Below, one piece after another: positions 1 to 64,000 of a DNA stretch of 64,000 nt. Every line of letters begins with the position of its first letter. The stretch's first letter is position 1. The DNA is from Pseudomonadota bacterium (GTDB taxonomy: Bacteria; Pseudomonadota; Gammaproteobacteria; JAKAQQ01): contig JAJZYM010000001.1 of NCBI GenBank assembly GCA_021798115.1, forward strand, positions 44,421 to 108,420, written 5' to 3'. Made by a program: the position numbers and the translations under genes. The notes beneath the pieces are model-generated. The model worked only from the letters and a program-made list of their open reading frames with translations. It was not told the DNA's origin and did no database searches.

Positions 1-1080
1 CTCATGGATCCAAATCATATCCAGATCTCGGCGCAGGTTTTCAATCCAACGGACGATTTCCCGGGCCTCCCAACCGGTGTGAAACAGATAGCGCTGACAG
101 ATACCGACTTCCGGTGCGATTGTTGCCAAGCTTTGCAGTTGCAGGAGATCGGAAGCGAAATCGACCGGACAGTCCGGCCAGCGAGACAAAAGCTCCCGTG
201 CACGAATACACGCGTTCCGATAACGGCAAAGATATTGAAAAAAGACTTCAATGATCTTCATGCTCTCGCGATTGATGGCGAAAAAGCTCATATCCTCGAT
301 GCAAAGCAGATCTCGACTGTGCCCCTCCTCTCCGTGCACATGCACGCTCAAGTAATGGTGGAGGCGTTCCAGTTTCAGGTCCATCAGCTGCTGACTACGA
401 CCTTCGGACAGCGCGGCACGGGCCACCGGATCGCCCCCGTCCCACTCCGACACACGTCCCAACGCAGCCAGCTGGCGAGGCCGGGGCTCCTTGGCCTCCC
501 ACGAGAACCAAGCGGCGACTTGGACCCCGACCAACTGATTGAGAAAGTAAAGGATCTTTCTCAACAGCGGTGGGTCCAGCACGCCTTGCCGCCGGCGCAG
601 GTCGTCCCGCAATTCCCGCAAGGCGCTCCGCACCGAAACCGGTTGGTACAAGAGACTCTGCTCCAGACGATCAAGGGAGGTGCGCGTGACATAAAGGTCG
701 TCTGCCAGCTGGCGTAGGCGGGTGGTGGTGATCTCTTCCTGCAAGGCGCGTCGGGTTTCTTGGCGTCTCCAGGCGGAGGCGTACTCGGCACCGATGAGGG
801 TCACCAAGAGGGTGCCGGCAGCGGCGGGAAGGAGGACGTCCGTCGGATAAGGATGCCACCAAGAAGCGGTGGTGAGAACCAATGTAGCCAGAGCTCCCGG
901 CAAGAACTCGTAACGCAGTGCGATGAGCAAAGGAACGAGCACCAGCCAAGGGAAAGGCTGGTGCAGCAGTAGCGGATCCCACGGAACCAGAAAATGGGTG
1001 ATCAGGAGGGCCACGGCCGGAAGCAAGATTGCTTCCAACCAGCCCTCCCTGCGTCGCGGGATCGCCGTCAAGAGACGCAT
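1..1080 (-). CDS. pelD: PelD-like c-di-GMP receptor (4 TM helices then cytoplasmic GAF/GGDEF-like region); partial, continues beyond the window start
   Basis: ATG at 1080 lies 2 nt after the pelC stop. The translation MRLLTAIPRRREGWLEAILLPAVALLITHF... has N-terminal TM helices. Its position after pelA-pelB-pelC matches the pel operon order. The plus-strand ORF 4..717 is its antisense artefact. Confidence 0.55.
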   Translation of the reverse strand, partial: MRLLTAIPRRREGWLEAILLPAVALLITHFLVPWDPLLLHQPFPWLVLVPLLIALRYEFLPGALATLVLTTASWWHPYPTDVLLPAAAGTLLVTLIGAEYASAWRRQETRRALQEEITTTRLRQLADDLYVTRTSLDRLEQSLLYQPVSVRSALRELRDDLRRRQGVLDPPLLRKILYFLNQLVGVQVAAWFSWEAKEPRPRQLAALGRVSEWDGGDPVARAALSEGRSQQLMDLKLERLHHYLSVHVHGEEGHSRDLLCIEDMSFFAINRESMKIIEVFFQYLCRYRNACIRARELLSRWPDCPVDFASDLLQLQSLATIAPEVGICQRYLFHTGWEAREIVRWIENLRRDLDMIWIHE

Positions 1081-1082
1081 GC

Positions 1083-1619
1083 TCAACGCGCCAAGACGTG
1101 ATCCAGGAGCCGCTGAATCAAACGCTGAGCCACACCTCCCGTCCCCCTGGACCCTAGGCTACCGCCGTGGGCGCTACCCACGCCGCTCCACACCACACGA
1201 CCGTTGGCCACATTCACCACCCAGAGGGTTATGGCCACTTCCGGCTCGGCGTTGATGCCGGCACGGTATGTCCATTCATCCACGCTTCCCGTCAAGGCAT
1301 AGCGGGCACCGTGGCGACGGGCAGACGCCAACGCCTTGGCGTACTCCGTTTTCCAGTTCCCGCCAAACAGGACCTGAGTGCGGGTACTGATGGGAAGATT
1401 GCCGACCACGCGCTGATCGTCACTCTGCAGGATTCCGGCAGCCAGAGTGGCGGCCCGGGCATTGGCCATGGGCGTTCCGGTGTTGTTGATGAAGGGAAGT
1501 ACCGCCCAGATCACATCCCGTGTCTTGGGCAGCGGCTTCGCCGTGTGTAGATCCATACCCGCACAACCCGAAAGCAGTGCCGTCAGGCCCAAAGTCACAA
1601 GCACATATCGCCATCTCAT
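1083..1619 (-). CDS. pelC: PelC outer-membrane lipoprotein
   Basis: 178 aa with a lipobox (LLSGC) signal peptide. Size and position between pelB and pelD fit PelC. Confidence 0.6.
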   Translation of the reverse strand: MRWRYVLVTLGLTALLSGCAGMDLHTAKPLPKTRDVIWAVLPFINNTGTPMANARAATLAAGILQSDDQRVVGNLPISTRTQVLFGGNWKTEYAKALASARRHGARYALTGSVDEWTYRAGINAEPEVAITLWVVNVANGRVVWSGVGSAHGGSLGSRGTGGVAQRLIQRLLDHVLAR

Positions 1620-1644
1620 CGTTCACTCCTCACTGTTTAGAAAA

Positions 1645-4600
1645 TCAAAAATAAAAGCGGTATCCCATCTTGAAAATCTGTTGATTGACGGCCAGGCCAC
1701 TGTTTGCCTGACCTTGGGAAAAACCGATGCGTAGACGGTCGGGGCCAAAGACCGGCGTACTGAGGCCGGTATCGAGCTGGTATTGGAGCCCAAAACGGGT
1801 ATTCTCATAGAGGAGAACCGCTACGTAGGGTGTCCAGTTGCTGTGGAGGGCACGCGTCCAACGGCCCCATTGCAGGCGCATGCCGATATCGCTGTTGGTC
1901 CCAGGTAGCACCGTATCAATGTTGCGTGCACCGGGGACCAAACTTTGCGCCACAACGCCCACGAGCCGTCTATTACGTTGCATCCCATAGTAATCGATGA
2001 AAGGACCGACCTGCAGTTTCCAAGGCCCCAGACTGTGGCGCCAAAACAGCGACAACTCACCAACAAGCCCAGAGCCGAGATCAACACCGTCCTGGCCTTG
2101 ATATTGCCGCCAACCGGCTCCCGCATCACCCACCCAGGATCCCACCTGGTCCGTCCACTGTACTTGAAACTTGTTGACCATGCCCGCCACCGTCAGAGCC
2201 GGGCTCTCCAGACTGCTCAAGCTACGATCGTGGTACTGCCAAGTGGCCGTGAGCCCGCTGGTGTCGGACACCTGCCAGTAAGCCTTCACGCCCAAGGTCG
2301 GGTTGTTCCGCACCCCCTGATATTCGCCGAGCAAGACCTGGACCGTCCAGCGTGGGTGTTGCCAGTAGAAGCCCACGGCTTCGCGTCGACTCCAGACCGG
2401 CACGGCCAACAACTGTGAGGAGCTCGTCACCGATTGGTGCAGATCATCGACTCCAAAGAGAAGCCCCCAGTCATTCCCAAAAGCCAAGCGGCCGCGCAGC
2501 CGTGGACCCAACAACGTCAGGCCGTTGAAATGCAACCAGATCCCCGAGAGATCCAAATAGCTGGCACTCCGGCGCACAGCCCGTACATATTCCCGACGCA
2601 GACGCCGATCGTTGGGATTCATGCCCATCTCGGCCAAGGCATCGGTACGCGCCTCGTCATAGTGGCCCAGATCCATCTGGGCCCGCACGCGACCGCGAAT
2701 CTGCAACCGCTCGGGATGCTGCAAAAGCCGTTCCAACTCGGCGTTGTCGGGACGGTGCAGAGCCAGACTCAGCTTGGCCCAGGCCGGGTCGGGTCGGGGG
2801 TTGGTTTCGATGAGGAACTGGGCCAATTCCCAATCCCCCTGCGCCATGGCCCATGAAATGGCGGGCAGGTAGTCGCCGCGCCGGGCTGCGGCCGAAAGCA
2901 CACGAAGAGTGGTATTCCCGACACTCGGTAACGAAGAAAGGCTGACGGCCAGGGCATGCAGGGGATGGCGAGAGACAACCAATGTCTTCCCGGACGCGGC
3001 GTGGGAGCGGGCCACGACACCCGAACCACCGCCGACATCTTCGCCGGAGCTCCGGTTGCGTGACGAGACGGTGTCTTCCGGAGTCGTCGGATCGACGACG
3101 GATCGTGACACCGGATCTTCCGGGACATAGCACTGGGCACCCCCCTCGGTCACCCGTGCACTGACAGATCCGGACGCGCGCCGAACCGTGTAAACCTTCC
3201 GCTTCCCGCCGTGGTTCTCCCACTGTTGGTCCAGCCGACGCAGACTGAGCCACGCCGCCTGCCAACGCTGCGACCAGGCCAGCCCCGGATCTCCATTCGC
3301 CGCCCAAAGACCCGCTTGATTGAGCAGGTCGGACACGGAGGTGTTGTGTCCTCTCGACCCCTCACTGAGGCTCAGGTCAAGCGCCGCACGATTCCGCCCA
3401 ATACGCTCCAAAGCATCGACAACCACATCGTGCAATCCTGGCGGGGGGTGGAGAGCGTCGTCAACCAAGAGAGCACGCAGGGTGCGTCTCTGATAATGGT
3501 CGATCAACATCCACATGAGGTTGCTCTCGGCCACCTCATCTCCGGGATTGAGTTGGAGCACCCGGGCGTACGCCCGAGCGGCCAGACCGTAATCGCCTTG
3601 AGCGTCGGCCCATTGTCCCACGGCCATCCAATAGGCGGGGTAATGACGGATGTTGTCGACATCATGAACGGAAACCTGCCGCAGAAGGTCTCCCAATTGC
3701 CGCCAATTTTGTATAACACCCGCGTAATAGAGCGCTTCGAAATAAAAGAGAGGAAGACGATAGTGCTGCCATCCCTCCTTGGCGATGTACATCGCTGCTC
3801 TTGCATTCCTCTTTCCATTCAGGAGGACCAAGCGCTGCATATCGTACTGACTGGTTGCGCCCAACAAGTACAGAGTCTTTTCCGCCGACAAAGCAGCCGG
3901 GTTGTTGTATATTTTCCAGGCGATCACGGCGTACAGCTTCCAAAAGGGAACATCGTTGAGATTGACCAACGAGCGGACCCTTTCCAAGGCTTCAAAGGCG
4001 AGGCGGTAGTGCCCCTGCATCGACAGAAGCCGCGCTTCCACCAAGGCGATATGAGGCGTCGAGCCGTACAATCGCGCGCGACGCTGCAAGGCGGCCAGAC
4101 TTTGATTGATCCGACCCAGCTCGTAGCTGAGGTAGGTCTTTTGCTCCAAAAGGTAGCGACGTGGTCCACCGCGCCGCAAGGCCTCATCGACATCGGCCAG
4201 GGCTTTGCTCGGTTCCCCCAACGACCCGTAGGCAAAAATCAGGGATTTCCATTCGGCGTCGCTGAGGGTGGCAGTCCGGGCCCCGGGGCTGAGGAGTTGG
4301 ACCACCAAATCCGGGCGAGACAGGCTCAGGGCCAAGGTCACGGCTTTCCGGATGGCGGCCGCGTCGCCGTGTTGGGCGAGCCAGAACCACTGAGTCAGCA
4401 CCTGCTCTCGTTGCCCCAACCAGAGAGAGACCCGGATGAGACGCCGGCGCCAACGTCGATCGTTCGGACGTTGCAAGACCGCGGAGTAGGCCAGCCGATA
4501 CGCGTCTTGCAACCGGTGACTCTGCAGGAAGACGCTGTAAGCAAAATCGTAGAGCTTGGCCGAATACCGGCCGGGAAAGGGCTGCACGACCAAGGGAGCG

Positions 4601-4851
4601 ATATACCAAGAAGGCGAAACACCGCCCTGATTCAGGTAGCTCATGCCCTGGCCGGTCTTCTGGTGTTGCAGCAAGGCGGCCGCGTAGGCGTCGGCGTTCT
4701 CCTTCCGCCGCAGGTATTGGGCTCGCCATTGTGCATCGTCGGAAGCCAGGCTGCCCGGAGCGGTCCACCAATCCCGCGGCACACAGATCGGACGGGCTTG
4801 TGCCGCAAGCGGGATCAGAAGGCAGCAAAACAAAACAACCTTGCGTTTCAC
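1645..4851 (-). CDS. pelB: PelB C-terminal portion: Sec signal peptide, TPR repeats, disordered linker, C-terminal beta-barrel porin ending in Phe
   Basis: GTG at 4851 overlaps the TGA of the upstream TPR gene (GTGA). The start VKRKVVLFCCLLIPLAAQARP is a classic signal peptide. TPR-like repeats fill the middle and the C-terminus ...FKMGYRFYF has the OMP signature. The long ORF 1645..5586 is an in-frame upstream extension that overlaps the TPR gene in another frame. Confidence 0.6.
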   Translation of the reverse strand: MKRKVVLFCCLLIPLAAQARPICVPRDWWTAPGSLASDDAQWRAQYLRRKENADAYAAALLQHQKTGQGMSYLNQGGVSPSWYIAPLVVQPFPGRYSAKLYDFAYSVFLQSHRLQDAYRLAYSAVLQRPNDRRWRRRLIRVSLWLGQREQVLTQWFWLAQHGDAAAIRKAVTLALSLSRPDLVVQLLSPGARTATLSDAEWKSLIFAYGSLGEPSKALADVDEALRRGGPRRYLLEQKTYLSYELGRINQSLAALQRRARLYGSTPHIALVEARLLSMQGHYRLAFEALERVRSLVNLNDVPFWKLYAVIAWKIYNNPAALSAEKTLYLLGATSQYDMQRLVLLNGKRNARAAMYIAKEGWQHYRLPLFYFEALYYAGVIQNWRQLGDLLRQVSVHDVDNIRHYPAYWMAVGQWADAQGDYGLAARAYARVLQLNPGDEVAESNLMWMLIDHYQRRTLRALLVDDALHPPPGLHDVVVDALERIGRNRAALDLSLSEGSRGHNTSVSDLLNQAGLWAANGDPGLAWSQRWQAAWLSLRRLDQQWENHGGKRKVYTVRRASGSVSARVTEGGAQCYVPEDPVSRSVVDPTTPEDTVSSRNRSSGEDVGGGSGVVARSHAASGKTLVVSRHPLHALAVSLSSLPSVGNTTLRVLSAAARRGDYLPAISWAMAQGDWELAQFLIETNPRPDPAWAKLSLALHRPDNAELERLLQHPERLQIRGRVRAQMDLGHYDEARTDALAEMGMNPNDRRLRREYVRAVRRSASYLDLSGIWLHFNGLTLLGPRLRGRLAFGNDWGLLFGVDDLHQSVTSSSQLLAVPVWSRREAVGFYWQHPRWTVQVLLGEYQGVRNNPTLGVKAYWQVSDTSGLTATWQYHDRSLSSLESPALTVAGMVNKFQVQWTDQVGSWVGDAGAGWRQYQGQDGVDLGSGLVGELSLFWRHSLGPWKLQVGPFIDYYGMQRNRRLVGVVAQSLVPGARNIDTVLPGTNSDIGMRLQWGRWTRALHSNWTPYVAVLLYENTRFGLQYQLDTGLSTPVFGPDRLRIGFSQGQANSGLAVNQQIFKMGYRFYF

Positions 4852-5705
4852 GATGGCCTCGGCGTGCCACGCTGCCGTAATTCCCGATAAAGCCATCGCG
4901 CCGCCAGATCGGGTCGATCGGCCGCCAGAGCTAGGCGAGCCATGAACATCACGACTTGACGATCCTGCCAGAGTCTTGGTGCTCGTGCGAGAAGCGCCCG
5001 GCACCGGGCCAACGCGACAACGGAACCGAGCCCACCCTCCAACCACTTCGCTCCCTGGAACAGGAGGGCTTCCTGCCAAGACGGATTCCGTGTCTCCGCC
5101 GCCAGATCCAGGAGAATCTGAGCCGCGGCGGCGGGATCGCCTTTCGCGGCCAAAGCCAAGGCCGCCTCCCGACGATCCTGCCACGACAACGCCGGATCGG
5201 CCAGGGCTGCCTGTTCCCAAAACCTTGCGCTGAGCCCATAGGCCCCTACGGCAGAAGCCCCTTGGGCCAACGCCCGCCACTGCTCCGGCGTCCAGCCGCC
5301 GAGCTTGAGCATGCCGTCCAGTATTGGAAGCGTCCCGGCTTCCGCTCGACGACGCCGGGGCGATTGGGGAGGGATGGCCAGGGTTTGTGCCTGCGCGATC
5401 TGCCACCTTATCCAGCGAGCCGAACGGTAGAGGGGATTCCCCGGGTTCGCCAGGATCGGGGCAATCAGCTTCTGAGCGTCCCTGTATTGCCCCCCCCGCA
5501 TCATCAAGGCGGCACTCTGCAGTTGCGCCCGAGCTTCCCCGAACGAATCGCTGAAAGTTCGGAAGTTTGGCCAACCGTACTGCCAAGTCACGGCCAAGGC
5601 TCCCACGAAGACCAGCAAAGCAAACAAGATCAGGCTCGTGGGGCGGAAGAGACGCGTCCGCGTCTCAGAAGCGCGACGAGACACAGCGGGCTTGAAGTCG
5701 AACAT
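4848..5705 (-). CDS. membrane-anchored TPR protein corresponding to the N-terminal segment of PelB (split pelB)
   Basis: ATG at 5705 (MFDFKPAVSRRASETRTRLFRPTSLILFALLVFVGALAVTWQYGW) gives one TM helix followed by TPR-like repeats. The ORF ends with TGA at 4848-4850 overlapping the GTG of the downstream PelB portion. It overlaps the pelA 3' end by about 40 nt. Confidence 0.5.
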   Translation of the reverse strand: MFDFKPAVSRRASETRTRLFRPTSLILFALLVFVGALAVTWQYGWPNFRTFSDSFGEARAQLQSAALMMRGGQYRDAQKLIAPILANPGNPLYRSARWIRWQIAQAQTLAIPPQSPRRRRAEAGTLPILDGMLKLGGWTPEQWRALAQGASAVGAYGLSARFWEQAALADPALSWQDRREAALALAAKGDPAAAAQILLDLAAETRNPSWQEALLFQGAKWLEGGLGSVVALARCRALLARAPRLWQDRQVVMFMARLALAADRPDLAARWLYRELRQRGTPRPS

Positions 5706-8502
5706 GCAGGGCGGTGCTCCGCAGTTGACCAGTGCGGGCCAGGGAGACGGGCTTGCCGTCGAGGAAGATTCGGCAATCCTGAACGTTGGCCACCCGTGCA
5801 CGGACCGGGACTGTACCGTCCAGCCGTGCCGCGAAGCCCAAGGCATTCTCTCGATAGTCCGCAATCGCCGCGTTGGCACTGACGATGTAGGGACGCTTCG
5901 GAGGTCTTGGCTGCAAAGCAAGGTAGACTGAGTCCTGCCCGTCCGTGTGCACATACCAACGTCCGTTGGGAGAGGCATCGTATCCGGCTATGCCCTCGCT
6001 CTGCCTCAGATCGGGGTAGCCGAGCTCCTTGGGCATGCGCAACTCGCGTAACGCCCGGGCCCCGCCGATCCAAAAGCCGTGTCCCTGTCGTGCAATGCGA
6101 ATCGTGAAGAAATTGTTGGCGATCTTCGCATACTCGGCCACGTAGATCGGGGTGATGGGTCGGGCCACAACCCAGTTGTAGACCTTCTCCAAGGCCGAGA
6201 GGGACGCCAGCTTTGTGGCGCTGTACCAGTGAGTGTAGATGTCGATGGGCTTGAGGCGGTGGGGTTTGTCGGTCATTTTGAGAGTTTGGATGACGTCGAT
6301 GAAACCCCAATAGGGTCCGTGCCATTGATTGGTAAAATAATCCTCGTTGGCATCGGGTGCGAAAACCTGAAGCCATTTGCCCCGGAAAATCCCGATGGGC
6401 GGGACGGCGGTGATACTCGGGTTCTGTTTGCTGATATAGCTGTTACCGCCGTTGATGTTTTCCAGCCCGGCCTTATAGGCCAAGCCCACGACCTGAGCGT
6501 CGGGGGCGCAGTCGCCCGACCACTGATCGATCACCACCCGTTTGCCCGGCGGTGCCAGATGTTTGTCGATCCATCGGGCCGCACCCACAGCTTCCATGTA
6601 AGGGCTGAACTTGTAGCCCGGAACCGGAAGATTGATGCCGGGAAAATCCTCTCCCGCTTCAATAGCCGGCCAGTTGAAGGGATGGGACCACATGTGCGAA
6701 CCGATCTCGACATACGGCAACCGGAAGACCTCGCGGGCCACACGCACACCCAAAGGCGCGATGGCGGGGTAGAGACCCCGATCTCCCGGCAGCAAATCAC
6801 CGACGATAACCGAGCCGGTAAAAGGCAGACGGTACTTCTTGAGGATCCGGTCCATGTAGACCTGGCCGGCAATGTGGTAGGGGGGGAAATCAGCCCGACT
6901 CAAGAAGCCATCGCCATCCGTGTGAGCCATGAACAAGCGACGTCCGCTCTCGGTCGTGGTATCGGGCACCGGCATCTTGGGCAAACGTAAGGCTTGCCGG
7001 TAGAGGGCAAAGGGGTCGACCAACCATCGAGTGTCCCGGTTGGGCAGAGTCGTGAGCACGTACGGGCTCAGCACATAGCCGCCCCAGGGGGTAATGGCCG
7101 CGGCATCCTCTTGGGCACCCCTACGGTTCCGCAATTGCAACCAGATTCGACTCCCGACGGGAGCCCGAGCAACAAGAAAATCTCGGGGATCGGGCGTGAC
7201 AGGCATCTCATAATTCATGCGCGACGACGCATGCCGCAGATGCAGGACCCGCACGCGCAGGGAGTGGAACTTTCGCATCCCCAGCGCCTGAAACGCGCGG
7301 GCATCCAGATCGGCCTGGAATCCTCCCATCAAGAGAACAGGTATCCCCTGCTCTTTGGCAACGCGAATCCATTTCGAGAGGGAGGCCAGGTCCTCCACCG
7401 GGTCGCCGTCACTCCAGACCATGATTCCGGCGTACTCACCGGGCACAGGGGGGGGCGGCATCCCTTGGGAGAAACGCCGAAACTTTGGGACATATCCCAG
7501 ATATTCCAACGGCATGATCCCGTACGCGAAGGGGGTGCTGTACTCTTCCGATTGCGCGCTGTCGTAAAGGATCAGGACCTTTCGTGGCATCGGCTCACGG
7601 AGCCCTGCCCCGACGGCGGTGAGCTCGGGATTGCTGACGTAAGGGATGAACCCTGCGGCACGAATCCGTTGGGCATCCCGCCACCAGCCGGTGCGATTGA
7701 GTGTCGCCGGCATATAGTCGAGGACAATCGCCCGCAACCCGTAGCCCTGGGCTTTGTGTAGGTTCCGCAGCAACACCCTGCGCGCCGCCTCCGAAACATG
7801 AGTGAAACGGCGATCCGCCTGCTTCCAACCGCGATACAGAGACTCGGCAAGAACCGCAACGAGGTCCTGATGAATTTTCGGGAGCACGGCAAAGCCGCGA
7901 TTGGCGATGAGTTTGGCATCTGGGTGCGCGGCCTTGATGGCCTTGATCAGCTCCACCAATCCTTTTTCCTGAGCAATACGAGCCTCTCCTTGGGTGGCAG
8001 CATCGTAAGAGTCCAACGTGTCGAGAAAGAAGCCCCGATACCCTTGGCGCCAAACGGGATCAATCACACGGTGGAGCAAATAGTTCCTGCAACGGTCCTT
8101 GGCCAGGTCAATGATTTGTCCACCCCAACTGCGGTTACGGCCCAAAACACAATCGACCGGCATCCGAGCGTAGCGGGAGTCGCCGGGCACGGTCTGACCG
8201 AGACTGATATAGGCAAAGACTAGTTGCCGACGGAAATCCTGAGGCAACCGTTGCTTGCCCGGATTGACGACGAGCCAATCGAAATCGCGAAAGGCCGCCG
8301 GGACCGGCCCCGACCCATAATAAAGGCCGACACTGGGAGATGATGCCTGGGGCGCAGCCCAGGCAACGGCACACCAAGAAACAGCAACGGCGCACCAGCA
8401 ACTCCAAACAAAAACGCACCACTTACCGCTGGGCCGTCGAGATCGAGAGAGATTTCCTGTTGCGTGGACCTCCCGATCCGAGACAAATTTTTCACTCAAC
8501 AC
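5665..8502 (-). CDS. pelA: PelA (GH114 glycoside hydrolase plus polysaccharide deacetylase, multidomain)
   Basis: About 946 aa. The N-terminal region has a GH114-like TIM-barrel (…IANRGFAVLPKI…) and the rest is long and multidomain. A signal-peptide-like segment WCVFVWSCWCAVAVSWCAVAWAAPQ is present. The first ATG at 8595 sits in AT-rich, atypical codons, so the start is more likely GTG/TTG near 8502. The start is uncertain between 8502 and 8595. Confidence 0.65.
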   Translation of the reverse strand: MLSEKFVSDREVHATGNLSRSRRPSGKWCVFVWSCWCAVAVSWCAVAWAAPQASSPSVGLYYGSGPVPAAFRDFDWLVVNPGKQRLPQDFRRQLVFAYISLGQTVPGDSRYARMPVDCVLGRNRSWGGQIIDLAKDRCRNYLLHRVIDPVWRQGYRGFFLDTLDSYDAATQGEARIAQEKGLVELIKAIKAAHPDAKLIANRGFAVLPKIHQDLVAVLAESLYRGWKQADRRFTHVSEAARRVLLRNLHKAQGYGLRAIVLDYMPATLNRTGWWRDAQRIRAAGFIPYVSNPELTAVGAGLREPMPRKVLILYDSAQSEEYSTPFAYGIMPLEYLGYVPKFRRFSQGMPPPPVPGEYAGIMVWSDGDPVEDLASLSKWIRVAKEQGIPVLLMGGFQADLDARAFQALGMRKFHSLRVRVLHLRHASSRMNYEMPVTPDPRDFLVARAPVGSRIWLQLRNRRGAQEDAAAITPWGGYVLSPYVLTTLPNRDTRWLVDPFALYRQALRLPKMPVPDTTTESGRRLFMAHTDGDGFLSRADFPPYHIAGQVYMDRILKKYRLPFTGSVIVGDLLPGDRGLYPAIAPLGVRVAREVFRLPYVEIGSHMWSHPFNWPAIEAGEDFPGINLPVPGYKFSPYMEAVGAARWIDKHLAPPGKRVVIDQWSGDCAPDAQVVGLAYKAGLENINGGNSYISKQNPSITAVPPIGIFRGKWLQVFAPDANEDYFTNQWHGPYWGFIDVIQTLKMTDKPHRLKPIDIYTHWYSATKLASLSALEKVYNWVVARPITPIYVAEYAKIANNFFTIRIARQGHGFWIGGARALRELRMPKELGYPDLRQSEGIAGYDASPNGRWYVHTDGQDSVYLALQPRPPKRPYIVSANAAIADYRENALGFAARLDGTVPVRARVANVQDCRIFLDGKPVSLARTGQLRSTALHVRLQARCVSSRF

Positions 8503-8840
8503 GGAGTTTGCCTGAGCCGCCTCACGCTCCACATCAGTCTCCGCATCTAGAATAATCCTATATTTGAAATGATACCATACCATACTTTTGTCCAAACCCA
8601 GGGGTGGGCGGACCTTAAGGAATCTCCCAACATTCTTCCCATCACCCTCTCATGATCGATATTTGAAAAAATACACATCCCCGGAGATCATCGACCATCG
8701 AATTTCTATTCAGAGGAATAGACACACCGCCGTTCGATATCCATCGCCTCAATCCCCGAGAGAGGGAGAGGCGATGGCCGCGTTGTTCAGGACCTTCTCT
8801 GCGTTAAGGCCCCCCGATTCATAGAGCTCGAGGGCTTCAT
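8503..8840 (-). promoter_or_regulatory. AT-rich putative pel operon promoter/leader region with two ATATTTGAAA direct repeats exactly 100 bp apart (8560-8569 and 8660-8669)
   Basis: A marked AT-rich island in a ~67% GC genome lies immediately upstream of pelA. It carries a repeated 10-mer. No sigma factor consensus could be assigned confidently. Confidence 0.3.
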
Positions 8841-8842
8841 GC

Positions 8843-9698
8843 GTGGCCCATCCGATTGATTTCGAGGTCCTCCCGCGCGACGTCTCGCGATCCACAGCCG
8901 CCTTGGGTGGGAAAGGGCTCCATCGACTTATTGAGAGATCGGAGTGCCGGACGGCCACCACCGCCACAATCACCGGTGTCGTGGATCATCGCGGTCCCTG
9001 GCTCACGACACACGAAGGGATGCGTCATCTTTCTTGTTGGGGCTGAAGTAGCCAAGGGGCTCACAGGGCTCTATGATGGCTACGATGTATCAAGGTAAAA
9101 GCCGCCTCAGTCCCCGTCAGCAAAGCAAGCTGATCGAGCATGTTGTGGCGGGCAGCACGGCGCCTCCTGCCGCTGAGATCGTCGGCGCTCGGCCCAACAC
9201 CGCGATCCTCTTCTTCATGCACCCGCGCCCGCTGCCCGTCCGCAAGCTCCCGAGCTATCGGCTCTGTGGCGAGGGGGAGGCGGATGAGAGGGGCTTCGGG
9301 GGTGTGCGCAAGGGCAAGCGAAGCCGCGGCGCGGCAGGCAACGTGGTCGTCTTCGGGCTTTGAAGCGGAGCGGGAAGGGTTACACCGCCATCATCGCCAA
9401 CGCCCGAACCGAGACGGTGCGGCCTATCCTTCAGGAGAAGGTCGAGCCTGACAGCATCGTTGATGCCGAGGCGCTCGGCGCCTTCAATGCGCTCGATGCA
9501 TCCGATTTCCATCATCGGCGAACCAATCACCCAAAGCGCTTTACCATGCGGCAGAATCCCCAACAACGGCATCGAGAATTTGCGAACCAGGACAAGCGTC
9601 CGATGCGCAAGTACAGCGGGATCAAACCGGAGTACTTTTACGGGGTTTTGAAAGAGTGCGAGTGGCGTTTCAATGGAGGCAATCACTCACAGCCCTGA
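8843..9698 (+). pseudogene. IS1595-family (ISXO2-like DDE) transposase remnant, disrupted by several frameshifts
   Basis: Fragments spread over three frames reassemble into IS1595 transposase motifs: GFGGVRKGKRSRGAAGNVVVFGL / KRSGKGYTAIIANARTETVRPILQEKVEPDSIV... / ...NGIENL... / ...KRPMRKYSGIKPEYFYGVLKECEWRFN. These correspond to KRGRGAAGK..VFG, TDE..Y, HINGIENFWS and YL.EFEFRYN. No intact ORF or terminal inverted repeats were found. Confidence 0.6.
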
Positions 9699-9825
9699 AG
9701 CAGCTAAAATCCTGGGATAAACAGGCAAAACACGAGCCTTTCGCTTAGCTACCTCGGCTCCAAAAGCAAAGAGTGTTGGAGCACGCTTTGCTTTATACAA
9801 TTTATTATTTTTATCATATTTAGTT

Positions 9826-9899
9826 TGGCTGGGGGACGTGGATTCGAACCACGGTTCGCGGAGTCAGAGTCCGCTGTCCTACCGCTAGACGATCCCCCA
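9826..9899 (-). tRNA. tRNA-Gln (anticodon CUG)
   Basis: The minus-strand sequence TGGGGGATC GTCT AGCGGTA GGAC A GCGGA CTCTGAC TCCGC GAAC CGTGG TTCGAAT CCACG TCCCCCA G CCA folds as a cloverleaf. It has a U1:A72 pair, G73 discriminator, GGTTCGAATCC T-arm, encoded CCA and a CUG anticodon in a 7-nt loop. Confidence 0.85.
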
Positions 9900-9913
9900 G
9901 CGACGGCAACGGA

Positions 9914-10312
9914 TCAGCGCTTCGAGTACTGGCTGGCGCGACGGGCCTTGTGCAACCCCACCTTCTTGCGTTCGACAGCGCGTGGATCACGGGTCAGAAG
10001 GCCCTGCGCGCGCAGTGCCGAGCGCAGATCGGGTTTGTACGCGACAAGCGCCCGGGCAAGTCCGTGACGGACGGCACCGGCCTGTCCGCTGCCGCCTCCA
10101 CCGGTGACGGTGACCACGACATCCACCGTGTCGAGGAGTTCGGCCACACGCAGCGGCTGGCGAACGAGCATCTGCGAGGTCTCCCGCGGGAAATAGGCCT
10201 CGAGGGTGCGTCCGTTGACCGTGATATGTCCGGCGCCGGGCCTAAGAAAAACACGGGCCGCGGCGGTCTTGCGCCTCCCGGTCCCGTAGGTCTGGAACTT
10301 GCGTGTCGCCAT
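9914..10312 (-). CDS. rpsI: 30S ribosomal protein S9
   Basis: [35 protein letters not shown]...[13 protein letters not shown]. The start was chosen at the MATRKF methionine within the longer ORF. Confidence 0.9.
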
Positions 10313-10347
10313 GGGTTTCCTCGTCGCGTCCTCGTGGGAGACGTGTG

Positions 10348-10800
10348 TCAGTCGGTCCCGGCGCGGGGCCCGCACGGCTCCCACGACTCGGGGTTTTGCG
10401 CGGCGTGCGGATGTTCCGCACCGCCATAAATCTTGAGTTTCCGGAGCATGGAACGACCCAGGGGATTCTTGGGCAGCATCCCGGCGACGGCGTCGCGGAC
10501 GATCCCCTCGGGGTCGTGGCCGACGCGGGTGCGGAAGGCCTCACTTTTGAGTCCGCCGATATAGCCCGAGTGGCGGTGGTACATTTTCGCCTCGTCCTTG
10601 CGTCCGGTGACGGCAACCCGCGTGGCGTTCACGACAACGACGAAATCGCCGGTATCGACGTGCGGCGTGTAGACCGGCTTATGCTTGCCGCGCAAGCGAT
10701 GGGCGACGGCACTCGCCAACCGTCCGAGCGGGAGACCGGCGGCGTCGACCAGATACCAGCGGCGCGCAACGTCGTCGCGACGCGCGGAGCGTGTGCTCAT
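10348..10800 (-). CDS. rplM: 50S ribosomal protein L13
   Basis: ...[47 protein letters not shown]...[17 protein letters not shown] matches the L13 signature. It lies directly upstream of rpsI, the conserved rplM-rpsI operon. Confidence 0.9.
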
Positions 10801-10854
10801 TGCATCCTCGGAATCGATCCAGGGCCGATCATTATAGCACCGGGCGGGATCTTC

Positions 10855-11379
10855 TCAGGTCGCCTGGCGGTGCCGGGCGGCGGCCACCACGGCGCGGGCC
10901 TCCTCGACCCCGGCCCAACCGCGTACCTTCACGAACTTGCCCGTTTCGTGCGCCTTGTACTGCTCGAAAAAATGCGCGACAGTCGCCCGCCACCAGTCAG
11001 GGACATCGGGCAGATCCCTCCACCCGTCGTAGGCGGGTGTGAGTTTGGTCGTTGGCACGGCCACGACCTTCTCGTCCTCGCCTTTCTCGTCCTGCATGAG
11101 AAGAACGGCCACGGGCCGCGTGCGTAGAAGACTGGCGGGGAGCAGCGGGTAGGGCGTGGGCACAAGAGCGTCGAGAGGATCGCCGTCGTTGGCGAGCGTC
11201 TCGGGGATGTAACCGTAGTTGCAGGGATAAACCATCGCCGTGCTCAGGAAGCGGTCGACACGAAGGAGGTGCTGTTCTTTGTCGAACTCGTACTTGACCG
11301 GCAGCCCCTGGGCGGGGATTTCGACGAGGACGTCGAATTCACGGTCGGCGTCGTCGGACGGGCGGGAACGATCGGTCAT
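10855..11379 (-). CDS. ppa: inorganic pyrophosphatase
   Basis: [21 protein letters not shown]...[22 protein letters not shown] matches family I PPase motifs. The start was taken at MTDRSRP. Confidence 0.85.
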
Positions 11380-11498
11380 GGGGGCTCCACACGGCAATCA
11401 AGAAACATGAGCGTGTGGAATTCTAGCCCAACCGGCCCCTCTCCAAAAGATCGGGGTTTTTTCTACCATGAGGGCTCTCCTGCCTCGGACCCACGCGG

Positions 11499-12107
11499 AT
11501 GATGACGCTCTATACGGCCGCCACCGGCAACGGCGCCAAGCCCCTCCTCGTTCTTGAAGAGCTCGGCCTGCCCTACCGCCTGCATCTTCTCGATCTTGCC
11601 CGTCGCGAACAGGAGTCGCCCGCCTACCTCGCCTTGCACCCCGGAGGACGGATCCCCCTCTTACACGACGAGAGCAACGGCCTCGTTCTCTTCGAGTCCT
11701 TTGCGATCGCTCTCTACCTCTGCGAGAAGGCGGCGCGTCTTTTGCCGCTCGAACCGCGCACCCGCGCCCTGACCTTTCAGTGGACGGCCTACGTCGCCAC
11801 CAACCTCGAACCGCGCGGGCTCGTCCTCCACCGCGCGCAGCGCGAGGGCTGGATCGCGACGATCCCCCGCTCGTTCACCGAGGAGTACGACCGCTTTCTC
11901 GCCGTCCTGGACGAACATCTTGGAGACAGCCCTTTCCTCGCTGGGGAATTCACCGTCGCGGACCTTTTCGCGTACCCCTTCGCGCGCAATCTCGCCGCAC
12001 GCGACCCTGAGCGTTACGCCCGACTGCTTCGCCTCCAGAATTGGGCGACGGGCATCGGCGCGCGCGTCGCTGTTCGCGCCGCTTACGCGCGGCTCGAGCG
12101 CGCATGA
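11499..12107 (+). CDS. glutathione S-transferase family protein
   Basis: 202 aa with a GST N-terminal thioredoxin-like fold (LVLEELGLPYRLHLLDLARREQESPAYLALHPGGRIPLL, ESFAIALYL) and a C-terminal helical domain. Confidence 0.65.
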   Translation: MMTLYTAATGNGAKPLLVLEELGLPYRLHLLDLARREQESPAYLALHPGGRIPLLHDESNGLVLFESFAIALYLCEKAARLLPLEPRTRALTFQWTAYVATNLEPRGLVLHRAQREGWIATIPRSFTEEYDRFLAVLDEHLGDSPFLAGEFTVADLFAYPFARNLAARDPERYARLLRLQNWATGIGARVAVRAAYARLERA

Positions 12108-12958
12108 ACGGAACCACGCGCGAGCGACCCATCGGGGTCTTCGATTCAGGAGCGGGAGGCCTGACAGTCCTGCGCGCGCTCCGTGGCCGATTGCCGGGCG
12201 AACGTTTCCTCTATTTCGGGGATACGGCCCATCTCCCTTACGGGGACAAGAGCCCGTGGGCGGTGCGCCGACACGCACGGGCGGCCTGCGCACGGCTCGT
12301 CGCGGCCGAGATCAAGATGCTCGTGGTGGCCTGCAACACGGCCTCGGCCATCGCCCTCGACGATCTCACGCGTCGTTTCGCCCCGCTTCCGGTCTTGGGC
12401 GTCGTCGCCCCCGGTGCGGCGCGGGCGGCGGACACGGCCCGCGCGCGCATCGGTCTTCTGGCGACCGAGGCCACTCTCAGGACCGGCGCCTACACGCGCG
12501 CCATTCTCGAGCGGCGTCCAGGGCTCAGCGTGATCGGGGAAGCCGCACCCGTCCTGGTGGCCCTGGCCGAGCAGGGTTGGCACGAGGGTCCCGCCGCCGA
12601 AGCCTGCCTCGAACGCTATCTTGGCGCCTTACGGGCCCGCGCGCCCGACGCCGACGTTCTTCTTCTCGGGTGCACCCATTTCCCGCCGTTCCGCCCGACG
12701 CTTTTGCGGCTGCTCGGGCCAGGGATCACGGTGGTCGATTCGGCCGATGCCACGGCCGAGGCAGCCGCCGCGCTTCTTAAGGAAAAGAACCTTCTTCGTC
12801 CGGGGTCGGACGGGGGGCTCGTCGGGTGCACGGTCAGCGACAACGCCGAGAGATTCCGCCGCCTCGCCCCGTTATTTCTCGGCGAGGAGATCACCGAGAT
12901 CGGCGTAGAAGGGGGCGGCAAGGAAGGAGCACCGAACGCGGCGGGCGGCGGGTGCTGA
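12104..12958 (+). CDS. murI: glutamate racemase
   Basis: IGVFDSGAGGLTVL...LVVACNTAS...LLGCTHFP matches the two-cysteine racemase motifs. The ATG at 12104 overlaps the GST stop (ATGA). Confidence 0.85.
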   Translation: MNGTTRERPIGVFDSGAGGLTVLRALRGRLPGERFLYFGDTAHLPYGDKSPWAVRRHARAACARLVAAEIKMLVVACNTASAIALDDLTRRFAPLPVLGVVAPGAARAADTARARIGLLATEATLRTGAYTRAILERRPGLSVIGEAAPVLVALAEQGWHEGPAAEACLERYLGALRARAPDADVLLLGCTHFPPFRPTLLRLLGPGITVVDSADATAEAAAALLKEKNLLRPGSDGGLVGCTVSDNAERFRRLAPLFLGEEITEIGVEGGGKEGAPNAAGGGC

Positions 12959-12994
12959 GGCCTGCGCTCGCCGCCCGCTCAGCACGGCGGATCT

Positions 12995-13360
12995 TCAGGG
13001 CTTGGGCGGAGCGATGGGTTTGCGCGCCAGAACCCAGCGGGCCATGGCCTCGGCCTGGGCCAGGGTCAGATTGGGATGCGGAGGCATCGGAATTCCCCCC
13101 GTCCACGGATTCCAAACGCCGACACCGCCGTGGATGATCTTGTCGGCGAGATGCAGAACCGCCGTCTTGTCGCCACGGTAGTGGTACGCCACCCAGGCGT
13201 AGGCGGGGCCGACGATCTTGGCGTCGACGGCGTGGCAGACGAAGCAGCCCTGTTGCTTCATGAGGGCATGAACCGCGGATGTCGCCCGTGCCGAAGGAAA
13301 GGACAAGAACGCGACGACCAACAAAGAAGCCAGCGTGCCGAAGGAAAGGGGAATGCGCAT
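12995..13360 (-). CDS. monoheme class I cytochrome c (c551/c552-like) with signal peptide
   Basis: Signal peptide MRIPLSFGTLASLLVVAFLSFPSARA, then the heme-binding CFVCH motif and a distal Met region. Confidence 0.7.
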   Translation of the reverse strand: MRIPLSFGTLASLLVVAFLSFPSARATSAVHALMKQQGCFVCHAVDAKIVGPAYAWVAYHYRGDKTAVLHLADKIIHGGVGVWNPWTGGIPMPPHPNLTLAQAEAMARWVLARKPIAPPKP

Positions 13361-13415
13361 GAGCCCTCCGCTCGATGACAGGATTCCTGTCAATTATACC
13401 GTTAAGCCCGCACGC

Positions 13416-14849
13416 TCAGCCGCGGCTCGCCTCGACGCGAAGAATCCTGAGGGCGTTCGTCCCGCCCGCGACCCCCTCACGATCCCCGCGGGTCACGACC
13501 ACAAGGTCGCCCACCTTCACGGCTCCGATCTCGAGAAGACGTCGAACCGCTTCCCGAGGAACGTCGGATCCCGCCGCCAAGGGGTCGAAATCCACGGGGA
13601 CGACCCCCCGCATCAGGGTCACACGGGCGCGTGTGCGGGCGTTGCGGGTCAACGCGTAGATCGGCACCGCGGTGCGCACCCGCGAACAGAGCAGCGCCGT
13701 CGTCCCCGACTCGGTCAGCGCGGCGATCGCCTGCGCCCCGAGTCCGGAGGCGGCGTGGACGGCGGTCATGGCGATCGCCTCGTTGACCGTCTCCCACCGT
13801 TCGTCCCCGCGCAGCCGCGAACGGGTCGTGACACGTTCCTGTTCCGCACCCACACACACACGGGCCATGGCTTCGACGGCCTTGACAGGATGGCGACCGA
13901 CCGCCGACTCGGCCGAGAGCATGACCGCGTCCGTTCCGTCGAAGACGGCGTTGGCCACGTCGAGAACCTCGGCCCGGGTCGGCACGGGCGAGTGGACCAT
14001 CGATTCCATCATCTGGGTGGCGGTGATCACGAGCGCCTTCGTCTCGTGGGCCGTGCGCAGAATGCGCTTTTGGGCGCCGGCGAGTTCCCAGTCGCCGATC
14101 TCGACCGCAAGATCACCACGCGCCACCATCACCCCCGCGGCAATGTCGCACAGTGGGCGCACGTTGGCAAGAGCCTCGGCGCGTTCGATCTTGGCGATCA
14201 CCCCGGCGTCGGAGCCGGCCGCGTCGAGAAGACGATGGGCCTCGCGGACGTCGTCGGCGTCGCGGGCAAACGAGAGCGCCACGTAGTCGGCGCCAATGTC
14301 GGCCGCGGTGTGGATATCGGCGCGGTCTTTGTCGGTGAGGCAGAGAGCGCTCAAGCCCCCGCCCTGACGGTTGAGCCCCTTGTGGTCGCTCAAAACCCCC
14401 CCCGTCACGACCCGACAATCGACGGTGGTGGCGGTCGTGGCGGTCACACTCAGGACGAGTTGCCCGTCGTCGAGTAGGAGCCGATCGCCCGGGTGGACGT
14501 CGGAGGGAAGCGCCGGGTAGTTCACCCCGACCCGCCCGCCGTCCGCGGGCGCGTCCCCGAGTTCGGTATCGAGCACCAGACGATCGCCTTCAGCCAACGT
14601 GAGCGCGCCGCCGCGGAAACGGCCGATGCGGATCTTGGGCCCGGCCAGGTCGAGCAGGACCCCAACGTCACGGCCCACGCGGGACGCGGCCGCCCGCGCC
14701 TCGCGCGCCAGCCGCTCGATCAGGTCGCGGTCTCCGTGGGCGGCGTTGATGCGCACGAGATCGACCCCGGCGCGGACCATGGCCTCGAGAACGGCCCCGT
14801 CTTGGCTCGCGGGCCCAAGAGTGGCGATGATTTTGGTGCGCCGCATCAC
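13416..14849 (-). CDS. pyk: pyruvate kinase
   Basis: [15 protein letters not shown]... and the ...[12 protein letters not shown]... motif, with a full-length alignment-like match at 477 aa. Confidence 0.9.
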
Positions 14850-16036
14850 CCGCTCCGCCCGCGGGCGGCCAGCGCCTCGAGAGCGGGCATCCGCCCGCCC
14901 TCGAGGAGAGTGAGGAAGGCCCCCCCTCCGGTCGAAACGTAGGACATCGCCCCCAGAAGGCCGAAGCGCTCGAGCGCGGCGAGCGTATCCCCTCCCCCGA
15001 CGAGGGTGTAGCCGCGCGATTGCGCCACCGCCTGGGCCAGGCCGCGTGTGCCGTCGGCGAACTGAGGATGCTCAAAGACGCCGAGAGGTCCGTTCCAAAG
15101 AACCGTGCCAGCTTCGCGGCAGAGAGGCCCCCACGCGGCCACCGTCTCGGGACCGATGTCGAGGATCATGTCGTCCGCGCCCACGGCACCGAGCGGGCGG
15201 ACGTCGGCTTCGGCCGTCGGGTCCGGCGCGCGGGCGACGACCACATCGATCGGGAGCGGCACCTCGACCTTCCGCGCGCGGGCACGCGCAAGAAGAGCGG
15301 CCGTCGCGTCCACTTCCCCCGGTTCGTGGAGCGAGCGACCGACCCCGACGCCGCGGGCGGCGAGCACGGTGTTGAGGATGCCGCCTCCCAGAAGAAGGGC
15401 GTCCACCCTCTCGAGAAGCGCTCCAAGAAGGGAAAACTTCGTCGACACCTTCGCCCCCCCGACGATGGCAACCACCGGCCGCTCGGGGGCGTCGCGGGCC
15501 CGGGTGATGGCTTCGACTTCGGCGACGAGAAGAGGTCCGGCGCAAGCGCGGGGGGCGGCGAGGACAGCGCTGTGGGTCGAGGCCTCGGCACGGTGTGCGG
15601 TCGCAAAGGCGTCCATGACGTAGACGTCACCGAGCGTGCCGAGAACGCGCCCCCAGTCCTCGTCGTCGCGGACCTCGCCCGGAAAGAAGCGGAGATTCTC
15701 GAGGAGGAGGATCCTCTCCGGCCCTCCCCATCCCGAGATCAGGGCGTCGGGGGTTGCGCAGAGACGGACACGTTCGCCCAAGATCTCGTCGAGAGCGGCG
15801 GCCACCGGAGCGAGAGACAGCGACGGATCCCACGTCCCCCGTGGGCGGCCGAGATGGGAGAGGCAGGCCACGCGAGCGCCACCCTCGAGCAGGAGGCGCA
15901 ACGTGGGGAGAGCGGCGCGCAGCCGGGCGTCGCTCGCGACCCGCCCGCCCTCGAGCGGGACGTTGAAATCCTCGCGCACGACGACCCGTCGCCCGCGCCA
16001 GTCGACGTCGTGAAGCGTCGGGAACACAACGGCCAC
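14846..16036 (-). CDS. pgk: phosphoglycerate kinase
   Basis: FPTLHDVDWRGRRVVVREDFNVP...VVAIVGGAKVSTKF...VSTGGGAFL. GTG at 16036 sits 2 nt downstream of the gap stop, so the in-frame N-terminal extension of the ORF was rejected. Confidence 0.9.
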   Translation of the reverse strand: MAVVFPTLHDVDWRGRRVVVREDFNVPLEGGRVASDARLRAALPTLRLLLEGGARVACLSHLGRPRGTWDPSLSLAPVAAALDEILGERVRLCATPDALISGWGGPERILLLENLRFFPGEVRDDEDWGRVLGTLGDVYVMDAFATAHRAEASTHSAVLAAPRACAGPLLVAEVEAITRARDAPERPVVAIVGGAKVSTKFSLLGALLERVDALLLGGGILNTVLAARGVGVGRSLHEPGEVDATAALLARARARKVEVPLPIDVVVARAPDPTAEADVRPLGAVGADDMILDIGPETVAAWGPLCREAGTVLWNGPLGVFEHPQFADGTRGLAQAVAQSRGYTLVGGGDTLAALERFGLLGAMSYVSTGGGAFLTLLEGGRMPALEALAARGRSG

Positions 16037-16038
16037 GG

Positions 16039-17049
16039 TCAACGGGCCGCGAGCCACGCGTGCGCGGTATCGAGCATGCGGTTCGAGAACCCCCACTCGT
16101 TGTCGTACCAGGCACAGACCTTGACGAGACGGCCCCCATTGACGCGCGTCAGTGTCGCGTCGTAGATCGACGAGGCCGGTTGATGGTTGAAGTCGATCGA
16201 GACCAAGGGTTCCTCATTGACGACCAGAATCCCGTGGAGCCCCCCCTCGGCGGCCCGCCGGAGAACGGCGTCCACCTCTTCACGGCTCGTCTCGCGGGCG
16301 GCCACAAACGTCAGATCGAGGAAGGAGACGTTGGCGGTCGGCACCCGCACGCTGTAGCCGTCGAGACGGCCCGCCAGCTCGGGCAGGACGAGACCCACGG
16401 CCACCGCCGCACCGGTCTTGGTCGGGATCATCGACAGCAGTGAAGAGCGGGCGCGTCGGGGATCCTTGTGGTAGACGTCCAAAACCACCTGGTCGTTGGT
16501 GGCGGCGTGCACCGTCACCATGAGACCGCGCTCGATCCCGATCTCGCGCGCCAAAGGGTGCACGAGCGGCGCGAGACAGTTGGTGGTGCACGAGGCGTTC
16601 GAGACAATCGTTTCCGCGGCCGTGAGTCGCTCGTGGTTGACCCCGTAGACGATCGTGGTCACATCGTCGCCGGCCGGAGCCGAGATGAGGACTTTGCGCG
16701 CCCCCGCGGCGAGATGCTGGCTGGCCTTGGCACGGCTGGCGAACGCTCCCGTGCACTCGAGAACGAGATCGATCCCGAGCTCTTTCCAGGGAAGCCGGCT
16801 CGGGTCGCGTTCGCTCAGCACACGAATCTTGGTCTCACCCACCACCAGAGACTCCCCCTCGCTCCGGACCGGGACGGGGAACGCCCCGTGGACCGAGTCG
16901 TGGCGGGTCAGGCGCACGTTGCTCTCGAGATCGGCGAGATCGTTGATGGCGACGATCTCGAAATCCCGAGACCGGCGGGTTTCGACGAACGCGCGCAGCA
17001 CGTTGCGTCCGATGCGGCCGTAGCCGTTGAGGGCAAGTCGCGGACTCAT
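16039..17049 (-). CDS. gap: glyceraldehyde-3-phosphate dehydrogenase
   Basis: [14 protein letters not shown]...[13 protein letters not shown]. The ATG overlaps the tkt stop (ATGA). Confidence 0.9.
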
Positions 17050-19082
17050 GCTTGATCTCCGGATGAAGAAGCCAAAAGCGTACGGGCGCGCGCGCAGACG
17101 GTCTCGACATCGAAGCCGAGGGCACGCGCAACCTCGGGTCCGGGCGCCGAGAGCCCGAAGCGGTCAAGGCCCAGAACGGCGCCGCGGGGGCCGGCGAGGC
17201 CGGCCCAGGCGGCGGTGGCCCCAGCCTCGATGACGAGGCGGCGTTCGAGAGCGGAGGGCAGAATCCGCTCCCGGTAGGCAGGATCTTGCCGTTCGAAGAC
17301 CTCACGCGAGGGCATCGAAACCACACGGACGGCGCGCCCCTCGGCTGCCAGGCGGGCGGCCGCCTCGGTGGCCAGCGCGACCTCGGAGCCGGTGGCCAGA
17401 AGCAGGAGCTCGGGCGGCTTCGACGGTTCGCTCACGATGTAGGCCCCACGCGCGACGTCCTCCTCCACCGGATGCGGAAGCGGGGGGAGACCCTGGCGGC
17501 TGAGCACGATGAGGGTCGGCCCGTCGCGTCGCGTGAGGGCATCGCGCCAGGCGACGACCGTCTCGAACGCGTCCGCGGGTCGCCAGAGGGTGATCCCGGG
17601 AATGAGGCGCAACGAAGCGAGCTGCTCGATCGGCTGGTGGGTCGGACCGTCCTCCCCGAGCCAGATCGAGTCGTGGCTGAGGAGGTAGATCGCCGGAAGA
17701 CGCATGAGGGCCGCGAGACGCAGGGCGTTGCGAGCGTAGTCGGTGAAGACCAGGAAGGTGGCCCCGAACGGGATCAGCCCGCCGTGGAGAGCGAGCCCGT
17801 TGACGGCCGCGACCATGGCAAACTCGCGCACGCCGTAGTGAAGATAACGGCCCTCGAAGGCCCCCGGTCGGATCGCCTCCGCCCCCTCCCAAAGCGTCGC
17901 GTTCGACTCGGAGAGATCGGCCGAGCCGCCGACGAGCTCCGGAAGAGCCGGCGCGATCGCTCCGAGCACCGCATGCGAGGAGCGCCGGGTGGCCTCGGGC
18001 TTCGTAAGCGTGCGGGTGCGCTCGAATGCGTTCCGCCAGCAGGCCTCGAGATCTTCGGGGAGATCCCGCCTCAAGCGCCGCTCGAACTCCTCGGCCAGCG
18101 CGGGGAACGCACGGCGGTAGGACGCCAAACGATGCTCCCACTCGGCCACCAGCGCGGCTCCGGCCTCCCGGCGATCGAAGGCGGCGTAGATTTCGGGAGG
18201 AATCTCAAACGGCGGATAGGGCCAACCGAGTTCCGCGCGCGCGCGCGCCACCTCTTCCGCCCCGAGGGGGGAGCCGTGGGCTTCGGCCGTTCCCTGCTTG
18301 TCGGGAGCTCCGTACCCGATCACCGTACGGCAGAGAATGAGGGTCGGCCGATCCTCGCCGCTGCGGGCCTCGAGGATTGCACGGTTCACCGCCTCACCAT
18401 CCAGGCCGTCGACGGGGCCGAGCACGCGCCAGCCGTAGGCACGGAAACGGCCGGCCGTATCATCACGGAACCAGCCGTCGACGGCTCCGTCGATGGAGAT
18501 GCCGTTGTCGTCGTAAAGAACCACAAGGCGGCCGAGTCCCAGGCTTCCGGCAAGTGAGGCGGCCTCGTGCGAGACGCCTTCCATCAGGCAGCCGTCGCCC
18601 ACGAACACGTAGGTGCGATGATCGACGAGGGTGTGGCCCGGACGGTTGAAGGTTTGGGCCAGAAGACGCTCGGCCAACGCCATGCCCACGGCGTGGGCGA
18701 AGCCCTGACCGAGAGGACCGGTGGTGGTCTCCACGCCCGGCGTGAGTCCGTGCTCCGGGTGCCCCGGTGTCCGGGAGTGAAGCTGGCGAAAAGCCTTGAG
18801 ATCCTCGATCCCGAGCTCGTAGCCGGTCAGGTGCAGGACCGCGTAGAGCAGCATCGACCCGTGTCCGTTCGAAAGCACGAAACGGTCGCGATCCGGCCAG
18901 TCCGGATGACGGGGAGAGAAACGGAGATGGTCGAGAAACAGGGTTTCGGCGATATCGGCCATGCCCATGGGCATGCCGGGATGACCCGAGCGCGCTTTCT
19001 CGACGGCGTCCATGGCGAGAGCGCGGATGGCGTTGGCCCTGAACCGGCGTCCTGTCGGGGAAGGGCGAGGATGGGACGGCAC
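17046..19082 (-). CDS. tkt: transketolase
   Basis: [31 protein letters not shown]...[13 protein letters not shown]... at 678 aa. The N-terminal start may lie a few codons inside the ORF. Confidence 0.9.
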
Positions 19083-19226
19083 GGCCAGGGGCTCCGGAAA
19101 GCGCTCACGCGTCGGACCCGACCAATTGTCACCGATCCTTCGCTCACGGGCAAGCCCTCTCGCCCGCGGTCACGAGGAGCGCTCGCCGTCACGGCAGGCG
19201 CGAGCGCACCGCTCGGGTTCACAAAA

Positions 19227-19244
19227 CTGTCATAAATCTGCCAT
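19227..19244. promoter_or_regulatory. putative Pho box (PhoB binding site) upstream of pstS
   Basis: CTGTCATAAATCTGCCAT is two 7-bp CTGTCAT-type direct repeats with an 11-bp period. It lies 45-62 bp upstream of the pstS start codon and may also serve the divergent tkt promoter. Confidence 0.45.
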
Positions 19245-19288
19245 ATGCTTCCGCTGTCCTCCCTCCGACGTCGCTCCGAAGTCCCGTT

Positions 19289-20359
19289 ATGAACCACCGC
19301 CGCTCATTCTTGCTCGTCTCTCTCGTCCTGCTACTCGCGCCGAGCCTCGCGCCCTCGCCCGCCCTCGCCACCCGCCGCCCGGCGGTTCTCAGCGAGACCG
19401 GCTCGACCCTGCTCTACCCACTCTTCAACCTGTGGGCCGCCCGCTACACGCGGCTTGACCACGACGTACGGATCACCACTGAGGCGACGGGCAGCGGAAC
19501 GGGCATCGCCCAGGCGCTCGCGGGGCTGGTCAGCCTTGGGGCTTCCGACGCCTACCTGAGCAATTTTCTCGCCCAAAAAAATCCGGGACTACTCAACATC
19601 CCGCTCGCCATCTCCAGCCAGACGATCAACTACCATCTTCCGCATCTCGACGGCCGATCCCTGCGCCTCTCCGGCCCGGTGCTGGCCGCCATCTACGACG
19701 GGCAAATCCGCCGCTGGGACGCCCCCGCGATCGCCGCACTCAATCCCGGCGTACCGCTTCCCAATCACCGCATCGTGGTCGTGCACCGCAGCGACGGCAG
19801 CGGCGACACCTTCATCTTCACCCAGTATCTGAGTTTCACCACCCCGGGTTGGGAGCAGAGCGTGGGCTACGGCACGACGGTCAACTGGCCGGCGGTGGCG
19901 GGCGAAATCGGCGCGACGGGCAACCCCGGTATGGTCCAGGCGCTCGACACCACCCCTTACGCCATCGCTTACGTCGGCGTGAGCTACGCGCGGGCGATCC
20001 GCCGTGAGCACCTCGGAACGGCCCGTCTCGAGAACCGTGACGGGCGTTTCGTCTCCCTCACCCCGGCGACGGTCGAAGCGGCCGCACGTGCACGCCGTGC
20101 GAAGACTCCGGCCAGCGAACGGCTGAGCCTCGTCGATGCCCCCGGGGCCAACGCCTACCCGATCGTCAACTACGAGTACGTCATGGTCCGTGTCCACCAG
20201 CCCTCAGCCCGAATCGCCCAGGCGCTGCGCCGGTTCCTCACCTGGTGCCTGAACCCGCGAGGCGGGAGCGCCCGCACGTTTCTTGACGCGGTCGGCTTCG
20301 TCGGTCTGCCAAAAAGCGTGCGCCAACTCAGCCGCCGTCAAATCGCCCGCATCCGCTGA
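19289..20359 (+). CDS. pstS: phosphate ABC transporter substrate-binding protein
   Basis: A signal peptide plus the PstS/PBP superfamily features (SGSGT, TFIFTQY, NPGMVQA...YAIAYVGVSYA). Confidence 0.85.
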   Translation: MNHRRSFLLVSLVLLLAPSLAPSPALATRRPAVLSETGSTLLYPLFNLWAARYTRLDHDVRITTEATGSGTGIAQALAGLVSLGASDAYLSNFLAQKNPGLLNIPLAISSQTINYHLPHLDGRSLRLSGPVLAAIYDGQIRRWDAPAIAALNPGVPLPNHRIVVVHRSDGSGDTFIFTQYLSFTTPGWEQSVGYGTTVNWPAVAGEIGATGNPGMVQALDTTPYAIAYVGVSYARAIRREHLGTARLENRDGRFVSLTPATVEAAARARRAKTPASERLSLVDAPGANAYPIVNYEYVMVRVHQPSARIAQALRRFLTWCLNPRGGSARTFLDAVGFVGLPKSVRQLSRRQIARIR

Positions 20360-20373
20360 CCGCCCCTCCCACG

Positions 20374-21321
20374 ATGCGCCGCCTGACCGCCACGGCCGCC
20401 GCCACCGTACCGCTCATCCTCGCGGTCATCACCGGCTTCCTGGTTTTCTACGCGGCGCGGGCCATCCGATTCAACGGTCTCGCCTTCTTCACCACAAACG
20501 GCTGGAGCATCGGCAACCAGTACGCCAACCCGATTCACGTGCACGGCATCCTGGCCATGCCGGGCATGCATTTCGGCATCGTGTTTCTGCTCGTGGGCAC
20601 GCTGGCCAGCGCGTTCCTCGCCCTTCTCTTCGCCTTCGCCCTCGGCATCGGCGCGACCCTCTTCCTCACCGAAATCGTCCCGACCCGCTTGACGCGCCCG
20701 CTGTCGACATTCGTCGAACTTCTCGCCGCCATCCCAAGTGTGGTCTACGGACTCTGGGGGATCGTCTTCCTCGCCCCCTTCCTCGCCCGGCACGTCTACC
20801 CGCTCGTGGCCCGTCTCGGAGAGGCGGTGCCGTTTCTCGCCCGACCGATCGGGGCCGGCTACGGTTTGCTCACCTCGGCGCTCATCCTCACCCTCATGAT
20901 CGTTCCCTTCATCACGGCGATCCTGCGTGACGCGCTTCTCGCCGTCGGGCCCGAACTCCGCGAGGCGGCCATCAGCCTCGGGGCGACCCGCTTCGAAGTC
21001 GCCACACGGGTGCTGCTCCGCGGGCAGGGCCGCACGCTGATCGGCGCGGGCATCCTGGCCCTGGGACGTGCGCTCGGAGAGACGATGGCGGTCCTCATGG
21101 TGAGCGGCAATGCCCTCAACACGCTGCCCGAGAGGATTTACAGTCCGATCTCGACCATGGCCGCGTTCATCGCCGCCCAGCTCGACAGCGCTCTCGGCGA
21201 TCAGACGGGGCTCGCCGTCCGCTCGTTGGCCGAGATCGCACTCGTGCTCCTGGCGATCTCGATCCTCACCAACATTCTCTCGCGGCTCCTCCTGCGCACG
21301 AGCCCGCCGCTCCGTGTCTGA
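20374..21321 (+). CDS. pstC: phosphate ABC transporter permease PstC
   Basis: Multi-TM permease with the ABC transmembrane signature (...AISLGATRFEVATRVLL...). Confidence 0.85.
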   Translation: MRRLTATAAATVPLILAVITGFLVFYAARAIRFNGLAFFTTNGWSIGNQYANPIHVHGILAMPGMHFGIVFLLVGTLASAFLALLFAFALGIGATLFLTEIVPTRLTRPLSTFVELLAAIPSVVYGLWGIVFLAPFLARHVYPLVARLGEAVPFLARPIGAGYGLLTSALILTLMIVPFITAILRDALLAVGPELREAAISLGATRFEVATRVLLRGQGRTLIGAGILALGRALGETMAVLMVSGNALNTLPERIYSPISTMAAFIAAQLDSALGDQTGLAVRSLAEIALVLLAISILTNILSRLLLRTSPPLRV

Positions 21322-22189
21322 CCCCTCACGCCGCACCCTCCCCCGCGCGCAGATTGCCCGCCGCCGTCTGACCGCGGCCGCCGGCTGGAGCCTGGCGGCC
21401 GCGGCCTTCGGGATCCTCGCCCTCGCGATGATCCACATCCTTGGGCTCACGTTCGTGCGCGGCCTCGCCGCCCTCGGGCCGCGGATTCTGACACGCAACA
21501 CCGAGGGCACGGGGGGCGGGCTGCACAACGCCATCGTCGGCACCTTCGCCCTCAGCCTCGGGGCGCTCCTTCTCGTCGCCCCCCTCGGCGTGACGGTCGG
21601 AATCTATCTCAGTGAGTTCGGACACGGCCGCTTCGCGGCGCTCGTCCGTTTCCTGAGCGATGTCCTCGTGGGCGTCCCCTCGATCGTCCTCGGCTATTTC
21701 GGCTACATCACCCTTGTGCTCAAATTTGGTTGGCGGTTCAGCCTCGCGGCGGGAGCCGTCACGCTCGCGATCCTGATGCTGCCGTACGTCGTGCGCACCA
21801 CCGAGCAGGCGCTGCGTCGCGTTCCGGTCGCCCTGCGGGAAGCCGCCTACGCCCTCGGCGGAAACGACCGTCAGGTGGTCCTCCGCATTCTCCTACGCGC
21901 CGCCGCCCCCGGGGTCCTCACCGGGCTCCTCCTCGCGCTCACCCTGGCCACGGGGGAGACCGCCCCGCTCCTCTACACCGCCGGCTGGTCGAACTACGTC
22001 TGGAGCGGACGACTCATCCATCAGCCGGTGGCGTACCTCACCTACGTCATCTGGTCGTTCATCGGAGAACCCTTCCGTTCGGCGCACCGTCTCGCCTACG
22101 CCGCGGCCTTTCTCATCGTGATCTTCATTCTTCTCATCAACGGCGTGACCCGCTTCGCTCTGGCCCGATTCTTCGGCGAGAGCCGCTGA
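21314..22189 (+). CDS. pstA: phosphate ABC transporter permease PstA
   Basis: ...[29 protein letters not shown]... resembles the E. coli PstA N-terminus, and ...[21 protein letters not shown] is the ABC TM signature. GTG at 21314 overlaps the pstC end, so the long upstream in-frame extension was rejected. Confidence 0.8.
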
Positions 22190-22190
22190 T

Positions 22191-22225
22191 CCCGGCCGGG
22201 CCTATAATTGGCCCTGTTTCCCCCC
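22191..22225 (+). terminator. GC hairpin CCCGGCCGGGCC-TATAATT-GGCCC followed by a U-rich run; likely pstA terminator (loop coincidentally TATAAT)
   Basis: A perfect GGGCC/GGCCC stem immediately follows the pstA stop codon and is followed by TGTTTCCCCCC. It may also overlap the metK promoter. Confidence 0.3.
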
Positions 22226-22245
22226 ACTTCTCCGGAGGCGCCGCC

Positions 22246-23424
22246 GTGGGCGAGAACTTCATCTTCACGTCCGAATCGGTCTCTGAAGGGCACCCGGACA
22301 AGGTCGCCGACCAGATTTCGGACGCCATTCTCGACGCCATCCTCAAAGACGACCCGCGCGCGCGCGTCGCCTGCGAGACCCTGGTCAAGACCGGCGTCGC
22401 CATCGTGGCCGGCGAGGTCAGCACCCAGGCGTGGGTCGATCTCGACGATCTCGTCCGCGACGTGATCCGGGACATCGGCTACACGAGCTCCGACGTCGGC
22501 TTCGACGCCCAGACCTGCGGCGTCATCTCCCTGATCGGCAAACAGTCGGTCGACATCAGCCGCGGGGTCGACCGGGAGGCCCCCGAGAAGCAGGGGGCCG
22601 GCGACCAGGGACTCATGTTCGGCTACGCCAGCGACGAGACCGAGGTCCTCATGCCGGCGCCGATCACCTACGCGCACCGCCTCATGCAGCGCCAGTCCAC
22701 CGTCCGCCGTCAGGGGCTTCTCCCCTGGCTGCGCCCCGACGCCAAGAGCCAGGTCACCCTGCGTTACGAAAACGGCCGGCCCGTCGCCTGCACCGCGGTC
22801 GTTCTCTCGACCCAACACGATCCGGACGTGAGCACGGGCGACCTGGTGGAAGCGGTTCACGAACTCATCATCAAGCCCGTGCTTCCCGCCTCATGGATGA
22901 CCCGCGAGACGGCGGTCCACATCAATCCCACCGGACGCTTCGTCACCGGGGGCCCGGCCGGCGACTGCGGCCTCACCGGCCGCAAGATCATCGTCGACAC
23001 CTATGGGGGGATGGCGCGCCACGGCGGCGGAGCCTTTTCCGGCAAAGATCCCTCGAAAGTCGACCGCTCGGCGGCCTACGCCGCGCGTCACATCGCCAAG
23101 AACATCGTCGCCGCTTCGCTCGCCCGCCGCTGCGAAGTGCAACTCGCCTACGTGATCGGCCAGGCCGAGCCGGCGGCGGTCCAGATCGAAACCTTTGGAA
23201 CGTCGTCCCTGGACAACACCGCCCTCACCCGTCTCGTACGTGAACACTTCGATCTCACCCCGCACGGCATCATCCGGTCCTTGGACCTCATACGGCCCAT
23301 CTACCGCAAAACTGCAGCGTACGGACACTTCGGACGCCCCGATCCCGATTTCCTCTGGGAACAGACCGACAAGGCCGAGATCCTCCGGGATGCGGTCCCG
23401 ACCCGCGCCCTTCTCCAACACTGA
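22246..23424 (+). CDS. metK: S-adenosylmethionine synthetase
   Basis: GTG at 22246 is preceded by GGAGG. The translation [31 protein letters not shown]...[22 protein letters not shown] is near-identical in motif content to E. coli MetK. Confidence 0.9.
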
Positions 23425-23436
23425 GCCGAGGTCCCC

Positions 23437-24855
23437 ATGGCCGCCTTTCCCGCCCCCGCTTCCGAGGCCGTTGTCCGCGACCTGTCCCTCGCTCCCTGGG
23501 GACGCCGTGAAATCGAACAGGCCGAGAGCGAGATGCCGGGGCTTGCGGCACTGCGCACCCGGCTGGCCCCGGCCCAACCACTCGCCGGCGCGCGCATCGC
23601 CGGCTGCCTTCACGCCACGGTCGAGACCGCCGTCCTCGTTGAGACCCTTCTTGCCCTGGGCGCCCGGGTGCGCTGGTCGTCCTGCAACATTTTCTCGACC
23701 GAAGATCACGCCGCCGCGGCTCTTGCGGCACGGGGGGTCGCCATTTTCGCCAAGAAAGGCGAAACACTCGAGGAATACTGGACGTACGTCCACCGCACGC
23801 TCGAGTGGACGGCCGCGGGAGCGCCCGGACCCACGCTTCTCCTCGACGACGGGGGCGATCTCACGTCTGTTCTCCTGCTCGGAGCGGACGCCGAGAACAA
23901 TCCCGCGCTCCTGCGCCACGCGGCGAACGACGAGGAACGGGCACTCAACACCGTCGTCCAGCGCACCCTGGCCGCGGACCCGCACTTTTATTCCCGTCGC
24001 CTCGCCGACGTTCGCGGCGTGAGCGAAGAGACAACCACGGGCGTTCGGCGCCTTTACGAGCGCGCTCGCCAAGGGCGCCTTCCCTTCCCGGCCATCAACG
24101 TCAACGACGCGGTCACCAAATCGAAGTTCGACAATCTCTACGGCTGCCGTGAATCCCTCCTCGACGGGATCAAGCGGGCCTGCGACGTCATGATCGCGGG
24201 CAAACTCGCCGTGATTCTCGGCTACGGTGACGTCGGCAAAGGCTGTGCCCAGGCGCTGCGCGCGCTCGGCGCCCGGGTGGCCGTCACCGAGATCGATCCG
24301 ATCTGCGCCCTCCAGGCGGCAATGGAAGGCTACGCCGTCGTCCGGCTCGAGGACGTGGTGGCTCAAGCCGACATTTTCGTCACCGCCACGGGCAACGTTG
24401 GCGTGATCCGCCACGAACACCTCCTCGCCATGAAAGACCGGGCCCTCGTTGCCAACATCGGTCACTTCGACGCGGAAATCGACATTGCTTCTCTCCGCCC
24501 CTACCCCTGGACGAACATCAAACCCCAGGTTGACGAAGTCACGCTCCCGAACGGCCGCCGCCTCATCGTGCTGGCCGAGGGACGGCTCGTCAATCTCGGC
24601 TGCGCCAGCGGGCATCCCAGCTTCGTCATGTCCGCTTCCTTCAGCAACCAGGTCCTCGCGCAGATCGAGCTCCACACGCGCGCCGCTTCCTACACACCCG
24701 GGGTTCACGTTCTCCCGAAAAAACTCGACGAGGAGGTCGCGCGTCTGCATCTCGACAAACTCGGGGCCCGACTCACCACCCTGAGCCCCGAGCAGTCCGC
24801 GTACCTCGGCATCGACCCCGAAGGGCCGTTCAAACCGGACCATTACCGATACTGA
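23437..24855 (+). CDS. ahcY: adenosylhomocysteinase
   Basis: ...LLDDGGDLT..., a [14 protein letters not shown]-binding motif and C-terminal ...PDHYRY at 472 aa. It sits 12 nt after metK (the operon). Confidence 0.9.
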
Positions 24856-24899
24856 GCCGCACGGTGCCCACGGGGTCTCCTCGCGGGCGTGCCCGACCG

Positions 24900-25840
24900 T
24901 CACGTCACCCCGCGAGTCAGCTCCTCGAGTCCTTCCTCCAACCCGATCCCGGGAAGCCATGGCTCTTCGCGCAGACGGCCAATACCGGCCCGCGAGAAGC
25001 GAATCGCGCCCGTGGGCTCGGGGACGAAACGGTCGCAAGAGGACGTCGGGCGGCCCGTTCGAGCCGGCAAACGAGTTCCCGCACGCTCACCGACTCCCCG
25101 CGCGCGACATTCACCACCCCGTGGATCTCTCCGAAAAGCGCACGGGCGTTGACGCGCGCAACGTCCCGCACGTGGACAAAATCCCGCTCCTGCAGTCCGT
25201 CGCCGTGCACTTCCAGGGGATCTCCCCGGGCCAGGCGGGTGAGGAATTTCGCGATCACCCCACTGTACGGCGACGCGGGATCCTGGCGGGTGCCGTAGAC
25301 GCTGAAGTCGCGCAACCCCAGCGTCGGATACCCGTGCGGCCGCGCGTAGAGATCCGCGTACGCCTCGTCGACGGCTTTCTCGAGTCCGTAGGGCGACAGC
25401 GGGACGCCCGGAGCCGTTCGGCCACGGGCACCGGGCCGGGATCCCCGTAAACCGCTGCCGAAGAGACGTAGACCAGCGTGCCCCCGCCCGCCGGGCGGCA
25501 TCGAGAACGGCGACGTACCCGAGCACGTTCTCGGAACAGGACGACACCGGGTCCTGGACGCTCCGCTCCACAGAGACCTGGGCGGCCCGATGCAGGACAT
25601 GGGTGACCCCCTGCATGACCCGTTCAAGAAGCGCCGTATCGCGAATGTCGCCGCGGACGAACTCGAGCACCGGATGCACGGGCAGATTCGCCATCCGCCC
25701 GGTTCTGAGGTCGTCGACCACACGGACCCGCTCTCCTTCCGCAAGAAGGAAATCGACGGTAGGCGATCCGATGACCCCCGCCCCACCGGTGACAAGGACG
25801 AGGGGAGGACGGGACGGCGATGCCGTCACGAGACAACCCC
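24900..25840 (-). pseudogene. NAD-dependent epimerase/dehydratase, apparently frameshifted (frame A-B-A)
   Basis: The Rossmann N-terminus VLVTGGAGVIGSPTVDFLL and the C-terminus IGLEEGLEELTRG are in one frame (ORF 24900..26261). The central catalytic part PYGLEKAVDEAYADLYARPHGYPTLGLRDFSVYG (YxxxK region) is in another (ORF 24917..25795). Confidence 0.5.
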
Positions 25841-25965
25841 ACGCGGAAGCGCAGGCAGGCGCCGCCCGCCCCCCGACCCCGCCGCACGGGTTCCGGGAGC
25901 GACGAGAGGCCGCAAACCCGGGGGGGTTCCTGTCCCTCGCCTGGGCGCCGACAGGCGGCAGCGCC

Positions 25966-26649
25966 CTAGCGATCCTTCCTCTCACCGCGTTGACGAAGCC
26001 GGACGAGGGTCGTCCCATCACCCACCGGGAGGAGGACGGCCTCGACGCGAGGATCGCGGTGGACCTTGTCGTTGAACGTCCGCAAAGCCTCGGTCTCGGC
26101 GTCGCGGACAGCCGGATCCGCGACCGCCCCACCCCAGAGGGTGTTGTCCACCAAAAGAAGTCCTCCCGGCCGCAAAAGGGCGAGGATGCGCTCGTAGTAA
26201 GCGGCGTACGATTCCTTGTCGGCGTCGAGGAGGGCGAGATCGAAAGGCGGCACACCCTCACCGCTCAGCGCCTCGAGGCTCGCCATCGCCGGAGCCAAGC
26301 GGAGTTCGATCTTCTCGTCGACCCCGTAGGAGCGCCACCACGTGCGCGCCAGAGCGGTCACGTCCGGGTCGCGATCCAGCACCACACAGCGGCCTTCGGG
26401 CGGCATCGCCAGCGCCACAGCGAGAGCGCTGTAGCCGGTGAAGACACCGAGTTCGAGATAACGGCGGACCCCGAGAAGACGCACGAGCAAGGCCAGAAAG
26501 GCCCCCTGCTCAGGCGAAAGCTGCATGTCGGCGTCAGCCCGCTCGGCCGTTCTCTGCCTCAACGTGGCCAAGGCTTCGGGCTCGTGCCAACCGACGCGCT
26601 GCATATAATCATAGAGCTGCGTCCCAAGAGTGAACGAGCGTCGCGACAT
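25966..26649 (-). CDS. class I SAM-dependent O-methyltransferase (caffeoyl-CoA OMT family)
   Basis: ...YLELGVFTGYSALAVALAMP...VVLDRDP...LLRPGGLLLVDNTLWGG matches the SAM-binding motifs. The start was taken at MSRRSFTLG. Confidence 0.7.
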   Translation of the reverse strand: MSRRSFTLGTQLYDYMQRVGWHEPEALATLRQRTAERADADMQLSPEQGAFLALLVRLLGVRRYLELGVFTGYSALAVALAMPPEGRCVVLDRDPDVTALARTWWRSYGVDEKIELRLAPAMASLEALSGEGVPPFDLALLDADKESYAAYYERILALLRPGGLLLVDNTLWGGAVADPAVRDAETEALRTFNDKVHRDPRVEAVLLPVGDGTTLVRLRQRGERKDR

Positions 26650-27454
26650 GAATCGTCCTCTTCCGGACACCAATCAAACGACCGATTGTAGCAATCCTCA
26701 CCGGTCGAGAGCTCTGGAGGTGGCCGTTCTCTCGGACCTTCATCTGACGGCGCGCCCCGCGGTCCGCTTCCGCGGCGTGGACACGCACACGAGCCTTGAA
26801 CGCGTCCTCGAGGCCGTCGCGGCCGTCCCTCCCGATGTGGTCCTTCTCACCGGCGACCTCAGCCACGACGGCAGTGAACAAAGTTACCGGGCGCTCGCCT
26901 CTTTGCTCGCCCCCCTGGGCCGTCCGTGGTACGCCCTCGCCGGCAACCACGACGAGCCCGCGGAGCTGATGCGGATCTTCGGGCCCGAGCGACTCCTCGA
27001 CGATCTCGTCGCGGGTCGCTGGCGACTCCGCGGGCTCACGAGCGCCGTCCCCGGCCGCCTCGAGGGTCGGCTGGGCACACGCGATCGTCAGCGCCTCCTC
27101 GAAGATCTCACCCACTCCGACCAGGACTGGATCGTGGCCCTCCACCACCACCCGGTCGCGACCGGGAGCGGGTGGATCGATGGCTCGATGCTTGAGGGTG
27201 CCGAGGGGTTCCTCGAACTCTGCGCCGCCTCGGGTCGCGTGCGGGCCGTTCTCTACGGTCACATCCACGACGCCCGGGACGTGCGACGCGGACCGCTCGC
27301 TCTCTACGCCACCCCCTCGACGTGCCTGGCGTTTCCCCACCCCTCGCCGGGGCTCGACGACCTGCACCCCCCTACGCCCGTCGGCTGGCGGAGGATCCTG
27401 CTCCATCCCGACGGACATCACGAAACGGAGGTCCATTGGCTCCCCCCCGCCTGA
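26648..27454 (+). CDS. metallophosphoesterase (CpdA/calcineurin-like phosphodiesterase family)
   Basis: VLSDLHL...LLTGDLSHDG...LAGNHD...ALHHHP...YGHIHD matches the metallophosphoesterase signature motifs. The start is uncertain because it would abut the divergent OMT start. Confidence 0.6.
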   Translation: MNRPLPDTNQTTDCSNPHRSRALEVAVLSDLHLTARPAVRFRGVDTHTSLERVLEAVAAVPPDVVLLTGDLSHDGSEQSYRALASLLAPLGRPWYALAGNHDEPAELMRIFGPERLLDDLVAGRWRLRGLTSAVPGRLEGRLGTRDRQRLLEDLTHSDQDWIVALHHHPVATGSGWIDGSMLEGAEGFLELCAASGRVRAVLYGHIHDARDVRRGPLALYATPSTCLAFPHPSPGLDDLHPPTPVGWRRILLHPDGHHETEVHWLPPA

Positions 27455-28032
27455 AGCACGCCACGCCCGAGGAAACACTCGTCGCCTACTACCGCCTGCT
27501 GCGCACGCACGGGCTCAACGACGCCCACAGCGGGAACGTCTCACTCTGTGACGGGGCGCGCGTCTGGATCACGCCCACCGGAGCCTGCGCCGATCTCCTC
27601 GAACCCGGGGAGATCCTGTCCTTCCCGCTGGCCGAGGCTCCTCCTCAGGGGTCGTCTCTCGACGCCCCGCTCCATCGGGAGACCTACCGGCGCAACCCCG
27701 AGGCCCGCGCGGTCTTCCACGCCCACGGCGTCTACGCCCTCGCGCTCAGTCTTGTCTCGGAGCGCATCCACCCGATCGACTTCGAGGGGGCCTACTATTT
27801 CAGCGACGTACCGATCCTCGACGTGCCCTACGCTGATTACCTCCGTCTTGCGCCCGGACGCGTGGCGGAAACCCTTCGTGATCATCCGCTCTGTCTCGTC
27901 CGCGGCCACGGACTCTACGCGTGGGGGCGCACCCCCGACCAAGCCTACAAATGGATCTCGTCCTTCGAGAGCTCGGCGCACCTGGTCGCGCTGGCCCGGC
28001 TGCTCGGCGCAGCGGAGCCAAAGTCGCCCTGA
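27436..28032 (+). CDS. class II aldolase/adducin-domain protein
   Basis: ...HSGNVSL... and ...VFHAHGVYALALS... with metal-binding His residues. The proposed TTG start at 27436 overlaps the upstream gene's end, but no ATG is available and the start is uncertain. Confidence 0.55.
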   Translation: MAPPRLKHATPEETLVAYYRLLRTHGLNDAHSGNVSLCDGARVWITPTGACADLLEPGEILSFPLAEAPPQGSSLDAPLHRETYRRNPEARAVFHAHGVYALALSLVSERIHPIDFEGAYYFSDVPILDVPYADYLRLAPGRVAETLRDHPLCLVRGHGLYAWGRTPDQAYKWISSFESSAHLVALARLLGAAEPKSP

Positions 28033-28105
28033 TCGGCCCGCCCTCCCCGGCGACGGGGGACATCTTCTCCCTTAGGCTCACGGCGTCCCCCCGTGGAGCC
28101 TTCCC

Positions 28106-29596
28106 GTGCGCACGACCGTCCACGCTCAGGAGCTCCTACGCGCGATCGACCGCTCGCTCACCGCTCTCGAGGCGTCTCTGCGCCGAGGCCACAGCGAAGA
28201 ATTTCGTGCGTATCTCCGTGTCATGGCGCGCTTTCACCGCTACTCGAGCCGCAACGTCTGGCTCATTCTGCGCCAGCGTCCCGGGGCCCGGCTCGTCGCC
28301 GGCCACGTGCGTTGGCGAAGCCTCGGCCGCCACGTCCGTCAGGGCGAGCGGGGCATCGCTATCCTGGCACCCACGACGAGGCGTCGGCTCGACGCATCCA
28401 GCGGCCGTGAGGAACGCCACATCGAAGGCTTTCACGTCGCCCGCGTCTGGGACCTCGAACAGACGGACGGACGACCGTTGCCGGATTACATTGGCGCCGG
28501 GATCGACGGACAGCTTGATCCCGACACCCTCAGGCGGGCGCTTGAGACCCCCCCCGTCCCGGTCCGCTTCGCCGCGATCCGCGGCGACGGGGAGACCGAC
28601 GGACGGGAAATCCGTCTCGCCCCGGATCTCTCACCGGCCCGTACGCTTGTCGCCCTCGCTCACGAATGGGCCCACGTTCTCCTCCACTTCCGACCCGAGA
28701 GCGACGGGGCGGATCTTCCTGCCGAGGCACGCGAGCTCGAGGCGGAAGGGACCGCCTACGTGGTCGCCGCCCATTTTGGGATTGCGGACCGTTCGGGTTG
28801 CGATTACATCCTCTCCTACGGAGGAAGCGCCGAGAGCCTCGAGCGGCGGATCGAACGGATCCGCTGGGCCTCCGGGACGATTCTCGAGCATCTACGGGTC
28901 CCTGTGGGCGCAGAGGATTCAGGATTGCGCGACCACCTCACCGAGAATGCGTTTCCACTCCTCCCCGAGTCCGGCCCGCTCGGCGAAGGCACGTGCGAAG
29001 CGGGGGCGTCCGCAGGCGGTCTCGAGGAGCACCTGGACATCGCTCCACCAGGTGGCCCGTTCGGCGTAACGCCACGAGAGGCGGGCCTTGGCGGGGAAGA
29101 GGACCTCACGGTACCAGCGCTCGGGATCGGTCTGCCGGGCGAGAAGCGCTTCCTCGCAACGGCAGAGGATCGAGCTCGGATCGGTGATGCCCGGACGCAG
29201 CTCGAGGAGCGAGCGTGCCTCCCCGTGGTCGAAGAGCGCAGCGTAGGTCGGGACTTCGGGGCGCGCGCCGACGAACGTCATGCGCCCCGCGAGGACATCG
29301 ATGAGCTGCGGCCATTCGTCGATCTTGGTGCGCCGAAGCCGGGATCCGATCCGGGTGACTCGGGGGTCCCCCCCGACCGTGAGGGCGGCCCCTCCCATCC
29401 CCGCTCGCATGGTGCGGAATTTGTGAAGCGTGAAGCGACGGCCGCCGCGTCCGAGCCGCTCTTGGCGGTAGAGAACCGGGCGTCCGTCCGCACAGAGGAT
29501 GACGAAAGCGACGACGAGGGCCGGCAACGCCAGGGCGACCAGCAGGACGAACGCCAGGACGATGTCACGTCCCCGGGTACGCCTCACCGGCGGTGA
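28106..29596 (+). CDS. ArdC-like protein: N-terminal ssDNA-binding ArdC-N (DUF1738-like) domain plus HExxH metallopeptidase-like domain
   Basis: ...FHRYSSRNVWLILRQRPGARLVAGHVRWRSLGRHVRQGERGIAILAPTT...VARVWDLEQTDGRPLPDY matches the ArdC-N motif pattern, followed by LAHEWAHVLLH. The ORF stays open to 29596 in GC-rich sequence. The functional protein probably ends near 29000, since the 3' part overlaps the convergent pglC-like gene. Confidence 0.5.
   Translation: MRTTVHAQELLRAIDRSLTALEASLRRGHSEEFRAYLRVMARFHRYSSRNVWLILRQRPGARLVAGHVRWRSLGRHVRQGERGIAILAPTTRRRLDASSGREERHIEGFHVARVWDLEQTDGRPLPDYIGAGIDGQLDPDTLRRALETPPVPVRFAAIRGDGETDGREIRLAPDLSPARTLVALAHEWAHVLLHFRPESDGADLPAEARELEAEGTAYVVAAHFGIADRSGCDYILSYGGSAESLERRIERIRWASGTILEHLRVPVGAEDSGLRDHLTENAFPLLPESGPLGEGTCEAGASAGGLEEHLDIAPPGGPFGVTPREAGLGGEEDLTVPALGIGLPGEKRFLATAEDRARIGDARTQLEERACLPVVEERSVGRDFGARADERHAPREDIDELRPFVDLGAPKPGSDPGDSGVPPDREGGPSHPRSHGAEFVKREATAAASEPLLAVENRASVRTEDDESDDEGRQRQGDQQDERQDDVTSPGTPHRR
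28919..29587 (-). CDS. undecaprenyl-phosphate sugar phosphotransferase (small PglC/WbaP-C-terminal-type bacterial sugar transferase)
   Basis: GTG at 29587 overlaps the TGA of the upstream aminotransferase (GTGA). The sequence LVVAFVILCADGRPVLYRQERLGRGGRRFTLHKFRTM...DEWPQLIDVLAGRMTFVGARPE matches PglC-like motifs. Confidence 0.7.
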   Translation of the reverse strand: MRRTRGRDIVLAFVLLVALALPALVVAFVILCADGRPVLYRQERLGRGGRRFTLHKFRTMRAGMGGAALTVGGDPRVTRIGSRLRRTKIDEWPQLIDVLAGRMTFVGARPEVPTYAALFDHGEARSLLELRPGITDPSSILCRCEEALLARQTDPERWYREVLFPAKARLSWRYAERATWWSDVQVLLETACGRPRFARAFAERAGLGEEWKRILGEVVAQS

Positions 29597-30777
29597 CGCC
29601 CCAGCACGTCCCAGACGACCGCCACCACATCCTCGGCGTCCTCGTCCGCGAGCCCGGGATGAAACGGGAGACTCAGGAGCCTCCGGCCTGCCTCGTGGGT
29701 CCTCGGCAGATCGCCGGGCTGGTAACCGTAACGCTCTCGGTAGTACGGCTGCTCGTGAAGCGGGAGGAAATGCACCGAAGCGCCGATCCCCCGCTCCTGG
29801 AGCTCCTCGAGAATCGTTCCCCGCTCGGCGTCGAGCGCCTCGAGAACGAGACGGACCGGGTAGAGATGGTGGGCGCTCTCCACCCCCGGGCGTGTCACGG
29901 GCCGACGCAGCCAAGGGCAGTCGGCAAACCGAGCGTGGTAGAGAGCGGCGAGTTGCCGCCGCCGTTCCTGGAAGCCGGCAAAGCGCTTGAGTTGCACGAG
30001 GCCGAGTGCCGCCGCCACATCGGTCATGTTGTACTTGTAGCCCGGGGCCAGCACGGCGTACGACCACGGACCCCCGCGTTCGTAGCGACGGTAGGCGTCG
30101 CGGCTGAGACCGTGCAGGGCCAGCGGACGAGCTTTCTCGAGGAAAGCCGGATCGGCAACGAGAAGACCCCCCTCGCCGGTGGTGAGGTTCTTGGTCGCGT
30201 AGAAGCTGAACGCCACCGGATGACCTCCGACCCCCACCGGTCGCCCGCCGCTCGAAGCGCCCAGGGAATGGGCGGCATCCTCGACAAAAAGGAGATCGCG
30301 GGCGGCGCAGAGGGCACGCAGTGCGTCGAGCTCGGCCGGATGCCCGGCGTAGTCGACCGCGATCACGGCCCGCGTGCGCGGACCGATGCGACGGGCGACA
30401 TCGTCGGGATCGAGCGTGAGGACATCGTCGAGCACATCGGCAAACACCGGCCGCGCCCCAAGATGTTCCACGACGTTGGCGGTCGCCGCAAACGTGAGCG
30501 AAGGCACGATCACCTCGTCGCCGGGGCCGATCGCGGCGACGGCGAGGGAGAGATGCAGGGCGGCCGTGCACGAGCTCAGGGCCAGCGCCTCGGTCACGCC
30601 GATCGTCTCGGCCATCGCCCGTTCGAAGGCGGCCACACGCGGACCCGTGGTCAGCCAGCCGGAACGCAAAACCTCGACGACAGCGTTGACCTCATCCTCC
30701 CCGAGACACGGAGGAGCGAGGGGAAGATAGCCGCGGCGTGGACGCGGCGGAGACGAAACGGGCGTGTTCACGACGAA
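29584..30777 (-). CDS. DegT/DnrJ/EryC1/StrS family PLP-dependent sugar aminotransferase
   Basis: ...LSSCTAALHLSL...EVIVPSLTFAATAN...FSFYATKNLTTGEGG.... The start is approximate, with no clear ATG near the expected N-terminus. Confidence 0.75.
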   Translation of the reverse strand, partial: FVVNTPVSSPPRPRRGYLPLAPPCLGEDEVNAVVEVLRSGWLTTGPRVAAFERAMAETIGVTEALALSSCTAALHLSLAVAAIGPGDEVIVPSLTFAATANVVEHLGARPVFADVLDDVLTLDPDDVARRIGPRTRAVIAVDYAGHPAELDALRALCAARDLLFVEDAAHSLGASSGGRPVGVGGHPVAFSFYATKNLTTGEGGLLVADPAFLEKARPLALHGLSRDAYRRYERGGPWSYAVLAPGYKYNMTDVAAALGLVQLKRFAGFQERRRQLAALYHARFADCPWLRRPVTRPGVESAHHLYPVRLVLEALDAERGTILEELQERGIGASVHFLPLHEQPYYRERYGYQPGDLPRTHEAGRRLLSLPFHPGLADEDAEDVVAVVWDVLGRHRR

Positions 30778-31994
30778 GATTCGAAACGGGGATCGACAGC
30801 GCGCGCGAAGAGGGCTCGCGTTGCGCGGTAACCGATCGATCGAGCATACCAGCAACGGGCCGCTTCCGCCAGGGGGCGGAGTCGTTCAGGCTCATCCACG
30901 AGAAGCAGGCGAAGAGCGCCCACGAACGCCGCGCGATCCCCGGCCGGAACACTCACGCCCGCCCCGCTCCGTGCGAGAAGATCGGCGGTGTCGCCCGTCC
31001 CCGCAAAGAGCACGGGGCAGCCTTGCGCCAGATAATCGTAGACCTTGCTTGGCAGAGCCTCCGCAAAGAAAGGAACGGGGACATAAGCGTGCAAGCCCAG
31101 GGCGCAGCGCGCAAGCACCGCCCGGCAGATCCGTCTCGGGAGCGCCCCGAGCGCGTGGACGTTCGCCCCGCAGGCTCGGGCCCGCGCGACGAGCGGCGCT
31201 TTTTCCCCCGCCCCGATCATGAGCAGCCCCACCTCGGGGCAATCGGCAAGCGCCGCAAAGGCGTCCAGAAGAAACGCAACGTCGTTGGCGCGACCGTAAC
31301 CTCCGGCGTACACCGCCCAGCGACGGACTCCTTCGGGCAGGGGCGGCAGAGGGACCTCCCCCGCAGGCATGGACGGTGGAGCATCCGGAGCCAGATAGAC
31401 GTCGGCGTTCGGGAGCAGCGTGAGCTTCTCCTCGGGCACGCCCTCGGCACGCAAGCGGCGTCGTTGTCCCGGCGTCGCGACGAGAAGGTGATCGGCACGC
31501 CGGCGCAGACGTCGGGCCAGCGCGCCGAGAAGACGGGTCACGGCTCCCGGGCGCAGCACTCCCAGGGCCAGGGCCGTCTCGGGGTAAAGATCGCGTTCGT
31601 CGAGCACGAGCCGAGCGCGCTTGAGACGCGCCAGACCGGAAGCCAGAGGCACAAGGGGGAAGGGATCGGTGCCGACGAAGACCACCGAACAGGAGCCCGT
31701 CGCGACGCCGGCGAGCACGAAGGCACCCACAGCAAAAAGCCCGTAATGGAGGACGCGTCGGAGCAGGCTCCGACGGTGGTCGACGAGCCCCGGGGCTCTG
31801 AGGATCCGCAGATCCGGGTCCGCCGGCCGCCGGGCCAGCGCACGGCCCGTCATGTAATTCGTGCGGGCGGTGACGACGGTGACCCGCCAGCCCAGATCAC
31901 GAAGGAGACGAACCTCCATCCACGGCCGAAAGGCGCCCACGTCCTCATCGTCCGGAAGGTGATAGCTCAAAACCAGGACGTGCGGTCGACTCAC
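30768..31994 (-). CDS. glycosyltransferase family 4 (GT-B)
   Basis: 408 aa whose C-terminal half has GT4 features (...VYAGGYGRANDV...PSKVYDYLAQGCPVLF...). The GTG start overlaps the TGA of the upstream gene. Confidence 0.7.
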   Translation of the reverse strand: MSRPHVLVLSYHLPDDEDVGAFRPWMEVRLLRDLGWRVTVVTARTNYMTGRALARRPADPDLRILRAPGLVDHRRSLLRRVLHYGLFAVGAFVLAGVATGSCSVVFVGTDPFPLVPLASGLARLKRARLVLDERDLYPETALALGVLRPGAVTRLLGALARRLRRRADHLLVATPGQRRRLRAEGVPEEKLTLLPNADVYLAPDAPPSMPAGEVPLPPLPEGVRRWAVYAGGYGRANDVAFLLDAFAALADCPEVGLLMIGAGEKAPLVARARACGANVHALGALPRRICRAVLARCALGLHAYVPVPFFAEALPSKVYDYLAQGCPVLFAGTGDTADLLARSGAGVSVPAGDRAAFVGALRLLLVDEPERLRPLAEAARCWYARSIGYRATRALFARAVDPRFESSS

Positions 31995-33109
31995 CGTCCG
32001 GCCAAGGCCTCGCGGACAGCGGCCACAATGCGGGCCACGTCTTCGTCCGTCAGTCCGTGGTGAACGGGAAGCGACAGGACACGGGCGGCCAGGGTCTCGG
32101 TCACCGGGCAGGGGGGTGCGGCGGAACCCAGCGCGGCAAACACGGGCTGCTGGTGCACGCCACGCGGGTAATGAACAGCGCTTGGAACACCCCGTGCCGC
32201 GAGACGACGGGCGAGTTCGTCGCGGTCCATCCCCGCGGCGTCGGGGTCGACGACGATCGTGTACTGGTGCCAGGCGTGCACCCCCCCCGTGGTCACCGTC
32301 GGCAACCGCAGTCCCGCAAGGTCCGCCAGACCTTCCCCAAGCAGTCGGGCGTTCCGCGCCCGCCGCTCAAGCATCGCCGGGAGACGGCGAAGCTGACTGC
32401 GGCCGATCGCCGCTTCGACGTCGGTCATGCGGTAGTTGTAGCCGAGAACGGTGTGGAGATATTTGCCGGACTGACCGTGGCTGCGCAGAAGGCGCAGACG
32501 CTGGGCCAGTTCGCCGTCCCCGGTAGTGATCATCCCGCCTTCACCGACGAACAGGTTTTTCGACGGGTAGAAGGAATAGCAGACGGCGTCACCGAGGGCG
32601 CCCACGTCGCGCCCGTGGCATCGGGCCCCGTGCGCCTGAGCGGCGTCGTAGATCAAGAAAAGACCGTGCTCGCGGGCGAAGGCGGCGTAGTCCTCATGCA
32701 CACAGGGGTTGCCGTAAAGATGAACGGGAGCGATCGCCCGTGTGCGGGGACCGAGACGGCGGCGGGCATCGTCAAGATCAAGATGGAACGTGACCGGATC
32801 GACATCGCAGGCGACGACTTTTGCGCCGACAAGCGCCGCCATGGAGGCCGTGGCGACGAACGTAAACGAGGGAACGAGGATCTCGTCGCCCGGCCGGAGG
32901 AGAGCGTGGTAAACGAGGTGGAGCGCGGCCGACCCGTTCGCGCAGCTCACGGCGTGCGCGGCGCCGGTGGCGGCGGCGAATTCCTTCTCGAAGGCGGCAC
33001 ACTCGGGTCCTTCGCGCAACGCACCGGAACGCAGCACAGCGACGGCCGCCGCAATGTCCTCTTCGGAGAGGACGATCTGGGCCATGGACAGGGGACGGGT
33101 CTGATTCAC
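31991..33109 (-). CDS. DegT-family sugar aminotransferase (WbpE/WlbC-like, UDP-3-keto-sugar transaminase)
   Basis: ...VSCANGSAALHLVY...EILVPSFTFVATAS...YSFYPSKNLFVGEGG... at 372 aa. The ATG overlaps the stop of the upstream oxidoreductase. Confidence 0.75.
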   Translation of the reverse strand: MNQTRPLSMAQIVLSEEDIAAAVAVLRSGALREGPECAAFEKEFAAATGAAHAVSCANGSAALHLVYHALLRPGDEILVPSFTFVATASMAALVGAKVVACDVDPVTFHLDLDDARRRLGPRTRAIAPVHLYGNPCVHEDYAAFAREHGLFLIYDAAQAHGARCHGRDVGALGDAVCYSFYPSKNLFVGEGGMITTGDGELAQRLRLLRSHGQSGKYLHTVLGYNYRMTDVEAAIGRSQLRRLPAMLERRARNARLLGEGLADLAGLRLPTVTTGGVHAWHQYTIVVDPDAAGMDRDELARRLAARGVPSAVHYPRGVHQQPVFAALGSAAPPCPVTETLAARVLSLPVHHGLTDEDVARIVAAVREALAGR

Positions 33110-34104
33110 GAAAGAGCCTCAAGTTGATCGAGCAGGGTATGAAGGGGAACCGATTCATCGAAACCCGCGACGGGCGGAGGCGTTTGGGCCCGCGCCGCGT
33201 CGAGAAACACGCGGGCCTGGCGGAGATAGAGGTCGTCGCCGGGCGGGGGGAGTACCGTGCGGCCGGCGCTGTAGTCCCCGCCCCCACCCAGACTGTGGAC
33301 ATACGAAGGACGGTCGGCTTCGATCGACCCCCAGAACGTACCACGCTCGCCCTCGAGCTCGACGAACTGGACGAACCCGGGGCTCAGGAGGTCGCACGCC
33401 ACATGGAACGGGCGTCCCTCCCGGTCCACGTAGAGGAGAAGCACGGCATCTTCGGCGTCGGCCGCCACGTCTTCGCCATCGATTCGGCGCCGTCCTCGGA
33501 GCAGACGGCGATCCAGCAGGCGGACTTCGCGCGGAGGGCCAACGTACCAGAGCAGAAGATCGAGCATGTGGACCGCCATCTCGCGCAGCGCCCCACCTCC
33601 CTCATCCCGCCGGTGCTTCCACGCGCGGTGCGAGCCCCGCCCGCCGAGACGGAACCAGCCGTGGACGAGTCCGCCAAGAGGGCCCGCTCCGGGATCATCC
33701 TGCGCCAGCCGGCAAAGGCGCCGTCCTTCGGCGAACACAGCGGCGTGACGGTAGAGATAGCCCACCATCCCCACGAGACGGCGCTTTCGTGCGTCGTCAG
33801 CCAAAGACGCGGCTTCGGCAGCGTTGCCCGCAAGAGGCTTTTCACACAAGCAGTGTTTGCCGGCGGCCAGAGCCTGGGCCACAAGATCGGCGTGGCTCGG
33901 CGTTGGCGTGGCCACAACCACAGCTTGGGCGCGATCGCTCCACACCGCCGCGACGTCCAGGGGGTCGAGACCGAGACGCTGGGCCAGATCCCGCGCCCGT
34001 CCCGGGTCGGCGTCGGCGACGGCGATGCGCTCGACACCGGCGGCCCGGAACGCCCGGGCGTGCTTTTCTGCCTGTTTTCCCGCTCCGAGGATTGCGATGT
34101 CCAT
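33106..34104 (-). CDS. Gfo/Idh/MocA-family NAD-dependent oxidoreductase (WbpB/WlbA-like UDP-sugar 3-dehydrogenase)
   Basis: [19 protein letters not shown]...AVVVATPTPSHADLVAQALAAGKHCLCEKP matches the Rossmann and EKP motif. Confidence 0.7.
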   Translation of the reverse strand: MDIAILGAGKQAEKHARAFRAAGVERIAVADADPGRARDLAQRLGLDPLDVAAVWSDRAQAVVVATPTPSHADLVAQALAAGKHCLCEKPLAGNAAEAASLADDARKRRLVGMVGYLYRHAAVFAEGRRLCRLAQDDPGAGPLGGLVHGWFRLGGRGSHRAWKHRRDEGGGALREMAVHMLDLLLWYVGPPREVRLLDRRLLRGRRRIDGEDVAADAEDAVLLLYVDREGRPFHVACDLLSPGFVQFVELEGERGTFWGSIEADRPSYVHSLGGGGDYSAGRTVLPPPGDDLYLRQARVFLDAARAQTPPPVAGFDESVPLHTLLDQLEALS

Positions 34105-34739
34105 CAGGTCTCAGCCTCGTCCTCGAGCCAGCGGTCCCAGGAGCGTGCGCGGTTGCGCTCGCGCAGGGACGCGGGCAGCGGGACCCAGCGGGCCGGCACA
34201 CCGCGAACGAGCATCCCGGGCGGTACGTCCTTGGTCACGACGGCTCCGGCCGCGACAAAGCTTCCCGCACCGATGCGGACGCCCGGGCAGATCACCACAC
34301 CGGCGCCCAGCGTGACGTCGTCCTCGAGAATGGGCCCTTCGGGCCGGTAGGTCGCCCGCTGCCGCAGCGGGTAGCGATCGTTGGTGAGCGTCGCGTGAGG
34401 GCCGAGAAACACCCGACTCCCGATCGTGGTGTCGGTGGGAATGTAGCAGCCCGTCTCGATCTTGACGAAATCGCCGATGCGGGTGCGCCCGTCGAGGACA
34501 CTTGCCGTTCCCACCATGACGTGGGCCCCAAGGACCGTTTCCTCACGGATGAGCACGTTGTGGCCGGTGGCAAAATCCTCCCCCGCACGGACATCACCGT
34601 AGATGATTGTCCCGGAACGGATGCGGGCACCGCCCTCAAGAACGAAGGGGCCGCACTCAGGACGGTAACGCACGCCGAGTCGGCAACCCGGATCCACCTC
34701 GGGGGGGATGGCCGCCTGAAGATAATGCTCGTCACCCAC
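34104..34739 (-). CDS. left-handed beta-helix (hexapeptide-repeat) N-acetyltransferase (WbpD/WlbB-like)
   Basis: Hexapeptide repeats run throughout (…[61 protein letters not shown]…). Confidence 0.7.
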
Positions 34740-34791
34740 CGCTCAGATCCTCGAAACACCACGCCGAGAGACGGCGGAGACGGGTGCAATT

Positions 34792-35427
34792 TTACACGCC
34801 CGACGCGAGTCCCTCACAGGGAAGTTCGGCACGGAGCGCGGCGAGGACCTCGCGCGCACGGGCCCCCGGCAGTCGTGTGGGATCGTCGAGCACGGCTTCA
34901 AGATCCTCGACGGCGCGCCCGAGCTCGTCGTTCACCACGAGGTGGTCGTACTCCGGGGCGTGCTCAAGGACGGTCCGTGCGTCCATGAAACGGCGCGCGA
35001 GTGCCTGGGGGTCATCGGTCCCGCGCGCACGTAGGCGTCGCTCAAGCTCGGCGCAGGAAGGGGGAAGAACGAGGATCGGGATGGCCTCCGGAAGCACCGT
35101 CCGCACCTGTCGGGCGCCTTGCCAATCGATATCGAGCAGGACGTCATCGCCCCGCGCCCGAGCCAAGGCGACAGGCCGAGCCGGGGTTCCGTAGCCGTTG
35201 CCAAACACCCAGGCGTACTCGAGAAGATCCCCAGCCTTGGCGAGGCGCCGGAATTCCTCTTCCGACACGAAATGGTAATCCCGTCCCTCCACCTCGCCCG
35301 AGCGCGGCGGCCGCGTGGTGCATGAGACCGAGAAACGCAGAGACGGACGCCGGGCCAGAAGGGCACGGACAAGCGTGGTTTTCCCAGCTCCCGAAGGGGC
35401 GCTCAGGATGAAGACCCGCCCACTCAC
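34792..35427 (-). CDS. gmk: guanylate kinase
   Basis: VFILSAPSGAGKTTLVRALL...SVSCTTRPPRSGEVEGRDYHFVS. Confidence 0.9.
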   Translation of the reverse strand: MSGRVFILSAPSGAGKTTLVRALLARRPSLRFSVSCTTRPPRSGEVEGRDYHFVSEEEFRRLAKAGDLLEYAWVFGNGYGTPARPVALARARGDDVLLDIDWQGARQVRTVLPEAIPILVLPPSCAELERRLRARGTDDPQALARRFMDARTVLEHAPEYDHLVVNDELGRAVEDLEAVLDDPTRLPGARAREVLAALRAELPCEGLASGV

Positions 35428-36506
35428 GACCGGCCGCCTTCCCGAATCCGTGACGAGACCGTGCGCACCGTCTCCACGAGGACCGCCACGCGCGCCGGAT
35501 CGACGTCCGGAAGAATGCCCTGTGCCAGATTGAAAACATGCCCCGTGCGCGGGCCGTAGGCTTCGAGCAGCCGTGACGCCTCACGACGAACGTGCTCGTC
35601 TCCGCCGTAGAGAACGTAGGGATCGAGATTCCCCTGGAGGGCGCAGCACCCTCCGAGAGCATCGTGGATGTCCTCGAGATTGTGACTTCCGTCGACCCCC
35701 AATGCGTCGAATCCACGATCGGCGAGGGCGCGGAAGCGGTTAAGCGCACCCCCTCGGGTATAAAACACGAGAGGAACCCCCTGCGCCTCGGGATGCGCGC
35801 GGAATTCCTCGATGAGAAGGTCCAGAACAGGGACGATGAGGCACTCGTGCGTGGCGTGGTCAAGGAGCCCGCCCCAGGTGTCAAAGATCATCGCCACACG
35901 GGCTCCCGCCTCCACCTGAAGCGCGGTGTGATGCGCAATGTCCCGGGCGAAGCGTTCGAGAAGCCTCCTCATGAAGTCCGGCTCGCGGTGAACAAGTGTC
36001 CGGGCCAGGGCGAATTCCCTATCCCCGCCCCCCCCGAGGGCGTAACACGCCAGCGTCCAGGGTGAGGCAGCAAACCCGACGAGAGGCACGGACGGCGGCA
36101 ATTCCCGCACCACAAGGCGGACGGTCTCGTACACGTAGGAGAGCGAGGCGTCAAGGCTCTCGCGGGCCGGGAGAGCCTGGAGGTCACGTTCCGCCGCGAT
36201 CGGCCGTTCGAGTCGCGGCCCCTCTCCCTCCCGAAAGTGGAACCCGAGTCCCCAGGCGTCGGCAAGAGCCAAAATGTCGGAGAAAACCACCGCCGCATCA
36301 AGAGCAAACCGCCGCAGCGGCTGGAGCGTGACTTCGACCGCCCGTTCGGGCGTACGGAGCAAGGTCAGGAAACTCCCGGCCGCGCGCCGCGCCTCGCGGT
36401 ATTCGGGAAGGTAGCGCCCGGCCTGACGCATGATCCAAAGCGGAGTGCGCGGAACGGGTTCACGCCGCAAAGCGCGCAACAGAAGCGGCTCGTCGGCTTC
36501 CGTCAC
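35424..36506 (-). CDS. hemE: uroporphyrinogen decarboxylase
   Basis: ...TPLWIMRQAGRYLPEYRE... with the URO-D signature. GTG at 36506 overlaps the pyrF TGA (GTGA), which is preferred over the ATG at 36533. Confidence 0.85.
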   Translation of the reverse strand: MTEADEPLLLRALRREPVPRTPLWIMRQAGRYLPEYREARRAAGSFLTLLRTPERAVEVTLQPLRRFALDAAVVFSDILALADAWGLGFHFREGEGPRLERPIAAERDLQALPARESLDASLSYVYETVRLVVRELPPSVPLVGFAASPWTLACYALGGGGDREFALARTLVHREPDFMRRLLERFARDIAHHTALQVEAGARVAMIFDTWGGLLDHATHECLIVPVLDLLIEEFRAHPEAQGVPLVFYTRGGALNRFRALADRGFDALGVDGSHNLEDIHDALGGCCALQGNLDPYVLYGGDEHVRREASRLLEAYGPRTGHVFNLAQGILPDVDPARVAVLVETVRTVSSRIREGGRS

Positions 36507-37222
36507 GACGTCTCCCGCCGCGCCGCGCGCCAAACACTGTTGATGGCGGCCAGCGCGCTCCTCGGATCAGCCGCGTCGCGCACCGGCCGCCCCACCACGA
36601 TGTGATCCGCTCCGGCGCGGGCCGCATCCTCCACACTCGCGGTCCTTTTCTGGTCGTCGATCGGCTCCTCGCGGTTGAGCACGGGGCGCACGCCCGGCGT
36701 CACCACGAGAAGACGAGGGCCAAGGGTGGCACGGAGCTGCGCGGCTTCCCGAACCGAAGCCACGACACCGTCGGCACCCGCCTCAAGCGCGCGTCGCGCC
36801 CGAGAGAGAACGAGACTCGGAATATCGCAACCAAACCCAAGGTCACGCACGTCCCCTTCGTCAAGGCAGGTGAGCACGGTCACCGCCAGCACCCGGCTCC
36901 GCCCGCGGGCGGCGGCGACGGCGGCCTCAAGAATAGCCTGATTCCCGTGCACGGTTAGAAAGTCAACACCGCGAGCCACCAAACTGGTGACGGCCCGCGC
37001 AACGGTCGCCGGGATGTCGAAAAGCTTGACGTCGGCGAAGATCGCCTTGCCTCTTGCCCGCAACGCGTCGGCCACAACCCAGAAGTCGCCTCCGACCAGG
37101 AGTTCCAGTCCAAGCTTATAGATTTGGGCCTCGTCGCCCAAGCGATCCGCCAAATCGAGTGCCCGTGCCGCGTCGGGGACGTCGAGCGCCACAATCACGG
37201 ATCCCTGCGCCGCGCCGCTCAC
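36503..37222 (-). CDS. pyrF: orotidine 5'-phosphate decarboxylase
   Basis: VIVALDVPDAARALDLADRLGDEAQIYKLGLEL...ADVKLFDIPATVARA...LTVHG. Confidence 0.85.
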   Translation of the reverse strand: MSGAAQGSVIVALDVPDAARALDLADRLGDEAQIYKLGLELLVGGDFWVVADALRARGKAIFADVKLFDIPATVARAVTSLVARGVDFLTVHGNQAILEAAVAAARGRSRVLAVTVLTCLDEGDVRDLGFGCDIPSLVLSRARRALEAGADGVVASVREAAQLRATLGPRLLVVTPGVRPVLNREEPIDDQKRTASVEDAARAGADHIVVGRPVRDAADPRSALAAINSVWRAARRETS

Positions 37223-38313
37223 ACTTCACTCTCCGTGTGCCGCACGCCGAAAGTCTCGGCCAGAACAGCACTGAGAAGAAGCTCGTCGTACTCTGCAGTC
37301 ATCACCGCACGTCCCAGCGCTTCGAGAAGGATGAGCCGTAGTTTACCCGCCCGGACTTTCTTGTCCCTCGCCATGAGGGCGCGAATCTCTCTCGGGTCGG
37401 CCGGAGGCGGTACGGTCGGAAGCCCCAAAACCTCAAGAAGGGCTGACACCCGCGCCCGTTCCGCCGCCCCGAGCCAACCCACACGTTGCGAGCACTCGGC
37501 CGCGAGATCGAGCCCCACGGCGACCGCTTCTCCGTGGAGCCAGCGGGCATAGCCGTCGTGCGTTTCGATAGCGTGCGCGAACGTGTGCCCAAGGTTGAGA
37601 AGAGCCCGACGGTTCTCCTCGTAGGGATCTTGGGTGACGACCGTCACCTTGTGGTGAATCGAACGGGTCACGGCCTCGTTCACCTCCTCGGGTCGGCGTT
37701 GCACAAGAAACACCGCGTGATCCTCGAGCCAGGAGAAAAAGTCGGCGTCGAAGGCCAGAGCGTACTTGAGAACCTCCGCGAGCCCGGCGCGGTAGTGCCG
37801 ATCCAAAAGCGTGCTGAGAAGACCAACGTCGACGACGACGAGCGTCGGAAAGAAGAAGGTTCCAAGGGCGTTCTTGGCCAACGGATGATCGACGCCGGTT
37901 TTGCCGCCCAGCGCGGCGTCGACCTGCGCCAAAAGTGTCGTCGGCACAAGGGCGTATTCGACCCCCCTCAGGTAGATCGAGGCGACGAAACCGGTGAGAT
38001 CGCCCACCATGCCGCCCCCCAACCCGATGAGCAGGACGTCGCGCCCGAAACCTTCGCGCAATAATCGTCCGGCCACCGCGTGAGCGGTGCGGGCGGTCTT
38101 GGTGCGCTCTCCGTCCGGCAGAACGATCGATAGCCGCCGCCGCGGGCGCAACACCATCTCGAGCCTCGAAAGATGATGTTTCGCCACCTCCCGGTCGCTC
38201 ACGATGACGACGTCACGCCCTTCCGCCAGCGCGCTCAAGGGACCACCCACGGCAAAGGCGTCCGCCGCGAGCACGATCTCCGAGCGGGCACGCGGAGGGG
38301 GCGGAGCGATCAC
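37219..38313 (-). CDS. aroB: 3-dehydroquinate synthase
   Basis: ...LIGLGGGMVGDLTGFVASIYLRGVEYALVPTTLLAQVDAALGGKTGVDHPLAKN...NLGHTFAHAIE.... GTG at 38313 overlaps the aroK TGA. Confidence 0.85.
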   Translation of the reverse strand: MIAPPPPRARSEIVLAADAFAVGGPLSALAEGRDVVIVSDREVAKHHLSRLEMVLRPRRRLSIVLPDGERTKTARTAHAVAGRLLREGFGRDVLLIGLGGGMVGDLTGFVASIYLRGVEYALVPTTLLAQVDAALGGKTGVDHPLAKNALGTFFFPTLVVVDVGLLSTLLDRHYRAGLAEVLKYALAFDADFFSWLEDHAVFLVQRRPEEVNEAVTRSIHHKVTVVTQDPYEENRRALLNLGHTFAHAIETHDGYARWLHGEAVAVGLDLAAECSQRVGWLGAAERARVSALLEVLGLPTVPPPADPREIRALMARDKKVRAGKLRLILLEALGRAVMTAEYDELLLSAVLAETFGVRHTESEV

Positions 38314-38870
38314 CCAGTTTGTGTGCACGGCACCTTCCATCCCCGCTCGGCCAGATCCGCAAGAATCCGCATCGTCACTTCCTCGGGAGTGCGCCCGGTG
38401 GTGTCCACAACCAAGTGAGCCAGTGCTTCGTAATGAGGAACGCGGGCGGCGTTAATCGGGGCCAGCACATCCAGCCCACGGGAAAGCAAAGGGCGTACGG
38501 TGTCTCTGGCCAGTCTCTTCCGTTGTTCCTCCTCCGTGACCGCGCAATAAACCACGGTTGTCTTCCGGGCGAGAAGAAGGCGGTTTCGGGCGAGGAGCAC
38601 AACCCCCCCTCCGGGCGTCAGAACACAGGGTGAGGCCTCAAGAACGCTTCTCAAAAGCTGGCTTTCCCAGCGACGAAATTCTCGCTCCCTGCCCGTGGCA
38701 AAGAGCGACGTGATGGGCATCCCGAGGCGCTCCTCGAGAAGACGATCGAGATCCACATGTGAGCGCCCCAGGCGACGGGCCAGAAGTTCGCCTACGGTGG
38801 TCTTCCCGGCCCCCATCGGGCCGATCAAACAGAGCGTCGTGTCCCGGACGGAACGCCGCGACTCCGTCAC
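38310..38870 (-). CDS. aroK: shikimate kinase
   Basis: LCLIGPMGAGKTTVGELLARRL is a Walker A motif. The protein is 186 aa and its ATG overlaps the upstream stop. Confidence 0.85.
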   Translation of the reverse strand: MTESRRSVRDTTLCLIGPMGAGKTTVGELLARRLGRSHVDLDRLLEERLGMPITSLFATGREREFRRWESQLLRSVLEASPCVLTPGGGVVLLARNRLLLARKTTVVYCAVTEEEQRKRLARDTVRPLLSRGLDVLAPINAARVPHYEALAHLVVDTTGRTPEEVTMRILADLAERGWKVPCTQTG

Positions 38871-40300
38871 GGACGCGGGTTGGGCGTCCCGTCCGTCACC
38901 CGTTCGCTCAGAATCCCCCCGGGGGTATGGCTCAGAACCTCAAGACGGGCGTCCCGACCATAGACCTGGACGGTGTAGCACCCTCGCTCGGCATCGGCGC
39001 CGAAAAGGCAGGATCCGCTAGGCGCCAGAACATTCGGAACGACAGCGACCCGAGGGGCCACAACACGCCCTCCAATAGCCCGGAACTCGAGACGGGTCCC
39101 GGCCGGGAGAGAACGCCCGCCAGCGGAGGTGACCGAAACAAGAGCGCTATAGCCACCGACCAACGGACGGCGTGAGACGAGGCGAATATGAACTCTGTCC
39201 CCGACGACGGCGAAAACGGCACGGCCCCTCAGAGGAGACCCAGCCTCTTCGGTCCGTGCACGAACCCAAACCTTCCCGTACCCCTCCGAAGCCAGCGTCG
39301 AGGCGTTTTCCTTCCAGAGGACACGGCATTGCCCATCACGGAGGACACAGCTCCGGAGAAGAGTCCCGCGGCTGGCTCTCAGGACGATTTTTGTCCCGTC
39401 GGCAAGAGGTATGCCCTGGCTCCCGTTGGCAACGATGAGGAGGGATTCGGACGCACGACCGTCCAGCGTTCCAAGGTTCAGAACGGTCGGGACCACGGAG
39501 AGAGAGGCCGTCTGGATAGAGGCAGCAGCATGAAAGGCTTCCGACACACTTCCGACGCCAGGCCCGTTTCTACCGACCAACCGGGCCAGGACCCGAACCG
39601 ACCCGCCGACGGCGGGGACGGTCAGCATCCCAAAAACTGTTCCTCCCGGACCGCTGCGTACAAAGTGGGTGCTCAACAGGCTCTGTGACCCACCGAGTAC
39701 GGAGAGTGCAACGGAGCGCCCGGGTTCGGGCGTGCCTTGCGGATTGCGGACAATGAAACCGACACGGACGGCCGTCCCTGGACTTATGAAACGCGGCGGA
39801 GCATCGACCCGTGGCACAACCGCATCGACCACGGCGGGCGACGAGGAGGAGATCGTGATGGTTCCGACCGCGATGAGATTGGAGCCGTTCACCTGGGCCG
39901 TGGCTTGAATGGTGTCGGTCCCGCTGCATCCGGTTCCCGCATTGTACGTGGCCACCGCTTCGCCCGAGGCATTGGTCGTCACGCTGGAGGTGATCGTCGC
40001 CTCCTTGTTAAGCACACAGTTCGAGCTGAAGTTCACCGTTGTGGGGACCGTGTACGCCGCTCCGGTGCTGTACTGGAGCACGGCGGTCACGGTGGCCGTT
40101 CCTCCGGGGGCAATCGTCGACGGACTCACGGCAAGGGCGCCGCTGGTGAAGGCTCCGTTTACCACGCTGCCCATCTCGAGCTGACCCGCGGCTTGGGAGG
40201 TCGAAGTAAAGCCCTGGCTCCCGCCGCAGGCGGCCAACAAAAGGAGAAGTCCTGAGGCAAGGAAGAGACGGAGAGCGGGACGGGACGTTGTGGCGTTCAT
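38867..40300 (-). CDS. lipoprotein with repeated Ig-like (Big-type) beta domains, function unknown
   Basis: Signal peptide with lipobox LLLLAACGG. The Ser/Thr/Gly/Val-rich beta-strand repeats contain Cys pairs. It sits between pilQ and aroK, co-directional and abutting both. Confidence 0.5.
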   Translation of the reverse strand: MNATTSRPALRLFLASGLLLLLAACGGSQGFTSTSQAAGQLEMGSVVNGAFTSGALAVSPSTIAPGGTATVTAVLQYSTGAAYTVPTTVNFSSNCVLNKEATITSSVTTNASGEAVATYNAGTGCSGTDTIQATAQVNGSNLIAVGTITISSSSPAVVDAVVPRVDAPPRFISPGTAVRVGFIVRNPQGTPEPGRSVALSVLGGSQSLLSTHFVRSGPGGTVFGMLTVPAVGGSVRVLARLVGRNGPGVGSVSEAFHAAASIQTASLSVVPTVLNLGTLDGRASESLLIVANGSQGIPLADGTKIVLRASRGTLLRSCVLRDGQCRVLWKENASTLASEGYGKVWVRARTEEAGSPLRGRAVFAVVGDRVHIRLVSRRPLVGGYSALVSVTSAGGRSLPAGTRLEFRAIGGRVVAPRVAVVPNVLAPSGSCLFGADAERGCYTVQVYGRDARLEVLSHTPGGILSERVTDGTPNPRP

Positions 40301-40337
40301 GGGGGCTTCTCCGGAACGGAAACGGCGCGGGACGAAA

Positions 40338-42485
40338 TCAGTGGACGGCGTGCAGGCTGGAGCTCAGAATTTTCGGGGTTACGAAAACGAGCAGCTCCGC
40401 CTTGTCGTTTTGCACTTGGACACTGCGGAACAACCAGCCAAGGAGGGGAATATCACCCAGCAGCGGAACCTTGTCGACCGTGCGGTTGCGGGTGGTCTCG
40501 TAAATGCCGCCAAGGACAACCGTGTCACCGTTGTCAACAAGCACTTGGGTGTGAACCGAACGCGTGTCGATGGCGGGGACTTCACCTCCTGTCCCAGTCG
40601 GAACCTCCTGCCCGACCGTGTCGTTGCGGACCTCAATGGCCATAACGATACGGTTGTCCGGTGTGATTTGCGGAGTCACCTCGAGTCGGAGAACAGCTTT
40701 TTTGAACGCCACAGCGGTCGCTCCGCTTGACGCGGCTTCCTGATAAGGAATCTCGACACCTTGCTCAATCAGCGCCTTTTGCTGATCCGCGGTGATCACT
40801 CTCGGGCTCGAAACGACTTCCCCAAGCCCTTGCGACTGCAGGGCCGAAAGTTCCAGATTGACGAGGTAATCGGAGTTCAAAATGCCCACAGCGAGCGTTC
40901 CCACAGGATTGGTGGCCGGAACGTTGACGCTCAGTTGATCGTTGAGCGCCGGAGGCGTAAGAGGGAAAAACGATCCCGTGCTGTTGTAGTTGGTCAGCGC
41001 GGACTGCTGGATCGTATTGTTGCCGTTGAGATCACCGGACGTGGTGAGCAGGCTCTGTGACCCAAGCTGGTGCACACCGGCGAGACCAATCTGGGCACCA
41101 AGCGCCCGGGTAAAGGTGTCGTTCGCCACGACGATCCGGGAAGAGATGAGAACCTGTTTCACAGGAATGTCGAGCGCACGCACCATGCGACGGACCGCGT
41201 GCAAACGCGCGCGCGTGTCGCGCACGATCAGCATGTTGGTCCGAGGATCAACGGAGACGCTGCCGCGGTGACCCAGCAGATTTTTCTCGCCCTGAATGAG
41301 CGAGGCCAGAGCCCCCGCCTTGGCATAGTTGATCGGGATGAAGGTGGTGTGCAACGGACTCAACGCAGCCAGAGTGCTCGCCGACTGGGCTTCGAGTCGG
41401 GCTCGCTGGGCCAACACCGCTGCCGGGCCGACCATAACCACGTTGCCCTGGCGGATCATCGTGAGTCCTTCGGTCTCCAGAATGATGTGAAGCGCTTGAT
41501 CCCACGGAACATCGTGCAGGCGCAGCGTGATGTGGCCGTGCACATCGTCCGCAACCACCATATTCAGCTTGCTGACATCGGCCAAAATCTGCAGCACCGC
41601 ACGGACGGGAATGCTCTGGAAGTCGAGGCTGATGCGCCGCCCGGTAAACACGCTCTGGCGGAGACGGGCCAAAGCCGCCGCCGTGAGCGGCTTCAGTTCC
41701 ACCGCAAAAACACGGTTGGTTTGGAAGGCCAGCTGCTGAAAATGACCGACACCCCGGATTCGGATCTCGGCCGCTCCGTCTGGCAGCTGTCGGGCGCTGA
41801 AGGAGCGAACAGGCGTGGCAAAATCCGTCACGAGGTAGCGCCGGCGCAGATTGCGCCTGAGATGCGTGTGCGGAAAGAGGACGGTCAGCCGGTTCCCGAC
41901 TTGGTGGACGAGACCGGTCACGGACGACGAGCTGAGACGAACATAGATCCGCCCCGCACCGTAGGCCGTGCGGCGGAACCGGAGACTCAGGATGCGGGTG
42001 ATCAAGGACGGAGCCGTTGGTGATACGGCGGAGGGTTGAGACGCGGCGAGAGCGGCAACCTGGACGCGGGACGCGCGTCCGAGCGTGAGATCGATGTCTT
42101 GTCCGTGCACGGACAAACGGTAGGGCACCATCCGCCTGAGATTCACCACAACACGTGTCCGCACCCCCTGCGCGGCCAGCATGACGTTCCGCACCACCCC
42201 AATGTGGATCGGTTCAATTTCGTGGTGAACCGCAAGGCGCATGGCCGATAGGTCCAGCGCTACGTACGGAGGATTGATCACCGAGAAGGCAAAGGGACGA
42301 GACAGCCTGCCTTGCACGTGGAGCACAATGCGCACCCGGTTGCCGCTCAGACCGAAAGCGTGGACCGCGGTCAAGGTCCCAGCGACGGGAGCCGCCCACA
42401 CAGGCGCGGTCACGAGAGCCGAGGAAAGAAGCAGCGAACCGCCGATCGTCCACCACCCTCGTGCCGAAGAAATGCGAAGCGCCAT
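40338..42485 (-). CDS. pilQ: type IVa pilus secretin PilQ
   Basis: 715 aa with N-terminal AMIN/N0-N1 domains and a secretin C-domain (...TNMLIVRDTRARLHAVRRMVRALDIPVKQVLISSRIV... ...VPLLGDIPLLGWLFRS...VFVTPKIL). Confidence 0.9.
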   Translation of the reverse strand: MALRISSARGWWTIGGSLLLSSALVTAPVWAAPVAGTLTAVHAFGLSGNRVRIVLHVQGRLSRPFAFSVINPPYVALDLSAMRLAVHHEIEPIHIGVVRNVMLAAQGVRTRVVVNLRRMVPYRLSVHGQDIDLTLGRASRVQVAALAASQPSAVSPTAPSLITRILSLRFRRTAYGAGRIYVRLSSSSVTGLVHQVGNRLTVLFPHTHLRRNLRRRYLVTDFATPVRSFSARQLPDGAAEIRIRGVGHFQQLAFQTNRVFAVELKPLTAAALARLRQSVFTGRRISLDFQSIPVRAVLQILADVSKLNMVVADDVHGHITLRLHDVPWDQALHIILETEGLTMIRQGNVVMVGPAAVLAQRARLEAQSASTLAALSPLHTTFIPINYAKAGALASLIQGEKNLLGHRGSVSVDPRTNMLIVRDTRARLHAVRRMVRALDIPVKQVLISSRIVVANDTFTRALGAQIGLAGVHQLGSQSLLTTSGDLNGNNTIQQSALTNYNSTGSFFPLTPPALNDQLSVNVPATNPVGTLAVGILNSDYLVNLELSALQSQGLGEVVSSPRVITADQQKALIEQGVEIPYQEAASSGATAVAFKKAVLRLEVTPQITPDNRIVMAIEVRNDTVGQEVPTGTGGEVPAIDTRSVHTQVLVDNGDTVVLGGIYETTRNRTVDKVPLLGDIPLLGWLFRSVQVQNDKAELLVFVTPKILSSSLHAVH

Positions 42486-42491
42486 GGCCGG

Positions 42492-43022
42492 TTATCCTCC
42501 TGACGTTGTCGATAAGGGCATAAAGACGCGTGTCACGACCCATCCTCCCGTGCCGTTGGCGAGAATCTCTCTCAGCACAAGGCCGTTGGGATGGATGGCG
42601 ACAATCTTGCCGTCGTTCTGCCCGAGGTAATTGCCGTAGGTCACACGATGGACGATCCCGTGCGGATCCTGCACAAGCGCGTAGATGTCTTTCCCCACAT
42701 GAAGCGTTCCGACGAGCTTGAGACTGTCTAGCGGGAAGCGCTCGAGATACTGACGGGGCCGGTTCGGGTTGGGGCGCACCGCCGAGGGCAACGCGCGGAT
42801 GCTGGGGACAAACGGCGAGCGCAAGAGCTCGGCGGAGAACGCCGGTGGGTGATACGGCGCCGGCTGTGGCACGGGCGCGAGAGGGGCGGGCGGAGCGTTT
42901 TCGACACGATGCACCCAGGCGCGCAAACTTTCCCCACCGCCTCCGCAGGCAGCCAAAGGCAGTACCAAGGCGAGAACCATCGCCGCCCGAGTGCCGAGTG
43001 CACGGAAACGCCTTACGCTCAC
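42492..43022 (-). CDS. pilP: type IV pilus assembly lipoprotein PilP
   Basis: 176 aa with the lipobox LPLAACGG. Its position between pilO and pilQ fits PilP. Confidence 0.75.
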   Translation of the reverse strand: MSVRRFRALGTRAAMVLALVLPLAACGGGGESLRAWVHRVENAPPAPLAPVPQPAPYHPPAFSAELLRSPFVPSIRALPSAVRPNPNRPRQYLERFPLDSLKLVGTLHVGKDIYALVQDPHGIVHRVTYGNYLGQNDGKIVAIHPNGLVLREILANGTGGWVVTRVFMPLSTTSGG

Positions 43023-43663
43023 GGCCGTCTCCCGGGAAGGGGGCGACGCAAGGACGCGTGATGGAGATAACGGTACGTCAAAGCAAGAACGCGCATGTGT
43101 AGGAGGGCAGCATCGCCGTGAACGGGAGCGAGGTGAAGATCCGCGAGCGTGACTACGCGCGGCAGTGCCGCCACGTCGGACACGAACTTGCCAATCTCCT
43201 GGTAAGTTCCGGTGTACTCCATGGCGATCGGTTGCTCCGCATAAAACGCTTTGCGTACCTGATGCTCCGGCTTGAAGAGTTTCTGATTGAGACCGTCGAG
43301 CTGGGCCGTCGTCGAAATATCGCGCAACAGCGTCGGGATCTGATCCCGGCTGGGCAACTGGGCCAAAAGCACGCCGTAGGTCCGACGCATCGCCTTGAGC
43401 TGCCTGCGGTACGCGGGCAATTCACGAGCGAGCTGTGCTTTGGATACGAAGGCCTGCCGCAGCACCAGCTCTTCACGCCGCGCGGCATGCAGGCGGGTGA
43501 GTTCCCCGTGGACAATGAGGAAATATCCGAGGAGCAAAACCCCCACAAACATCAGAACGAGTGAAACCAGGCGGACCGCCGGCGGCCAGGACGCCAGATC
43601 CCGTGGATTGAGTTCACGAAGGTCAAGCGCTTTGAGTTCATCCCAAAACTCACGCATGTTCAT
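43019..43663 (-). CDS. pilO: type IV pilus assembly protein PilO
   Basis: 214 aa with a single N-terminal TM segment and a coiled coil. Position and ATGA coupling are consistent with PilO. Confidence 0.8.
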   Translation of the reverse strand: MNMREFWDELKALDLRELNPRDLASWPPAVRLVSLVLMFVGVLLLGYFLIVHGELTRLHAARREELVLRQAFVSKAQLARELPAYRRQLKAMRRTYGVLLAQLPSRDQIPTLLRDISTTAQLDGLNQKLFKPEHQVRKAFYAEQPIAMEYTGTYQEIGKFVSDVAALPRVVTLADLHLAPVHGDAALLHMRVLALTYRYLHHASLRRPLPGRRP

Positions 43664-44271
43664 GGTTCGCGTCCTCCCGGCCCGTGTCCCCCATTTCGGG
43701 AGGTTTTTTGCAGGAACGCCTTGTTGATCAGTTTGGTGCTGACCACGAAACGGCTACGGCGAAGCCCCGAAGCGCCGTAGGTGGCCACAATGCTCAGTCG
43801 CGGACGGCCAAACCATGTCGATCGGGCAATGCGGCGCATGTAGGTGGAAACCCGCGCCGGAGACTGGGCGACACCGTGGATAACCACCACACCTGCCGGA
43901 GTTTCATCCACTTTCTCGATGAAGACGCCGGAAGGCAGTGTCTTCACAAGCTGATTCATCAGATGAACCATGAGCGGTCGATCCGCCTGAAGTCGCTCAA
44001 TGACGCGGATACGATTGACGAGCCGCTCCCGCTCCTGGCGAAGATGGTTGACCGCGCCGATCTTCTGCACCAGAAGCCCCGTCTGCCTTCTGAGATAACG
44101 ATTCCGCGCATTCTGGCTCGACACCATGCCGGCGACTTCAAGGCGCAGGAGGAAAGCCAGTCCCACGGCCACCACCGCTACGCCGACGAGGATGCGTTGG
44201 AAGCGTCGCGCTTCTTCCAAGCGCTTTTTTTCACGGTACGGGAGAAGATTGATCCGCGGCACGAGGGTCAC
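43660..44271 (-). CDS. pilN: type IV pilus assembly protein PilN
   Basis: MTLVPRINLLPYREKKR... is the PilN N-terminal motif, followed by a single TM segment. Confidence 0.8.
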   Translation of the reverse strand: MTLVPRINLLPYREKKRLEEARRFQRILVGVAVVAVGLAFLLRLEVAGMVSSQNARNRYLRRQTGLLVQKIGAVNHLRQERERLVNRIRVIERLQADRPLMVHLMNQLVKTLPSGVFIEKVDETPAGVVVIHGVAQSPARVSTYMRRIARSTWFGRPRLSIVATYGASGLRRSRFVVSTKLINKAFLQKTSRNGGHGPGGREP

Positions 44272-45329
44272 TCGAAGGGTCGGAGCGAAAGGCCACAGGC
44301 AACGACCAGCGTCGACGCCTCCCGCTCCACGAGGTTGTTCCGAGCCTGAGCCGAGACGTTCAGGCCGCTCAGGAGGTCAACGATGGAAACCGGCAGTTCC
44401 AGTCTCGCGGTAAGCAGGCGATCGATGCCCTCAATCTGAGCCGAACCACCGCAGAGAAGCAGCTGATCGAGCGCGGGAAGATCGGCAACCGCGCTGCGCG
44501 CGAACTGGTAGGCCTGCTGAATCTGATGCGCAAGCTCGTCCACGAACGGGCCCACGAGTTCGTTGAGGTGACGTCCGTCCCCTCCCCCCTGGCGTTTCAG
44601 GCGTCCTGCCTCTTCATAACTCAGGTTGTAGCGCCTCATGATTTCTTCGGTCAAGAATTTGCCACCAAAGTTCTGGTCGCGCGTATAGGTGATGCGTCCG
44701 TTTTGCAGAATGTTGAACGTGGTGCTCGTCGCACCGCAATCGACCACAGCAAGCGTCCGACCACGGCCCTCGTCCCGCATCTGTCGGCGAAAGAGGACCG
44801 ACGCCCGATCGAGCGCGTAGGGCTCGATCTCGACCGCCACAGGTTCGAGCCCCGCCACTTCAAAGACGGCCTCCCTCTTCTCCACGTACACACGTCGTGT
44901 CGCCACAACGAGAATATCGTGGTGCGCCGGATCGCCCGGGCGCGGGCCGAGAATCTCGTAATCAAAACTCGTCTCGTTGGTGGGGGCTGAAACAAAATCA
45001 CCGACCTGTAACTCGATCTGATCGTGCCTCTGCTCATCGGTCAGATCGGCCGGCAGTACAATGGTGCGGACGATGGCGTGCGCCCCCGAGATGGCCGTGG
45101 CGCCCTTGCGCAGGCGTGCGCCCGAACGTCGGACGGCCCGCCGGACGATCTCCCCGACCTGCTCGGCGTCCTCGATCACTTTATCGTTGATAAGCTGGGG
45201 GGGCATGGGTTCGGCGGCGTAGTGTTCGAGACGGTAGCTCCGACCATCACGGACCACGACCGCAACCTTGACGGAGGATGTGCTGATGTCGATCCCGAGG
45301 ATGGGTGAGTTTGATTTTCTGTGGAACAC
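44268..45329 (-). CDS. pilM: type IV pilus assembly ATPase-like protein PilM
   Basis: ILGIDISTSSVKVAVV... shows an actin-like fold at 353 aa. It is the first gene of pilMNOPQ. Confidence 0.9.
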   Translation of the reverse strand: MFHRKSNSPILGIDISTSSVKVAVVVRDGRSYRLEHYAAEPMPPQLINDKVIEDAEQVGEIVRRAVRRSGARLRKGATAISGAHAIVRTIVLPADLTDEQRHDQIELQVGDFVSAPTNETSFDYEILGPRPGDPAHHDILVVATRRVYVEKREAVFEVAGLEPVAVEIEPYALDRASVLFRRQMRDEGRGRTLAVVDCGATSTTFNILQNGRITYTRDQNFGGKFLTEEIMRRYNLSYEEAGRLKRQGGGDGRHLNELVGPFVDELAHQIQQAYQFARSAVADLPALDQLLLCGGSAQIEGIDRLLTARLELPVSIVDLLSGLNVSAQARNNLVEREASTLVVACGLSLRPFE

Positions 45330-45428
45330 GGTCGTGGGCTCTTGGTCCTATCTCTATGAATACCCTAAGGTTGGACGAACGAGTTTTCTCTTTCCCTTAA
45401 CATCTCGGCCTTAACTATAGCGCATTCC

Positions 45429-47918
45429 ATGGCTTTGTCAAACCGCCGCCCACCCGACCCGCCCCGGAGAGGACTGGGACCCCGGCTCCGCCGGGGACTC
45501 CTCGCCGGCTCCCTGGCATTCCTGTTGCTCGCTTTCGTCGGCGTCGCCGCCACCGCTTCGGTTTATTTCTGGGTGGCCCCCAGTCTGCCCTCCCTGGCGC
45601 TCCTCCGCCACATCGAGCTTCAGGCTCCGCTACGAATCTACTCACGACACGGAGGACTCATCGCCGAGTTCGGCAACGAGCGTCGCCGTCCGCTCGCTTA
45701 CCACCAGTTGCCACCACTGCTGATCGACGCTTTTTTGGCGGCTGAAGACGCCCGATTTTTCGCACACCCCGGGATCAGCGTGCTCGGCCTCACACGGGCA
45801 GCCATCCATCTTGTGCTCACCGGACACAAGACTCAAGGGGGGGGAACCATCAGCATGCAGGTGGCCCGCAACTATTTTCTCGGCCACCAGAAAACCTACA
45901 TCCGCAAGATCCGTGAGGTGTTCCTCTCGCTGCGCCTGGCCCACGATTTCAGCAAAGAGGAAGTGCTCCGACTCTACCTCAACAAAATCTATTTCGGCAA
46001 TCACGCCTACGGCATCGGCGCGGCGGCGGACGTGTACTACGGAACTCGCGTGAGCCGTCTCACCCTGCCCGAAATGGCTTTGCTCGCCGGATTGCCGCAG
46101 GCCCCTTCGCTGGACAACCCTGCGGCCAGCCCCCGGCGGGCCCGGGCCCGCCGGGCCTACGTCCTTGGACGTATGCTCAAGCTCGGCTACATCAACCGCA
46201 CGATGTACCGAGCCGCCATGAACGCTCCGATCCGGGTGCATCTGCACGGCCCGCACAGCGTTGTCCATGCCCCCTATGTCGCCGCCATGGTTCTTCAGTA
46301 CATGGATCACCGGTTCGGTAAGGCGGCCACCACCCTCGGCTACGATGTCGTGACCACACTGTCCGCGCGCCTTCAGCACGAAGCCAACGTGGCCTACAGA
46401 CGCGACCTCGAGGCTTACGGGCGGGTCTACGGTTACCGGGGGCCATCGGGGAGGGTGGGCGATCCGCGCACACTCTCTGCCCGCGCACGCCGACAAGCGC
46501 TACGACGCCTGACCCGCATTCACGGCTTACACCGGGCTTTGGTTGTCAACGTCTCCCCCCACTCCGCATCGGCAGTAACACGCCGTGGTCTTGTCCATCT
46601 CAACTGGGCTGCCCTGTCCTGGGCCCGTCCGTTCCACGGGGTCTCACACGTTTCCCCCCCACTCACGAGCGCGCGCCAGGCCCTCACCCCGGGCGATCTG
46701 ATTTATGTCATGCGCAACGGGGCCGGCCACTGGATCCTGGCCCAAATTCCCTGGGCTGAAGGGGGGCTCGTCTCCCTCGATCCGAAAGACGGAGCTGTGA
46801 GGGCTCTGGTTGGAGGGTTCTCCTATCGCCTCAGCAACTTCAACCGTGTCACCGAAGCCTATCGCCAGCCGGGATCTTCGTTCAAACCGTTCGTCTACTC
46901 GGCGGCGCTGCATTGGGGCATGACCCCGGCCACAGTCATCAATGACGCACCCATCGTCGTCGCGAACGCGCGCCGTGAGAACATCTGGAAGCCGGGCAAC
47001 TACACCGGACGCTTCTTCGGGCCGACCCGCCTGCGCGTCGCTTTGGCCCGTTCGCGCAATCTCGTGTCCGTACGCCTGCTGGACGACATCGGCGTGGACT
47101 ACGCCCTGAACTACATACGCCGCTTCGGCTTCAACCCCGATCGTCTCCCACACGATCTCACACTCGTCCTCGGAAGCGCCGATGTCACCCCGTGGACCAT
47201 GGCTCGGGGATACGCCGTATTTGCCAACGGTGGCTTCCTTGTGGCTCCTTACTTCATCAGCGCCGTAAGAACCGCAACCGGGGTTCCGGTCCTCCTTGCC
47301 GACCCGCAGCAGGCCTGTCCACGTTGCGCTCTCCAGGCTCCGGGAGCCACCAAAAAACAGAAGGGCTCCATCAAAATCGACGCCATTAATCCCGATCCTC
47401 CACGGCATCCCCACGTCCTCGTGCTCCCGTCCGAGCTCCACCCCCGTATCGCTCCGCGCGTGATCACGCCTCAGAATGCTTATCTAATTACCAGCATGAT
47501 GCAGTCGGTGATCCAGTTCGGTACCGGCGTCGGGGCTCAATCCCTCCATCGTGTCGACCTGGCGGGCAAGACCGGGACGACCAACAACTACGTGGATGCC
47601 TGGTTCGGAGGGTTCGATCCTTATTTGGTCACCCTGGTCTATGTCGGCCGAGACGATAACAAAACCTTGGGCTACGGTCAGGTCGGGGCTTTCGCCGCCC
47701 TCCCGATGTGGATTGATTTCATGGGACCGGCCCTGGCGGACCGACCCGACCTGCCCTACGCGCCCCCACCGGGAATCGTCGTTGCGCGCATCGACACACG
47801 GACGGGTCTCCGCTGCGGCCCGAGCGACCCGCACACGATGTTCGAGGTCTTTGAAGCCGGAAAACTCCCTGCACTTTGTTCCAGCCCTCACCGTCACCGA
47901 CACCACCATATTTTTTGA
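45429..47918 (+). CDS. mrcA: penicillin-binding protein 1A (bifunctional transglycosylase/transpeptidase)
   Basis: Transglycosylase motifs (EDARFFAHPGISVLGL, GGTISMQVARNYFL, RKIREVF) and a transpeptidase domain (SSFKPF, KTGTTN). It is divergent from pilM, as in Pseudomonas and Neisseria. Confidence 0.9.
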   Translation: MALSNRRPPDPPRRGLGPRLRRGLLAGSLAFLLLAFVGVAATASVYFWVAPSLPSLALLRHIELQAPLRIYSRHGGLIAEFGNERRRPLAYHQLPPLLIDAFLAAEDARFFAHPGISVLGLTRAAIHLVLTGHKTQGGGTISMQVARNYFLGHQKTYIRKIREVFLSLRLAHDFSKEEVLRLYLNKIYFGNHAYGIGAAADVYYGTRVSRLTLPEMALLAGLPQAPSLDNPAASPRRARARRAYVLGRMLKLGYINRTMYRAAMNAPIRVHLHGPHSVVHAPYVAAMVLQYMDHRFGKAATTLGYDVVTTLSARLQHEANVAYRRDLEAYGRVYGYRGPSGRVGDPRTLSARARRQALRRLTRIHGLHRALVVNVSPHSASAVTRRGLVHLNWAALSWARPFHGVSHVSPPLTSARQALTPGDLIYVMRNGAGHWILAQIPWAEGGLVSLDPKDGAVRALVGGFSYRLSNFNRVTEAYRQPGSSFKPFVYSAALHWGMTPATVINDAPIVVANARRENIWKPGNYTGRFFGPTRLRVALARSRNLVSVRLLDDIGVDYALNYIRRFGFNPDRLPHDLTLVLGSADVTPWTMARGYAVFANGGFLVAPYFISAVRTATGVPVLLADPQQACPRCALQAPGATKKQKGSIKIDAINPDPPRHPHVLVLPSELHPRIAPRVITPQNAYLITSMMQSVIQFGTGVGAQSLHRVDLAGKTGTTNNYVDAWFGGFDPYLVTLVYVGRDDNKTLGYGQVGAFAALPMWIDFMGPALADRPDLPYAPPPGIVVARIDTRTGLRCGPSDPHTMFEVFEAGKLPALCSSPHRHRHHHIF

Positions 47919-47988
47919 CTTTCGTCTCGCCCTCGTTCATCACGAGTACAATGCAGGAATCGTGAGACGCGGGAGTTTTCCCATTCCA

Positions 47989-48600
47989 ATGAGTCGTCGG
48001 CGCTTGCAGCGCGCCACGAGCGCCCGTCGTCAGGCCATCGCCGACGAGGCGGCGCGCCTCATGCTCGACCACGGGATCGCCGACTACGGATTGGCAAAAC
48101 GTAAGGCCGCGGTGGCGTTTGGCGAACCTCCTCACGGGATTCACCTCCCCACAAACGAAGAAATCGAATCCGCCCGCCATCTGCGCCAGAGTCTCTACAC
48201 TCCGGACGCTCCCGTCAGGGTCGAACAGCTGCGTCGCCTTGCTCTCCGGGTAATGAATTTTTTGCACCCTCTCAGGAGTGCCCTCACAGGGGACGCGCTG
48301 CGGGGCATCGTGACAGCTCAAAGCAGACTCGAACTGCACGTCTTTTGCCAAACTCCCGAAGAAGTGGCCTTGCACCTGCTCGACAAAGGTCTTCCGTACG
48401 AGCTTCAGAACCGTCGCTACCGCTTCCCTCGTTACGAGACATCGCTCACCACGTTCGTTTTTGCTTACGACGGCTGTCCTGTTGTGCTCACACCGTTCAC
48501 GGAAGAAGAGCGTCAATCGCCGCTCTCCCCTCTCGACGGACAGCCCTACCCGCGTGCGGACCGACGGGCCCTCCTTCTGCTCCTCGAGCGCGGGGCTTAA
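47989..48600 (+). CDS. hypothetical protein
   Basis: ATG at 47989 with a TAA stop, 203 aa of mixed charged and hydrophobic composition and reasonable GC3. The overlapping minus-strand ORF 47719..48723 looks like an antisense artefact. Confidence 0.4.
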   Translation: MSRRRLQRATSARRQAIADEAARLMLDHGIADYGLAKRKAAVAFGEPPHGIHLPTNEEIESARHLRQSLYTPDAPVRVEQLRRLALRVMNFLHPLRSALTGDALRGIVTAQSRLELHVFCQTPEEVALHLLDKGLPYELQNRRYRFPRYETSLTTFVFAYDGCPVVLTPFTEEERQSPLSPLDGQPYPRADRRALLLLLERGA

Positions 48601-48643
48601 CTTTATCGAACCCGCCTCATCCGGAACAAAGCCACGCTGCGAA

Positions 48644-49960
48644 TCAGTTCTTCGCCTCCCGCGCTTCGAGCGGACGATAGCTGCGCGGGCCTGACCCGAT
48701 GTAAATCTGTCGTGGGCGACCAATGCGTTGTTCCGGGTCCCGGATCATCTCTTGCCAATGAGCCACCCAGCCGACAGTCCTTGCGACGGCGAACATGGCG
48801 GTGAACATGCTGGTCGGGATGCCAAGTGCACGGTAGATAATTCCAGAATAGAAATCGACGTTCGGATAGAGTTTGCGCTCAATGAAGTAATCGTCCTTGA
48901 GAGCGATCTCCTCAAGCCTCTGGGCCAGCTCGAGCAGAGGATCGTGATCGTCACCCAGTCGGGTCAAGACGCGATGAGCGGCCTCGCGAATAATCCGTGC
49001 GCGTGGGTCGTAGTTCTTATAGACACGATGACCAAAGCCCATCAACCGGAAGGGATCGTTCTTGTCTTTGGCCCGTCCCAAAAACTTGGGGATATTCGCC
49101 ACGGTACCGATGTCCTGAAGCATGTTGATCACAGCCTCGTTGGCACCTCCGTGCGCAGGTCCCCACAGGCAAGCGATCCCGGCGGCAATGGCGGCGTAAG
49201 GATTGGTCCCTGAGCTTCCGGCCAGGCGGACCGTCGAAGTGCTGGCATTCTGTTCGTGGTCGGCATGGAGGACGAACAGGAGATCGAGAGCCTGAGCCGC
49301 AACCGGATCGACGGTGTAGGACTCACTGGGGACCGCGAAGAACATGTGCAGCAGATTTTCGGCGTACCCAAGATCGTTCCGCGGATAGACAAAAGGCTGC
49401 CCGACCATATGTTTGTAGGCGGCCGCGGCGATGGTGGGTATCTTGGCCAAGATGCGGGCAGCAAAAAGGTGCTGCTTGGCCGGATCACGATAGTCGCCAT
49501 CACCGGGGTAGAACGCCGATAGCGAACCCACCGCCCCTGTCAACATCGCCATGGGATGAGCATCGTGATGAAAGCCGTTGAAGAAACGAAGAAGGCTCTC
49601 ATTGATCAGCGTATGGTGAACAATTTCGTGCTCGAACTCCCGAAGCTGCGAAGCCGTTGGCAGATCCCCGTTGAGGATGAGGTAGGCCACTTCCAGGAAG
49701 TGGCTTCGTTCGGCCAGCTCCTCCACCGGGTATCCACGGTACAGAAGAACCCCCTGGTCACCATCGATATAGGTGATGGCGCTCGTGCACGAGGCCGTGG
49801 ATCCAAAGCCAGGGTCGTAAGTGAATAGCCCATGATCGGCGTAAAGCCTGCCGATTTCAAGCGCGGAGGGACCGAGTGTGCCGTGACGCAGAGGGAGATC
49901 GATTACCCCACTTCCACCCGTGGGCTTGAGGGATTGTGTCTCGGATTTTCTGTCGACCAT
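48644..49960 (-). CDS. gltA: citrate synthase (type II)
   Basis: ...GYPVEELAE...[15 protein letters not shown]...[14 protein letters not shown]... at 438 aa. Confidence 0.9.
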
Positions 49961-50063
49961 CTCACGATCCTCCGGTATGTCACAACCGTCTCAACCGTCC
50001 CGCGTCACTCTCCCAAGGGCGATGCCCCAGTGGACATCGCAAGCCGACTGCGCAGCGATGGGC

Positions 50064-50276
50064 TCAGCCAGCACCGCGAGCGTACTTGCGACGGAACTTG
50101 TCAACGCGTCCGGCAGTGTCGACAAGTTTCTGTTTCCCGGTATAAAAAGGATGGCAATTGGCACAGACTTCGATATGGAGATCGTCTTTCTCGACGGTCG
50201 AGCGTGTCGAGAAGCGTGCGCCGCAACTGCAGGTGACGTTGATGTCGTGATAAGTGGGATGAATACCGTCTTTCAT
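50064..50276 (-). CDS. rpmE: 50S ribosomal protein L31
   Basis: [50 protein letters not shown] with CxxC...CxxC zinc-ribbon form. Confidence 0.85.
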
Positions 50277-50497
50277 GAATGGAGCCTCAAGCCTTTTGTG
50301 CGCCAGAGTGTCCTCTGGCGTCCGACGCAAACAGGAAGATCTTCAAGGATCGCTGTGGATTATTCTACCATGACCATGCGGGGAATTGAAACGGGTTGGG
50401 GCATCCAATAATGCCCGGTTTCAAAAGGAAGGCCGAGCAGCAACCATATAAAATGGGGGCTTCATAGCTTCCCCTCCCACAGCCCCCCAATTCCATC

Positions 50498-50887
50498 ATG
50501 ACCAAGGCATTACTGCATTCTTCCTCTCCCGTCGGGCTTGAAGCCACTGATCCCGATCAACTACGAACCCTCGTAATCGAGGAGTCTCTTACCGCCGTTG
50601 AGCGGATCAACCGCTATCTTCTGCAGCTCCTCCATGAGGATCATGCCCGCAAAGGGTTGCTGACCTCATTGACTGGCCTCAGTGACGCATCGCGTCAAGC
50701 TCTCCAGACTCTTCTCGACCGTCCCTGGGCCGAAGTGGAAGCGCGGGTCGCCCGCCTGTCTTCACCCTTGTGGCGCCTGACGGATCATCCCGGATGTTGG
50801 CAAACACTAGCCACGGGGTGTGGCAACCCCCAAGAAATGGCTTGTGTGGACGGAGGCCTCTGGCCACACCCGGCTTCGGCACCGTAA
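50498..50887 (+). CDS. hypothetical small protein (lower-GC codon usage)
   Basis: 129 aa with ATG start and TAA stop and helical-looking composition. It has no recognisable motif, and its codon usage (tta, cta, gta) is atypical for this genome. Confidence 0.3.
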   Translation: MTKALLHSSSPVGLEATDPDQLRTLVIEESLTAVERINRYLLQLLHEDHARKGLLTSLTGLSDASRQALQTLLDRPWAEVEARVARLSSPLWRLTDHPGCWQTLATGCGNPQEMACVDGGLWPHPASAP

Positions 50888-51106
50888 GAACTGGAAGTCT
50901 CCCCAGGGCTCAAGCCAAGGGCCTGCGCGGCTTGTTTGCTCAAATACGTCAGATACGAGCGACGACCGCCGACGGAACCGTGAACCGTAGACGTCTGAGT
51001 GCCTCTTGGCTTGAAGGGACCTGACACCGGATCGAAGCCCGTCCCCCCACAGCACAGCGGAGAGGACGGGCTCGATGAACCGGCGGGAAGACCCCCCACC
51101 GACGAT

Positions 51107-51445
51107 TCAGACGGCGTCTTTGAGCTTTTTCAGGGCCTGAATTTTCACGACACGGCGCGCCGGCTTGGCCTTGAACACCGTGGGCTCGCCGGTGAAGGGG
51201 TTGACCCCACGACGGGCCTTGGTGGCCGGTTTGTGCTGAATCTTGATTTTGAGAACTCCAGGGAGCACAAAAAGACCGCTGCCACGCCGTCCGAGACTCT
51301 TGTGGATCAGAACCTCAAGGCCATCGAAGACAGAGGCAACTTGTTTGCGGCTGAGCCCTGTATCTTCCGCGAGAACACGCAAAATCTCGCTCTTGCTCAT
51401 GGCCTTAGGCTTCTCGTTGGTATTTTTGCGATCGGTAGGTGTCAT
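51107..51445 (-). CDS. HU/IHF-family nucleoid-associated DNA-binding protein with Lys-rich N-terminal extension
   Basis: ...MSKSEILRVLAEDTGLSRKQVASVFDGLEVLIHKSLGRRGSGLFVLPGVLKIKIQHKPATKARRGVNPFTGEPTVFKAKPARRV... is an HU fold with the arm motif R-N-P-T-G. The start could be 51445 or 51400. Confidence 0.7.
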   Translation of the reverse strand: MTPTDRKNTNEKPKAMSKSEILRVLAEDTGLSRKQVASVFDGLEVLIHKSLGRRGSGLFVLPGVLKIKIQHKPATKARRGVNPFTGEPTVFKAKPARRVVKIQALKKLKDAV

Positions 51446-51610
51446 GAAGGATCCTCGATTGAATTGAATGAAATGAACAAACGGGCGACCGGCAAGTTCT
51501 GTCACGACCGGGCGTCTTGCACGACGCCAAACGGCGCTCCGGGAACGCGGACGTGCATGAATCTAGCACAAAAACTTTGGCCGTGTTCGCCCTCTGATCC
51601 CTCCCCCGCC

Positions 51611-52153
51611 TCAGAAAGCGGGCAGAAAGATGAGAAGGGCGCCGATGATGAGGAGCGCCACAAGGGGAGTGAAGTCGACGTTCCCTCGGGGAGGGAGGAG
51701 CCGACGTAACGGCCCCAGAAGCGGCGCCACCAGAGCGGCCACGGAACCCGACAGACCCGGCGGGAGAGCTACGAATCCCGCCAGAATGTAGATGATGAGG
51801 GTAAAGGCATAGAGGACGAGAGTCAGATCAATCGTTCCCAAGACGGCTTCCAGGGCAAGGACGGGCATTCCCGGCTCCGCAGAACCCAAGACAAGCGGTC
51901 GCAGAAGCGCTTGGAGAAAGATGATCCCCAAAGCCGCAACCCAAGCTTGCAGGTTGACCGCCCGACGTCGCCCCCCGAATCTCAGGCGGGTGTCACGTCG
52001 CGGCGGTGTCCAACGCAGCAGCAACTGCATCAGGGGCTGGGCGTAGGAAAGGCGAGCGGCGTCCGCGGCGGCACGGAGGAGAGCCAAAAGCGCACAAAAG
52101 GTCAACGCGGTCGATACGAGGAACCAGAGCGCCTGCGCGGGATGGAACGTCAC
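51611..52153 (-). CDS. yggT: YggT-family membrane protein
   Basis: Two hydrophobic halves typical of YggT. GTG at 52153 overlaps the proC TGA (GTGA). It is in the conserved proC-yggT neighbourhood. Confidence 0.65.
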   Translation of the reverse strand: MTFHPAQALWFLVSTALTFCALLALLRAAADAARLSYAQPLMQLLLRWTPPRRDTRLRFGGRRRAVNLQAWVAALGIIFLQALLRPLVLGSAEPGMPVLALEAVLGTIDLTLVLYAFTLIIYILAGFVALPPGLSGSVAALVAPLLGPLRRLLPPRGNVDFTPLVALLIIGALLIFLPAF

Positions 52154-52992
52154 GACACCACCTCGTCGCCTCTGAGCGAGCGCGCGCGGGTCCACGCGGC
52201 ACGAACCGCTGAACGCACCAGGGGGGAGAAGTCTCCCTCAGCAAGGACCCGCAGAGCCGCCTCGGTGGTTCCGCCCGGAGACGCCACCCGCGCGGACAGC
52301 GCCGCAGCATCCCCCCCCGTGGCAGCGAGCAGTGCAGGGGTTGCCTCCACCGTCCCGGCCACCAACCGCTCGGCCAAGGGCTGTGATAAGCCGAGCGCCA
52401 TGCCTTCTTCGATCATCGACTCCATCAGAGCAAGGACGTAGGCAATACCGCTTCCTGAGAGGGCTGTGACCGCATCGAGATCCTCTTCACGGGCACACCA
52501 GTGCACCTCCCCGACGGCCGCGAGGAGGCTCGCGGCCCAAGACCGGGCCTTCTCGTCGCTTGCCGGTGTAGCGTAAAGCGCGCTGACTGCACGTCCGATC
52601 GTTGCGGCGAGGTTGGGCATGGCCCGGGCGAGCGGTCGCGTTCCCCAGTGGACGGCCAGACGTTTGGTAGAAACACCTGCCGCCAGGCTAAGCAGAAGAC
52701 TTCCATCCGGCCATTGGAAGGGGCTCAGCGCATCGAGCGCCGCGTCGGTATCCTTGGGCTTGACGGCAAGCACCACAACATCGGTCCGCGCGGTTGCCGT
52801 CGGGGACGCAAGAACCTCAATAATCCGGAGTGTCTCCCGGGCATGCTCACGGGCGTGCGGATCGGTCTCGACGGCCCGCAAACACGACCGCGACCAGCCG
52901 GCCTTAAGCAGCCCGTGAACAAGCGCCGTGCCCATCCGCCCGAGACCAAGAACCGTGACCGAGGGCCTAGAAAATCTTTCCGTCATGAGCAC
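52150..52992 (-). CDS. proC: pyrroline-5-carboxylate reductase
   Basis: VTVLGLGRMGTALVHGL is the NADP-binding motif and ...SPGGTTEAALRVLAEG... the C-terminal ProC motif. Confidence 0.85.
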   Translation of the reverse strand: MLMTERFSRPSVTVLGLGRMGTALVHGLLKAGWSRSCLRAVETDPHAREHARETLRIIEVLASPTATARTDVVVLAVKPKDTDAALDALSPFQWPDGSLLLSLAAGVSTKRLAVHWGTRPLARAMPNLAATIGRAVSALYATPASDEKARSWAASLLAAVGEVHWCAREEDLDAVTALSGSGIAYVLALMESMIEEGMALGLSQPLAERLVAGTVEATPALLAATGGDAAALSARVASPGGTTEAALRVLAEGDFSPLVRSAVRAAWTRARSLRGDEVVS

Positions 52993-53061
52993 CCCACGCG
53001 CAGGCTTGCTAGTCTATAGACAGGTAACCCTTAACAAGTATAGGGAACCAGGCGAGGCCCC

Positions 53062-54126
53062 ATGAGCTCAGATTCACCCAAAACCTTTGACATCGGACAG
53101 CTTCTGGCGTTCAGCGTCCGACAAAAAGCGTCCGATCTGCACCTTTCGGCCGGCGAGCCTCCCATGATCCGGGTTGACGGCGACATCCGCCGCATCAATC
53201 TCCCGGCTCTCGCCCACAAGGAAGTGCGCGACATGGTCTATGACATCATGAACGACAAGCAGAGAAAGCAATACGAGGAGTTTCTCGAATGTGACTTCTC
53301 TTTTGAAGTCGAGTCTCTCGCCCGGTTCCGGGTCAACGCGTTCAACCAGAGGCGCGGTGCGGGGGTGGTGTTCCGCACTATTCCTTCCGTCGTTCAGAGT
53401 CTCGAAGAACTCGGCTCTCCCAAAACCTTTTCACAGCTGACCAGCGCCCCTCGCGGCCTCGTGCTTGTCACGGGACCGACCGGTTCGGGGAAATCGACGA
53501 CGCTCGCGGCGATGATCGATCACGTTAACGAAACACGCATGTCGCACATCCTCACGGTCGAGGATCCGATCGAGTTCGTACACGGTTCCAAAAAATGTCT
53601 GATCAACCAGCGCGAAGTCCACAGCCACACGCTCGGCTTCGCCGAGGCCCTCCGCTCGGCCCTGCGCGAAGATCCAGACATCATCCTCGTCGGCGAGATG
53701 CGCGATCTCGAAACCATACGGCTGGCTTTGACCGCCGCCGAAACCGGGCACCTCGTCTTTGCCACACTCCACACCAGTTCAGCCGCCAAAACCATCGACC
53801 GTATCGTTGATGTCTTCCCGGCTGCTGAGAAAGACATGGTTCGCACCATGCTGTCGGAATCCCTCAACGCCGTCATTGCCCAACGCCTCCTCAAGCGTCC
53901 GGGTGGTGGGCGGGTCGCCGCATACGAGGTGATGATCGCCACCCCCGCCATACGAAACCTGATTCGCGAAAACAAGGTGGCCCAGATGTATTCCATGATC
54001 CAGACCGGACAGTCCGTCGGCATGATGACTCTCGACCAGTGTCTCGCCGACTATCTTCGCCGCGGCTTGATCACACGCGACCAAGCCCTTGAAGCGGCAA
54101 CCAGCAAAGACCTCGTGGCACGCTGA
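53062..54126 (+). CDS. pilT: type IV pilus retraction ATPase PilT
   Basis: ...ASDLHLSAGEPPMIRVDGD..., Walker A GPTGSGKSTT, and ...VGEMRDLETIRLALTAAETGHLVFATLHT... at 354 aa. Confidence 0.9.
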   Translation: MSSDSPKTFDIGQLLAFSVRQKASDLHLSAGEPPMIRVDGDIRRINLPALAHKEVRDMVYDIMNDKQRKQYEEFLECDFSFEVESLARFRVNAFNQRRGAGVVFRTIPSVVQSLEELGSPKTFSQLTSAPRGLVLVTGPTGSGKSTTLAAMIDHVNETRMSHILTVEDPIEFVHGSKKCLINQREVHSHTLGFAEALRSALREDPDIILVGEMRDLETIRLALTAAETGHLVFATLHTSSAAKTIDRIVDVFPAAEKDMVRTMLSESLNAVIAQRLLKRPGGGRVAAYEVMIATPAIRNLIRENKVAQMYSMIQTGQSVGMMTLDQCLADYLRRGLITRDQALEAATSKDLVAR

Positions 54127-54137
54127 GGAAGCCAACC

Positions 54138-55295
54138 ATGGAACGCGAACAAGCCGTCAAATTCATGCAGGATCTCCTGCGTATCATGGTCCAGCGCCAA
54201 GCCTCCGATCTCTTCATTACCGCCCAGTTCCCGCCGGCACTCAAGATCGACGGTGAGATCCAAGCCGTTACCGACCGACCCTTCAACGAAGAACAGACCG
54301 CGGTTCTCGTGCGCGCCATCATGAACGACCGTCAGAGCCGCGAGTTCGACGCCACCAAGGAACTCAGTTTTGCCATCAGCCCTCGGGGCATCGGCCGTTT
54401 TCGTGTCAGTGCCTATCTTGAGCAAGGCCGAGTCGGCGCGGTCCTGCGCGTGATCAACACCGACGTGCCGACACTCGAAAAGCTTGGTTTGCCCCTGATC
54501 ACCCACGACATTGCCATGTCCAAGCGCGGGCTCGTGCTCGTCGTCGGTGCCACCGGTTCGGGCAAGTCCACAACCCTCGCGGCCATGGTCCGCCACCGCA
54601 ACGAAAACAGCCGCGGGCATATTGTGACGATCGAAGACCCGATCGAGTATGTGCACCGCCACATGGGATGCATCGTCACTCAGCGCGAGCTCGGAGTCGA
54701 CACGGAGTCGTGGGAGAACGCCCTCAAAAACACGCTCCGTCAAGCTCCCGATGTCATTCTCATCGGCGAAATCCGCGAACAAACGACGATGCAGTACGCG
54801 GTCGAATTTGCCGAAACCGGCCACCTCTGCCTGAGCACGCTCCACGCGAACAGTGCCAATCAGGCGCTCGATCGCATCATCAATCTCTATCCCAAAGAGA
54901 AACGGCAACAACTGCTCATGGATCTCTCCCTCAACCTCCGAGGCATGATCTCACAACGGCTTCTGCGCAAGGCAAGCGGCGAGGGACGCATCGCCGCGAT
55001 GGAGATTCTCATCAACACACCCTACGTCGCCGATCTGATTTTCAAAGGGGAAGTGGCTCAGCTCAAGGAGGTCATGGCCCGCTCCCGCCAAGCCGGCATG
55101 CAGACCTTTGACCAACATCTCTTTGATCTTTACGAGGAGAAAGCCATCACCTACGAAGAGGCGCTGCGGAACGCCGATTCGCAAAACGAGCTCCGTCTTC
55201 GCATCAAACTCGAAAGCAAACGTAGCCCGCAATCGTTCGACCAGGAAATCGAGACCCTGCATCTGCAGGACGTCGATTCCGGTCGCCCGCTGTGA
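54138..55295 (+). CDS. pilU: PilT-family ATPase PilU
   Basis: ...ASDLFITAQFPPALKIDGE..., GATGSGKSTT, IGEIREQTTMQYAVEFAETGHLCLSTLHA and a C-terminal extension at 385 aa. It is immediately downstream of pilT. Confidence 0.85.
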   Translation: MEREQAVKFMQDLLRIMVQRQASDLFITAQFPPALKIDGEIQAVTDRPFNEEQTAVLVRAIMNDRQSREFDATKELSFAISPRGIGRFRVSAYLEQGRVGAVLRVINTDVPTLEKLGLPLITHDIAMSKRGLVLVVGATGSGKSTTLAAMVRHRNENSRGHIVTIEDPIEYVHRHMGCIVTQRELGVDTESWENALKNTLRQAPDVILIGEIREQTTMQYAVEFAETGHLCLSTLHANSANQALDRIINLYPKEKRQQLLMDLSLNLRGMISQRLLRKASGEGRIAAMEILINTPYVADLIFKGEVAQLKEVMARSRQAGMQTFDQHLFDLYEEKAITYEEALRNADSQNELRLRIKLESKRSPQSFDQEIETLHLQDVDSGRPL

Positions 55296-55305
55296 GACGA
55301 CGGCC

Positions 55306-56361
55306 TTGAACCTCGAACCTTATCTGCGCCTCATGGCGGAACACAAAGCCTCGGATCTTTATCTCTCGGTCGGCGCCACCATCAAGATCCGGGTCGAGGG
55401 CCGTCTGGGATCGATCGGGAAAACGGCTCTCGACGCCACCTTGCTCACAAACGTTCTGGAATACCATCTGGGCGAGGAGCAGAGAACATCCTTCGCCAAG
55501 CACGGGCAAGTGGACATGGCCCTGCAGATCGAAGGGCTTGGGCGCTACCGCCTGAACGTCTTCCGCCAACGTGGTCAACCCGCCATGGCCGTGCGCTTCA
55601 TCCCGGAGTCAATCCCGGATCTCGACACACTGGGTCTCCCGGGAATCATCAGCGACCTGGCTCAACTTCGGCGGGGGCTGATTCTGGTGGTCGGGTCGAC
55701 CGGCGCCGGGAAATCCACCACTCTCGCCTCCCTACTCGACTGGCGCAATGCACACCACGCCGAGCACATTCTCACGGTTGAGGATCCGATTGAGTACACC
55801 TTCATCAACAAGAAATCGGTCGTTAACCAGAGGGAAGTCGGAACGGACGTCGTCTCTTACGAGAAGGCCCTACTGAGCGCGCTTCGCGCCAGCCCCGACG
55901 TGGTGATGATCGGCGAGATCCGCGACCGGGCAACCATGAGTTCCGTGCTTGAGCTTGCCACGACGGGGCACGTGGTGTTTGCCACCCTGCACACGGGCAA
56001 CGCCTACCAAGCTCTGGAGCGGATCCTCAATCTCTACCCCGTCGACGCGCACCGTCAAATTGTGACTGATCTCGGAGAAGTCTTGCGGGCCGTCATCGCG
56101 CAGCGCCTCGTGCCCAACAAGGAGGAACGGCTTGTGGCGGCTGTCGAGGTCATGCTCAATACGCCTCATATTGCCGATCTCATCCGCAAGGGGGAGATCG
56201 GCCAACTTCACGAGGCGATGGAAAGCAGCCGCGAGCAGGGGATGCAAACCTTCGACCGCGCCCTTGCCCGCCTTTACGAGCAGGGGACCATCAGCCTCGA
56301 AACCGCACTCACCCACGCCGACTCGCGGACCAATCTCGAATCCATCCTGCGTTTTGGCTGA
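55306..56361 (+). CDS. third PilT/PilU-family retraction-type ATPase paralog
   Basis: ...ASDLYLSVGATIKIRVEGR..., GSTGAGKSTT, IGEIRDRATMSSVLELATTGHVVFATLHT. The start is either TTG at 55306 or ATG at 55333, and the ORF overlaps the pilU end. Confidence 0.75.
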   Translation: MNLEPYLRLMAEHKASDLYLSVGATIKIRVEGRLGSIGKTALDATLLTNVLEYHLGEEQRTSFAKHGQVDMALQIEGLGRYRLNVFRQRGQPAMAVRFIPESIPDLDTLGLPGIISDLAQLRRGLILVVGSTGAGKSTTLASLLDWRNAHHAEHILTVEDPIEYTFINKKSVVNQREVGTDVVSYEKALLSALRASPDVVMIGEIRDRATMSSVLELATTGHVVFATLHTGNAYQALERILNLYPVDAHRQIVTDLGEVLRAVIAQRLVPNKEERLVAAVEVMLNTPHIADLIRKGEIGQLHEAMESSREQGMQTFDRALARLYEQGTISLETALTHADSRTNLESILRFG

Positions 56362-56376
56362 CAAGACCGAGGGCAC

Positions 56377-58455
56377 GTGCCGCCGGACCCTTTGTCTCCG
56401 CCCCGACGTGCGCGCCGTCCCGGCGCAACGGACGTGTCTGCCGCCCGCACCGACGTTCTCTTCCAACTCCCGTTGCGCTATGAGGACTGGACCGCCCCGC
56501 TCTCGGACGCCGCCCGACAGCCCGGCGCCAGCGGGCTTGTCGAAGGAACGGTCGCGCGGGTTTTCGAGACAGCCCGACCGCGCCGGGCCTTCGTGGCCGT
56601 CCTGACCGACGGGACCGGTCGGGAAATCCTGTCCCTGCGCTTTCTGCATGTTTTCCCGGGACTCCGCAGCCAGTTCGCACCAGGCCAACGAATCGCCGCT
56701 TACGGGCGACTGCGTCAAGGCCCACACGGGCTCGAGATGGTCCACCCCCGATGCCGTCGCGCGCCCGCAGCGGGCGCTCCCCGGCCACGAAGCCTCGAGC
56801 CGGTCTATTCCGCACGGGGGCCAATACCACCTCGGGCTCGAGCGCGCCTCGTTCGGGACGGACTCGCGCACCTCGCGCACGACCCGTCATGGACCGACAC
56901 GCTCACACCGATTTTTCACCGCTCAGGGCTCGATGTCCCTTCCTTGACCGAGTCTCTCAGTATCCTCCACGCTCCACCCGCCGAAGACAACGTCGAGCAC
57001 GTTCTGGAACAGGCCCGACGACGACTCGCCGCAGAGGAGCTGACCGCTCACATCCTGCGGACACGTCTTTGGCGCCGCGGCCTCAACGATCGACCGGCCC
57101 CAGCTCTCGTTTGCTCCAGCCATCTCGTCGACCGCTACCTGGCACAGCTGCCGTGGCGCCCAACCGAGGGGCAGCAGCGGGCGTTTGAGGAAATCCGCGC
57201 CGATCTGCGGCGGGCACAACCCATGATCCGGGTCCTCCAGGGCGATGTCGGCTGCGGGAAGACACTCGTCGCCGTCCTGGCTGCCCTTCACACCCTGGAA
57301 GCCGGAGAACAAGTGGCCCTGCTCGCCCCCACCGAGATTCTGGCCCGTCAGCACCACGATCGTCTTGCGGCTGAGCTGACCCCTCTCGGCATCACCGTGC
57401 TTGGACTCTGGGGCACCATCCCTGCCGGACAACGGCGTGTGCACGAAGCCAAGATCGCCACCCGCGACCCCTGTCTCACTGTCGGCACTCATGCTCTCCT
57501 TCACAGCAGACTCCATTTCGGCTCGCTCGGACTTGTGATCGTGGACGAGCAACACCGCTTTGGCGTCGTGCAACGCCAAACCCTCAACAGCGGACGCAGC
57601 GACGCTCTCCAGCCGCACCAACTCATCATGACCGCAACCCCGATCCCGCGGACGCTGGCACTCGCGCTTTACGGCGGCATCGATCTCACGACCATTCACG
57701 AACGCCCTCCGGGACGGACCCCGGTCCGGACGACGGTGCTCCCCGACACCCGCCGGAGAGAACTCATGGCACGGCTTCGTCACCGCTGCCTCGAGGGGTC
57801 CGAGCAGGCCTACTGGATCTGCCCGTGGATCGGAGACGAAGACGACACCGCCGAAGACGAGGGCCCGGGCGTCGCGCGCACTTACCATGAGCTCCTGACC
57901 CACTTCCCCCCCGACTCTCTTGCCCTGGTCCACGGACGGATGTCGGCGCGTGCGCGCGAGGAAGCCATGCGATTATTCCACGAGGGTCGGGCACGCATCC
58001 TCGTCGCTACCACCGTCGTCGAAGTTGGTGTCGATGTTCCAGCGGCGACCATCATGGTGATTGAAGAAGCCGACCGTCTGGGCCTGCTGCAGCTCCATCA
58101 GCTGCGCGGACGTGTCGGGCGCGGCACTCACCCCTCGCACTGCGTTCTGCTCCATAAGAGCTTGCGGCCCGAAGCGGGGGCAAGGCTCGAATCCCTCACA
58201 CGACTGAGCGACGGCCTCGACGTGGCGCGCCAGGATCTCGAGACACGTGGTCCCGGTGATGCCACAGGCACACGCCAGTCCGGCCTTCCCGGCTTTCGCT
58301 TTGTGGATCTCGCGCGCGATCTCGCTCTCGTTCCTTTCGCCCGTCGGGTCGCCGACGCCATCATGCCCGAAGGAGCGCTGGCGCCCCACGGCGAGGCTGA
58401 GAGGCTTCTGGCCCGCTGGCCGGGCCCAGGGGAAACTCTCTCGCGAACAGTTTGA
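56377..58455 (+). CDS. recG: ATP-dependent DNA helicase RecG
   Basis: ...LPLRYEDWT... wedge region, helicase motifs (GDVGCGKTLVA, DEQHRFGV, ...QLRGRVGRG...) at 692 aa with a GTG start. Confidence 0.9.
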   Translation: MPPDPLSPPRRARRPGATDVSAARTDVLFQLPLRYEDWTAPLSDAARQPGASGLVEGTVARVFETARPRRAFVAVLTDGTGREILSLRFLHVFPGLRSQFAPGQRIAAYGRLRQGPHGLEMVHPRCRRAPAAGAPRPRSLEPVYSARGPIPPRARARLVRDGLAHLAHDPSWTDTLTPIFHRSGLDVPSLTESLSILHAPPAEDNVEHVLEQARRRLAAEELTAHILRTRLWRRGLNDRPAPALVCSSHLVDRYLAQLPWRPTEGQQRAFEEIRADLRRAQPMIRVLQGDVGCGKTLVAVLAALHTLEAGEQVALLAPTEILARQHHDRLAAELTPLGITVLGLWGTIPAGQRRVHEAKIATRDPCLTVGTHALLHSRLHFGSLGLVIVDEQHRFGVVQRQTLNSGRSDALQPHQLIMTATPIPRTLALALYGGIDLTTIHERPPGRTPVRTTVLPDTRRRELMARLRHRCLEGSEQAYWICPWIGDEDDTAEDEGPGVARTYHELLTHFPPDSLALVHGRMSARAREEAMRLFHEGRARILVATTVVEVGVDVPAATIMVIEEADRLGLLQLHQLRGRVGRGTHPSHCVLLHKSLRPEAGARLESLTRLSDGLDVARQDLETRGPGDATGTRQSGLPGFRFVDLARDLALVPFARRVADAIMPEGALAPHGEAERLLARWPGPGETLSRTV

Positions 58456-59075
58456 GGGGACGGGGCTACAATGGTTCCCGTTCCTCCGACCGTTCGCGTC
58501 GGACCCTTACTCTCGTGCCCGCAAAGTCCGCCTGCTGGTTTCCGCCGTCCGATGTGCCTGCCCCAGAACGCCCCGATGGGTACTGGGCATGGCTCATTGA
58601 CCCGGCGCCTCTTACGCCCAAACTGCGCGCCCACGCCGGCGAGGACCTTGATCTGACACTGCTTCAGTCCGGTCCGGCACATCCCTGGCCCGATGAGTGG
58701 CCCGTCCTTGACCTGACACCGCGCCAACGCATCCTGCGCCGCGAAATCCTCTTTACCGTGTGCGATGATCCTTGGGTGTACGCCACAACGACGGTCAGCG
58801 AAACGGACGTCAGTTCGCTTCCCTGGTTGACCCAGCTCGGAAACGAAGCGCTCGGAGACCGGGTTTTTGCCCGCCATGGAGGGAAGCGACTGTGGCTTGA
58901 GGTTGGCCGCCTCGGGTACGGCGCTCCTCTCGCCCGCCAAGCCCGAGTGCTTCTGCACCCCAACCGTTTGCCCGATCCCTTATGGGCCCGCCGATCGCTT
59001 CTCCAGTGCGGTCGGGCCCGTTTGCTCGTGCACGAAATCTTCCTGCGCGGGGCAACCCCGTGGCGACGCAGTTGA
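58452..59075 (+). CDS. ubiC: chorismate pyruvate-lyase
   Basis: ...RREILFTVCDDPWVYATTTV...LGNEALGDRVFARHGGKRL...LLVHEIFL is the UbiC fold signature. The start is uncertain (TTG at 58452 or internal), and it sits upstream of ubiA as in E. coli. Confidence 0.65.
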   Translation: MRGRGYNGSRSSDRSRRTLTLVPAKSACWFPPSDVPAPERPDGYWAWLIDPAPLTPKLRAHAGEDLDLTLLQSGPAHPWPDEWPVLDLTPRQRILRREILFTVCDDPWVYATTTVSETDVSSLPWLTQLGNEALGDRVFARHGGKRLWLEVGRLGYGAPLARQARVLLHPNRLPDPLWARRSLLQCGRARLLVHEIFLRGATPWRRS

Positions 59076-59986
59076 ACGCCCAGGCCTTCCGTGTCCGCAC
59101 AGCCCTCGAGGCCACGCGTAAACGCCTGGGACTCTACGCTCGGCTCGTCCGTCTGGACCGGCCGATCGGGGCTCTTCTGCTGCTCTGGCCAACGCTCTGG
59201 GCTCTTTGGCTGGCGGGGCATGGGCATCCCGACCCCTGGATCCTTTTCGTTTTTGTCGCGGGTGTCTGGCTGATGCGCGGTGCGGGGTGTGCGGTCAACG
59301 ATTTTGCAGACCGCAATTTTGATCCGTACGTGGCACGGACCCGCCACCGTCCGCTCGCGCAACGCGACCTCAAGGGAAGGGAGGCCTGGGCGATCGCCTT
59401 GGTCTTGGTGGGCATCGCCTCTCTCCTCGTCTTCACACTCAATCGGCTCACCGTCCTGCTCGCGGCCGTGGCTCTCCTGCTTACGGTCAGTTATCCCTTC
59501 CTCAAACGATTCACCCACCTTCCCCAGCCGTACCTCGGTGTTGCCTTCGGTTGGGGGATCCCTATGGCCTGGGCGGCCGAAACCGGGCGGATCCCCACCG
59601 TGGCCTGGTTGCTTCTCCTCGCCAACGTTCTTTGGACCACCGTTTACGACACGTTCTACGCTATGGCCGATCGGCCCTGGGACAGGCAGCTCGGCATCAA
59701 ATCGACAGCACTCCTTTTTGGAGACTACGACCTCATCGTCATCGCGGGCCTTCAAGCACTCACGCTGCTGGCTTTCCTCCTCGTCGGTCACCGCCTGCAC
59801 CTCAACGGGTTTTACGAAGCGGGGGTCGCAACCGCCGGGGTGCTCTTTTTGGTCCAGCTCAACCGTGCCCGCGAGCGGAATCCCGAACAATGCTTCCGCT
59901 CGTTCTTGAACAACAATTGGGTTGGGCTCAGCATTTTCCTCGGCATTGCCCTCAACTACATCCTTCGCCTCACCCCTGTACGCTAG
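59060..59986 (+). CDS. ubiA: 4-hydroxybenzoate polyprenyltransferase
   Basis: ...LVRLDRPIGALLLLWPTLWALWLA...NDFADRNFD...FYAMADRPWDRQLGIKSTALLFGD. The start is GTG at 59060 or TTG at 59072, overlapping the ubiC end. Confidence 0.85.
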   Translation: MATQLNAQAFRVRTALEATRKRLGLYARLVRLDRPIGALLLLWPTLWALWLAGHGHPDPWILFVFVAGVWLMRGAGCAVNDFADRNFDPYVARTRHRPLAQRDLKGREAWAIALVLVGIASLLVFTLNRLTVLLAAVALLLTVSYPFLKRFTHLPQPYLGVAFGWGIPMAWAAETGRIPTVAWLLLLANVLWTTVYDTFYAMADRPWDRQLGIKSTALLFGDYDLIVIAGLQALTLLAFLLVGHRLHLNGFYEAGVATAGVLFLVQLNRARERNPEQCFRSFLNNNWVGLSIFLGIALNYILRLTPVR

Positions 59987-59993
59987 ACCCCGA

Positions 59994-61421
59994 TTACAGG
60001 GCCGGGGGATCGCGGCCAACGGCGTTGGTTTGACCGGCACGTGCCACGACCTCGCGCGGCGTCCGGGCGAGCCACCACCAGACGTAGAGACACGGAACGA
60101 GGATCAGAGCAGGAGCCAGCCACAACGGAAATGTCAGCGGCAGAAGTGTAGCGACGAGCACGATAAGCACAAGCAGGTTGGCCACCTGAGGGATGAGGAC
60201 GTGGCGCGCCCGCCCGCGCAAACGCCGGTCGCGGGCGTAGAAAGCCAAGGCCGTATTCGCCAGAATATGGCCGAGGAATAGCGCGATGCTGCTCGCGGTG
60301 ATCAGGATGAGATAGCCCTGGAACGGCCCAAGGATGAGGCCCGTCAGAAGCGAGAGACCCAAAGCGACGAGCATCACCCAACGCACCGCACGCTTTGGGT
60401 TACGCGTAGCGTCGAGTTCGGACCATGAAGAGGGGAAGACCACACCATCACGGGCCATGGCGTAGACGAGGCGCGCGCAGCTCAGAACCGGAGACAAACT
60501 CCCCGCATACATCGAATTCAGGATGAGGATGACCAGAATCACCGCCGCCCAGAGACCCACGCCTGATCGGGCCAGCACGACACCGGGGACAAGGGCGTGA
60601 GCAAAACTTCCCATCCGCTCCGGCCCCCAAGCGACGGTCAGCGCATAGGCAAGAAAGACAAAGAGGAAAGAGGACAGGAGATAGGCCAGCAAAACCGCCC
60701 AGCGAATGCGCCTCTCGGGAGTTGCCGTCTCTTCGCCCAGCGATGTGGCGGCCGACGAACCAGAGACCGTGAACATGCCAAGGAGGACCCCAAGGGCGAA
60801 GACCGACAGAGGCACGTGGGCGTCGTGCAGCGTGAACACCGCGGACGTGTTGACGGGGCCCGCAGCAACCACAAGATCAATGGCAAAGATGAAAAGTGCC
60901 ACGATCTCGAAAGTTCCCGTCCACACCGCGTAACGCAGGGAAGGGCGTACCCCACGCACCGCAAGAAGATAGAGCAATCCCGTGAGCAACATCAGGACGG
61001 GGATCCAGAGCCAAAGCGGTGCCGTCACACCAAAGAGGGTGGTCAACACACCGGGCACGAAGACGCCGGCGACGAACAGAAGAGCGTTGGTAATGATGTT
61101 GAAGTAAGACAAGAGGAAAAGCAGCCCTCCGATTGTCCCCCAACGCCCGCCCATGCCGTGCGCGATGAACCCGTAAAAACCACCGGCCGAGGCCACGTGC
61201 TTGGAGAATTGCACCGTTGTGTTCACCATGAGCGCGGCGGCGACAACAGCGACAAGAAGGGCCAGAGGCATGGCCCCCTGCGCATAGGCCGCCACCCCCG
61301 TAAGCGTGGCAGCCATCGCTCCAGCCGGTGCGATCAGGGAAATCGACTGGTAGGTGAGTTGCCAGAACCCGACAGCATGAGGGTCCAGCGTGGCGGTAGC
61401 CGGGTCGACGGACTCGCGCAT
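59994..61421 (-). CDS. APC-superfamily amino acid/polyamine permease
   Basis: About 12 TM segments with APC-like motifs (…FWQLTYQSISLIAPAGAMAAT…, …GFYGF…). The start was taken at MRESVDP (ATG at 61421). Confidence 0.7.
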   Translation of the reverse strand: MRESVDPATATLDPHAVGFWQLTYQSISLIAPAGAMAATLTGVAAYAQGAMPLALLVAVVAAALMVNTTVQFSKHVASAGGFYGFIAHGMGGRWGTIGGLLFLLSYFNIITNALLFVAGVFVPGVLTTLFGVTAPLWLWIPVLMLLTGLLYLLAVRGVRPSLRYAVWTGTFEIVALFIFAIDLVVAAGPVNTSAVFTLHDAHVPLSVFALGVLLGMFTVSGSSAATSLGEETATPERRIRWAVLLAYLLSSFLFVFLAYALTVAWGPERMGSFAHALVPGVVLARSGVGLWAAVILVILILNSMYAGSLSPVLSCARLVYAMARDGVVFPSSWSELDATRNPKRAVRWVMLVALGLSLLTGLILGPFQGYLILITASSIALFLGHILANTALAFYARDRRLRGRARHVLIPQVANLLVLIVLVATLLPLTFPLWLAPALILVPCLYVWWWLARTPREVVARAGQTNAVGRDPPAL

Positions 61422-61541
61422 AAATGAAGCTCCCGAGGGACACCTCATCATAAGCGGAGTCCATGACTCACGGACGAAAACGCGCCATAGTGGCCGCGGT
61501 TGACGCTCGCGCAACGAGGCAGGGAGGCGGAAGATGCCTCC

Positions 61542-62690
61542 ATGCTCCGCGGTCTTCCCGTCCTCGCAACACTCGTCGCTCTCGTGCTGCTTGCCGGTTG
61601 TGTTCGTCCGTCCCATGTGGGCTCCCCGTCGCTCCACCCGTACGATTTTTCCTACCGTGTTCGTTGGCACGGAGCGGGGCGCGACCCGCGGGTCGTGGTT
61701 TTTTCCGATGCCGACCAGACGTACTTCATCGTTCCGTCATCCGGGGAAAGGCGGGCACGCGTCTTCGCGGAGATCGGCAACAGCTTGAGGCCGGTGGATC
61801 TCCAACAGGGGTCCCCCCCGTATCTCATCGCCGGATGTGTCGCCCGACGTTGGCTTCTCACCGACGGACGAGCGGGGTACGGCGCGGCGGTGGCCCTCCG
61901 TTCACTGCACGGACACCTCTGCGGCGGCGATACGACTCAAGGATTTTTCGGTCGTTTTGCCACTCGCGCTGGAGCGGCGGAACTGACGCCAAAACCCCAC
62001 GCCCGTGGGTCAAACGCGCGCAATCGGCCTTCGTCCAACCGCAGGCGTTTTGCCGTTTTTCTCCACCCCATCCCAGAGAGCCTCTCCGGATGCCACCGTT
62101 GCGCGCAGCCGGAGCGCGTCGCGCAGTCGCGCAGCGCCACTCTCCGCGCTCTGGGGCGGAACTGCCGTCCGGTGTCGGTGTTCGGACGTGGGACAACCAT
62201 CTTGCTCAGAGCGCCCGTCGGCTGCCATCTGCGTGCGGCCTACGCGCTCCAGGGGTATCACCTCCTCCGCCTCGATGGGCAGAGGATCGGGAACAGAGTG
62301 ACCCGGATCGCTCGCGCCCATCCCCCGTTACTCCTCGACTTCAATCGGGGGCTCGTCGCCCTCGTGGCCCGCCCATCCGGCGACGGGGACATCGGACGCC
62401 TCTTCCTCGGTCCTCTCAGGCCGGTCGGACGGCATTCCGCGCCGGCCTGGCCCCTCCGGCGAAGTCTCCGTCGGACCCTGCTCGCTTGGTGCCAACGGGC
62501 GGGGTGTCACACGAACGGACGCATTCCTCGTTTTCGGCTCGCGGCGGGGAGATTCCGGGGTTCGTTCCGGACGGCGCTCCGCAAGCTCTTGAGGCATCTG
62601 GCACGGCAGGGGCTTGTGCTCGATCTTTATCTCGACCCCGCGCACCACAGGCTTCGCGTTCGCACGCTTCGGTTTCCTCACCGCTCATGA
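61542..62690 (+). CDS. lipoprotein, candidate PilL-like component (R64 thin-pilus/ICE type IVb pilus style)
   Basis: Lipobox signal peptide MLRGLPVLATLVALVLLAGC. The N-terminal beta-rich region (...VVVFSDADQTYFIVP...YLIAGCVARRWLLTDGRAGYGAAVALRS) is followed by an Arg-rich C-terminal half. It is the first of three co-directional, overlapping genes that end in a liposecretin. Confidence 0.4.
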   Translation: MLRGLPVLATLVALVLLAGCVRPSHVGSPSLHPYDFSYRVRWHGAGRDPRVVVFSDADQTYFIVPSSGERRARVFAEIGNSLRPVDLQQGSPPYLIAGCVARRWLLTDGRAGYGAAVALRSLHGHLCGGDTTQGFFGRFATRAGAAELTPKPHARGSNARNRPSSNRRRFAVFLHPIPESLSGCHRCAQPERVAQSRSATLRALGRNCRPVSVFGRGTTILLRAPVGCHLRAAYALQGYHLLRLDGQRIGNRVTRIARAHPPLLLDFNRGLVALVARPSGDGDIGRLFLGPLRPVGRHSAPAWPLRRSLRRTLLAWCQRAGCHTNGRIPRFRLAAGRFRGSFRTALRKLLRHLARQGLVLDLYLDPAHHRLRVRTLRFPHRS

Positions 62691-63058
62691 CGATCCTGAA
62701 CCATCGGCTTGTCGCCGCCTTCGTTCTGTTGCTCGCGGCCGGACTCGTTTCGTCGGCTGTCCGGGCCCGTCCCCGTCCTCGGCTCATTATCGTCAACAGC
62801 ACGCTCCTTTCTGACCACGGATGGAGGACACAGCGCAGTCTCGAGGACACGCTGCAACGGTGGTGTCGCCGGACGCACAGCCGCCTTGTCTGGCGCCCTC
62901 GCCACGACTACCGGCTTGAGGCACAGGCGACCTTTCACGGTTCTTTTGTCCACGCTCTCGATGTCCTCGCCCGTGCTCTCGCTCTCGCTCACGTCCCGCT
63001 CGCCCTTCGCTACTACCGTGGCAATCGCGTCTTGGTGGTCAAGAGATGGACGCCGTGA
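62687..63058 (+). CDS. small secreted protein (signal peptide), candidate PilM(R64)/TcpQ/BfpG-type secretin-associated protein
   Basis: This ORF is not in the supplied ORF track and was read directly from the sequence. ATG at 62687 overlaps the upstream TGA. The 123-aa product (MTILNHRLVAAFVLLLAAGLVSSAVRA...LEDTLQRWCRRTHSRLVWRPRHDYRLEAQATFHGSFVHALDVLARALALAHVPLALRYYRGNRVLVVKRWTP) ends with TGA at 63056-63058. Confidence 0.4.
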   Translation: MTILNHRLVAAFVLLLAAGLVSSAVRARPRPRLIIVNSTLLSDHGWRTQRSLEDTLQRWCRRTHSRLVWRPRHDYRLEAQATFHGSFVHALDVLARALALAHVPLALRYYRGNRVLVVKRWTP

Positions 63059-64000
63059 ATCTCCGGCGGCGGCGCACGCTCGCCATCCTCCTCCTCGTGC
63101 CGGGATTGGCTTCCTGTGTCGCTCCCCCCAGCCACATCGGTTCGTTCCTGCGTGCCACGGGGACGCACGCCCGCGCACTCCTTCATCACACAGAACCCAC
63201 CGCACCCACCGTGCTCTTGGCCGTCCGACGGGGCGTCTGGCTTGGGGCGCAGCCGACACACCGCCGCTCCGTCCGTCCGCCATGGCTCGACACACGCATT
63301 ACCCTCGTCGCCCGGGGGTCGGCCTCGACCCTGCTTTCCGAAGCCGCCCATCTTGCCGGACGACGGCTGCGTTTCGAGGATCTTGGCGCCTCCTCCAACC
63401 CGAAGTCGTCCGCTCGTTCCTTCTGCCCCGAAGTCGACACCACCGCTTACACAGGCAGTTTGAAACGCTTTCTTGATCGCCTGACTGCACGTTGCCGGAT
63501 CTGGTGGCGTGTGCGTGGAAGCACCCTTGTGGTCTTCCGCCTGCGAACCCGGACGTTCGTTGTCGACGTCCCTCCCGGGGTCACACGCAGCAACGAGGTC
63601 CTCGGCAGCGAGGGCGGACTTGGCGACAACGCGGGGACGGCCTCAACCTACGGGGCAGGATCAGGGTCCGTCACGGAACAGCAGGAAGAAGGGCGCACAC
63701 AGTTCGCCGACGCACTCGATCCCTGGCCCTCGCTTCGCCGTCACCTGGCGGCTCTCCTCACACGGTCCGGCCGTGTCATTCTCGACGAAACAGCCGGTAC
63801 AGTCACCGTCACCGACACGCCGCCCGCTCTTCACCGGATCGCCCGCTATCTGCGGACGATGGATCACATCCTGGCCCGCCAAGTGGCCGTGGTCGTTCGC
63901 GTGTACAGCGTGCGCCTCAAGCGGCGCAGTCGTTTTGCCGCGGCCGCCGACATCGTCTACAAGAGTCTCGGCGCCGGTGTTTCGGGCGCACTCACCACGA
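63046..64000 (+). CDS. secretin-family lipoprotein (liposecretin; BfpB/TcpC/PilN-R64-like), 5' partial, continues beyond window end
   Basis: ATG at 63046 gives the lipobox signal peptide MDAVNLRRRRTLAILLLVPGLASC. Downstream, ...GRVILDETAGTVTVTDTPPALHRIARYLRTMDHILARQVAVVVRVYSV matches the secretin N3-domain/secretin-domain junction motif seen in pilQ of this same window. It is not in the ORF track because no stop falls inside the window. Confidence 0.55.
   Translation, partial: MDAVNLRRRRTLAILLLVPGLASCVAPPSHIGSFLRATGTHARALLHHTEPTAPTVLLAVRRGVWLGAQPTHRRSVRPPWLDTRITLVARGSASTLLSEAAHLAGRRLRFEDLGASSNPKSSARSFCPEVDTTAYTGSLKRFLDRLTARCRIWWRVRGSTLVVFRLRTRTFVVDVPPGVTRSNEVLGSEGGLGDNAGTASTYGAGSGSVTEQQEEGRTQFADALDPWPSLRRHLAALLTRSGRVILDETAGTVTVTDTPPALHRIARYLRTMDHILARQVAVVVRVYSVRLKRRSRFAAAADIVYKSLGAGVSGALTT

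Follow-up and report, generated by a model that had tools for sequence, protein, structure and literature searches.

In the 64,000-nucleotide stretch of DNA analysed here (the window), pelB is split into two genes. This split is genuine and conserved. Each of the two pieces is homologous to PelB, the exporter of the Pel biofilm polysaccharide, and the downstream pieces of the family possess signal-peptide-like N-termini. The pel operon is very likely functional, with PelB made from two translationally coupled genes by the route proposed below. ORF A (pelB-N; 4848..5705, minus strand) encodes 285 amino acids from ATG 5705 to a TGA at 4850..4848, and ORF B (pelB-C; 1645..4851, minus strand) encodes 1068 amino acids from a GTG at 4851..4849 to the stop at 1647..1645. 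The TGA and the GTG share the tetranucleotide GTGA (4848..4851, minus strand). Sequence and translation confirmed the original prediction of a membrane-anchored TPR reading frame that ends in TGA and overlaps a second reading frame in this way.

The product of ORF A begins MFDFKP..., and the 3′ end of the gene reads ...CCA TCG TGA. Hydropathy analysis showed a transmembrane helix at residues ~22-42 (SLILFALLVFVGALAVTW; 5580..5642, minus strand; Kyte-Doolittle 2.3), preceded by an Arg/Lys-rich N-terminus. The AlphaFold2 model (mean pLDDT 85) is all-helical, with helix 22-42 followed by 13 further helices, and Foldseek matched it to TPR superhelices; Pfam yielded only a weak TPR_19 match. Within the family, 54 proteins have an excess of K+R on the N-terminal side of the helix and 18 show the opposite bias. 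ORF A is predicted to consist of an inner-membrane signal-anchor helix and a periplasmic TPR-like solenoid.

The product of ORF B begins VKRKVVLFCCLLIPLAAQARP and is composed of a signal peptide, a clade-specific N-terminal segment, a TPR array, a disordered linker, a helical region and a 16-strand-type PelB β-barrel with a terminal Phe. Pfam detected TPR_15 at residues 259-539 (E 1e-37) and the PelB C-terminal β-barrel PF24604 at residues 761-1067 (E 2.4e-39; 136 bits versus a cutoff of 31; 308/309 model positions). The barrel occupies residues 761-1068 (1648..2571, minus strand) and closes the protein with ...GYRFYF, so that the TPRs, linker and Phe-ending barrel expected for this ORF were all found. 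The linker (residues ~547-629; 2965..3213, minus strand) is hydrophilic and poorly conserved; it has no predicted secondary structure and a pLDDT of 21-30 in an AlphaFold2 model of ORF B that is of low confidence overall (mean pLDDT 52). At the N-terminus, three K/R and no D/E precede a hydrophobic 10-mer (Kyte-Doolittle 3.05), which agrees, as a prediction from hydropathy, with the Sec-type signal peptide proposed originally. This predicted signal peptide, (V/M)KRKVVLFCCLLIPLAAQA (4795..4851, minus strand), would be cleaved by signal peptidase I, likely at AQA↓RP after residue 19. The cleavage site was set by eye with the -3/-1 rule, and signal peptides and helices were judged by hydropathy.

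ORF A and ORF B are located between pelA and pelC-pelD, which places the pelB of the window in a pelABCDEFG-type operon. The pelA gene (GH114 hydrolase/deacetylase; 5665..8595, minus strand; Pfam GH114, E 1.8e-13) is given as the longest ORF; its true start is probably further downstream, and orthologous PelA proteins comprise 906-921 aa. The gene shares its last 41 nt with the beginning of ORF A; the pelA/pelB overlap of Pseudomonas aeruginosa is 23 nt according to survey table coordinates (PMC7112194). The pelC gene (1083..1619, minus strand) encodes a 178-aa LpoB-like lipoprotein (Pfam LpoB, E 5.9e-6), and a 178-aa gene occupies the same position in loci L001 and L019. Of pelD, the 5′ part (1..1080, minus strand; ATG 1080, MRLLTAIP...) is present up to the window edge. 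By eye its translation is colinear with PelD of L019, where the gene carries PelD_GGDEF. The genes pelE, pelF and pelG lie beyond the window edge; among the orthologous loci, L019 shows pelE and pelF, and L001 shows all three. The order pelA, A, B, pelC, pelD, pelE, pelF is common to L001, L018, L019 and L020. The pel operon of Acidithiobacillus thiooxidans is functional; deletion of pelD in this species alters the biofilm (PMC5852609).

The alignment to PelB proposed originally relates both products to P. aeruginosa PelB, ORF B directly and ORF A by way of an intermediate. ORF B matches the PelB chain 9h80_M (E 1.7e-24) from residue 299 onwards, B 110-463 corresponding to PelB 299-651 and B 694-1049 to PelB 808-1171. 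The ORF A profile gave no direct match to P. aeruginosa PelB, and the two are linked by P0140, which can be aligned with P. aeruginosa PelB over its entire length. ORF A corresponds to PelB residues ~1-285, of which the alignment via P0140 covers ~86-279. The profile also matches residues ~70-300 of PelBs of at least 1000 aa, showing that the N-terminal ~290 residues of one-chain PelBs are homologous to ORF A.

With an overlap of 4 nt, a one-base change would fuse the two frames, and frame B is, by chance, open upstream to 5586, 245 codons before the GTG. Both properties would be expected if an error in sequencing or assembly had shifted the frame of a single pelB, or if a mutation had recently turned such a gene into a pseudogene, an explanation that we consider extremely improbable. 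In 17/17 related loci with a junction read (L003-L020), the stop of ORF A overlaps the next start (NTGA, TGATG or ATGAATAA). These loci were assembled independently; their GC contents span 41-73%, and Acidithiobacillia and Geobacter are among the groups represented. In an 18th locus, L022 (34% GC), the genes are separated by a 6-nt gap after a TAG stop and do not overlap. The comparison with split homologues proposed at the outset gave 17 overlaps and one gap at 18 junctions. The homologues of ORF A in the database (10/10) match over their full length, comprise 270-287 aa at 48-99% identity and end at one common column.

The substitution pattern relative to the 82%-identical locus L019 also speaks against a frameshift. 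Upstream of the junction, 44 synonymous and 43 nonsynonymous substitutions were counted in frame A versus 13 and 72 in frame B; downstream, the counts were 54 and 37 in frame B versus 17 and 75 in frame A. The synonymous substitutions switch frame at the junction, so each frame is under purifying selection on its own side. Moreover, a signal peptide is conserved after the junction: in 18/18 loci the downstream protein starts K/R-rich and continues with a hydrophobic segment, followed in most, by eye, by a small-x-small motif. Finally, the split is present in the complete reference genomes of Geobacter metallireducens GS-15 and Alcanivorax borkumensis SK2. Conserved junctions, substitution pattern, signal peptides and complete genomes effectively refute a frameshift artefact. 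The claim of a genuine two-protein PelB has thus withstood this analysis, on the shared end of the 10 homologues, the 17 overlaps, the frame switch at L019 and the PelB homology of A and B.

Overlapping frames are also the precondition for programmed ribosomal frameshifting or readthrough, by which a one-chain PelB might be produced besides or instead of the two pieces, and with frame B open well upstream in the window such a shift would yield a fusion. A slippery heptamer is absent at the junction, however, and in L003 and L016 frame B contains a stop 6-16 codons before the start, which leaves almost no space to shift. In L022, a TAG stop and a 6-nt intergenic gap separate the genes, and the conserved signal peptide of ORF B would be purposeless within a fused periplasmic protein. 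Recoding is therefore highly improbable, and we retain the reading of two separate proteins.

Gene callers start ORF B at an ATG that precedes the GTG by 48 nt. Initiation there (MALSGITAAWHAEAIVKRK...) would enlarge the gene overlap from 4 to 51 nt. This ATG was chosen in the automated calls P0011 (the ORF B call, 1083 aa) and P0012 (1079 aa) and is shared by the window, L019 and several further loci. Several other loci have no ATG at this position, and in L003 and L016 an in-frame stop lies between the ATG position and the overlapping NTG, identifying the latter as the conserved start. The upstream ATG may be a by-product of the frame A codons xxA-TGG (R/Q, then invariant Trp271). A Shine-Dalgarno-like GAGG (4857..4860, minus strand) is located 5 nt 5′ of the GTG, a spacing that fits initiation at the GTG. 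Clear purine-rich motifs (GAGG, AAGGA, GGAGG) were recognized by eye at the GAGG position in ~7/15 related junctions and were weak or absent in the others. Initiation at the upstream ATG is thus quite unlikely, and the GTG is taken as the start of ORF B. An exported protein would result from either start, with an identical mature N-terminus.

The split pelB is conserved and widespread. An exhaustive profile search with ORF A gave 148 cluster representatives, among them 98 stand-alone proteins (230-400 aa, about 290) and 35 fused ones (at least 1000 aa). When the 98 stand-alone proteins were combined with the 10 homologues, 91/108 ended no more than 7 residues from where the profile match ends, and 95/108 had an N-terminal transmembrane helix. 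Where stand-alone representatives group among fused proteins in the tree, some of them may reflect gene calls that are truncated or carry a frameshift. In most close relatives (Acidithiobacillia), pelB is divided into three genes, TM-TPR, TPR and barrel, and each of the downstream pieces has its own signal peptide. The second split (L001, L003-L007, L009, L011-L013) consists of a stop/start overlap and a signal peptide exactly at the position of the linker in the window. It is absent from the window and from the 78%-identical relative P0012, in both of which a hydrophilic linker is read through; L015-L020 share the layout of the window. The original prediction was unaware of this wide spread, of the three-gene organization of the nearest relatives and of two prior papers considered below.

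Based on these data we propose the following model. ORF A would be a bitopic inner-membrane protein with a cytoplasmic Arg-rich N-terminus, one membrane-spanning helix and ~240 residues of TPR-like solenoid reaching into the periplasm. ORF B would be initiated at the GTG by ribosomes that end at the TGA of ORF A or bind the GAGG, exported by its own Sec signal peptide and probably cut after AQA. From there on it might behave as an ordinary outer-membrane precursor such as BcsC or PgaA. Its TPR array, the site where P. aeruginosa PelB binds PelA, would stay periplasmic, and its Phe-ending C-terminal barrel would enter the outer membrane by way of the BAM machinery, with PelC as its cap. We infer translational coupling of ORF A and ORF B as well as docking of A onto B. 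With the chain split in two, the connection between inner- and outer-membrane modules, covalent in P. aeruginosa PelB, must be non-covalent or absent. Judged from the sequence, Pel export would not require the two membranes to be covalently linked, a conclusion of modest import.

Docking is the part of the model for which a different explanation deserves attention. The split might be real and ORF A might nevertheless act at the inner membrane only, for example with PelD, PelE and PelG in receiving the nascent polymer, and the TPR-porin would then work independently, with no trans-envelope bridge. BcsC and PgaA are functional TPR-porins that have a signal peptide and no known inner-membrane anchor. 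Fused PelBs contain, at the position of the junction, 40-100 residues of variable sequence outside the TPRs, which suggests separable modules rather than one superhelix, and a Nitrosospira pel locus has a 900-aa PelB right after PelA and no A-like gene (PMC7112194, table). On the other hand, the A and B genes are always adjacent and, apart from the gap in L022, overlapping, as is often the case for partners made in matched amounts. In addition, A and B were repeatedly fused (the 35 representatives), a usual sign of physical or functional partnership. Both of these arguments are indirect. We favour docking and regard an independent ORF A as possible but not likely.

With respect to its origin, the two-gene form could be the older one and one-chain PelBs could be secondary fusions that arose by loss of one base of the NTGA, although we consider this rather doubtful. 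One fused clade (P0013, P0014, P0041, P0049, P0078, P0125, P0148 and P0156) contains the segment '...(D)WLVPAAHAA(E)...' exactly at the junction. By its resemblance to LIPLAAQA↓R of the window and LPVLAHA↓S of L003, this segment would be the fusion point and a fossil signal peptide; a bolder idea is that some 'single-chain' PelBs still undergo cleavage at this segment. One of the eight proteins derives from a Burkholderiales MAG. If the two-gene form is older, the TPR-barrel chain of the window would represent a re-fusion of a three-gene ancestor in which the signal peptide of the barrel decayed into the linker. The linker region (3213..2965) encodes neither a hydrophobic segment nor a signal peptide in any frame.

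A two-gene pelB is not new as a class; it had been listed, or put down to a possible sequencing error, in earlier papers that did not analyse it. An Acidithiobacillus paper from 2018 flagged PelB for possible sequencing errors. In the operon survey of Bundalovic-Torma et al. (2020), G. metallireducens GS-15 and A. borkumensis SK2 each appear with two neighbouring pelB genes; 'pelB fission' was named in a figure legend only, for 'aquatic thermophilic species', and the survey stops at the coordinates, leaving signal peptides, topology and distribution unanalysed (PMC7112194).

PelB of P. aeruginosa (PA3063, 1193 aa; cryo-EM structure 9h80) resembles the proteins of the window in its TPR_15 and PF24604 domains, its place between pelA and pelC and the pelA/pelB overlap. 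It differs in that one chain forms the whole protein and its N-terminal hydrophobic segment is not cleaved, and according to a published proposal it would 'physically bridge two membranes' (PMC12141448). In the window, this chain is broken at the equivalent of residue ~285. The PF24604 barrel and a long periplasmic TPR array, the homologue of the one in P. aeruginosa PelB, are present on ORF B, whereas the anchor and the first ~285 residues are found on the separate ORF A and not on the porin chain. Unlike P. aeruginosa PelB, ORF B has its own predicted signal peptide of the cleavable type and an extra N-terminal segment of ~75 residues.

Other secretion systems offer partial parallels. In alginate export, AlgK and AlgE are a separate, individually exported periplasmic TPR scaffold and outer-membrane porin, AlgK being a lipoprotein. 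This TPR/porin split is mirrored in the three-gene pelB relatives but not in the window, where TPRs and barrel form one chain; AlgK and AlgE also belong to other protein families. ORF B itself has the architecture of BcsC (cellulose) and PgaA (PNAG), namely signal peptide, TPR array and porin, and would presumably share their biogenesis by Sec export, signal peptidase I cleavage and BAM insertion. The resemblance is architectural only, as no barrel model other than PF24604, and thus no BcsC or PgaA barrel, matched ORF B in Pfam at E ≤ 0.01. In addition, neither BcsC nor PgaA is known to have a TPR partner at the inner membrane that is encoded by a gene of its own. The layout of the window, a TM-TPR protein of ~290-300 aa overlapping a signal-peptide TPR-porin of ~930-1080 aa between pelA and pelC, recurs in G. 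metallireducens GS-15 and A. borkumensis SK2, where a gene for ~293-299 aa overlaps one for ~926-944 aa by 4 nt in the same position (PMC7112194). The proteins of these two organisms are only distant kin of those in the window (35-53% identity over short segments), and the Geobacter MAG loci L015-L017 have the same junction and signal peptide as the window.

ORF A (pelB-N) and ORF B (pelB-C) follow each other directly on the minus strand. ORF A runs from an ATG at 5705 to the TGA at 4850..4848 and encodes 285 amino acids (MFDFKP...RGTPRPS, with the 3′ end ...CCA TCG TGA). ORF B starts at the GTG at 4851..4849, formed by the G preceding the ORF A stop codon and the first two bases of this stop, and extends to 1645, encoding 1068 amino acids (VKRKVVLFCCLLIPLAAQARP...GYRFYF); a GAGG sequence is located 5 nt upstream of the GTG on the same strand. 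The pair is flanked, again on the minus strand, by pelA (8595..5665; GH114 in Pfam) and by pelC (1619..1083) and the 5′ part of pelD (1080 to the window edge). A promoter and terminator scan of positions 1..10500 revealed no internal signals, with counts as expected by chance. The 41 nt overlap of pelA and ORF A (5665..5705) has counterparts of 23–35 nt between pelA and pelB in P. aeruginosa and in three related loci from other genomes (L001, L018 and L019), and seems to be conserved among pel operons. A tRNA-Gln(CTG) gene (9826..9899, minus strand), the sole RNA gene found in the window by Rfam and ARAGORN, is located ~1.2 kb upstream of pelA; L019 carries a PDDEXK_1 gene instead, so that the upstream synteny differs. 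Positions 13416..61670 are ordinary chromosome with 64% GC in which nothing unusual was seen, with genes for pyruvate kinase, phosphoglycerate kinase, transketolase, metK, ahcY, a PilQ-type secretin, a class A penicillin-binding protein, a RecG-like helicase and an amino-acid permease.

In Pfam, ORF B matches TPR_15 (E = 1e-37) and the PelB C-terminal barrel PF24604 (E = 2.4e-39), ORF A yields nothing beyond a weak TPR_19, and neither protein has a match in NCBIfam. Hydropathy shows a single strongly hydrophobic helix in ORF A (residues ~22–42), preceded by an Arg-rich N-terminus. In the AlphaFold2 model of ORF A (mean pLDDT 85) the hydrophobic helix is followed by 13 helices, which resemble TPR superhelices of generic type in a Foldseek search against the PDB. 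The N-terminus of ORF B consists of three K/R residues, a 10-residue stretch with a Kyte-Doolittle score of 3.05 and AQA/RP, where the slash, here and below, marks a signal-peptidase cleavage site placed by eye. A poor AlphaFold2 model of ORF B, run on 4 sequences, of low confidence (mean pLDDT 52) and used for secondary structure only, shows helices at residues 98–546 and 630–764, an unstructured stretch at 547–629 and strands at 785–1067. Every element of the layout described in the original prediction is present: a TM and TPR piece, the GTGA, a signal peptide, TPRs, a linker and a barrel. The mature ORF B protein starts with a conserved segment of ~75 residues (PRDWWTAPGSLASDDAQWRAQYL...GGVSPSWY; 4794..~4560, minus strand, residues ~20–97), in which AlphaFold2 confidence is low. 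This segment is common to the B proteins of the Acidithiobacillia type, including the TPR protein directly after A in three-gene loci, and absent from the Geobacter B proteins and from all fused representatives.

ORF B aligned with P. aeruginosa PelB (chain 9h80_M, 1193 aa) with an E value of 1.7e-24, residues 110–463 corresponding to PelB 299–651 and residues 694–1049 to PelB 808–1171. With the entire ORF B as query, a homologue search retrieved only 4 proteins; the list of candidates was probably swamped by TPR words. For ORF A, a profile (A1) was built from the alignment of ORF A and its ten homologues. A1 was then run as an HMM in an exhaustive search of 1.84 billion cluster representatives and matched 149 proteins at E ≤ 1e-3, of which 148 were counted, the window's own near-identical cluster being left out. 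Proteins of 230–400 aa account for 98/148 matches and proteins of at least 1000 aa for 35/148. In the long proteins the match always lies at about residues 70–300, and all seven of those checked contain TPR_15 and the PelB barrel; likewise, A1 aligns to residues 108–306 of P0013, a one-chain PelB-like protein of 1267 aa. Among the sequences of solved structures, A1 matched designed TPRs only (E about 0.3) and not P. aeruginosa PelB. The link was therefore made via an intermediate, the long A1 match P0140, which aligns with P. aeruginosa PelB end to end (9–1189 to 12–1190, E = 1e-84). The matches in one-chain PelBs and the P0140 alignment identify ORF A, at the level of sequence homology, as the N-terminal module of PelB, with a break point that maps to residue ~285 of the P. 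aeruginosa protein.

Among 108 stand-alone forms of this module (the 98 representatives plus the ten ORF A homologues), 91 terminate no more than 7 residues from where the profile match ends, and an N-terminal TM helix is present in 95; the K and R counts on either side of the helix favour N-in for 54 proteins versus 18 with the opposite preference. Distant members are also found in pel operons: L018 comprises pelA, a 303-aa A gene, a 982-aa TPR-barrel gene, pelC, pelD, pelE and pelF, L020 a 392-aa A gene followed by an 876-aa gene, and L022 pelA followed by a 289-aa A gene.

The ten database homologues of ORF A, from Acidithiobacillus and Igneacidithiobacillus, are 270–287 aa long and 48–99% identical to ORF A, and end in the identical alignment column. 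Related loci came from a scan of species-representative genomes (15) and from look-ups with the junction read (four). The stop codon of the A gene overlaps the next start in 17 of the 18 related loci whose junction was read, as ATGA, GTGA or TTGA in 13, as TGATG in three Geobacter/Deltaproteobacteria loci and as ATGAATAA in L018 (41% GC); L022 (34% GC) has a 6-nt gap instead. In all 18 loci the protein following A starts with 1–3 K/R and no acidic residue before a hydrophobic stretch, after which, by eye, most show a small-x-small motif (for example MKRATTILCWLCLPVLAHA/SP, MKIRTLTISFVLVWCAMPALA/AS, MLPFAKRIVVAVLLAHCLAGTARS/E and VNARSARRLAAVAALISTTIVAFAATA/EEE). The ORF B frame is open by chance upstream as far as 5586, and gene callers chose an ATG located 48 nt before the GTG, which yields the 1083-aa database protein P0011. 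Two related loci, L003 and L016, have a stop in this frame only 6–16 codons upstream of the overlapping start, which fixes the start codon and excludes the upstream ATG. We infer from the sequence that this ATG is a by-product of the conserved ORF A codons xxA-TGG (R/Q followed by the invariant Trp271).

Codon differences between the window and L019 (82% nucleotide identity) were counted 600 nt to each side of the junction. Upstream, there are 44 synonymous and 43 nonsynonymous differences in the ORF A frame versus 13 and 72 in the ORF B frame; downstream, 54 and 37 in the ORF B frame versus 17 and 75 in the ORF A frame. This pattern indicates that selection changes frame at the junction. Moreover, the published coordinates of two complete reference genomes, Geobacter metallireducens GS-15 and Alcanivorax borkumensis SK2, reveal an equal two-gene arrangement. 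Taken together, the co-terminal homologues, the conserved junctions, the frame-specific substitutions and the complete genomes exclude, for practical purposes, a sequencing artefact or a pseudogene at the junction. The prediction of a genuine two-protein PelB rather than a frameshift is thus supported. Programmed frameshifting, by which the two frames would yield one fusion protein, is also improbable, since a slippery site is missing, the stops shortly before the start in L003 and L016 leave no space for a shift, and the conserved signal peptide would be purposeless within a fusion protein.

In most close relatives pelB is broken twice (L001/L005 from Acidithiobacillus sp. IBUN Pt1247-S3, L003, L004, L006, L007, L009 and L011–L013). 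The three products are a TM-TPR protein of ~285 aa, a TPR protein of ~550 aa and a barrel protein of ~500 aa, the last with its own predicted signal peptide (e.g. MSRREYYGFFLVSGLGVLCYAPGVLAA/E), and the second junction is a like stop/start overlap (NTGA in 8/9 loci, ATGATTAG in L011). Carriers are Acidithiobacillus, Igneacidithiobacillus and GC-rich 'Proteobacteria' MAGs; the locus in L001 spans 8001–12015. Two different pel loci with split pelB occur in the genomes of Igneacidithiobacillus copahuensis VAN18-1 (L006 and L011) and Ca. I. chanchocoensis (L004 and L008), which suggests operon duplication or acquisition. At the position of the second junction, the window and the database protein P0012 (78% identical) read through without interruption; a hydrophilic, unstructured linker (3213..2965) takes its place and diverges between the two much faster than the remaining protein. 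A disguised three-gene structure in the window was rejected, no hidden signal peptide being present in any frame of the linker. A crude tree built on the N-terminal module nests the clade of the window among three-gene clades, and hence the TPR-barrel chain of the window probably arose by secondary re-fusion. Since the linker (2965..3213) is located at the relatives' gene boundary, it may represent what remains of a signal peptide that decayed after this event.

Fused PelBs carry a non-TPR spacer (40–100 residues) in the region of the junction. One fused clade retains a signal-peptide-like segment there (...DWLVPAAHAAE... or RRWLVAALSFAIPSAAAAE; residues ~308–330 of P0013, with equivalents in P0014, P0041, P0049, P0078, P0096, P0125, P0148 and P0156), exactly where the second protein's signal peptide lies in split forms. 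This segment may be a fusion fossil. Its resemblance to split-form signal peptides such as LIPLAAQA/R and LPVLAHA/S points to gene fusion by loss of one base of the NTGA overlap, at least in this clade. A neighbour-joining tree of the N-terminal module requires at least 13 changes between fused and split states compared with 29 for shuffled labels, but this tree is crude, its sampling is biased to split forms and it cannot decide between fusion and fission.

The PelB modules are thus separately encoded, by two genes here and three elsewhere, in genes overlapping at stop and start codons; every downstream module has a conserved signal-peptide-like N-terminus, and the TM helix of ORF A has a positive N-terminal flank. 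We propose that ORF A would be inserted by an N-in signal anchor, its TPR solenoid facing the periplasm, and that ORF B would be produced by coupled re-initiation, exported via Sec and processed by signal peptidase I. The ORF B barrel, with its terminal Phe, would be assembled by BAM and capped by PelC, and the ORF B TPRs would recruit PelA as in P. aeruginosa. With modest confidence, we favour docking of the ORF A solenoid on the ORF B N-terminus, which would rebuild a trans-envelope scaffold; the ~75-residue segment at the start of mature ORF B might be the docking site. That ORF A instead acts solely with the inner-membrane PelDEFG complex, with no docking on ORF B, seems rather doubtful to us.

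The current model of Pel export is based on the single P. aeruginosa PelB chain, proposed to be anchored in the inner and embedded in the outer membrane, whose N-terminus has 22 apolar residues without a signal-peptidase site and which 'may physically bridge two membranes' (Benedens et al., 2025; PMC12141448). Because many lineages encode the inner-membrane module apart from the outer-membrane TPR-porin, and most Acidithiobacillia make three proteins, a covalent tether between the membranes cannot be essential for Pel export. The split loci are a natural experiment for the covalent-bridge model, and the split site, a module boundary near P. aeruginosa residue 285, offers a rational cut point in PelB. 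The pel operon matters for biofilm formation by A. thiooxidans, and a possible error in the Acidithiobacillus PelB was raised in 2018 (Diaz et al., PMC5852609). Our data answer this doubt: the odd PelB annotations are real gene structures and not errors, and the gene product located between pelA and pelB, listed as a 'hypothetical protein', needs re-annotation as the PelB N-terminal part. The question 'error or real' is settled for the Acidithiobacillia, which is relevant to work on acidophile biofilms and bioleaching, and the breadth of the split is shown.

In the literature searched we found no description of the three-gene pelB form and no analysis of split PelB, its signal peptides or the relic in fused PelBs. 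The split itself is mentioned by Bundalovic-Torma et al. (2020; PMC7112194), whose Fig. 5 legend speaks of 'pelB fission ... in aquatic thermophilic species' and whose operon table (supplementary file 5) gives, for each of two genomes, a pair of neighbouring PelB genes that overlap by 4 nt, G. metallireducens GS-15 (2189630..2190529 and 2190526..2193360) and A. borkumensis SK2 (987606..988484 and 988481..991261). In the same table, a pair of neighbouring genes is given for BcsC of Acidithiobacillus ferrivorans SS3 (1582005..1584386 and 1584389..1586017), and the pel locus of Nitrosospira multiformis has a 900-aa PelB directly after PelA without an A-like gene; on account of these entries, splitting or loss of TPR-porin modules may be more general. 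The window locus is a further case of a variant recorded before but hardly described, and not a new type of system. Whereas P. aeruginosa PelB is one chain, PelB of the window is divided at the equivalent of residue ~285, in an arrangement like that of the two-gene PelBs of G. metallireducens GS-15 and A. borkumensis SK2.

Follow-up and report, generated by a model that had tools for sequence, protein, structure and literature searches.

In the window, that is, the whole stretch of 64,000 nucleotides that was analyzed, the long plus-strand ORF at 28106-29596 probably reflects two genuine convergent genes, a domesticated ArdC-like gene and a pglC-like gene, with a by-product tail appended to the former. 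The ArdC-like gene is an ordinary member of its family, unusually domesticated, with a stop-less 3′ end. The ORF starts with GTG at 28106, ends with TGA at 29594-29596 and encodes 496 aa, and an SD-like GGAG lies 5′ of the start at 28095-28098. The hairpin that holds this element shows a consensus helix retained across four lineages (RNAalifold), essentially without covariation. The features of the locus are compiled in the table below.

Table. Features of the ArdC-pglC junction and its surroundings, in window coordinates.
Feature	Coordinates	Strand	Basis or remark
CpdA-like metallophosphoesterase (Metallophos)	26630-27454	+	Pfam, NCBIfam
Class II aldolase (Aldolase_II)	27436-28032	+	Pfam, NCBIfam
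Hairpin directly 5′ of the start codon	28074..28101	+	3′ arm holds SD-like GGAG (28095-28098)
Predicted ArdC-family core CDS, 271 codons	28106..28918	+	ArdcN, then C-terminal gluzincin domain; without its own stop codon
HEWAH codons (H186, E187, H190)	28661..28675	+	HMMER alignment to 6SNA
Further active-site residue E210	28733-28735	+	
Further active-site residue Y234	28805-28807	+	
Read-through tail, 225 codons + TGA	28919..29596	+	In-register antisense to the entire pglC-like gene
pglC-like small phosphoglycosyl transferase, 222 aa	28919..29587	-	Last gene of the six-gene sugar operon
DegT-family aminotransferase, upstream of pglC	29584..30771	-	Pfam DegT_DnrJ_EryC1, E 1e-114
Six downstream sugar genes: Hexapep, GFO/IDH/MocA, DegT, GT4, DegT, Bac_transf		-	Pfam

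Domain analysis of the core predicted a member of the ArdC family, composed of an ssDNA-binding N-domain and an HExxH metalloprotease. The Pfam profile ArdcN (PF08401) matched aa 8-97 with 31-32 bits (cut-off 22.6, E ~1e-7), and Peptidase_M78/IrrE-like (PF06114) matched aa 161-224 with 27.5-28.8 bits (cut-off 22), the latter match enclosing the HEWAH motif (aa 186-190). In the HMMER alignment to 6SNA, H186/E187/H190, E210 and Y234 aligned with H201/E202/H205, E229 and Y255 of ArdC, whose roles have been described (PMC7213743). The glutamate-helix ExxA of the core was found as E210-L-E-A213, and HExxH, E210 and Y234 were invariant among the 119 family members compared. R388 ArdC was the top match of the core both by sequence and by fold, and the family profile aligned with it at E 4e-11, spanning both domains colinearly. 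AlphaFold returned pLDDT > 90 in the core, in which the domain is complete by aa 265. No NCBIfam family was found for the core, and PHROGs yielded solely a generic 'anti-restriction protein' match on the N-domain. The first-pass annotation had placed an ArdC-like gene at exactly these coordinates, and both its ArdcN and its HExxH domain were recovered; the ArdC MPTase domain named there was not, since MPTase-PolyVal (PF18818) was absent from the 496-aa product even at E <= 10 in Pfam and the region scores as M78. The M78 score in place of MPTase-PolyVal would place the protein in a short 'ArdC-like/ImmA-IrrE' subfamily and not among the canonical R388/RP4-type ArdC proteins.

Comparison with R388 ArdC (IncW; PDB 6I89/6SNA; PMC7213743) revealed a common two-domain layout, ArdcN plus gluzincin protease, and common metal and catalytic residues (H-E-x-x-H, the glutamate-helix Glu and the Tyr), but only 16-18% sequence identity, together with the M78-scoring protease domain that departs from the MPTase-PolyVal of canonical ArdC. 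Moreover, R388 ArdC is encoded in the leading region of a plasmid, whereas the window gene lies in the core chromosome, appears vertically inherited and has no stop codon. The short subfamily constitutes the direct family of the window protein, with 35-50% identity over the full core and the same invariant residues. Its members (~260-300 aa) occur on plasmids of Thermus, Meiothermus, Acidobacteriota and haloarchaea and in prophages, and end 0-25 residues past the last helix among mobile-element genes, unlike the window clade, in which the gene has a settled place among housekeeping genes and its frame extends by another 225 codons. The M78 metallopeptidase domain is also present in PprI/IrrE of Deinococcus and in CapP, M78/COG2856 peptidases stimulated by ssDNA (PMC10904395, PMC13228613). 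The window protein, in contrast, carries none of their HTH or GAF-like sensor domains and would owe its ssDNA binding to ArdcN instead. Additionally, no XRE-family substrate gene of the ImmR, DdrO or CapH type is adjacent, the neighbors being the aldolase and pglC genes, and no HTH gene or XRE-type repressor partner was found in the 26-30 kb region.

The ArdC family is overwhelmingly borne by mobile elements, as previously stated for ArdC-type proteins: 1782 plasmid records matched, 758 of them conjugative and 666 mobilizable, and the closest short homologues keep company with prophage, toxin-antitoxin and anti-CRISPR-like genes. The window gene lies between two housekeeping blocks. One is metK-ahcY-OMT-phosphoesterase-aldolase, whose co-oriented phosphoesterase-aldolase pair ends 73 nt before the ArdC-like start; the other consists of the sugar operon and, after it, gmk-hemE-pyrF-aroB. 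The Pfam calls agree with the metallophosphoesterase/aldolase pair and six-gene sugar operon of the first-pass annotation, and its frameshifted epimerase was likewise recovered, 2 kb from the ArdC-like gene and with two apparent frame switches. Elsewhere, the ORFs scanned in the window are those of a core chromosome; neither a transposase nor an IS remnant was met among ~40 ORFs across the window, no integrase or relaxase gene was found among the window ORFs scanned, and no flanking direct or inverted repeats marking an insertion were detected beyond short chance matches. No intrinsic terminators were detected on either strand of 26400-30000, and no promoters were found on either strand around the ArdC-pglC junction.

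A collinear locus was observed in L001/L088-91, L002/L003/L104 and L008 at 75-81% nucleotide identity, the syntenic set amounting to three diverged lineages seen completely and a fourth seen in part. L104 belongs to the L002 lineage and does not represent an extra one; L008, at a contig end, was the sole partial close relative from the genome scan, and a metagenome scan for further lineages returned relatives with at most 51% identity over meaningful length. The ArdC-like core exhibited dS of 0.70-0.91 and dN/dS of 0.16-0.18, against 0.64-1.29 and 0.07-0.23 in eleven neighboring genes. Its GC3 (0.76, vs 0.73-0.83 in the neighbors) and its overall GC were also host-like. In the outgroup Natronospira bacteriovora the upstream block, taken as ancestral, is conserved and the ArdC-like gene is absent after it. 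Together, these observations suggest that the gene is fixed in the chromosome and inherited vertically under purifying selection, and the synteny in three to four lineages, the low dN/dS and the neighbor-like dS and GC3 support its reading as a domesticated gene. The earlier proposal of a domesticated protein with a chromosomal role fits this synteny and selection, while that of a past mobile-DNA insertion is supported as to the mobile background of the family and not as to a recent event, given the lack of repeats and adjacent mobile genes and the fully ameliorated composition. Orthologous loci carry the gene at the same site, which the first-pass annotation had counted against its own reading, although they never display the clean, non-overlapping end that it had paired with this.

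Beyond the ArdC homology the ORF continues for 678 nt, overlapping the full 669 nt of pglC and 9 nt more, in agreement with the previous estimate of about 600 nt past the ArdC length, antisense through the PglC-like gene. The ArdC and pglC frames are in register (28919-28106 = 813 = 3 x 271); hence, a stop in the tail would require a TTA, CTA or TCA codon in pglC. These three comprise 0.24% of local codons in a genome with 68% GC, and the probability of finding no tail stop was 0.60-0.64 for the window. Per lineage, the probability of an open frame was 0.60, 0.67 and 1.00, or ~0.4 jointly, a test with almost no power since it includes three lineages; a fully open in-register antisense frame was present in 7/11, 6/11 and 11/11 control genes per lineage. 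The open tail frame thus appears to be no more than chance expectation. The long ORF ends 10-13 nt inside the DegT 3′ end, 7 nt past the pglC start, at the point where the antisense register changes in the DegT gene. In high-GC bacteria, shadow ORFs arise where in-register antisense frames stay open through the avoidance of TTA, CTA and TCA, and almost all genes of this neighborhood show such a frame, the plus strand opposite the sugar operon forming a chain of them. Unlike free-standing shadow ORFs, the tail continues a real gene under selection with no stop in between; it is therefore served by a promoter and an RBS, ribosomes read into it, and it outcompetes the true gene in annotation.

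The substitution pattern of the overlapped interval follows pglC. Differences per pglC codon position numbered 41/33/94, that is, they fall on tail position 1 (= pglC position 3), and the tail frame exhibited dN/dS of 1.4-1.8 and amino acid identity of 46-51% between lineages, vs 74-77% for pglC. The tail had no Pfam match at E <= 10, and AlphaFold gave pLDDT < 50 over aa 281-496. The family length norm is 260-300 aa, and none of >1900 members carries such a tail; the short homologues terminate at window aa 265-285, where the stop of pglC lies. The tail is also acidic (48 D/E vs 26 R/K), which may be a product of reading antisense through a hydrophobic gene with C-ending codons. Judged by these features, the tail appears to be a shadow ORF without protein-level constraint, rather than a domain with a function or the result of a frameshift or fusion. 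The first-pass annotation had suggested either of the latter two as the origin of the long 3′ end; we rejected both, since the frame is unbroken up to the point where ArdC homology naturally ends, the stop-less layout recurs in independent assemblies of three lineages, and the 225 further codons are unconstrained and hold no domain.

By sequence, the frame that truly codes in the overlap is predicted to be pglC. Its product matched Pfam Bac_transf (PF02397) at E 3e-43 over aa 7-192, with an EPS_sugtrans-type match in NCBIfam, and substitutions were concentrated at its third codon positions. The pglC start (GTG/ATG) overlaps the DegT stop as GTGA/ATGA, with GTGA in the window, an arrangement seen as translational coupling of pglC to DegT. 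The dN/dS of pglC (0.22-0.23) was the highest of twelve genes and its dS (0.73-0.91) lay within the range of the neighbors but toward the low end, which still allows for a slight influence of the overlap. In gene calls, pglC was missing from 8/8 contigs with the complete long ORF and was called solely on L095, with an identical 222-aa product, a contig whose end cuts the long ORF short; public calls report a 496-532-aa 'ArdC' product on contigs with the full ORF. In practice, automatic annotation retains the ORF of 496 aa and drops pglC.

Other readings of the missing stop were weighed against these data. One takes all 496 aa to be a true protein of two parts, whose translated tail is functional and kept open by selection, for instance an acidic disordered tail modulating ssDNA binding, in a true long antisense overlapping gene pair. 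It draws on the lack of an in-frame stop in all three lineages despite ~25% nucleotide divergence, on the sole linker indel seen being a multiple of three, on the strong acidity of the tail and on the absence of a terminator between the genes. Single-base changes in the ~12-codon linker could create a stop, and a gene under purifying selection is expected to retain a defined C-terminus; since no lineage regained one, the tail is at least tolerated. We nevertheless consider a functional tail improbable, given the tail-frame dN/dS, the tracking of pglC codon positions by substitutions, a pglC synonymous rate not depressed relative to the neighbors, openness that chance predicts and most control genes share, the lack of a Pfam match and of confident structure, the tail-less family, and an acidity that may follow from antisense reading of pglC. 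Equally improbable is the wider proposal that ribosomes may read the 225 codons antisense through pglC throughout the clade, whether the tail has acquired a role, such as autoinhibition or tuning of ssDNA binding in the manner of SSB-type acidic tails, or convergent read-through couples ArdC-like expression to silencing of the sugar operon. A protein ending near aa 265-275, its mRNA terminated or processed after the core so that the tail is never made or is tmRNA-tagged, seems unlikely, if less so. Rho, collision of convergent transcription or RNase III cutting of the sense-antisense duplex could each serve as a route; convergent genes that abut without a spacer must have transcripts that overlap or collide, the core domain is already complete, and the purifying selection implies production of a functional protein. 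However, no intrinsic terminator was detected on either strand and no processing site is marked in the sequence, and Rho loading is normally blocked by translating ribosomes. Proteins made from non-stop mRNAs are tagged by tmRNA and degraded, a fate hard to square with selection on the core.

Two further readings would make the missing stop a defect. A decaying remnant of a recent plasmid, ICE or prophage insertion, with stop loss as pseudogenization, would suit a family typical of mobile elements, a gene at a synteny breakpoint with a frameshifted epimerase nearby, and a core that contains 3/9 of the rare TTA/CTA/TCA codons counted locally. It is contradicted by the shared position in three to four lineages at dS ~0.8 and by a dN/dS like that of housekeeping neighbors, and the catalytic and family-invariant residues are all intact, no integrase, relaxase or transposase genes or flanking repeats were found, and GC and GC3 are host-like; we therefore hold it to be very improbable. 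An error of sequencing or assembly, for instance a true stop hidden by an indel near 28900, could point to the two apparent frame switches in the epimerase, but is scarcely credible, as the stop-less in-register layout appears in independent assemblies from different samples (L096, L001, L088-L091, L002/L003) and the other two plus-strand frames likewise contain no stop for 50-90 codons beyond 28919.

Returning to the reading with two convergent genes and a by-product tail, we propose that the ArdC-like gene became fixed in the ancestor of this uncultured gammaproteobacterial clade, at the junction of two housekeeping blocks, and then descended vertically. Its product retains every residue needed for an ssDNA-binding gluzincin protease; most likely, it binds ssDNA and then either protects the strand or, upon the appearance of ssDNA, cuts a target protein, a proposal that mirrors the mode of action of ArdC, PprI/IrrE and CapP. 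In R388 ArdC, the protease site is dispensable for the conjugation phenotype (PMC7213743). Lacking a stop at its natural end, the core abuts the stop codon of pglC in register, and, because this genome hardly uses TTA, CTA and TCA, the antisense frame of pglC happens to be open and the ORF runs on until the register changes in the next gene. Where the mRNA reaches that far, the extension, which is predicted to be disordered, is probably translated as a junk acidic tail.

The locus offers a clean case of a mobile-element 'establishment' gene retained by a chromosome under housekeeping-level purifying selection, and raises the question of what use an ssDNA-binding protease is to a cell instead of a plasmid, at a time when ssDNA-stimulated M78 proteases (PprI, CapP) are emerging as damage and immunity sensors. 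It also exposes a reproducible annotation trap, in which a phosphoglycosyl transferase that initiates a glycan pathway is silently lost, and pathway reconstructions built on such gene calls would wrongly miss the priming enzyme. If clade-wide read-through were true, the junction would rank among the longest antisense overlaps conserved between bacterial genes that are both expressed, and would be a live example of a C-terminal extension arising by stop loss into the antisense strand of a neighbor. With its missing stop, the junction provides a natural setting in which to ask whether cells translate and tolerate shadow ORFs that are fused to real genes.

The ArdC-like ORF, preceded by a GGAG, has exactly the coordinates assigned to it in the first-pass annotation (see table). 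A Pfam search detected ArdcN and Peptidase_M78/IrrE-like in the product, but MPTase-PolyVal was not detected even at E <= 10, and the last 225 of the 496 residues had no Pfam match. Directly 5' of the GTG lies a 9-10 bp hairpin whose 3' arm includes the SD-like GGAG; it is kept in four lineages with almost no covariation and could occlude the RBS or terminate the aldolase transcript.

Features of the ArdC-like/pglC-like locus and other ORFs of the window
Feature	Position	Strand	Description
ArdC-like long ORF	28106-29596	+	GTG start 28106; first in-frame stop TGA 29594-29596; 496 codons
ArdcN (PF08401)	aa 8-97 of ArdC-like protein		Pfam, above gathering cut-off
Peptidase_M78/IrrE-like (PF06114)	aa 161-224 of ArdC-like protein		Pfam, above gathering cut-off
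GGAG	28095-28098		Upstream of GTG start
Hairpin	28074-28101	+	
pglC-like gene	29587..28919	-	222 aa; Bac_transf, E 3e-43
Sugar operon		-	Six co-oriented genes: Hexapep, GFO/IDH/MocA, DegT, GT4, DegT, pglC-like (last)
Shadow ORF chain	29593-30831, 30738-32063, 32057-33127, 33124-34350	+	Antisense to sugar operon
715-aa ORF	22891-25038	-	Antisense to ahcY
NAD-dependent epimerase	24917-25960	-	Two frame switches
477-aa ORF	38867-40300	-	ATG start; aroB-pilQ interval; no Pfam family
Two further ORFs	10303-11127, 11920-12780		No Pfam match

The first 271 residues (the core) belong to the ArdC family. A profile built from the protein together with related sequences matched the crystal structures of ArdC from plasmid R388 (6SNA, 6I89) across both domains (E 4e-11), IrrE being a far weaker match in the same search. 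This alignment pairs H186/E187/H190, E210 (in the ExxA helix) and Y234 with H201/E202/H205, E229 and Y255 of ArdC, which comprise its metal ligands, catalytic base and substrate-stabilising tyrosine (PMC7213743), and all five residues were invariant across 119 family members. The AlphaFold model derived from this 119-member alignment reached pLDDT >90 over aa 1-265, and Foldseek ranked ArdC at the top (E 1e-7, probability 1.00). The low global TM-scores against ArdC suggest that the two structures superpose in part only, possibly because their domains are oriented differently. The core falls in a large subfamily with members of 260-300 aa, variously labelled 'ArdC family', 'ArdC-like ssDNA-binding domain-containing' and 'ImmA/IrrE family metallo-endopeptidase'.

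The family is mobile. The core matched 1782 plasmid records (758 conjugative, 666 mobilizable), with >=80% of its length covered in 1349, and the nearest short homologues have as neighbors a phage capsid gene, a RES-Xre toxin-antitoxin pair, or a HicB-like antitoxin together with an AcrVA2-like gene. The copy in the window is not mobile. It lies amid core chromosomal genes (pel, rpsI/rplM/ppa, pyk-pgk-gap-tkt, ahcY, gmk-hemE-aroB, pilM/pilQ, a class A PBP (mrcA-like), gltA, proC, pilT/U and recG), its core has a GC3 of 0.76, inside the neighbors' range, and repeat searches and scans of about 40 ORFs across the window revealed no flanking repeats or mobile-element genes. The window also shows GC steps, from 0.58-0.62 (1-10000 and 40000-56000; the pel, pil and gltA region) to 0.66-0.71 (10000-39000), one boundary coinciding with tRNA-Gln (9826-9899); since housekeeping genes occur in the low-GC and high-GC regions alike, the steps look like gene-specific composition, not an island.

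Contigs from other samples, 76-77% identical to the window in nucleotide sequence, matched 25.9-37.6 kb of it collinearly and fall into two lineages, one (L001, L088-L091) taking in GCA_041825655.1 and the other comprising L002 and L003, with L104 as an additional contig. A partial contig, L008 ('Proteobacteria bacterium YF2.bin84'), was collinear at 81% identity and is cut after 99 ArdC-like codons. The synteny comparison proposed in the first-pass annotation found the gene in the identical slot in all of these lineages. Among the three full lineages, the core exhibited dS of 0.70-0.91 and dN/dS of 0.16-0.18; because both lie inside the ranges of eleven neighbor genes (0.64-1.29 and 0.07-0.23), it is indistinguishable from them. 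This conserved slot and neighbor-like divergence bear out the earlier suggestion of a domesticated ArdC-like protein, and the collinear core-chromosome setting, devoid of repeats and mobile-element genes, contradicts a recent insertion. The outgroup Natronospira bacteriovora (L094) retains the metK-ahcY ... OMT-phosphoesterase-aldolase block followed by unrelated genes, which places the ArdC-like gene at a clade-specific synteny junction. Its post-aldolase slot harbors a TraB/PrgY/GumN-family gene (7738-8640) and then rubredoxin-thiD-thiE-hemL, which shows rearrangement between lineages at the junction following the aldolase. Beyond the clade, the best aldolase homologues were <=57% identical and came from Gammaproteobacteria. 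The ArdC-like gene was probably acquired anciently and then inherited vertically as a host gene, and is possibly the only survivor of an element behind the rearrangement.

Short homologues end at the equivalents of window aa 265-285, and codon 272 faces the stop codon of pglC; the ArdC-like gene has no stop at this point and flows into a shadow ORF, an open antisense frame opposite pglC. Both genes share exactly the same register (28919-28106 = 3 x 271), so that a stop in the + frame requires a TTA, CTA or TCA sense codon in pglC; of 3747 codons counted locally, 9 are of these three kinds. Given the Leu and Ser content of pglC, the probability of no antisense stop was 0.60-0.64 for the window sequence, against 0.67 for L001 and 1.00 for L002 (jointly about 0.4), and fully open in-register antisense frames were found in 7/11, 6/11 and 11/11 control genes of the three lineages. 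The ORF, antisense to the entire pglC, terminates once the register shifts at the DegT gene, 7 nt beyond the pglC start. The 3' extension is explained by codon statistics. The near absence of the same three codons accounts for the shadow ORF chain opposite the sugar operon and for the 715-aa ORF; the two ORFs at 10303-11127 and 11920-12780, which face rplM/ppa and the racemase region, are likely to be shadow ORFs as well.

Evolution of the overlap tracks pglC alone. Differences between the window and L001 at pglC codon positions 1/2/3 numbered 41/33/94, dN/dS was 0.22-0.23 for pglC and 1.4-1.8 for the overlap columns in the tail frame, and the pglC synonymous rate was not depressed; identity between lineages was 46-51% for the tail (the last 225 residues), 74-77% for PglC and 78-82% for the core. 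The tail is rich in Gly/Glu/Arg/Ala/Pro/Asp and was modelled without secondary structure (pLDDT <50). The frameshift or fusion previously raised as a possibility for the 3' end is excluded, as ArdC homology continues in frame up to the natural end and the tail holds no domain; sequencing error is likewise excluded by the extension's presence in independent assemblies. Because no terminator was found on either strand of 26400-30000, we prefer read-through translation, the tail being tolerated junk, over its main alternative, a truncated transcript that would leave no such tail.

In the sugar operon, the pglC start overlaps the upstream DegT stop (GTGA in the window, ATGA in a relative). All 8 of the contigs with the full-length ORF (L001, L002, L003, L088-L091, L096) carry gene calls of a 496- or 532-aa 'ArdC' and none of pglC; the identical 222-aa PglC was called only on L095, a contig that ends before the long ORF is complete. 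Separately, the epimerase aligns to its intact L002 orthologue in frame -2 (aa 1-120), frame -3 (aa 140-272; 69% identity) and again -2 (aa 273-306); it is also intact in L104 and wholly missing from L001 and L088-91. Either this is an accessory gene in decay, or two compensating sequence errors account for its frame switches.

The ArdcN domain and gluzincin active site are intact and under purifying selection. By analogy with its family and structural relatives, the protein may couple ssDNA binding to DNA protection or target proteolysis: ArdC binds ssDNA (PMC7213743), and ssDNA activates PprI (PMC10904395) and CapP (PMC13228613). No partner gene adjoins the ArdC-like gene. The ArdC-like protein is a further member of a known family, unusual in its fixed place on the chromosome, and the pglC-like gene omitted from the public gene calls of those eight contigs is the priming transferase.

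Follow-up and report, generated by a model that had tools for sequence, protein, structure and literature searches.

The 64-kb window, which is the whole stretch of DNA analysed here and comes from an uncultured gammaproteobacterium, carries six ORFs on its minus strand between positions 28919 and 34739, and the six-gene cassette of the original prediction was confirmed by the agreement of ORF coordinates with Pfam domains. The features of the region are listed below from high to low coordinates, the direction in which the cassette is read.

34792..35427, minus strand: gmk (guanylate kinase; Pfam Guanylate_kin 4e-46), the last housekeeping gene of the run
34104..34739, minus strand: LbH (hexapeptide) sugar N-acetyltransferase, 211 aa (Pfam Hexapep 1e-22)
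33106..34104, minus strand: Gfo/Idh/MocA NAD-dependent sugar oxidoreductase, 332 aa (Pfam GFO_IDH_MocA 8e-21, and C3 domain)
31991..33109, minus strand: DegT/DnrJ/EryC1 PLP-dependent sugar aminotransferase 1, 372 aa (Pfam DegT_DnrJ_EryC1 3.9e-117)
30768..31994, minus strand: GT4 (GT-B) glycosyltransferase, 408 aa (Pfam Glyco_trans_4_4, Glyco_trans_1_4, Glycos_transf_1)
29584..30771, minus strand: DegT aminotransferase 2, ArnB/PseC-like, 395 aa (Pfam DegT 8e-115)
28919..29587, minus strand: small monotopic PglC-type polyprenyl-phosphate phosphoglycosyltransferase (PGT), 222 aa (Pfam Bac_transf 2.9e-43)
28919..29596, plus strand: stop-free antisense shadow of the PGT gene, extending the ArdC-family ORF to 496 aa
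28106..28918, plus strand: ArdC-family gene (ArdcN and M78/ImmA-like metalloprotease), about 271 aa (Pfam ArdcN and Peptidase_M78 within residues 8-224)
24900..25830, minus strand: NAD-dependent epimerase/dehydratase pseudogene, GalE/TviC-like (Pfam Epimerase halves in two frames)

The cassette runs in the listed order from the N-acetyltransferase to the PGT. All of its junctions overlap, as had been claimed; four are 4-nt GTGA overlaps, but the acetyltransferase/oxidoreductase junction is TGATG, with a 1-nt overlap, and the predicted ATGA does not occur. The same 1/4/4/4/4 pattern is kept in L007, a relative of approximately 78% identity, and the long form of the N-acetyltransferase, starting with GTG at 34739, aligns from residue 1 in L007, L011, L013 and L015. 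The idea of a free-standing operon did not hold, given that gmk lies only 52 nt upstream and the six genes form the tail of a co-directional run composed of pilMNOPQ, a lipoprotein gene, aroK, aroB, pyrF, hemE and gmk. The gap between gmk and the cassette contains only a weak 5-bp terminator-like hairpin, the count of such sites not being above that in shuffled sequences, and L007 has the same arrangement with a gap of 29 nt.

None of the six cassette proteins reached an NCBIfam equivalog cut-off. The N-acetyltransferase, in which Pfam found no PglD_N domain, gave as best PDB matches QdtC (9.7e-29), a WxcM-like protein (4mzu, 4e-15) and WlbB (3mqg, 6e-15); its closest solved relatives (QdtC, WlbB) are all 3-amino-sugar N-acetyltransferases, and we propose a 3-amino group as the target of acetylation. 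The oxidoreductase is a member of a small clade, with an invariant EKP motif, which stands apart from both WbpB/WlbA and GnnA. Orthology to WbpB/WlbA was ruled out by PDB sequence, profile and Foldseek rankings: Thermus WbpB matched at 1.6e-5, unrelated Gfo/Idh/MocA enzymes matched at approximately 1e-15, better than WbpB or GnnA, and WbpB was not among the top 50 Foldseek matches of the AlphaFold model (pLDDT 94.8), which were headed by scyllo-inositol, levoglucosan, GenD2 and KanD2 dehydrogenases. Orthology to GnnA (TM 0.80-0.88 to the model) was also rejected, as the sequence match (7e-9) is confined to the N-terminal Rossmann part and the family-profile search ranked inositol dehydrogenases, GenD2 and KijD10 above 3q2i/3q2k and GnnA. 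The score with NCBIfam NF040723 was 53 bits (cut-off 450). Neighbours by sequence or structure include C3 dehydrogenases with aminotransferase partners (GenD2, KanD2 and also GnnA), the 3-ketoreductase KijD10 and levoglucosan 3-dehydrogenase. We propose that the oxidoreductase generates the keto group for transamination; since it is equidistant from many Gfo/Idh/MocA enzymes, its substrate and regiochemistry remain predictions.

Aminotransferase 1, the proposed partner of the oxidoreductase, matched 7b0d (4e-71), perosamine synthetase (2e-68), 2oga (2e-67), WbpE (1e-59) and QdtB (2e-59) in the PDB, scoring slightly better with the C4-acting perosamine synthetase than with WbpE. Aminotransferase 2 matched ArnB in the PDB at 7e-86 and WbpE at only 4e-34, with NCBIfam scores of 354 bits for ArnB (cut-off 631) and 348 bits for PseC (cut-off 423.5); it is proposed to be a UDP-4-keto-sugar 4-aminotransferase that would feed the donor of the PGT, and in L012 a 42%-identical homologue directly precedes a small Bac_transf gene. 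The GT4 enzyme had no PDB sequence match and a weak NCBIfam match to the WcaI family (77 bits, cut-off 276). It has counterparts in equivalent position in L008 and L012 (26-29% identity), and its proposed role is to add a second sugar to the lipid-linked first one. The PGT covers positions 3-174 of the 179 in the Bac_transf profile, counts over 4300 proteins of roughly 200 aa among its relatives and aligns with PglC (8e37, 8e-15) at KFRTM, the catalytic Asp-Glu dyad (DEWPQL versus DELPQL) and GARP/GPRP.

A 496-aa plus-strand ORF overlaps the whole PGT gene and is the one chosen by public gene callers, so that most annotations miss the PGT, for which a gene call is present in only seven short contigs. 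This ORF is an ArdC-family gene of about 270 aa that runs stop-free into the antisense strand of the PGT. The ArdC-family gene is convergent with the cassette, its coding part abuts the PGT stop codon, and its homologues (262-306 aa) end at around residue 265-285 of the window protein. Compared with L007, substitutions by codon position were 39/33/123 in the ArdC coding part (78% amino-acid identity) and 41/33/94 in the PGT frame, which showed 74% amino-acid identity and 66/57 synonymous/non-synonymous changes, against 52% and 15/108 in the shadow frame. As the antisense frame is unconstrained, we rejected the 496-aa ORF as a real gene over the PGT region. The codons TTA, CTA and TCA do not occur in any of the six cassette genes, and their codon-aligned antisense frames are for this reason free of stops.

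The trio of acetyltransferase, oxidoreductase and aminotransferase 1 was found in the same order in eight diverse loci, including a Hadarchaeota MAG, with identities to the window proteins of 50-63%, 31-44% and 43-59%, respectively. The aminotransferase always adjoins the oxidoreductase where the order is kept; in a ninth locus (L010) it is encoded apart, on the opposite strand. In these bacteria and one archaeon the trio lies almost always within Wzx/Wzy-type clusters, and in most related loci the homologous block is within Wzx/Wzy/Wzz polysaccharide clusters. The order in L012 is that of the window (acetyltransferase, GNAT, oxidoreductase, aminotransferase, GT4, DegT, Bac_transf) with the GNAT gene inserted, and in L008 the trio and GT4 are followed by PglC-PglD-PglE-PglF-like genes and a Wzy_C protein. 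The window lineage and L007 differ by approximately 25% in nucleotides, with all six ORFs intact and the overlaps kept, and dN/dS between them indicates purifying selection (0.09, 0.13, 0.07, 0.13, 0.13 and 0.23 in gene order), in the same range as the neighbouring genes from aroK to gmk (0.10-0.18). Over 21 kb, only 20-26 SNPs and no indels separate the window from each of five independent assemblies, which speaks for the sequence being real. The GC content of the cassette matches that of its flanks, and it is therefore not a recent island.

Several partners expected for a glycan pathway are absent from the window. Pfam searches, covering its plausible ORFs from 180 aa upwards, detected neither wzx or wzy genes nor an oligosaccharyltransferase or a UDP-sugar 6-dehydrogenase, as originally stated. 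This was also seen by tblastn (E<=0.01) with Pfam-verified proteins from related loci (UDPG_MGDP_dh, PglF-like, three Wzx, three Wzy_C, Epimerase_2, PMT_2 and PglD-like), in which the only match in the window was that of the PglD-like query, touching the acetyltransferase. Neither a 4,6-dehydratase, a WbpI-type 2-epimerase, a PglD-type acetyltransferase nor a flippase was found in the 64 kb. The nearby NAD-epimerase gene is indeed frameshifted, with at least two frameshifts that are identical in several independent assemblies; its best NCBIfam matches, GalE and TviC, are far under the cut-offs, the gene is missing from L007, and no link to the cassette could be demonstrated.

We consider it most likely that the six enzymes join two amino sugars into a short unit on a lipid carrier, and give a probability of roughly 55% to the cassette being a functional, self-contained unit for the first two sugars of a surface glycan. 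Gene content, junctions, catalytic motifs, purifying selection and the conserved order of trio and block are observed; substrates, regiochemistry, the sequence in which the sugars are added and the eventual acceptor are what we infer. The combination of oxidoreductase, aminotransferase and QdtC/WlbB-like acetyltransferase fits C3 oxidation, amination and N-acetylation. The oxidoreductase would convert a secondary hydroxyl of a UDP-HexNAc, most likely C3 of UDP-GlcNAc, to a ketone, which aminotransferase 1 would turn into an amine for N-acetylation by the LbH enzyme, giving a UDP-2,3-diacetamido-2,3-dideoxyhexose; this sugar may be neutral, or a uronic acid should a 6-dehydrogenase from another locus have acted beforehand. 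Aminotransferase 2 would aminate a UDP-4-keto sugar made by a dehydratase supplied from outside the window, the PGT would move the resulting sugar-1-phosphate onto undecaprenyl phosphate, and GT4 would add the diacetamido sugar to form an Und-PP-disaccharide. Flipping, as well as polymerisation, ligation or protein transfer, would fall to genes elsewhere in the genome. Since the window holds neither a dehydratase for aminotransferase 2 nor a PglD-type acetyltransferase or a flippase, this pathway depends on unseen genes. As originally stated, the glycan and its acceptor cannot be inferred from the window alone.

An alternative that we regard as unlikely, although the best of the rivals, is the canonical uronic-acid route, in which the trio would act as functional WbpB/WbpE/WbpD and produce UDP-GlcNAc3NAcA from UDP-GlcNAcA, with WbpA encoded elsewhere. 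The enzyme families are the same as in the described Wbp pathway (PMC10622841), one clade member is named 'UDP-N-acetyl-2-amino-2-deoxyglucuronate dehydrogenase' by JGI, and in L013 the trio has a UDPG_MGDP_dh dehydrogenase nearby, together with an AsnB-like amidotransferase, so that a uronic acid may be the substrate in the clade. The original assignment to this route therefore stands at the level of families but not of orthology, as the oxidoreductase is no WbpB/WlbA orthologue, and the window also lacks a 6-dehydrogenase and a WbpI-type 2-epimerase. The missing WbpA is no anomaly but normal for the clade, because seven of the eight annotated loci with the trio lack a UDP-sugar 6-dehydrogenase at a distance of up to about 10 kb, L013 being the exception. 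The product is thus just as probably a neutral 3-acetamido sugar as a uronic acid.

It is more doubtful still that the cassette serves protein O-glycosylation, of pilin or in general, with the Und-PP-disaccharide transferred by a PglL/TfpO-type enzyme encoded elsewhere. This proposal is about what happens to the product and does not conflict with the chemistry set out above. The make-up of the cassette would suit it, with only one GT and no polymerase beside the small PglC-type PGT and the 4-aminotransferase, as would the Wzy_C-family protein that ends the L008 block, a family which also holds PglL-type transferases, and the type IV pilus genes in the same run. However, the 64 kb hold neither an oligosaccharyltransferase nor a Wzy_C protein, and the Wzx/Wzy/Wzz setting of most homologous blocks gives the originally suggested pgl-like, pilus-linked role no support from context. 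The nearby pilus genes are the pilMNOPQ assembly genes, and neither pilA nor genes for its modification are among them; the pilMNOPQ-aroK-aroB order is found widely and has nothing to do with pilin glycosylation, which accounts for their proximity to the cassette.

We find it improbable that the cassette is the decaying rest of a larger polysaccharide cluster gained by horizontal transfer, left stranded beside a mobile-element gene of the ArdC family and no longer making glycan. The dehydratase, PglD, wzx and wzy which accompany the block in other genomes are missing, there is an epimerase pseudogene at a distance of 3 kb, and the abutting ArdC-family gene, of a type typical of conjugative elements, has lost its own stop codon. 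Against decay stand the intact ORFs and overlaps in two diverged lineages, a dN/dS of 0.07-0.23, on a par with flanking essential genes, and the GC content. A role in lipid A or LPS-core modification, with UDP-GlcNAc3N made in the manner of GnnA/GnnB for a diamino-sugar lipid A backbone, is very improbable, for although GnnA is a structurally similar Gfo/Idh/MocA enzyme with a DegT partner, its sequence match stops at the Rossmann part, no lpx genes are adjacent, and the tightly linked N-acetyltransferase, GT4 and PGT would have a purpose only in making an Und-P-linked glycan.

Although genuine and conserved, the cassette represents an ordinary kind of glycan system. With WbpB/WbpE/WbpD (WlbA/WlbC/WlbB) of the UDP-ManNAc3NAcA pathway in Pseudomonas aeruginosa, Bordetella pertussis and Thermus thermophilus, it shares three adjacent enzyme families and the inferred logic of oxidising, aminating and acetylating; it differs in its non-orthologous oxidoreductase, its acetyltransferase-oxidoreductase-aminotransferase order and its lack of WbpA and WbpI. 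GnnA/GnnB of Acidithiobacillus ferrooxidans and the archaeal UDP-GlcNAc 3-dehydrogenase pathway (NF040723) use UDP-GlcNAc directly, with no 6-dehydrogenase, which by analogy suggests that the cassette may do the same; GnnA/GnnB, however, supply lipid A, and no N-acetyltransferase, GT or PGT is linked to them. In the aminoglycoside 3''-dehydrogenase/aminotransferase pairs GenD2/GenS2 and KanD2/KanS2, the Gfo/Idh/MocA member creates a C3 ketone for its partner, and these dehydrogenases are among the best sequence and structure matches of the oxidoreductase (about 24-25% identity), but they act on pseudo-oligosaccharide antibiotics rather than nucleotide sugars, in an entirely different context. 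The pgl initiation module of Campylobacter and Neisseria (dehydratase PglF, aminotransferase PglE, acetyltransferase PglD, PGT PglC) likewise places an Asp-Glu-dyad PGT beside a 4-aminotransferase-type DegT, and a full PglC-D-E-F-like set follows the trio and GT4 in the distant L008, whereas the window lacks the PglF-like, PglD_N-type, oligosaccharyltransferase and flippase components and, among PDB matches, ArnB comes closer to its aminotransferase 2 than any pgl enzyme does. The PGT-DegT pair also resembles WcfR/WcfS of Bacteroides fragilis and WbgX/WbgY of Shigella sonnei, pairs which make 2-acetamido-4-amino-2,4,6-trideoxygalactose.

The cassette comprises six genes, all on the minus strand, which are listed here in gene order with their families as assigned by Pfam.

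34104-34739, minus strand: hexapeptide-repeat acetyltransferase
33106-34104, minus strand: Gfo/Idh/MocA oxidoreductase
31991-33109, minus strand: DegT aminotransferase (aminotransferase 1)
30768-31994, minus strand: GT4 glycosyltransferase
29584-30771, minus strand: second DegT aminotransferase (aminotransferase 2)
28919-29587, minus strand: Bac_transf phosphoglycosyltransferase (PGT), 222 aa

At each junction the stop codon overlaps the start of the following gene, the junctions reading, in gene order, TGATG, GTGA, GTGA, GTGA and GTGA. The original prediction of a six-gene operon joined by ATGA/GTGA overlaps therefore stands as regards the number of genes and their stop/start coupling, but one junction is a 1-nt TGATG overlap and not ATGA. 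The same 1/4/4/4/4 overlap pattern is found in L007, a 78%-identical relative with the same cassette, whose proteins are 74-88% identical to those of the window. Independent assemblies from five samples show 20-26 SNPs relative to the window across 21 kb, with no indels, and the sequence is therefore not an assembly artefact.

The six genes do not stand by themselves: they close a co-directional run comprising pilM-N-O-P-Q, a gene for a 477-aa lipoprotein, aroK, aroB, pyrF, hemE and gmk, with the cassette beginning 52 nt after gmk. Overlapping junctions also occur at most places within the pilM-to-gmk run. No promoter-like site emerged from a consensus scan covering 27.5-36 kb, the gmk gap contains only a weak hairpin, and terminator-like sites in that region are no commoner than in shuffled controls. 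The GC content of the cassette equals that of its flanks (~0.68 around the locus) and the arrangement is identical in L007, and therefore the insertion of the cassette must be old. The predicted lipoprotein (38867-40300, minus strand), located between pilQ and aroK, is omitted from one JGI annotation and has no match in Pfam or NCBIfam, and its conservation in L007 (65% identity, dN/dS 0.20) shows that it is a real gene.

Elsewhere in the window, the nearby epimerase gene is indeed frameshifted, being a pseudogene (~24900-25830, minus strand) with at least two frameshifts that are identical across several independent assemblies. It is GalE/TviC-like and NAD-dependent, and has no counterpart in L007; we considered it as a cassette partner and dropped it, as no evidence supported the link. 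The same applies to the genes for PelA (976 aa, GH114 domain) and PelB (1313 aa, TPR and PelB C-terminal beta-barrel) at 1645-8595 (minus strand), which are the beginning of a Pel exopolysaccharide operon that continues past the window start, has a GC content of 0.57-0.63 vs 0.68, and is followed by a tRNA at 9829-9899 (minus strand). Three T2SSE-family (PilT/PilU-type) ATPase genes lie in succession at 53062-56361 (plus strand), followed by recG, ubiC and ubiA, and a 531-aa protein (61463-63058, plus strand) has at its C-terminus a TcpQ domain (1e-14), which is associated with toxin-coregulated-pilus biogenesis.

The last gene of the cassette is nearly always missing from public gene calls (JGI, ENA, Logan, NCBI), which give instead a 496-aa plus-strand ORF (28106-29596). 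The ArdcN and M78/ImmA domains of this ORF are confined to its first 225 residues, and ArdC-family homologues, such as a Meiothermus 'ArdC family protein', are 262-306 aa long, their ends falling near residues 265-285 of the window protein. The ArdC-family gene proper thus has ~271 aa and lacks a stop of its own, with 225 further codons running antisense to the PGT gene; the length of the ORF is identical in L007. GC by codon position could not separate the PGT from the antisense ORF, because GC1 is close to GC3 and the frames are codon-aligned mirror images, and we therefore compared substitution patterns over the 669-nt overlap, which is ungapped and 75% identical between the window and L007. 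Read in the PGT frame, substitutions number 41/33/94 at codon positions 1/2/3, with 66 synonymous and 57 non-synonymous codon changes and 74% amino-acid identity, whereas the antisense frame gives 15 synonymous and 108 non-synonymous changes and 52% identity. Over its first 271 codons the ArdC-family ORF has a third-position bias of its own, with substitutions of 39/33/123, and 78% identity. These patterns indicate that the PGT and ArdC-family genes are both real and convergent, and that the 225-residue tail is unconstrained read-through. The codons TTA, CTA and TCA are absent from all six cassette genes, so that codon-aligned antisense frames cannot hold stops; a full-length plus-strand mirror ORF accordingly lies opposite each cassette gene, e.g. 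at 29593-30831, 30738-32063, 32057-33127 and 33124-34350. Such stop-free antisense ORFs are a general gene-calling trap for this high-GC genome and, together with an ArdC-family gene that has no stop, explain why the PGT gene is swallowed in most public annotations and why the cassette then appears to have no initiating transferase.

By size, domain and motifs, the PGT is predicted to be a small monotopic phosphoglycosyltransferase of the PglC type. Its Bac_transf match (2.9e-43) spans profile positions 3-174 of 179, and residues 9-31 form a hydrophobic stretch (IVLAFVLLVALALPALVVAFVIL) that corresponds to the single N-terminal helix of PglC-type enzymes. When it is aligned with PglC (8e37), KFRTM, the catalytic Asp-Glu dyad (DEWPQL vs DELPQL) and the PRP region fall in register, with GARP in the window where both PglC and L007 have GPRP. 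The protein is unremarkable among ~200-aa PGTs, a very large family in which it has thousands of relatives, from most of which its C-terminal third diverges, their alignments spanning 69-85% of the query.

None of the six cassette proteins reached an NCBIfam equivalog cut-off, and the proposed WbpB/WbpE/WbpD identity held only in part. The closest solved relatives of the acetyltransferase are QdtC (9.7e-29), a WxcM-like protein and WlbB (6.3e-15), and it has no PglD_N domain. It therefore belongs to the WbpD/WlbB class of LbH 3-N-acetyltransferases; this QdtC/WlbB-type class acetylates C3 amino groups, and a 3-amino sugar is the predicted substrate here. Aminotransferase 1 matches WbpE at 1.4e-59, with 7b0d, perosamine synthetase and 2oga scoring higher (4e-71 to 2e-67), and is about equally far from C3- and C4-acting DegT enzymes. 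Aminotransferase 2 is ArnB/PseC-like, that is, of the 4-aminotransferase type.

The oxidoreductase, on the other hand, is not a WbpB orthologue. A phmmer search of the PDB matched Thermus WbpB (3o9z) at 1.6e-5 only, as against ~1e-15 for unrelated Gfo/Idh/MocA enzymes, and the match to GnnA (7e-9) covered just the N-terminal Rossmann half. A 27-sequence family profile placed inositol dehydrogenases (2e-35), GenD2 and KijD10 above 3q2i and 3q2k (~1e-22), which are WlbA structures, and above GnnA. With the AlphaFold model (pLDDT 94.8) as query, Foldseek put the dehydrogenases for scyllo-inositol and levoglucosan, along with GenD2 and KanD2, at the head of its list and aligned GnnA with a TM score of 0.80-0.88, and WbpB was not among the top 50 matches. 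Together with the NCBIfam result, these searches led us to reject the assignment of the oxidoreductase as an orthologue of WbpB/WlbA, GnnA or the archaeal 3-dehydrogenase. Many of its neighbours nevertheless act at sugar C3, by oxidation or reduction, and several have a partner aminotransferase, so the analogy of 'oxidise, then aminate' holds where WbpB orthology does not.

The clade to which this enzyme belongs keeps an EKP motif and other invariant residues and is small, with ~100 clusters at 50% identity above ~200 bits among 1.84 billion representatives, compared with 63,142 generic relatives at E<=1e-10. A profile search of genome contigs with the oxidoreductase alignment yielded at least four clear clade members, the other listed matches being generic Gfo/Idh/MocA proteins. 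No characterised non-WbpB route was found within the literature searched. Judging from sequence, an uncharacterised and phylogenetically broad oxidoreductase clade probably replaces WbpB or GnnA here. Two distant clade homologues, P0035 and P0039 (L093 10001-13514 and L094 10001-13308), are each coupled with a GT4-type glycosyltransferase of ~800 aa, and genes for a sulfatase and an M20 peptidase lie close by. No acetyltransferase or aminotransferase partner lies beside these homologues, which suggests another use of the keto-sugar, and they were therefore excluded from the statistics that follow.

The trio of acetyltransferase, oxidoreductase and aminotransferase 1 occurs in this order in L007, L008, L009, L011, L012, L013, L015 (Hadarchaeota) and L016; L010 differs in having its aminotransferase gene on the opposite strand from the rest. 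An N-acetyltransferase is present in every trio locus. The surrounding genes are polysaccharide genes: Wzx (Polysacc_synt), Wzy_C, glycosyltransferases, methyltransferases and a Wzz/tyrosine-kinase gene, with wzx, wzy and a chain-length regulator around the homologous trio or block in L009, L011, L012, L016 and the P0033 locus. The loci most like the window are L012 and L008. L012 has the window's order, acetyltransferase-(GNAT)-oxidoreductase-aminotransferase-GT4-DegT-Bac_transf, and in L008 the trio and a GT4 precede PglC-, PglD-, PglE- and PglF-like genes and a Wzy_C protein, so that L008 may be a complete glycosylation system around the same sugar. This distant locus (1-19008) also carries upstream PMT_2, GT2, radical-SAM/SPASM, polysaccharide-deacetylase and methyltransferase genes. 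The cassette is thus best seen as the precursor-plus-initiation block of a Wzx/Wzy-type system, here standing alone.

Its partners were sought by Pfam scans of plausible window ORFs and by tblastn with Pfam-verified proteins from related loci. Within the 64-kb window neither approach found a flippase, a Wzy/WaaL/PglL protein, a PglF-type dehydratase, a WbpI-type UDP-sugar 2-epimerase (Epimerase_2) or an oligosaccharyltransferase, whether PglB or a PglL/TfpO protein of the Wzy_C family, nor were wzx, wzy or a chain-length regulator found beside the cassette. As regards UDP-diNAcBac as a candidate donor, the PGT has no PglD or PglF partner in the window. The scanned ORFs contain no UDPG_MGDP_dh domain of a UDP-sugar 6-dehydrogenase, and the Pfam-verified UDPG_MGDP_dh protein of L013 gave no tblastn match in the window. 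The earlier statement that 6-dehydrogenase, flippase, polymerase and oligosaccharyltransferase are all missing from the window was therefore borne out, and we agree that the final glycan and its acceptor are not inferable from it.

We propose a six-step scheme, to which we assign a probability of roughly 0.55. The oxidoreductase would generate a 3-keto UDP-HexNAc, aminotransferase 1 would aminate it, and the acetyltransferase would acetylate that amine. Aminotransferase 2 would convert a 4-keto intermediate, supplied by a dehydratase encoded elsewhere, into a 4-amino sugar; the PGT would transfer this sugar to undecaprenyl phosphate and the GT4 would attach the diacetamido sugar, giving an Und-PP-disaccharide. 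Since there is no PglD-type acetyltransferase, the 4-amino group of the first sugar may stay unacetylated, or the one LbH enzyme may carry out both acetylations. Candidate destinations for the disaccharide would be O-antigen, capsule, a core cap or a protein O-glycan.

A Wbp-type version of the pathway leading to a uronic acid seems unlikely, as the window has neither a WbpA-type UDPG_MGDP_dh nor a WbpI-type Epimerase_2 gene and the oxidoreductase is not orthologous to WbpB/WlbA. Among the trio loci, UDPG_MGDP_dh occurs within 10 kb only in L013 (2204-17151) and is absent near the trio in the other seven annotated loci, which makes a missing WbpA normal for the clade; Epimerase_2 genes adjoin the trio in L009, L010 and L011. 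The comparative loci therefore make a neutral diacetamido sugar at least as likely as a uronic acid. L013 also has an AsnB-like glutamine amidotransferase near the trio, a gene set that hints at a uronamide form of the sugar in that organism.

We regard as doubtful, and somewhat less probable than the uronic-acid version, a joint reading with two parts. On this reading the trio would represent a third, so far uncharacterised line of enzymes for nucleotide-sugar 3-amination, present in both bacteria and archaea and of an evolutionary origin separate from WbpB/WlbA as well as from GnnA, and would convert UDP-GlcNAc directly to neutral UDP-GlcNAc3NAc. In this gammaproteobacterium the cassette, no longer attached to any Wzx/Wzy cluster and integrated into a housekeeping operon, would then constitutively provide an Und-PP-disaccharide destined for an LPS-core cap or for general protein O-glycosylation. 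A dedicated protein-glycosylation fate is compatible with the chemistry of our scheme and is more improbable again, given that the 64-kb window holds no oligosaccharyltransferase or flippase. The pgl-like, pilus-linked interpretation put forward originally is not supported by context either: the type IV pilus genes close to the cassette serve assembly and encode neither pilin nor pilin-modifying proteins, and pilMNOPQ assembly genes are usually syntenic with aroK-aroB. That the cassette is a dead remnant making no glycan is very improbable, since dN/dS against L007 (Nei-Gojobori) is 0.07-0.23 for its six genes, compared with 0.10-0.18 for aroK, aroB, pyrF, hemE and gmk, the PGT motifs are kept, and the oxidoreductase retains its invariant residues and a confident fold. 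A lipid A role of the GnnA/GnnB kind is equally hard to credit, as GnnA is matched in the N-terminal half only and the trio always includes an N-acetyltransferase.

The cassette is a surface-glycan precursor and initiation set, a routine example, from an uncultured organism, of a well-known kind of system, and the points of modest interest are its broad uncharacterised oxidoreductase clade and an initiating transferase hidden by an ArdC-fused antisense ORF. If the proposed chemistry is right, the clade would offer a compact way of making 2,3-diacetamido sugars with three genes and without WbpA, which would help to annotate many environmental polysaccharide loci and be useful for chemoenzymatic synthesis of rare sugars. 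Compared with the WbpA/B/E/D/I pathway to UDP-ManNAc3NAcA, the window shares the WbpD-class acetyltransferase but lacks WbpA, WbpI and a WbpB orthologue. The GnnA/GnnB pathway, in turn, features no N-acetyltransferase, glycosyltransferase or PGT partners, whereas the cassette described here has all three.
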